Below, piece after piece: positions 1 through 21,279 of a stretch of 21,279 nt of DNA. Source of the stretch: an uncultured delta proteobacterium (GTDB lineage: Bacteria; Desulfobacterota; Syntrophia; Syntrophales; UBA2185); contig CAVSPA010000008.1 in the NCBI GenBank assembly GCA_963729715.1, positions 1 to 21,279 of the forward strand. Reading direction: 5' to 3'. Both the position numbers and the translations under genes were made by a program. Every line of letters starts with the position of its first letter. Positions within the stretch are counted from its first letter, which is position 1. A model generated the notes under the pieces. That model saw only the letters and a list, made by a program, of their open reading frames with translations. It made no database searches and was not told where the DNA came from.

Positions 1-153
1 GTAAGTGTTAACTCTCCATTTCTCACTTTTTTGTAGATTTTCAACCAGTAATTATCGCTCGATAACAGTTAGAACGCTTGTCATATCGGGCGGGGTTGCA
101 TCTTTCCTTAGCCGATGCTATAGAACCAAAAAATCTTATTTCAGGAGGAATTC

Positions 154-1404
154 ATGAAAGACGTTGTTATTGTATCGGCCTGTCGGACTGCCATCGGGTC
201 CTTCGGCGGCTCACTCAAGGAAGTTCACGCCTACAAAATCGCAAGCACCGCGATGAAAGAAGCCGTCAAGCGTGCGGGTATTGACCCCTCTGTCATAAAC
301 GATGTTCGCTTCGGCAGCTGCATGGAGCCCTACAACGCACTGAACATCGCCCGTGTTGCGTCACTCGATGCGGGAATCCCAGAAACCTCTACAGCTGTTA
401 CCATCAACCGCGTCTGCATCTCCGGCATGGAGGCCGTCATCTCTGGCATGGCCATGATCCAAGCGGGTTTGGTTGATGTAGTGTTGGCAGGTGGTGTGGA
501 GCACATGTCGGGTGTTGCTTACGGGGTACAGGGAGCACGCTGGGGCTGCCGATTGCAGAACCAAAGCTTCGATGACATGATGATAGAGGGCCTTTACTGC
601 GGATCACGCCTCCAGCCTGGTCTGGAGCAGGGCCCGGTAAAGGAAGGTCCCGTGATCGAAGCAATGAAGGGCAAGCCTTATATAATGGGCCATACAGCGG
701 AACTTGTTGCTCAGAAGTACAACATCTCCCGCGAAGAGATGGATGCTGTGGCCCTGCGGAGCCACAACAACGCTGAACGGGCAACGAAGGAAGGTGACTT
801 CAAGGAAGAGATCGTCCCAATCGAGATTCCCCAGAAGAAGGGAAAGCCTGCCGTCATCTTCGACAAGGATGAGCACTTCATGCCCGGGCTCACGATGGAC
901 AGGCTCGCTGCACTGCCGCCGGCCTTCATACCTAAAGGGGGAAAGGTCACGGCAGGGAACTCTTCGGGACTCAACGACGGGGCTGCCGCCATGGTCATCA
1001 TGTCGGCTGATAAGGCCAAAGAACTGGGACGTAAACCAATCGCGAGATTCAAGAATGCGGGTTATGGCGGATGCCACCCTTCAATTATGGGAATGAGTCC
1101 CGCTCCGGCCGTCCGCAGCCTGATAAGCCGATCCGGGCTCAAACTTGCCGATTTCGAGCTCATCGAACTCAATGAAGCCTTTGCCGCCCAGTATGCGGCC
1201 TGCGAGAAGGAACTGGGTCTGAATCGTAAGATTACGAACGTGAACGGCTCCGGCTGTGGCCTGGGACATCCTGTGGGAGCGACTGGCTGTCGTATTATGG
1301 TGACACTGATCCATGCCATGAAGAAGCGTGGCAATAAGCTGGGTCTCGCAGCCATCTGCGGCGGTGGCGGTGTGTCCATGGCAACGGCCTTGGAGATGAT
1401 CTGA
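154..1404 (+). CDS. Acetyl-CoA C-acyltransferase (thiolase), classical CxS/NEAF/GHP/CxG type
   Basis: RBS AGGAGG upstream. Motifs [16 protein letters not shown] (nucleophile Cys), [30 protein letters not shown] and AICGGGG. Confidence 0.95.
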
Positions 1405-1711
1405 GAGCATTTTGGTCCGACGTGTGAGAATCGAGGGGCAATATACCAGCCTCGACAATATGAATGGTAATCGCCAATCTATTTTCGCCATGCATGATGG
1501 CGATTTGGAGGTGGCAGCGAGATCGCTCGTGTTCTTCCTGAAATGTTGAAAATCTATTTCTGGCTGAATATACCTGATTTCAAGTCGCAATACTTAGTGC
1601 ATACGCCTGTTGCTTAAGCGTGCATCGCAAGATATCTCATGGGCAAATTGCCTTTTGTCGGTACGGCGACCGGTACTTGTCATCGGTCGCCTGTTCTATG
1701 CGAGAAGAAAA

Positions 1712-2185
1712 ATGGAGCATAAAAAAACTCTATTACTCATAATAGCTATACTGGTGTTTGCCTTGGGATGCACCATTTTAGACAAATCGCAAGTTGAAGC
1801 GGAAAAGTCGTCTAAAAAGACGTCCTTGGTTAATTTATCACAGTATGCAGGTCGACATTCCGAGAAAGGCATTAAATGCGCCGATTGCCATGGTAAAGCC
1901 ATACCCACACTCGACAGCGAAAGTACAGTCGAAAACCAACAGTGCCTTATATGCCATGGGCCCATGGAAAAGCTTGCTAAGAAATCGGAACCCAAGGATT
2001 TCCCTGACCGCAATCCTCACAAGTCCCATCTTGGCGATATCGCGTGCTCGGTCTGTCATCATGAACATTCAGCTTCAAGAGTCTACTGTCTCGACTGTCA
2101 CCCGAATTTCAAGATGAAGATCCCGGGAGGCGAGAGCTCAAATAATTCGGCAGAGATGAATCAAGGAACAATGCAATCGTTCTGA
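1712..2185 (+). CDS. Tetraheme cytochrome c (cytochrome c3 / flavocytochrome c heme subunit), predicted lipoprotein
   Basis: Four CxxCH motifs (CADCH, CLICH, CSVCH, CLDCH) plus extra His (GRH, NPHKSH, HHEH), spaced as in small tetraheme/FccA heme domains. Start reassigned to ATG 1712, giving signal peptide MEHKKTLLLIIAILVFALG|C with a lipobox. Confidence 0.9.
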   Translation: MEHKKTLLLIIAILVFALGCTILDKSQVEAEKSSKKTSLVNLSQYAGRHSEKGIKCADCHGKAIPTLDSESTVENQQCLICHGPMEKLAKKSEPKDFPDRNPHKSHLGDIACSVCHHEHSASRVYCLDCHPNFKMKIPGGESSNNSAEMNQGTMQSF

Positions 2186-2406
2186 TTGGTAATACTCGAT
2201 CAGGACATTTTGGGCATTTCTTATTTACGCTTATTATGTGCATCATTTTCGTCTGTGTGGGTGGAGCGGCACGGGCGACAGGGTCTGACGGAGTTCTTGA
2301 CGTAATGAGAACGCCGCATCGAGCATCGACTGCCACGGAACGCACGATATGCCTATCTTTGCTTTGGATGAAAAAGGCAGGGCGGAAAGAAGATATACTA
2401 AAATCA

Positions 2407-2435
2407 TTGACAGAATACTTTAACGAGCCTATATT
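2407..2435 (+). promoter_or_regulatory. Sigma70-type promoter for the flavoprotein gene
   Basis: TTGACA (2407-2412), 17-nt spacer, TATATT (2430-2435). Confidence 0.7.
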
Positions 2436-2492
2436 TTTCTATTGGACTAAACTTTCTCAACACACATGTATGCAGCAAGGAAGGAGACCATC

Positions 2493-4055
2493 ATGAGCAA
2501 CAATGATAATGAAAAAAATCGCCTCGAAGAAGCGGGAAGAAAATTGAAGCATGCGAAGATATCGCGAAGGACATTCATCGCGGGTGCCGGTGTCACTGCC
2601 GCCGCCGGAACTCTGGGAAGCGGTCTCTTCTTTCCACGTCCGCTGAGGGCGGTTGAGGTGCCCAAGAAGTGGGATCGAAAAGCTGATGTGGTAATCGTCG
2701 GCACCGGATACTCGGGACTGGCCGCTGCAATAGAGGCCCATGACGCCGGTGCAAAGGTGATCGTTATCGAAAAGAGCAAGGTCATCGGCGGCAACTCGGT
2801 CATCGCAAGCGGCGCCTATAATGCGGTTGACCCCGAGCGTCAGAAGAAACAGAACATTGAGGACTCCATCGACCTCCACTACAAACAGACCTTGGAGGGG
2901 GGAGATTTCAGGGCAGACCCGAAGAAGGTACGCTACATGGTGGAACATGCGCTGGAAGGCCTGCAGTGGCTCGAGAAGTTGGGTGTAGAATTCTCGCCCA
3001 CTGTCTATACCAACATCGGCGCACTCTGGCCTCGCAGCCACGACCCCGTGAAGAAAGGCCGCGGCGCCGCCATCGTCAAAGTCCTGAAGGCGCAGGTGGA
3101 CAAGCGTAACATACCGATCATTATGGAATGCCAACTTTCGGGCATTGTACGGGAGAAACCCCTGCAGGGTGACGTCTTGGGCATTGAAACTGAATACCGG
3201 AAGAAGAAAATGTATATCAAGGCTACAAAGGCGGTCATCCTCGCAACGGGTGGATTCGGAGCAGATGTGGCCATGCGCTCCAAATACGATCCCCGGTTAA
3301 CCGCCGACGTCCCTACGACAAACGTTCCCACCGCTACGGGAGAGGCCATCACTTACTCTGAGGACACGGGGGCCGATGTGGTCGGCATGGACTATATCCA
3401 GCTATTGGTCGCCTGCAACTATTACACGAAGCAGTATGGCTCGGTGGTGAACTTGGGGGTTGATTCTTGCGTCTTCGTGAATATCAAAGGCGAACGCTTT
3501 GTTGCGGAGAACGCGCGCCGCGACGTCATGGCCGAGGCGGTCCTCAAGCAGCCGAAGAAGGTACTCCTCTGGGTTGCCGATGACCGCTGCACAAAGCGCT
3601 TCAATCAGCAGGTGACGGAACAGATCATCAAGGACGGTCTCTCCTTCCGTGCCGATACTCTGGAAGGGATCGCGAAAATCCTGAAAGAGAAGTTCGACAC
3701 CCCGGAGAAGACTTTCCTAGAGACGGTGTCGAAATATAACGAAATGGTGATGAAGGGGAAGGACGAAACGTTTGGCAAAGAGACGGCAAATTTGAAGACA
3801 ATCGAAAAACCGCCTTTCTGGGCAAGTCCCACACAGGTGGGTGTCCACCACACCATGGGTGGTCTCAGGACGGAGGAAACTACGGGACAGGTCCTCGACC
3901 GCTATGGAAAGATCATACCGCGCCTGTATGCTGCCGGAGAAGTGATGGGCAGCGTCCACGGCACGAACCGGCTGGGTGGCAATGCCACGACGGAGTGTAT
4001 TGTCTTCGGCAGGACCGTCGGTATCAACGGAGCTAAAGAGAAGTTATTGGCATAA
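2493..4055 (+). CDS. Tat-exported flavocytochrome c flavin subunit (FccA/UrdA/methacrylate-reductase-like FAD oxidoreductase)
   Basis: RBS AAGGAG before ATG 2493. Twin-arginine SRRTFI followed by a hydrophobic stretch. FAD motif DVVIVGTGYSGLAAA, plus GGNS, ATGGF, VHHTMGG, LYAAGE and HGTNRLGGNA. Confidence 0.92.
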   Translation: MSNNDNEKNRLEEAGRKLKHAKISRRTFIAGAGVTAAAGTLGSGLFFPRPLRAVEVPKKWDRKADVVIVGTGYSGLAAAIEAHDAGAKVIVIEKSKVIGGNSVIASGAYNAVDPERQKKQNIEDSIDLHYKQTLEGGDFRADPKKVRYMVEHALEGLQWLEKLGVEFSPTVYTNIGALWPRSHDPVKKGRGAAIVKVLKAQVDKRNIPIIMECQLSGIVREKPLQGDVLGIETEYRKKKMYIKATKAVILATGGFGADVAMRSKYDPRLTADVPTTNVPTATGEAITYSEDTGADVVGMDYIQLLVACNYYTKQYGSVVNLGVDSCVFVNIKGERFVAENARRDVMAEAVLKQPKKVLLWVADDRCTKRFNQQVTEQIIKDGLSFRADTLEGIAKILKEKFDTPEKTFLETVSKYNEMVMKGKDETFGKETANLKTIEKPPFWASPTQVGVHHTMGGLRTEETTGQVLDRYGKIIPRLYAAGEVMGSVHGTNRLGGNATTECIVFGRTVGINGAKEKLLA

Positions 4056-4791
4056 AGTATTAAGGGTCGACGTGAAGCGTGAGCCCTTACCAAAGCTTGC
4101 CTTACTGATGCATGTTATTACTGTGGCAAATAAATATTATTTTAATTTTTTCTCTATGTAACGAAGAGTCAAGAAATAGATTTAATTGATGGCCATTTGC
4201 AATGATGTATCCGCTAAAGCTATGGAACGCTATGTTTCATGTGACCTGCCCTCGGAACATGTACCACATGTCCACGACTGAACAGTAGGTGGAGACAGTT
4301 ACCGGCTCATTTCATTTTTTCATTTCTCGATCTTGCGCAGTGCGGGTTGAAGGGTGCAAAGTTTTGACAGTTTATTCCCCTAGGATGCAGCCTACCGTTA
4401 CCTTCCTGTAAGCGTTGAATCTGCTCTTGTCGTGGTAATACAAGACTTCAATTGGAAATAAATAGAAACGGCTCTCATAAACAATAGGAACCCAAATGAC
4501 AGAATTCTAACTCTGAATGTGGCACATGTTCTGGAGCAGATTAATTTTAAGAATGCCGGATAAGGCTTCATTGTACGTCCACTTTCTCGGGGAGACATCC
4601 CCTGGCATGGCTAAAAAACAAGAATTCCAACATGAAATGTGGTAAGTAACACGGCATTCTATGCTTGGATCTGGATCAGGCGGGCAGTCGATGAACTTGC
4701 ACCGCAGACGGTTCTGAAGTGCGAGTAAAATAATCATGAAAGGAGATCAGTAGACGTGAATGAATCGAATGCTCTCAAAGAAAAGGAGACG

Positions 4792-6141
4792 ATGTTATCC
4801 CGGTTGACAGGAGGCCTGGCCAAGTGGGCCTTGCGTTGGATTCCCGACGCCATGATCTTTGCGCTGGCCTTAACGGTAATAGTATTCTTCGCCGCATGGG
4901 GGCTAACCAGTCATGGTCCCGTCCAGTTGGTCGACGACTGGGTGAAGGGCTTCTGGGTTTTGCTGACATTTGCCATGCAGATGAGTCTTTTAATGATCAC
5001 CGGCTTTACCGTAGCCGATTCCAAATCTGTAAAGCGAGGATTGATTAAACTGGTAGATCTCCCCAAAACAAAAACTCAGGTCATTGTGTTTTTCTCTTTG
5101 TTCATCGGTATTCTTTATTACCTCCACTGGGGTGTCGGTATGATGGCAGCCATTATCATGGGACGGGAGTTCGCTGTACGAAAACGCGGTTTGGGACTCC
5201 ACTATCCTTTCATCGCTGCACTGGCATTATGCTCCGGTCTTGTGGTGGCCAATGGTCCTTCCATGGCTGCTCAGCTTCTTATGGCCACACCGGGGCATTT
5301 CATGGAAAAGGTCGCCGGCATTATTCCGCTGAGTCAATCCACCTTTGATATCAAACTTTTAATCACTAACGGGTTATTGTATTTGTTAACACCCTTTGTT
5401 CTCGTGGCCATAGCACCGAGAAAAGAACATGCCGTGGAAATCGATGACGCTACCGCCGCCGCTTTTATTGCCCCACCTGAGAAACCGGCTGACAAGAAAA
5501 AGCTCACGCCTGCGGAGCGCTGGGATCGTTCCTGGGTCCTGCCGCTTTTGATTGCATTGGCCGGCCTGTTCTGGATTGGTAAGACTTTTTATGCCAAAGG
5601 CGCCGCCGCACTTGACCTGAACACCCTGAACTTTACTTTTCTGATTCTGGGTCTCTTGCTGCATGGTTCGACGAAGAGTTATATTGAATCCGTTCAGCGG
5701 GGTACCATGACCGTCTATGGTGTCATCATTCAGTTCCCGCTCTATGCCGGAATCTTTGGGATGATCAGTTTTTCGGGACTCGCTCAAATCATCGCCAATT
5801 TCTTCATCTCGATCTCAACACATGGAACTTACGCCTGGGTCATTTTCATCTACACGGGTATTGTGGATTTCTTTGTTCCCTCGGGAGGGTCTAAGTTCGT
5901 TGTTGAAGCCCCGTACATCTTGCCCGCGGCAAAGGCCCTCGGTGTCAGTGCCGGTGATACCATCAATGCTTACACAGCCGGCAGCCTCTGGGTCAACATG
6001 GTCCAGCCCTTCTGGGCGCTTCCCATTCTTGGGGCGTTTAAACTGAAGTTTCAGGATATCGCACCGTTCTGTTTGATCATAGCGACCTATTATGCAATTG
6101 TGGTGAGTATCTGTCTTCTCGCCTTGCCAAAACTATTCTGA
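4792..6141 (+). CDS. atoE: Short-chain fatty acid transporter, AtoE family
   Basis: Polytopic membrane protein with AtoE-like segments WIPDAMIFA, GFWVLLTFAMQM, IIQFPLYAGIFG, FFVPSGG and NMVQPFWALP. ATG 4792 follows AAGGAG; alternative GTG start at 4756. Confidence 0.88.
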   Translation: MLSRLTGGLAKWALRWIPDAMIFALALTVIVFFAAWGLTSHGPVQLVDDWVKGFWVLLTFAMQMSLLMITGFTVADSKSVKRGLIKLVDLPKTKTQVIVFFSLFIGILYYLHWGVGMMAAIIMGREFAVRKRGLGLHYPFIAALALCSGLVVANGPSMAAQLLMATPGHFMEKVAGIIPLSQSTFDIKLLITNGLLYLLTPFVLVAIAPRKEHAVEIDDATAAAFIAPPEKPADKKKLTPAERWDRSWVLPLLIALAGLFWIGKTFYAKGAAALDLNTLNFTFLILGLLLHGSTKSYIESVQRGTMTVYGVIIQFPLYAGIFGMISFSGLAQIIANFFISISTHGTYAWVIFIYTGIVDFFVPSGGSKFVVEAPYILPAAKALGVSAGDTINAYTAGSLWVNMVQPFWALPILGAFKLKFQDIAPFCLIIATYYAIVVSICLLALPKLF

Positions 6142-6169
6142 GGCGGTGCTGAGAAAATCGGTCAAAGAT

Positions 6170-6208
6170 AAAGAGGGTTGTCATTCATCACGAAGGTAAC
6201 CCTCTTTT
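6170..6208 (+). terminator. Probable intrinsic terminator after atoE
   Basis: AAAGAGGGTTG...TAACCCTCTTTT inverted repeat followed by T-rich sequence. Confidence 0.6.
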
Positions 6209-6645
6209 GATTTGTAAATTTCAAAACTGCCAAAAGAGAAAAGGGGGCCAGGAGATTTTTGATTTTCGCCATTACATTTCTGGAAACATAAAATCTTGGG
6301 ATTTTGACCGATAACACATCTGGATATCCGATACCGCAACGAACTTCCTCACCATCCACGGAGATCCAACCTGGGGGGGGTTGTTTCTGAGGCGATCAGA
6401 ATTCCTATCGAAGAGATTCCCAAAACATCAAATTTAGGCTTTTAACCCTTACAGATCATTCTGGTATTGTGACTGATTTTGCCGTTTCTTGGTGATACCA
6501 ATGATGCCGGATGGATATTGATAACTGGTTGTAATCCTTATATGAACAATGTCCGTTACGATAGATAGGGGTGGGTGAGTAGAACTTCCTTGTTATTCCA
6601 GTAAAGATATTTTTATATATTTGTTTCTTGATTTGAAGGTATCTT

Positions 6646-6825
6646 CATAGGCGGTTATCCCCATCAGTTGTACAACATCCTGCCCAACCCTTGTGATTAG
6701 AAAGTCGTGTGAAACGCTTTTACCTTGCTTAATTGAGGTTAGGATGTAGACGGGGAGTTATGTATTCTGAAGTAGGAGGTCGCATAGCGCCTCAATGGAA
6801 GAACACGATAATCTCCCCGCCTATG
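6646..6825 (-). ncRNA. Candidate bridge RNA / seekRNA of the IS1111-type element
   Basis: Two adjacent long hairpins (6747-6823 and 6676-6746), each with an internal loop and an apical stem carrying a bulged A followed by CUA. Several stem mismatches become G-U pairs only on the minus (transposase) strand. Confidence 0.7.
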
Positions 6826-6835
6826 TAACTATACC

Positions 6836-8085
6836 TTATGCAGCCTTTTTTATCACCTGCCCTTTCACAGATTCGTAATCGACAAGGTATTCCCCTTCAT
6901 CCCCTAGAATCGCATGTATTATCCTCAGGAGCTTCCTGGAAACTGCAACGAGGGCCATCATGCTTTTCATACCCCTGCCGGTGAGTCTTGTATAATACTC
7001 ATGCAGGATGCCATTCTTTCTTATTGCCTGCATTGCCGCATAGTAGAGTATCTTCCCCTTTTAGATATCCTCCTTCGCCCTTTCCATTTTCCCGAACTTA
7101 CCTCGTACAGGTCAAGGCCGGCAAGCTTCATGATCTCTGGCTGTGTCCTGAACTTCTTAAAATCGCCAACCTCTCCTATGAGACCTGCCACTGTCACTAT
7201 TCCCAACCCTTTTATGGAAAGCAACTTTGAACTATAGGGTATCCTCCCAAGGGTTATCTCCATCTCTCCCTCTATTTCCGCAATGAGTCTATTTACCAGC
7301 TCCAATTGAATGAGGATATGCCTTATATCCATGGACAAACCTGCTGCACCCTCTCTGATACCAATGGTATCCTTTGCAAGATTGATCAGCATCTCCGCAT
7401 GGCTCTCCCTAAATTTACCCCTGCTCCTCTTCCTCATCTCTTCGCCGAGAGCTTCCTTTTTTAAACCGCCTATGATTTCAGGTGTGAGATATTTATTGAG
7501 TATATAGAGAGCTGTCTTGACCTGTATATCCTTTATCACCGTTCTGAATTCGGGAAACAAGAGAAAGACCAGTTGCTGCAACTGGTTGAAAAGGGCCGTA
7601 CGTTCCCCGACATGCCTCTCCCTCGAGTTGTTCAACCTCCTCAGGTAGGCCGCATCACCTTCCGGGATCACAACGCTCAGCGAGTGCCCTAATAGTATAA
7701 TATCCGCCAGTACCCGGGGATCCTTGTCATCTGTCTTCAGCGGAGAGTTGTCGTTTATCTCTTTTACCCTCTTTGTGTGCATGGGATTAACCTGGACTAC
7801 CGTCACGGGCTTCTTTGACAGGTAATGGCCGATGGGTTCACCATAGGGACCTGTTGATTCGTATCCTACGATCACCTCATTGCATCTGAACCTGTTCTTA
7901 TTCACAACAATCATGCTCCAGAGCCTGTCAAGCCCCGCCCTCGTATTGTCAAATCTGAAAGGCTTTATATCCCTTCCGTCTGTGGTGGTACAGTACCCTC
8001 TGTTCATCTCCAAACCGATATCTATTGTCACGATCAGCGTATCTTCCTTTATCCTTCCTATTTTCCCTGTGCATGCTTTCTTCAT
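6836..8085 (-). pseudogene. IS110-family DEDD transposase/recombinase, frameshifted near 7051
   Basis: TIDIG, GYESTG, KTDDKD (DEDD) and AGL..SSG (catalytic Ser region) lie in ORF 7021-8085. The C-terminus KILYYAAMQAIRKNG...ALVAVSRKLLRIIHA continues in another frame to 6836. Confidence 0.9.
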
Positions 8086-8462
8086 GAATATATTCCCCCT
8101 TATTGTCTTAACGGAATAATCAACCTTGCATCAGGAGAATATATCTTTAAACTGCTTCAATCATGAACTACAATATAGCAAGCTGTAGTCAATAGACCTG
8201 CCTTTATTGCATGGATACATGATTTCAATGGATAATGATCATCTCTATCGGGACCATGAATATTCCGGGGATGCGTCTTCAGTTATAATAATTCATGGAC
8301 AATGAACGTGGAGGAGAGGTCTGTCTGAAATTTGCCGAAAAAGCCCTTCGTAGCAGATAAGACATCGGGAATTGTGATTGATCAGCGGAAAGATCGGCCA
8401 ACCCGATACAAGTCTTCCGTCATAACCGACACCACACTCCATATTTCATGGTCAAAATTCCA

Positions 8463-8491
8463 TTGACGCGCAAGATCATTCTTCATATACT
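8463..8491 (+). promoter_or_regulatory. Sigma70-type promoter for the sigma54 activator gene
   Basis: TTGACG (8463-8468), 17-nt spacer, TATACT (8486-8491). Confidence 0.7.
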
Positions 8492-8671
8492 TCCACCGCG
8501 AAAAAGCAATGCCTTATCAATATCAATACAATGAAGGGGCCTGGCCAGCAGCGGGAGCCTTATTAATATCAAGAGTAACTAGAGTGGCGTTCCGGTTTCC
8601 TTTCGAAAAGGCAGCATGCAAAACGGCCGCCCGCGAGGAAGAGCGCATTGGGATGGTAATTGAGGTCTGAT

Positions 8672-10117
8672 ATGGAAGAAAGAAGTAAAGATGATCGGAT
8701 GAAATCGCTGCTCAAGGAATCAAGAAGAAAGACCCTGCTCTATGAGAAGATCCTGGAAATCTCTGCGGACGGTTTTCTCATTGTCGACTCCAAAGGACAT
8801 ATTGTCGATATCAACAAGGCGTACTGCGCCTTCCTCGGCCGCAGGAAGAAAGATATCGTGGGAAAGTATGTCATGGATGTGATCAAGAATTCGAAATTGC
8901 CGGAAATAATGATCACGGGAGAGCAAGAGGTGAATGTGCTTCACCGTCTTGCCGAGGGCCAGACACCGGGCAATGAGAAATACGTTGCCGTCTCGAGAGC
9001 GGCGGTGAAGGACGGGGACGAGGTTATCGGAGCCGTGGGGCAGATATATTTTCGTAAAGAGACCATGGAGCTTGCCGGGAAACTCCGGAATATGGACTCG
9101 GAACTCAATTACTATAAGAGCGAACTCGAAAAGGTAGCGGGAGACAGATACAGTTTCGAGAATGTCATCGGCCAGAACAAGCAATTCCTCGAAGTCAAGA
9201 AGGTTGCCGAAAAAGCGGCGAAGAATGATTTTGCGGTTCTCATTTTCGGCGACACGGGCACCGGAGAAGAGGTATTTGCCAATGCCATCCATTATGCGAG
9301 TGCAAGGAGGAACAGGCCTTTAATCCGCGTCAATTGCGGCGCCATCCCTTCCGAACTGCTCGAGTCGGAGCTTTTCGGTTACGAGGAGGGGGCTTTTACC
9401 GGAGCGAAGAAGGGCGGTAAAAAAGGAAAATTCGAATTGGCGCACAGAGGCACGATCTTTCTAGATGAGATCGGAGATATGCCCCTTAATATGCAGGCCA
9501 AGCTGCTGCGCGTTTTGCAGGAGAAGGAATTCGAGAAGGTAGGGGGGAATAAGGCTATCTCCGCCGACGTTCGCGTGATTGCGGCAACCAATCAGGACCT
9601 GGAAAGCTTTGGCAGAAAGAAACTGCGGGACGACCTGTATTATCGTCTGAATGTCATACAATTGAAGATACCTACGCTGAAAGAGAGGACCGACGACGTC
9701 CGCCTGATTGCTGACAGTTTTCTTGACAGGCTCAATGGTGAGAAGGGAAACAGCATTATCATCTCACCGGAAGTTTATGCGGCCCTCGTACGCTATTCGT
9801 GGCCGGGGAATGTGCGGGAATTGCGGAATGTAATCGAAAGGGCCTATTGCCTTGTGGAAGGCAACATCATACTCCCGTCTCATCTGCCCGTTCATATTGT
9901 GACTAACACAAAGATTCCTGCAGCTGCCGCAAGAAAGAAAACGCTCGACAAAATCCTTGCAGAGATTGAGCGGGAAATCATCATCAATGCGCTCGCTAAG
10001 ACCAATCATAACTATAAAGTAACGGCCAAAGAGCTTGGCATTCACCGGAGTACTTTTTATAAGAAGATAGACAAGCTGAACATCAAGAGAAATTTCAGTC
10101 CTGCCATCAACATTTAG
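8672..10117 (+). CDS. Sigma54-dependent enhancer-binding protein (PAS + AAA+ + Fis HTH) with degenerate Walker A
   Basis: N-terminal PAS-like region. ESELFGYEEGAFTGA, FLDEIG, QAKLLRVLQE, DLYYRLNV, WPGNVRELRN and HTH TAKELGIHRSTFYKK. Walker A reads GDTGTGEE. GAGGT precedes ATG 8672. Confidence 0.93.
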   Translation: MEERSKDDRMKSLLKESRRKTLLYEKILEISADGFLIVDSKGHIVDINKAYCAFLGRRKKDIVGKYVMDVIKNSKLPEIMITGEQEVNVLHRLAEGQTPGNEKYVAVSRAAVKDGDEVIGAVGQIYFRKETMELAGKLRNMDSELNYYKSELEKVAGDRYSFENVIGQNKQFLEVKKVAEKAAKNDFAVLIFGDTGTGEEVFANAIHYASARRNRPLIRVNCGAIPSELLESELFGYEEGAFTGAKKGGKKGKFELAHRGTIFLDEIGDMPLNMQAKLLRVLQEKEFEKVGGNKAISADVRVIAATNQDLESFGRKKLRDDLYYRLNVIQLKIPTLKERTDDVRLIADSFLDRLNGEKGNSIIISPEVYAALVRYSWPGNVRELRNVIERAYCLVEGNIILPSHLPVHIVTNTKIPAAAARKKTLDKILAEIEREIIINALAKTNHNYKVTAKELGIHRSTFYKKIDKLNIKRNFSPAINI

Positions 10118-10140
10118 AAAGGCGAGGAATCAAACTTCTG

Positions 10141-10176
10141 TGTCTTGAAATTAAGACATGTCTTAAAATTGAGACA
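10141..10176. promoter_or_regulatory. Tandem pair of 18-bp palindromic activator boxes (TGTCT-N8-AGACA)
   Basis: TGTCTTGAAATTAAGACA immediately followed by TGTCTTAAAATTGAGACA. Confidence 0.75.
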
Positions 10177-10357
10177 TAAATTGCATGCATCGAAAATACC
10201 CGCCTCTTTTTCTTCAAATGTCCAACCTCGCACATAGGATATTTTTTACCTGTCATATCACATAGAACAGTCTTCCACTTTCCCACTTTGTGATGCCCAT
10301 GCATATTATGCTTGCGGAGATGGCATGCGTACCTGTGTGAACGCCGCGCAGTCAAAG

Positions 10358-10375
10358 TGTCTACAAAAGAAGACA
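10358..10375. promoter_or_regulatory. Third TGTCT-N8-AGACA box (putative upstream activator sequence)
   Basis: TGTCTACAAAAGAAGACA, about 200 bp upstream of the sigma54 promoter. Confidence 0.72.
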
Positions 10376-10566
10376 TAGACCGCCCCTAAGACCCCTTTCT
10401 GAGCGATTTCTTCCATCCGATAGCTTGAATATCCGCTTATTCAGGAATACTGAACGGAGAGTGCCCGCCCAAACGTCCACCCTGATAAACCCTGCAACAT
10501 CGTGTTCTTAAAGCGCCTCTTTTCTCAGACCACCTCTTTCTCAAACGAAACGACACGTAACTTTTT

Positions 10567-10582
10567 CTGGCACGCTAATTGC
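10567..10582 (+). promoter_or_regulatory. Sigma54 (-24/-12) promoter
   Basis: CTGGCACGCTAATTGC matches consensus YTGGCACG-N4-TTGC and lies downstream of a bEBP gene. Confidence 0.9.
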
Positions 10583-10707
10583 CGACAACCGGGGCAGAAC
10601 GGTGTGAGAAATTTCATGGGAGGCGCTGTTTCGCGAAAGCAGGATGCGCTTATCTGGAAAGAAGAACCATAATCAGGATCAGCCGAAAAATCACAGGAGG
10701 TTATTTT

Positions 10708-12045
10708 ATGGGTCTTGCAGAAGAATACAAAAAAAGATTGGCTACCCCTGAACAAGCCGTCAGGGTTGTGAAGTCGGGTGACTGGGTGGAATACGGTCAG
10801 TTTGCAACGCAGAACGTGCTCCTCGACAAGGCCTTGGCTGCTCGTAAAGACGAACTCAAGGATGTCAAAGTTCGTTCGACCACGCGCGTTGGGGCCATGC
10901 CGGAAGTCGTCAGGGTAGATCCGACAGCGGAGCACTTCAGATACAACAGCATGCATTACATGGGAGTCGACCGCCGTTCCCAGGAACTCGGCAATTGCTG
11001 GTATATCCCGATTCTTTATCACGAGGTACCGAGTTGGTATCGAAATTACATGGATCTGGATGTCGCCATGATCGCGACAACCACAATGGATGAGCACGGC
11101 TATTTCAATTTCGGTCCTTCCTGCTCTTTTTCCAGGGCGATTTGCGATAAGGCGAAGAAGATCGTTCTCGAAGTGAACCCGAATATCCCGCGCTGTCTCG
11201 GCGGGCGCGAGGAGTCCGTTCATATCTCCGAGGTCGACCATATCGTCGAAGCCGACTGGCCGTTCCCAGAGTTCCCATTTCCCGATCCCACCGAGCTGGA
11301 CAAAAAGATTGCAGCATTGATCGTCAACGAAATGGAGGACGGTGCCTGCCTTCAGATAGGACAGGGTGGTATGCCTATAGCCGTGGGATGGATGCTTGCC
11401 GAATCCGGCCTGCAGGACCTCGGCATTCACAGCGAAATGTTCTGCGATTGCATGCTGGGAATGATTGAATCAGGCAAAGTGACGAATGCCAAGAAAAGCA
11501 TAGATCAGCATAAGATCGTATACACATTTTCCCTCGGTGTAAAAAGGACTTATGATTTTCTCCACAACAATCCGATGTGCGCCATTTACCCGGTAAGTTA
11601 CACAAATGATCCCTGTATCGTTCGGCAGAATGACAGGGTCGTCTCCATTAATAATTGCATAGAGGTGGATCTCTTCGGCCAGGTGAGTTCAGAATCATCC
11701 GGGCCGAAACAGATAGCCGGAACGGGTGGCCAGGTCGATTTCGCCCTCGGCGCTTACCACTCAAAAGGAGGGAAGTCCTTTATCTGCTTTGGTTCGACAT
11801 ATAACAAGAAGGGTGCGCCTGCATCGCGCGTCGTTCCGATGCTTAAACCCGGTACGATCGTTACTACACCGCGTACCATTGTATCCTATCTTGTCACTGA
11901 ATATGGCGTCATCCATATGAAGGGGAAATCAACCTGGCAGCGCGCCGAGGCCATCATTTCCATAGCACATCCGGATTTCCGCGATGATCTTATAAAGGAA
12001 GCCGAGAAAATGGGGCTCTGGCGAAGGAGCAATAAGAAACAGTAA
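10708..12045 (+). CDS. Family I CoA-transferase (butyryl-CoA:acetate / 4-hydroxybutyrate CoA-transferase-like; acetyl-CoA hydrolase/transferase family)
   Basis: RBS AGGAGG before ATG 10708. [42 protein letters not shown] (catalytic Glu), [13 protein letters not shown] and IAHPDFR. Confidence 0.92.
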
Positions 12046-12106
12046 ATGTGCAAAATTTGCACCATGCAACTCTTTTTTTATTTATCATTTAGAGGGGGGT
12101 TATAGG

Positions 12107-13291
12107 ATGGGCGTAATTTTTGGAGATGTTAAGGTCTTGGATTTTACCAATAATCTGGCGGGACCGGTTGCAACACTGATGCTGGCCACTTTCGGGGCAG
12201 AGGTCATCAAGATCGAACGGCCCGGAAAGGGTGATGATAGCCGCGGCTTCGGCTTGAGAATCGACGGGGTAAGCGTCTTTTATATGGCTCACAACCGGGG
12301 CAAAAAATCGCTCGCCTTAGATACGAAGAAACCCGAGGCGGTAGCCATCCTCCGCAAACTTGTATCCAAGGTAGATGTCGTCGTGGAGAGCTTCCGACCC
12401 GGAGTAATCGATAAAATGGGCTTTGGGTACGAGGAGCTGAAGAAAATTAATCCGAGCATTATCATGTGCTCTGTTTCAGCATTCGGGCAGACAGGTCCAT
12501 ACAGCCAGTGGCCCGGCTACGACATCATAGCACAGGGGGTCAGCGGGATCATGTCTGTGACAGGTGCTGGAGACGGGCCTCCCACGAAGGTGGGCCCTTC
12601 CATCGGCGACTACGTTACGGGTTTCAATGCCTTCGGGGCAATTGCGGCGGCTCTGTATTATCGCGCCAAATCAGGCAAAGGCCAGTACATAGACACCTGC
12701 CTTGTGGATTGTCTGATCGCTGCCAATGATTACGCTGATTACGCATTCAATGGGTTCGAGGTAAAGCGCACCGGAAATCACCACGGCCTCTTCGCTCCCT
12801 ACGGCGTGTACAATGGAAACGGCGGAAATATCATCATAGGGATATTGAATCAGAAACTCTGGAATACCTTGTGTGTCATCATGAACCATCCGGAGATGAT
12901 GGACAATCCGAAGTACGATGATCCGGGCAAGCGTAGGCAGGTCCTCCCGGAAATTATCGGGGCGATAGAACCCTGGCTGAAGAGTTTCCCCGATATCGAT
13001 GAGCCGTTCAGGATTCTGAAAGAAAAAGGCATCCCCTGCACCAAGGTTTACACCCTCCCGGATCTCCTGACCGATCCTCATATTCTCAGCCGCGAAATGG
13101 TTACGGACATGGATGTGCCCTATCTCTCATCAGGCAAAATGAAAACAAAAGGAATCCAGATCAAGTTTGCTGAAAATCCGGGAGTTCTCGGAAGTCCTCC
13201 CCAGGTGGGGGAACATCAGAAGGAGATTCTAAACATGATAGGTTACGGCGATAAGGAAATTCAGGCTTTGAAAGAAAAAGGAGTATTCTAA
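12107..13291 (+). CDS. Family III CoA-transferase (CaiB/BaiF)
   Basis: VLDF..LAGP, GAEVIKIERPGKGDDSR, NRGKKS, ESFRPG, AFGQTGPY, GYD and IGD (catalytic Asp position). Confidence 0.94.
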   Translation: MGVIFGDVKVLDFTNNLAGPVATLMLATFGAEVIKIERPGKGDDSRGFGLRIDGVSVFYMAHNRGKKSLALDTKKPEAVAILRKLVSKVDVVVESFRPGVIDKMGFGYEELKKINPSIIMCSVSAFGQTGPYSQWPGYDIIAQGVSGIMSVTGAGDGPPTKVGPSIGDYVTGFNAFGAIAAALYYRAKSGKGQYIDTCLVDCLIAANDYADYAFNGFEVKRTGNHHGLFAPYGVYNGNGGNIIIGILNQKLWNTLCVIMNHPEMMDNPKYDDPGKRRQVLPEIIGAIEPWLKSFPDIDEPFRILKEKGIPCTKVYTLPDLLTDPHILSREMVTDMDVPYLSSGKMKTKGIQIKFAENPGVLGSPPQVGEHQKEILNMIGYGDKEIQALKEKGVF

Positions 13292-13306
13292 AAGGAGGAG
13301 GAAGTT

Positions 13307-14719
13307 ATGGAAGCTATGCAAGTATTGGGTATCGTTATAAGCTTGTTTCTGCTGATGTTCATGGCGTATCGTGGATTTTCCGTGATCTTTTTTGCGCCTG
13401 TATTTGCTCTCATGGCCGCAGTCTTACAGGGGTTGCCGATCATGCCCTCGTACACGGAGCTCTTTATGGGCAAGGCTGTGGGTTTCATAAAATCTTTTTT
13501 CCCTGTGTTTATGCTCGGAGCGGTTTTTGGAAAGGTAATGGAGGATACTCTGCTGGCCAAAGGGATAGCTCATGCCATCATTACCAAATTAGGTCCGAGA
13601 CACGCCATATTGTCCGTAGTCTTAACGGGCGCCATTTTAACGTATGGCGGCGTAAATGTCTTTATAGTTATTTTCGCCGTCTATGGCCTTGCGGCATCAG
13701 TTTTTAAGGAAGCGAATATTCCCAAAAGATTGTTGCCCGGCGCATGTACTCTCGGCTTTTTTACGTTTACCATGGACGCGTTTCCAGGAACACCACAGAT
13801 CCAGAACATTATTCCTACGACCTTTTATGGAACGACGACCTTCGCCGCACCCATTGCCGGCTTGGTAGGCGGCACACTGATTTTTATCTGCGGTATGCTT
13901 TACCTCGAATGGCGAAGAAGAAAGGCGGCTGAAAAAGGAGAAGGTTACGGCGATCATACTTTGAATGAACCAATCGCCAGTGCTGATGAGAGAACATTGC
14001 CCAAATGGTATGTAGCTGTGTTGCCGTTGGTGTTTGTTCTCATTCTGAACTACGTTATGTCACGTGTGGTCACATGGGATCCAGGTGTGCTCGAGCAATT
14101 CACCGGCATGAAGCTTCCCTTGTTTACCCCTGCCGTAAAAAATGTTGTCGGAATCTGGGCGTTGATTATTGCCGTTACGGGCGGTATCATCCTGGCAGTG
14201 GCTCTGGGATATAAGAACTTGCCTAAGAAAGACGGCCTGCAGAAAGCTATCAATGTCGGCGCAATCGGATCACTTTTAGCTATCATGAATACGGCCTCGG
14301 AAGTCGGCTACGGCAATGTTATCGCCGCACTGCCCGGCTTCAAAACGATAGCCAGTGGCGTGATGGGCATACACATAGGTGGAACACCGCTTGTATCGGA
14401 AGCAATCGGTGTAACAACACTTGCCGGGATCACAGGTTCGGCATCCGGGGGCATGGCGATTGCACTCTCCCTCATGGCCAAAGACTGGCTCGCCTGGGCC
14501 AACTCTATAGGACTATCACCGGAAATACTCCACCGTGTTGCCTCGATGGCCTCGGGCGGGATGGACAGTTTGCCCCATAACGGCGCTGTCATTACACTGC
14601 TGGCGGTCTGTGGATTGACACACAGGCAGTCCTATGTGGATATCGGGGCGATCACCTTAATCAAGACGTCCATGGTCTTTGTGGTTATCGCTCTTTATCT
14701 TATCACGGGCATTTACTGA
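13307..14719 (+). CDS. GntP-family permease (YxjC-like carboxylate transporter)
   Basis: Highly hydrophobic. LTYGGVNVF, PGTPQIQN, AGITGSASGG and DSLPHNGAV. Confidence 0.85.
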   Translation: MEAMQVLGIVISLFLLMFMAYRGFSVIFFAPVFALMAAVLQGLPIMPSYTELFMGKAVGFIKSFFPVFMLGAVFGKVMEDTLLAKGIAHAIITKLGPRHAILSVVLTGAILTYGGVNVFIVIFAVYGLAASVFKEANIPKRLLPGACTLGFFTFTMDAFPGTPQIQNIIPTTFYGTTTFAAPIAGLVGGTLIFICGMLYLEWRRRKAAEKGEGYGDHTLNEPIASADERTLPKWYVAVLPLVFVLILNYVMSRVVTWDPGVLEQFTGMKLPLFTPAVKNVVGIWALIIAVTGGIILAVALGYKNLPKKDGLQKAINVGAIGSLLAIMNTASEVGYGNVIAALPGFKTIASGVMGIHIGGTPLVSEAIGVTTLAGITGSASGGMAIALSLMAKDWLAWANSIGLSPEILHRVASMASGGMDSLPHNGAVITLLAVCGLTHRQSYVDIGAITLIKTSMVFVVIALYLITGIY

Positions 14720-14861
14720 GATCCTGGAATAGGTGCAGTTAGGCCTTGTTGATCCTAGGGTGTTGCATCTTCATCGATGCCACCCCGGGATTACTATTTA
14801 GAAGTATTAAAACAAAAGTACTTCTTATTATCAGGAGTCTTTTCATTGGAGGAAGCCGATC

Positions 14862-15074
14862 ATGGAAGAGGTCAAATTTAAAGTCAAGAATATGGAGTGT
14901 AAATCCTGTGCGAGTGCGATTGAGAAGAAATTGAAATCTATGGCTGGAGTCAAAGCCATTGACATCGACCTTCGGAATAAGATAGTCAAAATACAGCATG
15001 ACAATCCCAATCTGTGCCAGGATGTTCTCACCTGCGCCGTGGAAGACATGGGCTACGAGGTGCAGGCAATATAG
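14862..15074 (+). CDS. Heavy-metal-associated (HMA) domain protein, CopZ-like chaperone
   Basis: 70 aa with MECKSC (MxCxxC) and C-terminal GY; RBS GGAGG. Confidence 0.85.
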   Translation: MEEVKFKVKNMECKSCASAIEKKLKSMAGVKAIDIDLRNKIVKIQHDNPNLCQDVLTCAVEDMGYEVQAI

Positions 15075-15148
15075 ATTGGTCTGAAGCGCGTTAGAGAACT
15101 GCACTCGCCGAGCCAGCACACTATGCATGTCAGAACAGGAACGAATAG

Positions 15149-15514
15149 GTGAAGAAGAAGTTTGGCCCGACAGCTATAGCTATGCTCCTGCTCCTGGGGC
15201 TACGGTTCTTCGGCCAGATCGAATCGCTCATAACTTCCTTTAATCCCGGCCCGCTTGTCATGTTCTGTATCTATTTGGCGGCGATTATCGGCATATACAA
15301 AAGGAAGCCATGGGGCGATATTGTTTGCGCCGTCATCGGCGTTACGGATATTGCAACTACGCTCATTTACACGGAGGGGGCAAGCAGGGTCGGCGCGGTC
15401 GTCGTCGACTCGTTGATGATCTATCTCGCCTTCGAGGATTACAAAAATATTAAGGCGAGCAAGAAATCCGGATACGTAAATGCCGGAGAAAAACCATCCA
15501 GTGATCAGCAATAA
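15149..15514 (+). CDS. Small hypothetical membrane protein (3-4 TM)
   Basis: 121-aa co-oriented ORF with GTG start and several hydrophobic stretches. Confidence 0.65.
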   Translation: MKKKFGPTAIAMLLLLGLRFFGQIESLITSFNPGPLVMFCIYLAAIIGIYKRKPWGDIVCAVIGVTDIATTLIYTEGASRVGAVVVDSLMIYLAFEDYKNIKASKKSGYVNAGEKPSSDQQ

Positions 15515-15599
15515 CCGTGAGTGACGGCTTCTATCGATCCGGGAGGGGGGTGCGTCTCAGTACTGTTCGATTTTTCAGCGGCGAAGGAGGATGGATAAG

Positions 15600-16442
15600 A
15601 TGGCTTTGAATCTGGATGCAATCGGCAAGAAGATAGGACCGATAACCAGGACCTATACTTGGCGGGACGTTATAATTTATGCCCTTGGCATTGGATCGGG
15701 GTTTGACGAGCTCAACTACGTCTATGAAAAAGACCTGAAAGTGATCCCCACCTTTTCGATTGCATCGATTGTGCAATTTTTTTTCGAGGCCTCTCACCTG
15801 GCAAACGTGAACCTGTCCGGTGTCCTTCATGGTGGACAGGAACTGATATTCCACCGCCCCATCCCCATATCGGGGACCCTGACCACCGAGGGCAGGATCA
15901 CCCGCTTTTATGACAAAAAGGAAAAGGGCGCCATCATTATCGGTGAAAGCAACACCTATCATTCCAACGGGGAGAAGCTCTTCACCGCAATTTTCAATAT
16001 CTTCAGCCGTCTCGACGGAGGCTTTGGCGGCGAGGACGCCCCCTTGCGGACAGCATCGATTCCGGACAGAAATGCTGATATGCTTGTGGAAGCCCTGCCT
16101 TCTCCTGATCAGCCTCTACTTTACCGCCTTTCCGGCGATGTCTTTGCGCTTCATGTCGATCCGGAGTTTGCCAGAAAAGCGGGCTTCGAAAAGCCCATCA
16201 TGCACGGCCTGTGCACGCTCGGTTATGCCTGCCGTGCCCTCATGGCTAACCTAGTTCCGGGAGTGCCGGAAATGGTCAGGCGATTAAATTGCCGTTTTAC
16301 ACGACCCCTCTATCCCGGCGATCAGATTGAAACCCTCATCTGGAAGACGGAGGAGGGGAAGGCTGTCTGGAGGACGAGAAATACTAAGACCGGGGAGACA
16401 GTCATCGACGGCGGCGAATTTGAGTACGGAGATATTCCCTAA
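15600..16442 (+). CDS. MaoC-family (R)-specific enoyl-CoA hydratase 2 (double hot-dog)
   Basis: YALGIG, PTF, LHGGQEL, hydratase-2 motif YRLSGDVFALHVDPEFA and PIMHGLCTLG. ATG 15600 is 9 nt from AAGGAGG. Confidence 0.9.
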   Translation: MALNLDAIGKKIGPITRTYTWRDVIIYALGIGSGFDELNYVYEKDLKVIPTFSIASIVQFFFEASHLANVNLSGVLHGGQELIFHRPIPISGTLTTEGRITRFYDKKEKGAIIIGESNTYHSNGEKLFTAIFNIFSRLDGGFGGEDAPLRTASIPDRNADMLVEALPSPDQPLLYRLSGDVFALHVDPEFARKAGFEKPIMHGLCTLGYACRALMANLVPGVPEMVRRLNCRFTRPLYPGDQIETLIWKTEEGKAVWRTRNTKTGETVIDGGEFEYGDIP

Positions 16443-16630
16443 AGCTGACAAGGAGGATCGGTCGAAGGAAGAAGATGCCGAAATAAGCAAGAATCATGAA
16501 TGCTCGGTATAAGTCAAGGAGGCAGAGGGTGACTGCAATGCGATTATAGAGGGCGGCTAAGTAAATTACCGTCGCCTATGAATGCGGCAACATCCAACAC
16601 TCTTAACGAATTCCAATTATGGAGGTAGAA

Positions 16631-17806
16631 ATGCGACGCGTTGCGGTGCTTGGTACCGGCCATACAAAGTTTATGTTTAATTCACCGAAATCGGAAGTTG
16701 AGATGCTGGCAGAAGCCTCGATGGATGCCATCGCCGAATCAAACCTGAAGTCCAGGGATATACAGGCGATCTTCTGCGGCAATGTCCTCGGTGATTTCTC
16801 CGAGGGGCAGGGCATGGTGCAATCATACCTGGCGGATGATATTGGATGCTTTCACATTCCGGCAAGCAGGTTTGAAGGCGCATGCGCTTCGGCGACAATG
16901 GCAATCAGGGATGCCTTCATGTGGGTTGCATCAGGCTTCTACGACATCGTGCTCGTGGGCGGAACAGAAAAGGCGACAGCGATGGGAACAGCGCTGGCAA
17001 CCAGGACATTCGCTATGTTCGGGGACAGTCGTTATGAATATCCCGCTGGTTTCACATTCCCCGGCGTCTTCGGTATGCTGGCCCACCTGTACTCGGACAG
17101 ATACAACGTGTCGTTAAAGAAACTCAAAGAACAAATGGCTCTGGTATCCGTCCAGTCTCATTATTATGGCAAGAACAATCCCCATGCGCAGTTTAAAAAG
17201 GATATCACTGTAGAACAGGTGCTGAAAGGCTTCATGGTGACCTCGCCACTGCAATTGCTGGATTGCTGTCCCTTCTCCGACGGGGCCGCTGCACTGGTTC
17301 TTGCTTCAGAGGATGTGGCAAAGAAACACGTTCCCAAACCGGTCTACGTTGTCGGGGTGGGACAGTCTTCCTCGGGAAAGATCAGTTCTCAGTACAAGTA
17401 TCTGCCTAGATTGCGAGCCAGAGAGATAGCTGTAAAGCAGGCATATGATATGGCCGGACTCGGTCCGGAGGACGTTGATGTTTGTGAGCTCCACGACTGT
17501 TTCAGCATTGCCAGTATCATTGCGGCGGAAAGCCTAGGCTTCGCGGAATTCGGAAAGGGCGGAGAGCTCTGGGAAAAAGGTGAGACCAAGATCGGGGGAA
17601 AAATTCCTATTAATATCTCCGGAGGCCTGAAATCCAAGGGGCATCCGATTGGCGCTACAGGGGCCTCGCAGGCCTGTGAAATTACCCACCAACTTAGAGG
17701 AGAATTGAGGGATCAGCAAAGGCAGCTGGAAGGGGCGAAGGTTGGTCTTGTGGATACACTCGGCGGGGACGGGACGATCATCAACCTTATCCTCAAGATT
17801 GACTGA
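16631..17806 (+). CDS. SCP2/archaeal-type thiolase-family protein (HDCF type)
   Basis: RFEGACASA, DCCPFSDGAAA, ELHDCFS, SGGLKSKGHPIGATG; RBS GGAGG. Confidence 0.92.
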   Translation: MRRVAVLGTGHTKFMFNSPKSEVEMLAEASMDAIAESNLKSRDIQAIFCGNVLGDFSEGQGMVQSYLADDIGCFHIPASRFEGACASATMAIRDAFMWVASGFYDIVLVGGTEKATAMGTALATRTFAMFGDSRYEYPAGFTFPGVFGMLAHLYSDRYNVSLKKLKEQMALVSVQSHYYGKNNPHAQFKKDITVEQVLKGFMVTSPLQLLDCCPFSDGAAALVLASEDVAKKHVPKPVYVVGVGQSSSGKISSQYKYLPRLRAREIAVKQAYDMAGLGPEDVDVCELHDCFSIASIIAAESLGFAEFGKGGELWEKGETKIGGKIPINISGGLKSKGHPIGATGASQACEITHQLRGELRDQQRQLEGAKVGLVDTLGGDGTIINLILKID

Positions 17807-17819
17807 AGGAGATCATTCT

Positions 17820-18236
17820 ATGGAATACAAACTCGATTTTAAGAAATACAGCGATGCCCTTACGAAAGACAGGTTGCTTGGACTGCGGTGTAATGAGTGT
17901 TCTAAATATACGTGTCCTCCCAAGATGACATGCCAGGAATGTGGGAGCGCTGATCTCGAAATCATTCAATTGAGCGGGAAGGGGGAGATTAGAACATTTA
18001 CGCAGACCTTTGTCGCACCCCAAGGGCGAGAATGCGAAGTCCCATACACCGTCGTTCTGGTTGAGCTGGAAGAGGGACCCTGGATTGCCGGAAATTTGAT
18101 CGATATTAATCCTGACGGAGTTAACATGAACCTGATCGGGAAAAAGGTGAAATTGGGACATAAGATATTTCCTGGAGATCAGTATTCTGCAGGTCCGGCG
18201 GCTCGGCCCGTTTTTAGTTTTGTGAAGGACAAATGA
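17820..18236 (+). CDS. DUF35 Zn-ribbon/OB-fold protein (thiolase partner)
   Basis: CNEC...PP...CQEC Zn ribbon, GKGEIRTFT, PYTVVLVELEEGP. RBS AAGGAG; directly after the thiolase. Confidence 0.92.
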   Translation: MEYKLDFKKYSDALTKDRLLGLRCNECSKYTCPPKMTCQECGSADLEIIQLSGKGEIRTFTQTFVAPQGRECEVPYTVVLVELEEGPWIAGNLIDINPDGVNMNLIGKKVKLGHKIFPGDQYSAGPAARPVFSFVKDK

Positions 18237-18280
18237 TATGAATTCAAGCGTGACGGAAAAGCGGCGACTCATCTAGGATG

Positions 18281-19315
18281 CGGCGAGAAACTTTACTAGG
18301 GCGGAACTCAAACCGGCAAGTGTCAAGGATCTTCACGCCAAGATCGGGCAGTTATCGATGGAGAACGATTTTTTATCCGTCGCGCTCGGTCGCATCGACG
18401 ATGCGAGCGCAAAGCGATGATCGACAAGGGAGATAAACTTCCTGTGACACGGCAAGGCGATCTTCTGGATCTGAGCAGATCTGGCGTCTACTACACTCCG
18501 GTGCCTCTGAGCGCTAAAGACATAGAGCTTATGCGCCAGATCGACGAGATCCATTTAGCGTATCCGTTTTACGGAAGCCGGAAGATTCGCGACGAGCTGT
18601 GGGCAAGGGGCTATGAAGTTGGTCGTGACAGGGTGCGACGGCTGATGCGTAGGATGGGCATCGAGGCGCTGTACGTCAAACCGAAACTCTCGGCATCGCA
18701 TCCTGGGCATGTGAAGTATCCCTACCTTCTCCGCGGCATTGAGATCACGCGGGAAAACCATGTGTGGGCCGCCGACATAACTTACATTCCCATGGCAAAG
18801 GGATTCTGTTATCTTGTAGCGGTTATGGACTTGGCGAGCCGGATGGTGCTTTCCTGGCGGCTGTCCAACACACTGGACAGCACATTTTGTGTGGACGCCC
18901 TGGAAGAGGCTATCACCAGATACGGTTGCCCGGAGATATTCAACACGGACCAAGGCAGCCAGTTCACCGCGGAAGCATTCACGGATATCCTCCGTTCAAA
19001 TAGCATTTCAATCAGTATGGACGGAAAGAGCCGGTGGATGGACAACATTTTTATCGAACGGCTGTGGAAAAGCGTCAAGTATGAGGATATTTATCTGAAA
19101 GCGTATGATTCAATCGTGGAGGTTCAAAAAGGACTTGCCACCTATTTCACATTCTATAACGAAAAAAGATGGCATCAAAACTTTGACAGGAAGACCCCGG
19201 CTATGGTTTACTTCAGCACCCAACTGCAGAAACAGGCTGCAGCATGAACATCAACCCGGAGCAGTTTCCCACTTATAAATCCCTGTCCCCTGTCCTAAGA
19301 AACCAGACCACCTGT
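18281..19315 (+). mobile_element. Partial IS3-family element (orfA mostly missing)
   Basis: OrfA C-terminus VKDLHAKIGQLSMENDFL (18301-18420). Slippery T-run GATTTTTTA at 18367-18375. Intact orfB. Right-end-like CTGTCCTAAGAAACCAGACCACCTGT; no convincing left IR. Confidence 0.8.
18417..19247 (+). CDS. IS3-family transposase OrfB (DDE integrase domain)
   Basis: PFYGSRKI, WAADITY, FNTDQGSQFT, DNIFIERLWKSVKYE. Confidence 0.93.
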   Translation: MIDKGDKLPVTRQGDLLDLSRSGVYYTPVPLSAKDIELMRQIDEIHLAYPFYGSRKIRDELWARGYEVGRDRVRRLMRRMGIEALYVKPKLSASHPGHVKYPYLLRGIEITRENHVWAADITYIPMAKGFCYLVAVMDLASRMVLSWRLSNTLDSTFCVDALEEAITRYGCPEIFNTDQGSQFTAEAFTDILRSNSISISMDGKSRWMDNIFIERLWKSVKYEDIYLKAYDSIVEVQKGLATYFTFYNEKRWHQNFDRKTPAMVYFSTQLQKQAAA

Positions 19316-19323
19316 GATATCTC

Positions 19324-19421
19324 GCTATCCAGACGAGATCATATTCTGTTTTATAGATAGCATGGGCACTTTTACGATATCTCATGCCCTATCATACCAA
19401 ATACTCACTCGTCTGGATAGC
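19324..19421. other. Long imperfect hairpin closed by a perfect 14-bp inverted repeat
   Basis: GCTATCCAGACGAG (19324-19337) pairs with CTCGTCTGGATAGC (19408-19421). Inner stems GATAG/CTATC and CATGGG/CTCATG. Confidence 0.6.
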
Positions 19422-19429
19422 CACTACAT

Positions 19430-19453
19430 CACCAGACAGGAGTCTGGTGTTTT
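19430..19453 (+). terminator. Intrinsic-terminator-like hairpin
   Basis: CACCAGAC-AGGA-GTCTGGTG followed by TTTT. Confidence 0.55.
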
Positions 19454-19914
19454 ATGTGGCTCAATAAAGACTCACTTATTCTCACTTTTCAAATTGTAAT
19501 ATTCAAGTAGTTTTTAAGTGAATATTGCTGTGTAAGAGCGGCAACGCGTCCATGACAATTACCAGCGGGTTAATACAGAGCGTTATTCTCTTTCAACTAG
19601 TAATCTTCAACTCTGACAACGCCCCAACACTAAACAGTAGTGGGTGACATGACTGATGGCTCTGCTTCTTCCTTGTAATCCTCGAATTTTCAATTCCGAT
19701 TCCCATGCAAGACTTCTAATGGTAATAATTAAAATGCAACACAATAGAAAAAATGATATACTAAAAAAAAGTGGTACGGCCGTAAAACCAGGCTGCAAAC
19801 GGAGAAAATAAAACCCAACCCACATATGTGGAGAAGCCGGTCTACCGGACTCAAGCAGGGTCGAACCTCTCAAAGTCAAGGTAAAACCCATCGAGAAATG
19901 AAAGGAGGTCAGTC

Positions 19915-20682
19915 ATGTCGGATATATATCCAGTAATCCCAGTAATCGTACTGGTTGTTCTGGTTGTCATGTTCCTATCGGCGGCCATCAGGATCCTCAA
20001 CGAGTATCAACGGGCCGTTATCTTCCGTCTCGGGAGGGTGATTGACACGAAAGGCCCAGGCCTTATCATCCTGATACCGATCGTGGACAGAATGGTCAGG
20101 ATCGACATGCGGACGATCACGATGGATGTCCCCCCACAGGACGTGATCACACGGGACAACATATCAATCAAGGTCAACGCCGTCGTTTATTTCAAGGTCA
20201 TGGATGCGAACGATGCCGTGATTAATGTGGAGAATTACCTTTATGCCACCTCCCAGCTTGCCCAGACCACCTTACGGAGCGTCTGCGGCCAAGTGGAGCT
20301 CGACGAACTCCTCTCGCAGCGCGAGAAGATCAATATCCAGATCCAGGAGATCCTGGATCGGAGCACCGAACCTTGGGGGATCAAGGTTTCTCACGTCGAG
20401 GTCAAGCAGATCGATCTGCCCGAGGAGATGAAGCGGGCCATTGCCAAACAAGCCGAAGCGGAGAGAGAGCGCCGGGCGAAGGTCATCAGCGCGGAAGGGG
20501 AGTTCCAGGCCGCCCAGAAGCTGATCGAAGCTGCCGCACTTATGGAGACGCAGCCGATGTCCTTACAGCTCCGGTACCTGCAGACCTTGAATCAGATCGC
20601 AGCTGAGAATAACTCTACAACACTCTTCCCCATCCCGATCGATCTGTTCAAACCGTTCCTGAAGTTGGCAGAAAAGAGCTGA
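19915..20682 (+). CDS. SPFH-domain stomatin-like (slipin) membrane protein
   Basis: N-terminal TM helix. [67 protein letters not shown]. Confidence 0.95.
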
Positions 20683-20813
20683 ATGTGCATGAGACGGTGA
20701 GGGTTTAAGACTCCCCCTCGTCAATATGCCTATGATTCTGTTTCCTGATACAATATTTCAGCTGGAAATACTTATCAGCCTCCTCGGAACAGTAAGGCAC
20801 TTAGGAGAAGAAC

Positions 20814-21164
20814 ATGGAGAACTATAAGGTTATTCAACCCGATGATCGGAAGTGGGACCCTCATCCGCAACTGCCCGGCGTTGAAGTCGCATATCTCGTG
20901 TCCAAACGAGGGGACAAGGTTGACATTACATGCGCTCTTGTTCACCTCCCGGTCGGGTCGCACGTAGAGAAGCACTTACACGAGAACTCGGACGACATCA
21001 TCTATGTGCTGAAGGGCAAGGCCAAGATGTGGGTCGATTGCATCGGAGACGTGCCGCTGGTTGCGGGAACCTTTCTAAGAATTCCGAAAGGGACGCTGCA
21101 CCAGCCACATGACATCGAAGAAGACTTCGTAGCCCACGACACCTGGTATCCTGCACTCGTCTGA
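20814..21164 (+). CDS. Cupin-domain protein
   Basis: Cupin motif 1 GSHVEKHLHENSDDIIYVLKG and motif 2 GTFLRIPKGTLH; RBS AGGAG. Confidence 0.88.
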   Translation: MENYKVIQPDDRKWDPHPQLPGVEVAYLVSKRGDKVDITCALVHLPVGSHVEKHLHENSDDIIYVLKGKAKMWVDCIGDVPLVAGTFLRIPKGTLHQPHDIEEDFVAHDTWYPALV

Positions 21165-21279
21165 TCTACTACATCAAGACAGTGATAAGAACGGGCGCAT
21201 TCTTTAGTCCTGGCATTGATATTAGCCGTCAGAGCGATCAATATGAGGAGTAGGTAACAGCTAATGAAAAAGTCATTAG

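Follow-up and report, generated by a model that had tools for sequence, protein, structure and literature searches.

A split periplasmic flavocytochrome c with its own substrate loop, a probable 2-enoate reductase of a Syntrophales bacterium

Periplasmic flavocytochromes serve organic-acid respiration in anaerobes, and the assignment of a new specificity, as with urocanate, acrylate, cinnamates and itaconate, has each time tied a metabolite pool to microbial energy metabolism. The Mrd/Mcc genes of Geobacter sulfurreducens AM-1 have mobile DNA on their flanks and have spread by transfer, and the close homologues of Mrd share 62-65% identity (PMC4427408). ArdAB of Shewanella woodyi is linked to the DMSP lyase DddY, needs both subunits for activity and does not oxidise propionate; its authors call such enzymes molecular diodes (bioRxiv 10.1101/2024.02.11.579808). 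The FccA of Wolinella succinogenes is a 515-aa protein with a Tat motif and has a 146-aa tetrahaem subunit. Shewanella oneidensis has the split flavocytochromes SO_1413/1414, SO_3056/3058 and SO_3300/3301, and thiourocanate and methyl-urocanate have been proposed as substrates of split flavocytochromes in Shewanella. Methacrylate reductase activity is known for the Wolinella enzyme. With Wolinella FccAB, Mrd/Mcc, ArdAB and several Shewanella pairs on record, the split architecture is long known and is not what is new in the pair described here, although a sequence-only reading of this DNA had singled it out. The name flavocytochrome c also belongs to a different enzyme, the sulfide dehydrogenase of PMC5946492.

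The pair lies on the plus strand of the window, the whole 21,279-nt stretch of DNA analysed. The first gene (1712-2185), running from an ATG at 1712 to a stop at 2185, encodes a tetrahaem c-type cytochrome of 157 aa, as recognised from the ORF list, Pfam, PDB profile matches and CXXCH motifs. Four CXXCH motifs occur at residues 56, 78, 112 and 126 (nt 1877, 1943, 2045 and 2087), and conserved His103, His106 and His119 are candidate distal haem ligands in the alignment of homologues. The product matches PF14537 (Cytochrom_c3_2; E 5e-21, 75.4 bits, cut-off 25), and among solved structures it has relatives only in the N-terminal haem domains of Shewanella flavocytochromes c3: the 17 PDB matches with E ≤ 0.01 all lie in that tetrahaem domain, over residues ~9-98. 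A heptahaem, Mcc-like cytochrome is also related, its C-terminal tetrahaem part matching the window product with 59% identity over 104 residues. The signal peptide ends in a lipobox-like ...VFALGC, with Cys20 at nt 1769. This cysteine is found in two of 25 aligned homologues, the window protein and its 95% relative, so that a lipid anchor is a prediction and not a trait of the family. Of the lipid-anchored tetraheme cytochrome in the earlier reading, the four haems stand and the anchor is predicted.

The second gene (2466-4055, plus strand) is an ORF of 529 aa, identified through Pfam, TIGRFAM, AF2 and Foldseek as the FAD-binding subunit with a Tat signal. Its real start is probably Met10 (ATG 2493, giving 520 aa), because a ribosome-binding site, AAGGAGA, sits 7 nt upstream; relatives of the flavoprotein align from residue 10 onward. 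The intergenic spacer (2186-2492, plus strand) was searched for promoter-like and ribosome-binding sites and has a sigma-70-like site at 2407-2435 (11 of 12 matches). Co-transcription of the two genes is left unproven, since the 281-nt spacer bears this promoter-like site of its own. The flavoprotein matches PF00890 (FAD_binding_2; E 2.8e-70) and TIGR01813 (flavo_cyto_c; 395.6 bits, cut-off 285.45). A twin-arginine signal, KISRRTFIAGAG..., is encoded at 2556-2618 on the plus strand; PF10518 (TAT_signal) matches residues 31-51 of the translation with 23.9 bits (cut-off 22.7), and the RR motif recurs in 105 of the 120 best relatives (best 120 of 4019). The translation also contains the FAD dinucleotide-binding motif DVVIVGTGYSGLAAAIEAHDAGAKVIVIEK (GxGxxG, residues 74-103; 2685-2774, plus strand), in which alignment A1 shows no variation at G79, G81 and G84.

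The AF2 model of the flavoprotein has a pLDDT of 88.3 and a pTM of 0.84. Its top Foldseek matches are UrdA (6t86, E 1.1e-50, TM 0.75-0.86) and FccA (1qjd, E 4.1e-47, TM 0.72-0.77), and the best PDB matches by sequence are likewise UrdA (E 2e-84) and then FccA (E 7.7e-71). The protein is a member of the flavocytochrome c / soluble FAD_binding_2 2-enoate reductase family and has the two-domain fold of FAD and clamp domains. By analogy with its characterised relatives it is predicted to have enoate reductase activity. The profile matches bear out the earlier description of a FAD subunit that would be exported by Tat, and those of the two products together bear out that of the two FccA domains encoded as separate proteins.

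A cytochrome gene with at least four CXXCH motifs is present in the fetched flank at 6 of the 15 orthologue loci (the window, L005, L009, L012, L028 and L029), and no multihaem cytochrome gene was found in the fetched flank at the other nine. Some orthologues have cytochromes with 6, 7 or 14 CXXCH motifs. On one peat contig similarity to the window starts only at 2289, and the flavoprotein stands there without this cytochrome; this contig and the nine loci indicate that the pairing is not obligatory. The predicted complex of the window's two products scores 0.55 (runs 0.48, 0.64 and 0.55) against 0.08 for the best control, with at least 82% of contacts agreeing between runs and a partner pLDDT of at least 78. 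Among the pairs used for calibration, 116 of 157 solved complexes and 2 of 215 mismatched pairs reached the mark, and at 0.60 or under the passes were just 18 solved complexes and the two mismatched pairs. Because the fused homologue FccA is solved, the pass may reflect a structure already familiar to the predictor. The model gives a weak indication that the flavoprotein binds the adjoining tetrahaem cytochrome.

The catalytic residues of the family are retained, as had been claimed. R352 of R351-R352-D353 (3516-3524) aligns with the proton-donor Arg of FccA (R402) and UrdA (R411) in the HMMER alignment, and by alignment-based count it is found in 115 of the 120 best relatives (of 4019). H461 of H461-H462 in GVHHTMGG (3846-3851) aligns by HMMER with the carboxylate ligands FccA His504 and UrdA His520 and is kept in 119 of these 120. 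In NRLGGN, R502...G505 (3969-3980) are kept in all 120; R502 aligns with FccA Arg544 and UrdA Arg560, which form a salt bridge to the substrate carboxylate. All three features are on the plus strand.

The segment that differs is the one carrying His365...Thr377-Glu378 in FccA. In its place is IQLLVACNYYTKQYGSVVNLG (residues 311-331; 3396-3458, plus strand), a substrate loop specific to the orthogroup by HMMER alignment and motif counts, which carries an insertion relative to most family members; the sequence-only reading had placed the replacement within 3387-3524. In the HMMER alignment to FccA, His365 becomes L314, Thr377 becomes N329, Glu378 becomes L330 and Arg381 falls in a gap (with G331). 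Both ligands of the fumarate C1-carboxylate (His365, Thr377) and the Glu378-Arg381 proton relay are absent. Among the 120 best relatives N318, T321 and K/R322 are kept in 120, C317 in 119, N329 in 117 and L314 in 114. The strict motif QLL[VI]ACN[YF][YF]T[KR] occurs in 98 of them, with close variants in 17 of the remaining 22, and is absent from all 269 further flavocytochromes examined, a set of 149 representatives with 120 Mrd-like matches. As the loop is conserved through the orthogroup, the replaced segment is not a product of chance. As judged from alignments, the remainder of the substrate molecule would be selected by loop 311-332 along with A117/Y118 and T182/I184/W188.

These residues bear on fumarate as the acceptor. 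A fumarate reductase that held its substrate by other residues, for example the conserved K/R322, would fit the basic residue at 322 in all 120 best relatives and the label fumarate reductase flavoprotein that some relatives carry. The loss of all four residues, His365, Thr377, Glu378 and Arg381, and the position of the representatives with the QxHPT...TRD pattern on a distant branch make this reading extremely improbable. The claim of an uncharacterised, non-fumarate enoate reductase stands as a prediction.

Urocanate or a substituted urocanate is a closer candidate by overall similarity: no solved structure matches better than UrdA (E 2e-84), many members of the orthogroup are labelled urocanate reductase by JGI, and related substrates have been proposed for Shewanella split flavocytochromes, as noted above. 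N329 occupies the position of UrdA Asp388 in the HMMER alignment, and the UrdA paper allows that gut UrdAs may carry Asn or Gln there, so a urocanate-like acceptor keeps some place among the candidates. The equivalence of N329 and Asp388 is uncertain, however, because the model has strands where UrdA has a helix. The other determinants of UrdA are replaced: Tyr373 by L314, Glu177 by A117, Arg390 by G331, and the Phe243/Phe245/Phe391 lid by T182/I184/V332. Pfam finds no FMN_bind domain in the window flavoprotein, no histidine or trimethylammonia-lyase gene was found among the neighbours scanned, and the labels of the relatives are automatic. A urocanate specificity is accordingly very unlikely. 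The cluster-member names of the relatives are generic or automatic labels throughout.

The flavoprotein belongs to one tight orthogroup of 56-98% identity, and the best 120 of the 4019 proteins found at E ≤ 0.001 are all at least 56% identical to it. Scanned against 1.84 billion representatives, the flavoprotein scores 681 bits with the one that stands for its own orthogroup (60% identity), and the next cluster follows at 443 bits (49%). Phylogenetic reconstruction places the orthogroup on a single branch with a support of 100, apart from an Mrd-like branch (also 100) and from haem-bearing FccA-type representatives, one of which, P0246, matches 1qjd with E 6.5e-160. P0165, tried as a representative of UrdA, is no closer to UrdA than to FccA and was dropped, and the tree has no UrdA row. 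The phylogeny thus separates the orthogroup from the FccA-type and Mrd-like branches, while UrdA and ArdA were compared outside it. No grouping with a characterised reductase was found among FccA and UrdA (direct comparison), Mrd (through a fingerprint proxy) and ArdA (on its published residues only). The distribution is sporadic, with 2 positives in a sample of 400 other genomes of the phylum, none among 12 listed for the same order and none in the single one sampled from the genus. Near-identical DNA is present in metagenome runs labelled peat, soil and freshwater sediment; no RNA run was among those listed, which counts neither way.

The two genes form a discrete 2.7-kb module that is independent of its present neighbours. 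By blastn, window positions 1520-4191 are 95.6% identical to positions 4185-6856 of L005, the locus of the 96% relative, and the flanks differ. In a pairwise alignment near-identity begins at about 1531, and the leader common to both loci (1531-1711, plus strand; pairwise alignment and blastn) makes up the 5' part of the mobile module; it includes a conserved, terminator-like hairpin (1665-1691) directly 5' of the cytochrome start codon. The 3' tail (4056-4191, plus strand; blastn) ends where similarity to the relative stops, and beyond 4191 are short repeats present on many contigs of the relative's genome. At L005 a tyrosine recombinase gene lies upstream of the module and a formamidase gene downstream. 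Peat contigs part from the window after positions 4271 and 4329 and continue in unlike sequence. A search for direct or inverted repeats flanking the module (seed 12) found none.

This structure bears on the case for a pathway in which the pair would reduce a short aliphatic enoate (crotonate, acrylate, methacrylate, tiglate) together with the thiolase and AtoE encoded nearby, a fuller form of the earlier reading. The genes adjoin on one strand in the window, and near-identical pieces occur in two metagenome runs; one piece (record 3, 1440-1851) bridges the junction of thiolase and module. With Leu in place of His365, the site is reminiscent of the Vibrio harveyi acrylate reductase, where Met fills it according to a published account, and the bulky, Tyr-rich loop could shrink the pocket. 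Yet the module has edges at about 1531 and 4191 and is set between the recombinase and formamidase genes in the 96% relative, whose atoE (93% identical) is on another contig beside an acyl-CoA dehydrogenase gene and in whose genome the window thiolase query found no close copy. No SCFA transporter or thiolase was found among the 81 neighbour ORFs scanned at loci L005-L016 and L019. A 700-nt gap with dispersed repeats separates the flavoprotein gene from atoE, and a periplasmic reductase would have no need of substrate import. Given the other surroundings in the 96% relative and the peat contigs, which break off at the module edges, the link to AtoE and thiolase appears accidental, and the proposed short-chain pathway does not hold up well; we consider it decidedly unlikely.

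Two further associations were considered. Formamidase/CN-hydrolase and Amt/P-II genes at L005, L007 and L008 had suggested coupling to a periplasmic amidase that makes the enoate; this was dropped because the L005 formamidase and the L008 CN-hydrolase have no signal peptide. Sigma-54 control by the activator at 8660-10117 was also rejected: the site at 1512-1527 has two mismatches and lies outside the part conserved in L005. The window has 14 sigma-54 site matches, a number that chance can give (the mean is 9.65, and 14 is reached in 11 of 100 shuffles), and the best of them (10568-10583, one mismatch) precedes a CoA-transferase gene.

The contig of 21 kb has two transposase genes and comes from a genome bin with 6.48% contamination; its tetranucleotide profile fits the bin, with an r of 0.96 where random 21-kb pieces average 0.93. 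The host genome encodes DsrA (556 bits, cut-off 393), DsrMKJOP subunits that are all above their equivalog cut-offs, and two cytochrome c assembly genes. A search of it found no NapC/NirT-type quinol dehydrogenase, and DsrJ is its only other clear c-type cytochrome. The host may thus be a cytochrome-poor sulfite or sulfate reducer. The transposase genes and the sporadic distribution given above would suit idle cargo, a recently moved cassette that is unexpressed or unmatured in this host. Against this are two intact frames with all catalytic residues kept, the persistence of both genes intact at 95.6% DNA identity across two genomes, and the cytochrome c assembly genes, so we give idle cargo little credence. 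There is equally little to recommend the reverse direction, in which a periplasmic dehydrogenase would pass electrons from a saturated acid through the cytochrome to the sulfite-reducing chain. The host is a Dsr-type respirer, and succinate, tricarballylate and 3-ketosteroid dehydrogenases are among the weaker family matches; but the nearest characterised relatives are one-way reductases, ArdAB among them with its failure to oxidise propionate, and the active-site Arg/His/Arg set is that of reductases.

The pair is probably a split periplasmic flavocytochrome c that acts as a one-way cytochrome c:2-enoate reductase, with an acceptor that is not fumarate and probably not urocanate or methacrylate. 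If it works as FccA, UrdA and ArdAB do, its cytochrome would be exported by Sec, receive four haems and perhaps be lipid-anchored, and the flavoprotein would be folded with FAD before export by Tat. Electrons would pass from haem to FAD. An α,β-unsaturated carboxylate, gripped by R502 and H461, would then accept a hydride from FAD N5 at the β carbon and a proton from R352 at the α carbon. As a guess, the electrons might come from the membrane DsrMKJOP complex or a periplasmic dehydrogenase, and the cassette might add an organic electron sink for the host.

The nature of the acceptor is likewise a guess and not a result. A small or medium aliphatic 2-enoate is possible, an aryl- or heteroaryl-acrylate such as a hydroxycinnamate equally so; a dicarboxylate other than fumarate is unlikely, as is an acceptor of some other class. 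A more specific proposal, which we hold to be speculative and rather doubtful, is that the QLLxACNYYTK orthogroup represents a new respiratory enoate reductase specificity for an acceptor of peat, wet soil and sediment (for example a plant hydroxycinnamate-type acid, or an enoate not yet known as an acceptor). The two-gene cassette would then be the unit of spread and would supply an organic electron sink to Dsr-type Syntrophales, Acidobacteriota and Desulfovibrionaceae that are poor in cytochromes, with DsrJ/DsrMKJOP as the route in place of a NapC/CymA-type quinol dehydrogenase. With DsrJ as its only other clear c-type cytochrome and no NapC/NirT, the host would also be informative on the electron supply to such reductases in sulfite reducers of this kind. 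Many metagenomes contain the orthogroup, and its conserved private loop is a clean target for substrate discovery. The gain is incremental, as many such clades are uncharacterised and known chemistry is expected.

Compared with the described systems, the pair resembles FccA/Fcc3 (PDB 1qjd, 1d4c, 1qo8) in its tetrahaem and FAD_binding_2/clamp modules, fold, clamp, proton-donor Arg and periplasmic location. It differs in that the modules are separate genes and the flavoprotein is exported by Tat, in an identity of ~35%, in its distant branch of the tree, and in having Leu, Asn, Leu and a gap at the four positions discussed above. UrdA of S. oneidensis (PDB 6t85-6t88) shares the equivalents of Arg411, His520 and Arg560, whereas the window has a cytochrome partner in place of its FMN_bind domain. 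Mrd/Mcc is similarly split into a Tat flavoprotein of ~526 aa and a separate multihaem cytochrome. Here the comparison was made with P0366, a proxy chosen by the published fingerprint (526 aa, RRDFLK at 25; a Geobacter sp. FeAm09 protein falls in its 90% cluster) and not the AM-1 sequence itself. The window flavoprotein is 38% identical to P0366, the two are on separate branches with a support of 100 each, and the loop of P0366 reads QLYPY...PET, unlike that of the window; the heptahaem Mcc is encoded downstream of its flavoprotein, the tetrahaem cytochrome of the window upstream. The published Tat motifs are absent from the 120 best relatives. ArdAB, a Tat flavoprotein with a Sec tetrahaem cytochrome, is alike also in that residues for the C4-carboxylate are kept and those for the C1-carboxylate replaced. 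ArdA, set apart by the preprint's description only, carries Gly for His365 and Tyr for Thr377, where the window has Leu and Asn (bioRxiv 10.1101/2024.02.11.579808), and a general Pfam/TIGRFAM scan, not specific to DddY, gave no match suggesting a lyase among the window neighbours. Wolinella FccA and the split pairs of S. oneidensis have the architecture of the window and are set apart by their published Tat motifs only, none of which occurs among 405 proteins. The kind of enzyme is well known, and what is new here is the orthogroup's own substrate loop.

The flavoprotein (529 residues, window 2466-4055) matches PF00890 (E 2.8e-70), carries a Tat signal above the Pfam cut-off, and scores 395.6 bits with the flavocytochrome c subfamily model TIGR01813 (cut-off 285.45); none of the NCBIfam equivalog models reaches its own cut-off on it. 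Because a strong ribosome-binding site precedes ATG 2493 and the alignments of relatives begin at residue 10, translation probably starts at ATG 2493. Its best solved relatives are the urocanate reductase UrdA (E 2e-84) and the Shewanella fumarate reductase FccA (E 7.7e-71), and an AlphaFold2 model built on a 47-sequence alignment (pLDDT 88.3, pTM 0.84) gave UrdA (E 1.1e-50) and FccA (E 4.1e-47) as its first Foldseek matches.

Active sites were compared through HMMER alignments to PDB sequences, with residue roles as described in parts of PMC7921117, on the structure of UrdA, and of a preprint on the Vibrio harveyi acrylate reductase (ARD). The proton-donor Arg is kept (R352, equivalent to FccA R402 and UrdA R411), as are H461 (FccA H504, UrdA H520) and R502 and G505 (aligned with FccA R544 and UrdA R560/G563). 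In contrast to FccA, the protein has L314 for His365, N329 for Thr377, L330 for Glu378 and a gap for Arg381. Relative to UrdA, A117 replaces Glu177, T182 Phe243, I184 Phe245, L314 Tyr373, G331 Arg390 and V332 Phe391; among the UrdA-specific positions compared, Asp388 alone has a putative counterpart that the described roles permit, N329. Since these alignments show the residues concerned as kept or lost, the sequence-only reading was right in its coordinates and in describing a retained Arg/His/Arg set beside a replaced fumarate segment (nt 3396-3458). The feature it described is real and its interpretation of the residues correct; the part that leaned on the AtoE and thiolase genes has to be dropped.

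A word-indexed search with the flavoprotein scored 7996 candidates and yielded 4019 proteins at E ≤ 0.001. The best 120 of these are 56-98% identical to it; their named sources are Syntrophales, Syntrophorhabdaceae, Desulfovibrio and Burkholderiaceae, their protein names are generic or automatic only, and named genome records show that Acidobacteriota and Desulfovibrionaceae also hold orthologues. When 1.84 billion cluster representatives were scanned exhaustively, the one for this orthogroup scored 681 bits at 60% identity, and the next cluster 443 bits at 49%. The loop is nearly invariant across the best 120 relatives: N318, T321 and K/R322 are present in all 120, C317 in 119, N329 in 117 and L314 in 114. 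The catalytic residues are kept to a similar extent (R352 in 115, H461 in 119, R502 in 120), R352 being substituted in five by alignment count. Of the 120, 98 carry the strict motif Q[LIM]L[VIL]ACN[YFW][YFW]T[KR], and the 22 exceptions comprise 17 close variants and five unmatched by a fallback pattern. The strict motif was found in none of 269 proteins outside the orthogroup (149 representatives and 120 matches from the Mrd-like clade, named for methacrylate reductase, Mrd); other family members mostly have a shorter Q-x-x-P-x...P-x-T segment at this position.

One sub-branch of the orthogroup (P0113, P0115, P0119 and P0120, 56-60% identical to the window protein) keeps the CN[YF]FT[KR]K core but has QLLVA replaced by E-T/L-A/S-F-P. 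The catalytic pair is lost there, RPA in P0113 and KQE in P0120 standing for the RRD of the window protein. Judging from these residues, the sub-branch may perform other chemistry or none.

The clues to the acceptor point in several directions. L314 at the His365 position, together with the Tyr-rich insert, would favour a small hydrophobic substituent; V. harveyi ARD has Met at that position according to the portion of the ARD preprint consulted. The change of the UrdA lid to Thr, Ile and Val would favour a larger substituent, and the N318, T321, K/R322 and N329 conserved in the best 120 relatives a polar or anionic group. The V. ruber work, in the part available, reports that such positions alone are insufficient to fix specificity. 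The peat, soil and freshwater-sediment settings in which related sequences occur are compatible with many candidate acids.

The partner cytochrome, read from ATG 1712, has 157 residues and four CXXCH motifs (residues 56, 78, 112 and 126). It matches Pfam Cytochrom_c3_2 (E 5e-21), and its matches among all PDB sequences at E ≤ 0.01 are 17 entries, every one a Shewanella flavocytochrome c3, all on the N-terminal tetrahaem domain (chain residues ~9-98). The family has two size forms, of ~135 residues (tetrahaem) and ~240 residues (heptahaem). Lipid anchoring, as first proposed, is predicted for the window copy, whose signal peptide ends in VFALGC and fits a lipoprotein box, but does not extend to the family: the lipobox Cys occurs in only two of 25 aligned homologues, the window protein and its 95% relative. 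A hairpin with a 10-bp stem (GGCGACCGGT...ATCGGTCGCC, window 1665-1691) lies 20 nt ahead of the cytochrome start codon and is kept, except for two base changes, at L005, the locus in a 96% relative. It may act in regulation or translation.

Fifteen orthologue loci were compared (the window, L005-L016, and L028 and L029 with flanks of 1.5 kb only); at six of them the fetched flank includes a cytochrome gene with four or more CXXCH motifs. The partners carry 4 motifs in the window and L005, 7 in L009 and L012, 6 in L028 and 14 in L029. Structure prediction of the window cytochrome with the flavoprotein scored 0.55 (runs 0.48, 0.64 and 0.55) against 0.08 for the best control, with contact agreement of at least 82% and partner pLDDT of at least 78. 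In calibration, 116 solved complexes out of 157 and two mismatched pairs out of 215 reached the mark that this score passes; the calibration passes at 0.60 or below were only 18 solved complexes and both mismatches. Because a fused homologue has been solved, the pass may reflect memory. The prediction lends weak support to binding of the two proteins.

The window is the complete contig C8 (21,279 bases) of a 3.76-Mb genome bin in 19 contigs, and its composition fits that bin (GC 0.493; tetranucleotide r 0.96, where random 21-kb pieces average 0.93). On the + strand, a thiolase gene (154-1404) precedes the small cytochrome (1712-2185) and flavoprotein (2466-4055) genes, and a gene for an AtoE-type short-chain fatty acid transporter (4756-6141) follows them. 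An IS110 transposase gene (7021-8085, minus strand) comes next. The remaining genes, all on the + strand, encode a PAS/sigma-54 activator (8660-10117), a butyryl-CoA:acetate-type CoA-transferase (10705-12045; 570.8 bits, below the equivalog cut-off of 674.8), a family III CoA-transferase (12107-13291), a GntP-like permease (13307-14719), a double hot-dog MaoC-type hydratase (15591-16442), an SCP-x-type thiolase with a DUF35/BbsA-like partner (16619-18236) and an IS3-type transposase (18417-19247). The best sigma-54-type site of the window (10568-10583, one mismatch) lies downstream of the activator gene and is followed by an acid-activation/beta-oxidation-like cluster. This cluster (within 8660-18236) looks like a pathway for some organic acid; it, rather than the flavocytochrome, may be where AtoE and the thiolase (154-1404) belong.

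By blastn, window 1520-4191 is 95.6% identical to 4185-6856 of L005 (Syntrophales), with identity beginning near 1531 at the 5' edge and flanks without similarity on both sides. At L005 the cytochrome-flavoprotein module has a tyrosine recombinase gene at one border and, at the opposite border, a PNPOx-like fragment together with a formamidase gene. The same genome has a 93% copy of the atoE region on a separate contig, next to an acyl-CoA dehydrogenase gene, and gave the thiolase query only 70-83-base matches at 77% identity. Sequence past 4191 includes short repeats common to many contigs of that genome. The stretches 4288-4540 and 6586-6884 recur there on many contigs (75-92% identity, at least 28 matches) and are dispersed repeats at the borders of the module and of the IS110 element. 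No short-chain fatty acid transporter or thiolase was found near orthologues among 81 ORFs scanned at L005-L016 and L019, these being the nearest or longest of 158 in L005-L017 and L019, with L017 and short antisense ORFs omitted.

Metagenome contigs from four runs, labelled peat, soil and freshwater sediment, were aligned to window 1-6200; the run search had listed 20 runs spread over 11 studies, all holding fewer than half of the query words. One peat run has the thiolase region (1-1542), the flavoprotein (2289-4271) and atoE (4644-6200) on a contig each, with unlike sequence past the edges. The 3.5-kb flavoprotein contig (run X2) is ~97% identical to the gene, matches from 2289 after 237 unlike bases, and lacks the window's cytochrome gene upstream. 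A contig from a second peat run matches 1662-3537 with unlike sequence ahead of 1662, and two runs contain near-identical short pieces, one spanning the thiolase-module junction. Orthologues are sporadic, occurring in two of 400 other sampled genomes of the phylum, in none of 12 listed from the same order and not in the one from the same genus. The tie to AtoE and the thiolase that the sequence-only reading had used to suggest a short aliphatic acceptor fails on the different surroundings at L005, the 81 neighbour ORFs and the peat contigs that diverge at the module edges; these neighbours are accidental.

Nitrogen and amide genes lie by the orthologues at three Syntrophales-type loci (L005 7030-9104; L007 and L008 3798-8836): a formamidase/acetamidase at L005, an ammonium transporter at L007 and L008, P-II at L007 and a CN-hydrolase at L008. 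No export signal was seen in the two amidase-type proteins inspected (L005 and L008).

The host is very poor in c-type cytochromes. Only three ORFs in its genome have at least two CXXCH motifs: the window cytochrome, a 658-residue protein with two, and a 133-residue trihaem protein that is DsrJ, part of a DsrMKJOP operon with all five subunits above their NCBIfam equivalog cut-offs. Genes for DsrA (556 bits, cut-off 393) and a DsrB-like protein are found within a few kilobases, and the region (contig C7, ~489500-500900, locus L027 and beyond) also encodes a second DsrK-like protein. This complete set indicates that the host respires sulfite or sulfate by the Dsr route. It has two cytochrome c assembly genes, and no NapC/NirT-family gene was found in the bin, which is rated 100% complete. 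At L006 (Syntrophorhabdaceae) 435 bases separate the orthologue from a DsrMKJOP-like gene set. The dsr genes, the few cytochromes and the L006 linkage tentatively suggest that DsrJ/DsrMKJOP, or else a periplasmic dehydrogenase, might pass electrons to the tetrahaem cytochrome.

The arrangement as two separate proteins, which had been taken as notable, is already known. The portions seen of PMC4427408 tabulate split pairs in Geobacter, Anaeromyxobacter, Desulfatibacillum, Denitrovibrio, Shewanella and Wolinella; the acrylate reductase ArdAB is described as a split pair with both genes required (bioRxiv 10.1101/2024.02.11.579808, in part), and S. oneidensis alone is credited with four in the part consulted of a 2026 preprint. 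Literature searches on methacrylate and urocanate reductases and on flavocytochrome c, Syntrophus, Smithella and Syntrophorhabdus included, found no paper characterising an orthogroup member.

Mrd is described in the same portions of PMC4427408 as having 526 residues and the Tat motif RRDFLK at position 25, with lengths and Tat motifs also given for homologues of 62-65% identity; none of these fingerprints was found among the window protein's best 120 relatives. At L012 (Acidobacteriota, 3272-7545) the gene for an orthogroup member (5992-7545) and that for a Mrd-like flavoprotein (4148-5710) are oriented divergently. This second flavoprotein, 36% identical to that of the window, is followed by a heptahaem cytochrome gene (3272-4033), an order comparable to mrd then mcc, and the heptahaem protein's tetrahaem half shares 59% identity with the window cytochrome. 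A search with the L012 flavoprotein recovered P0366, which has 526 residues and RRDFLK at position 25 and whose 90% cluster includes 'flavocytochrome c [Geobacter sp. FeAm09]'. Identity with Mrd was rejected on the 38% identity of the window protein to this fingerprint-identified stand-in and on their separate branches.

A FastTree phylogeny (92 rows) places the 17 orthogroup rows and the 8 Mrd-like rows on one branch each, both with support 100, and the FccA-type haem-bearing representatives elsewhere. The tree omitted representatives shorter than 430 or longer than 700 residues, those beyond the first 60 of the remainder, and the distant paralogues L019b and L015b; five representatives were re-added by hand. 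Identity with FccA or UrdA was rejected on the differing residues and on the tree, which separates FccA-type rows and holds no UrdA row. The proposed phylogenetic check sets the orthogroup apart from Mrd-like and FccA-type rows, with Mrd represented by P0366. ArdA was compared through its published description; in the parts seen of it (bioRxiv 10.1101/2024.02.11.579808), ArdA has Gly and Tyr at the His365 and Thr377 positions, where the window protein has Leu and Asn. Any enzyme outside the orthogroup is, by the cluster scan, at most about 50% identical to the window protein; this would apply to the Cir, Crd and Ird enzymes of gut bacteria, V. harveyi ARD and V. ruber Crd if they lie outside it. 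The view of the protein as an uncharacterised non-fumarate reductase is upheld by the replaced fumarate residues and by its separation from FccA, UrdA and the Mrd stand-in, and from ArdA by description. As judged from its alignments, the flavoprotein belongs to an established enzyme type, within a specificity clade that is distinct, conserved and uncharacterised, and its gene sits on a small mobile module.
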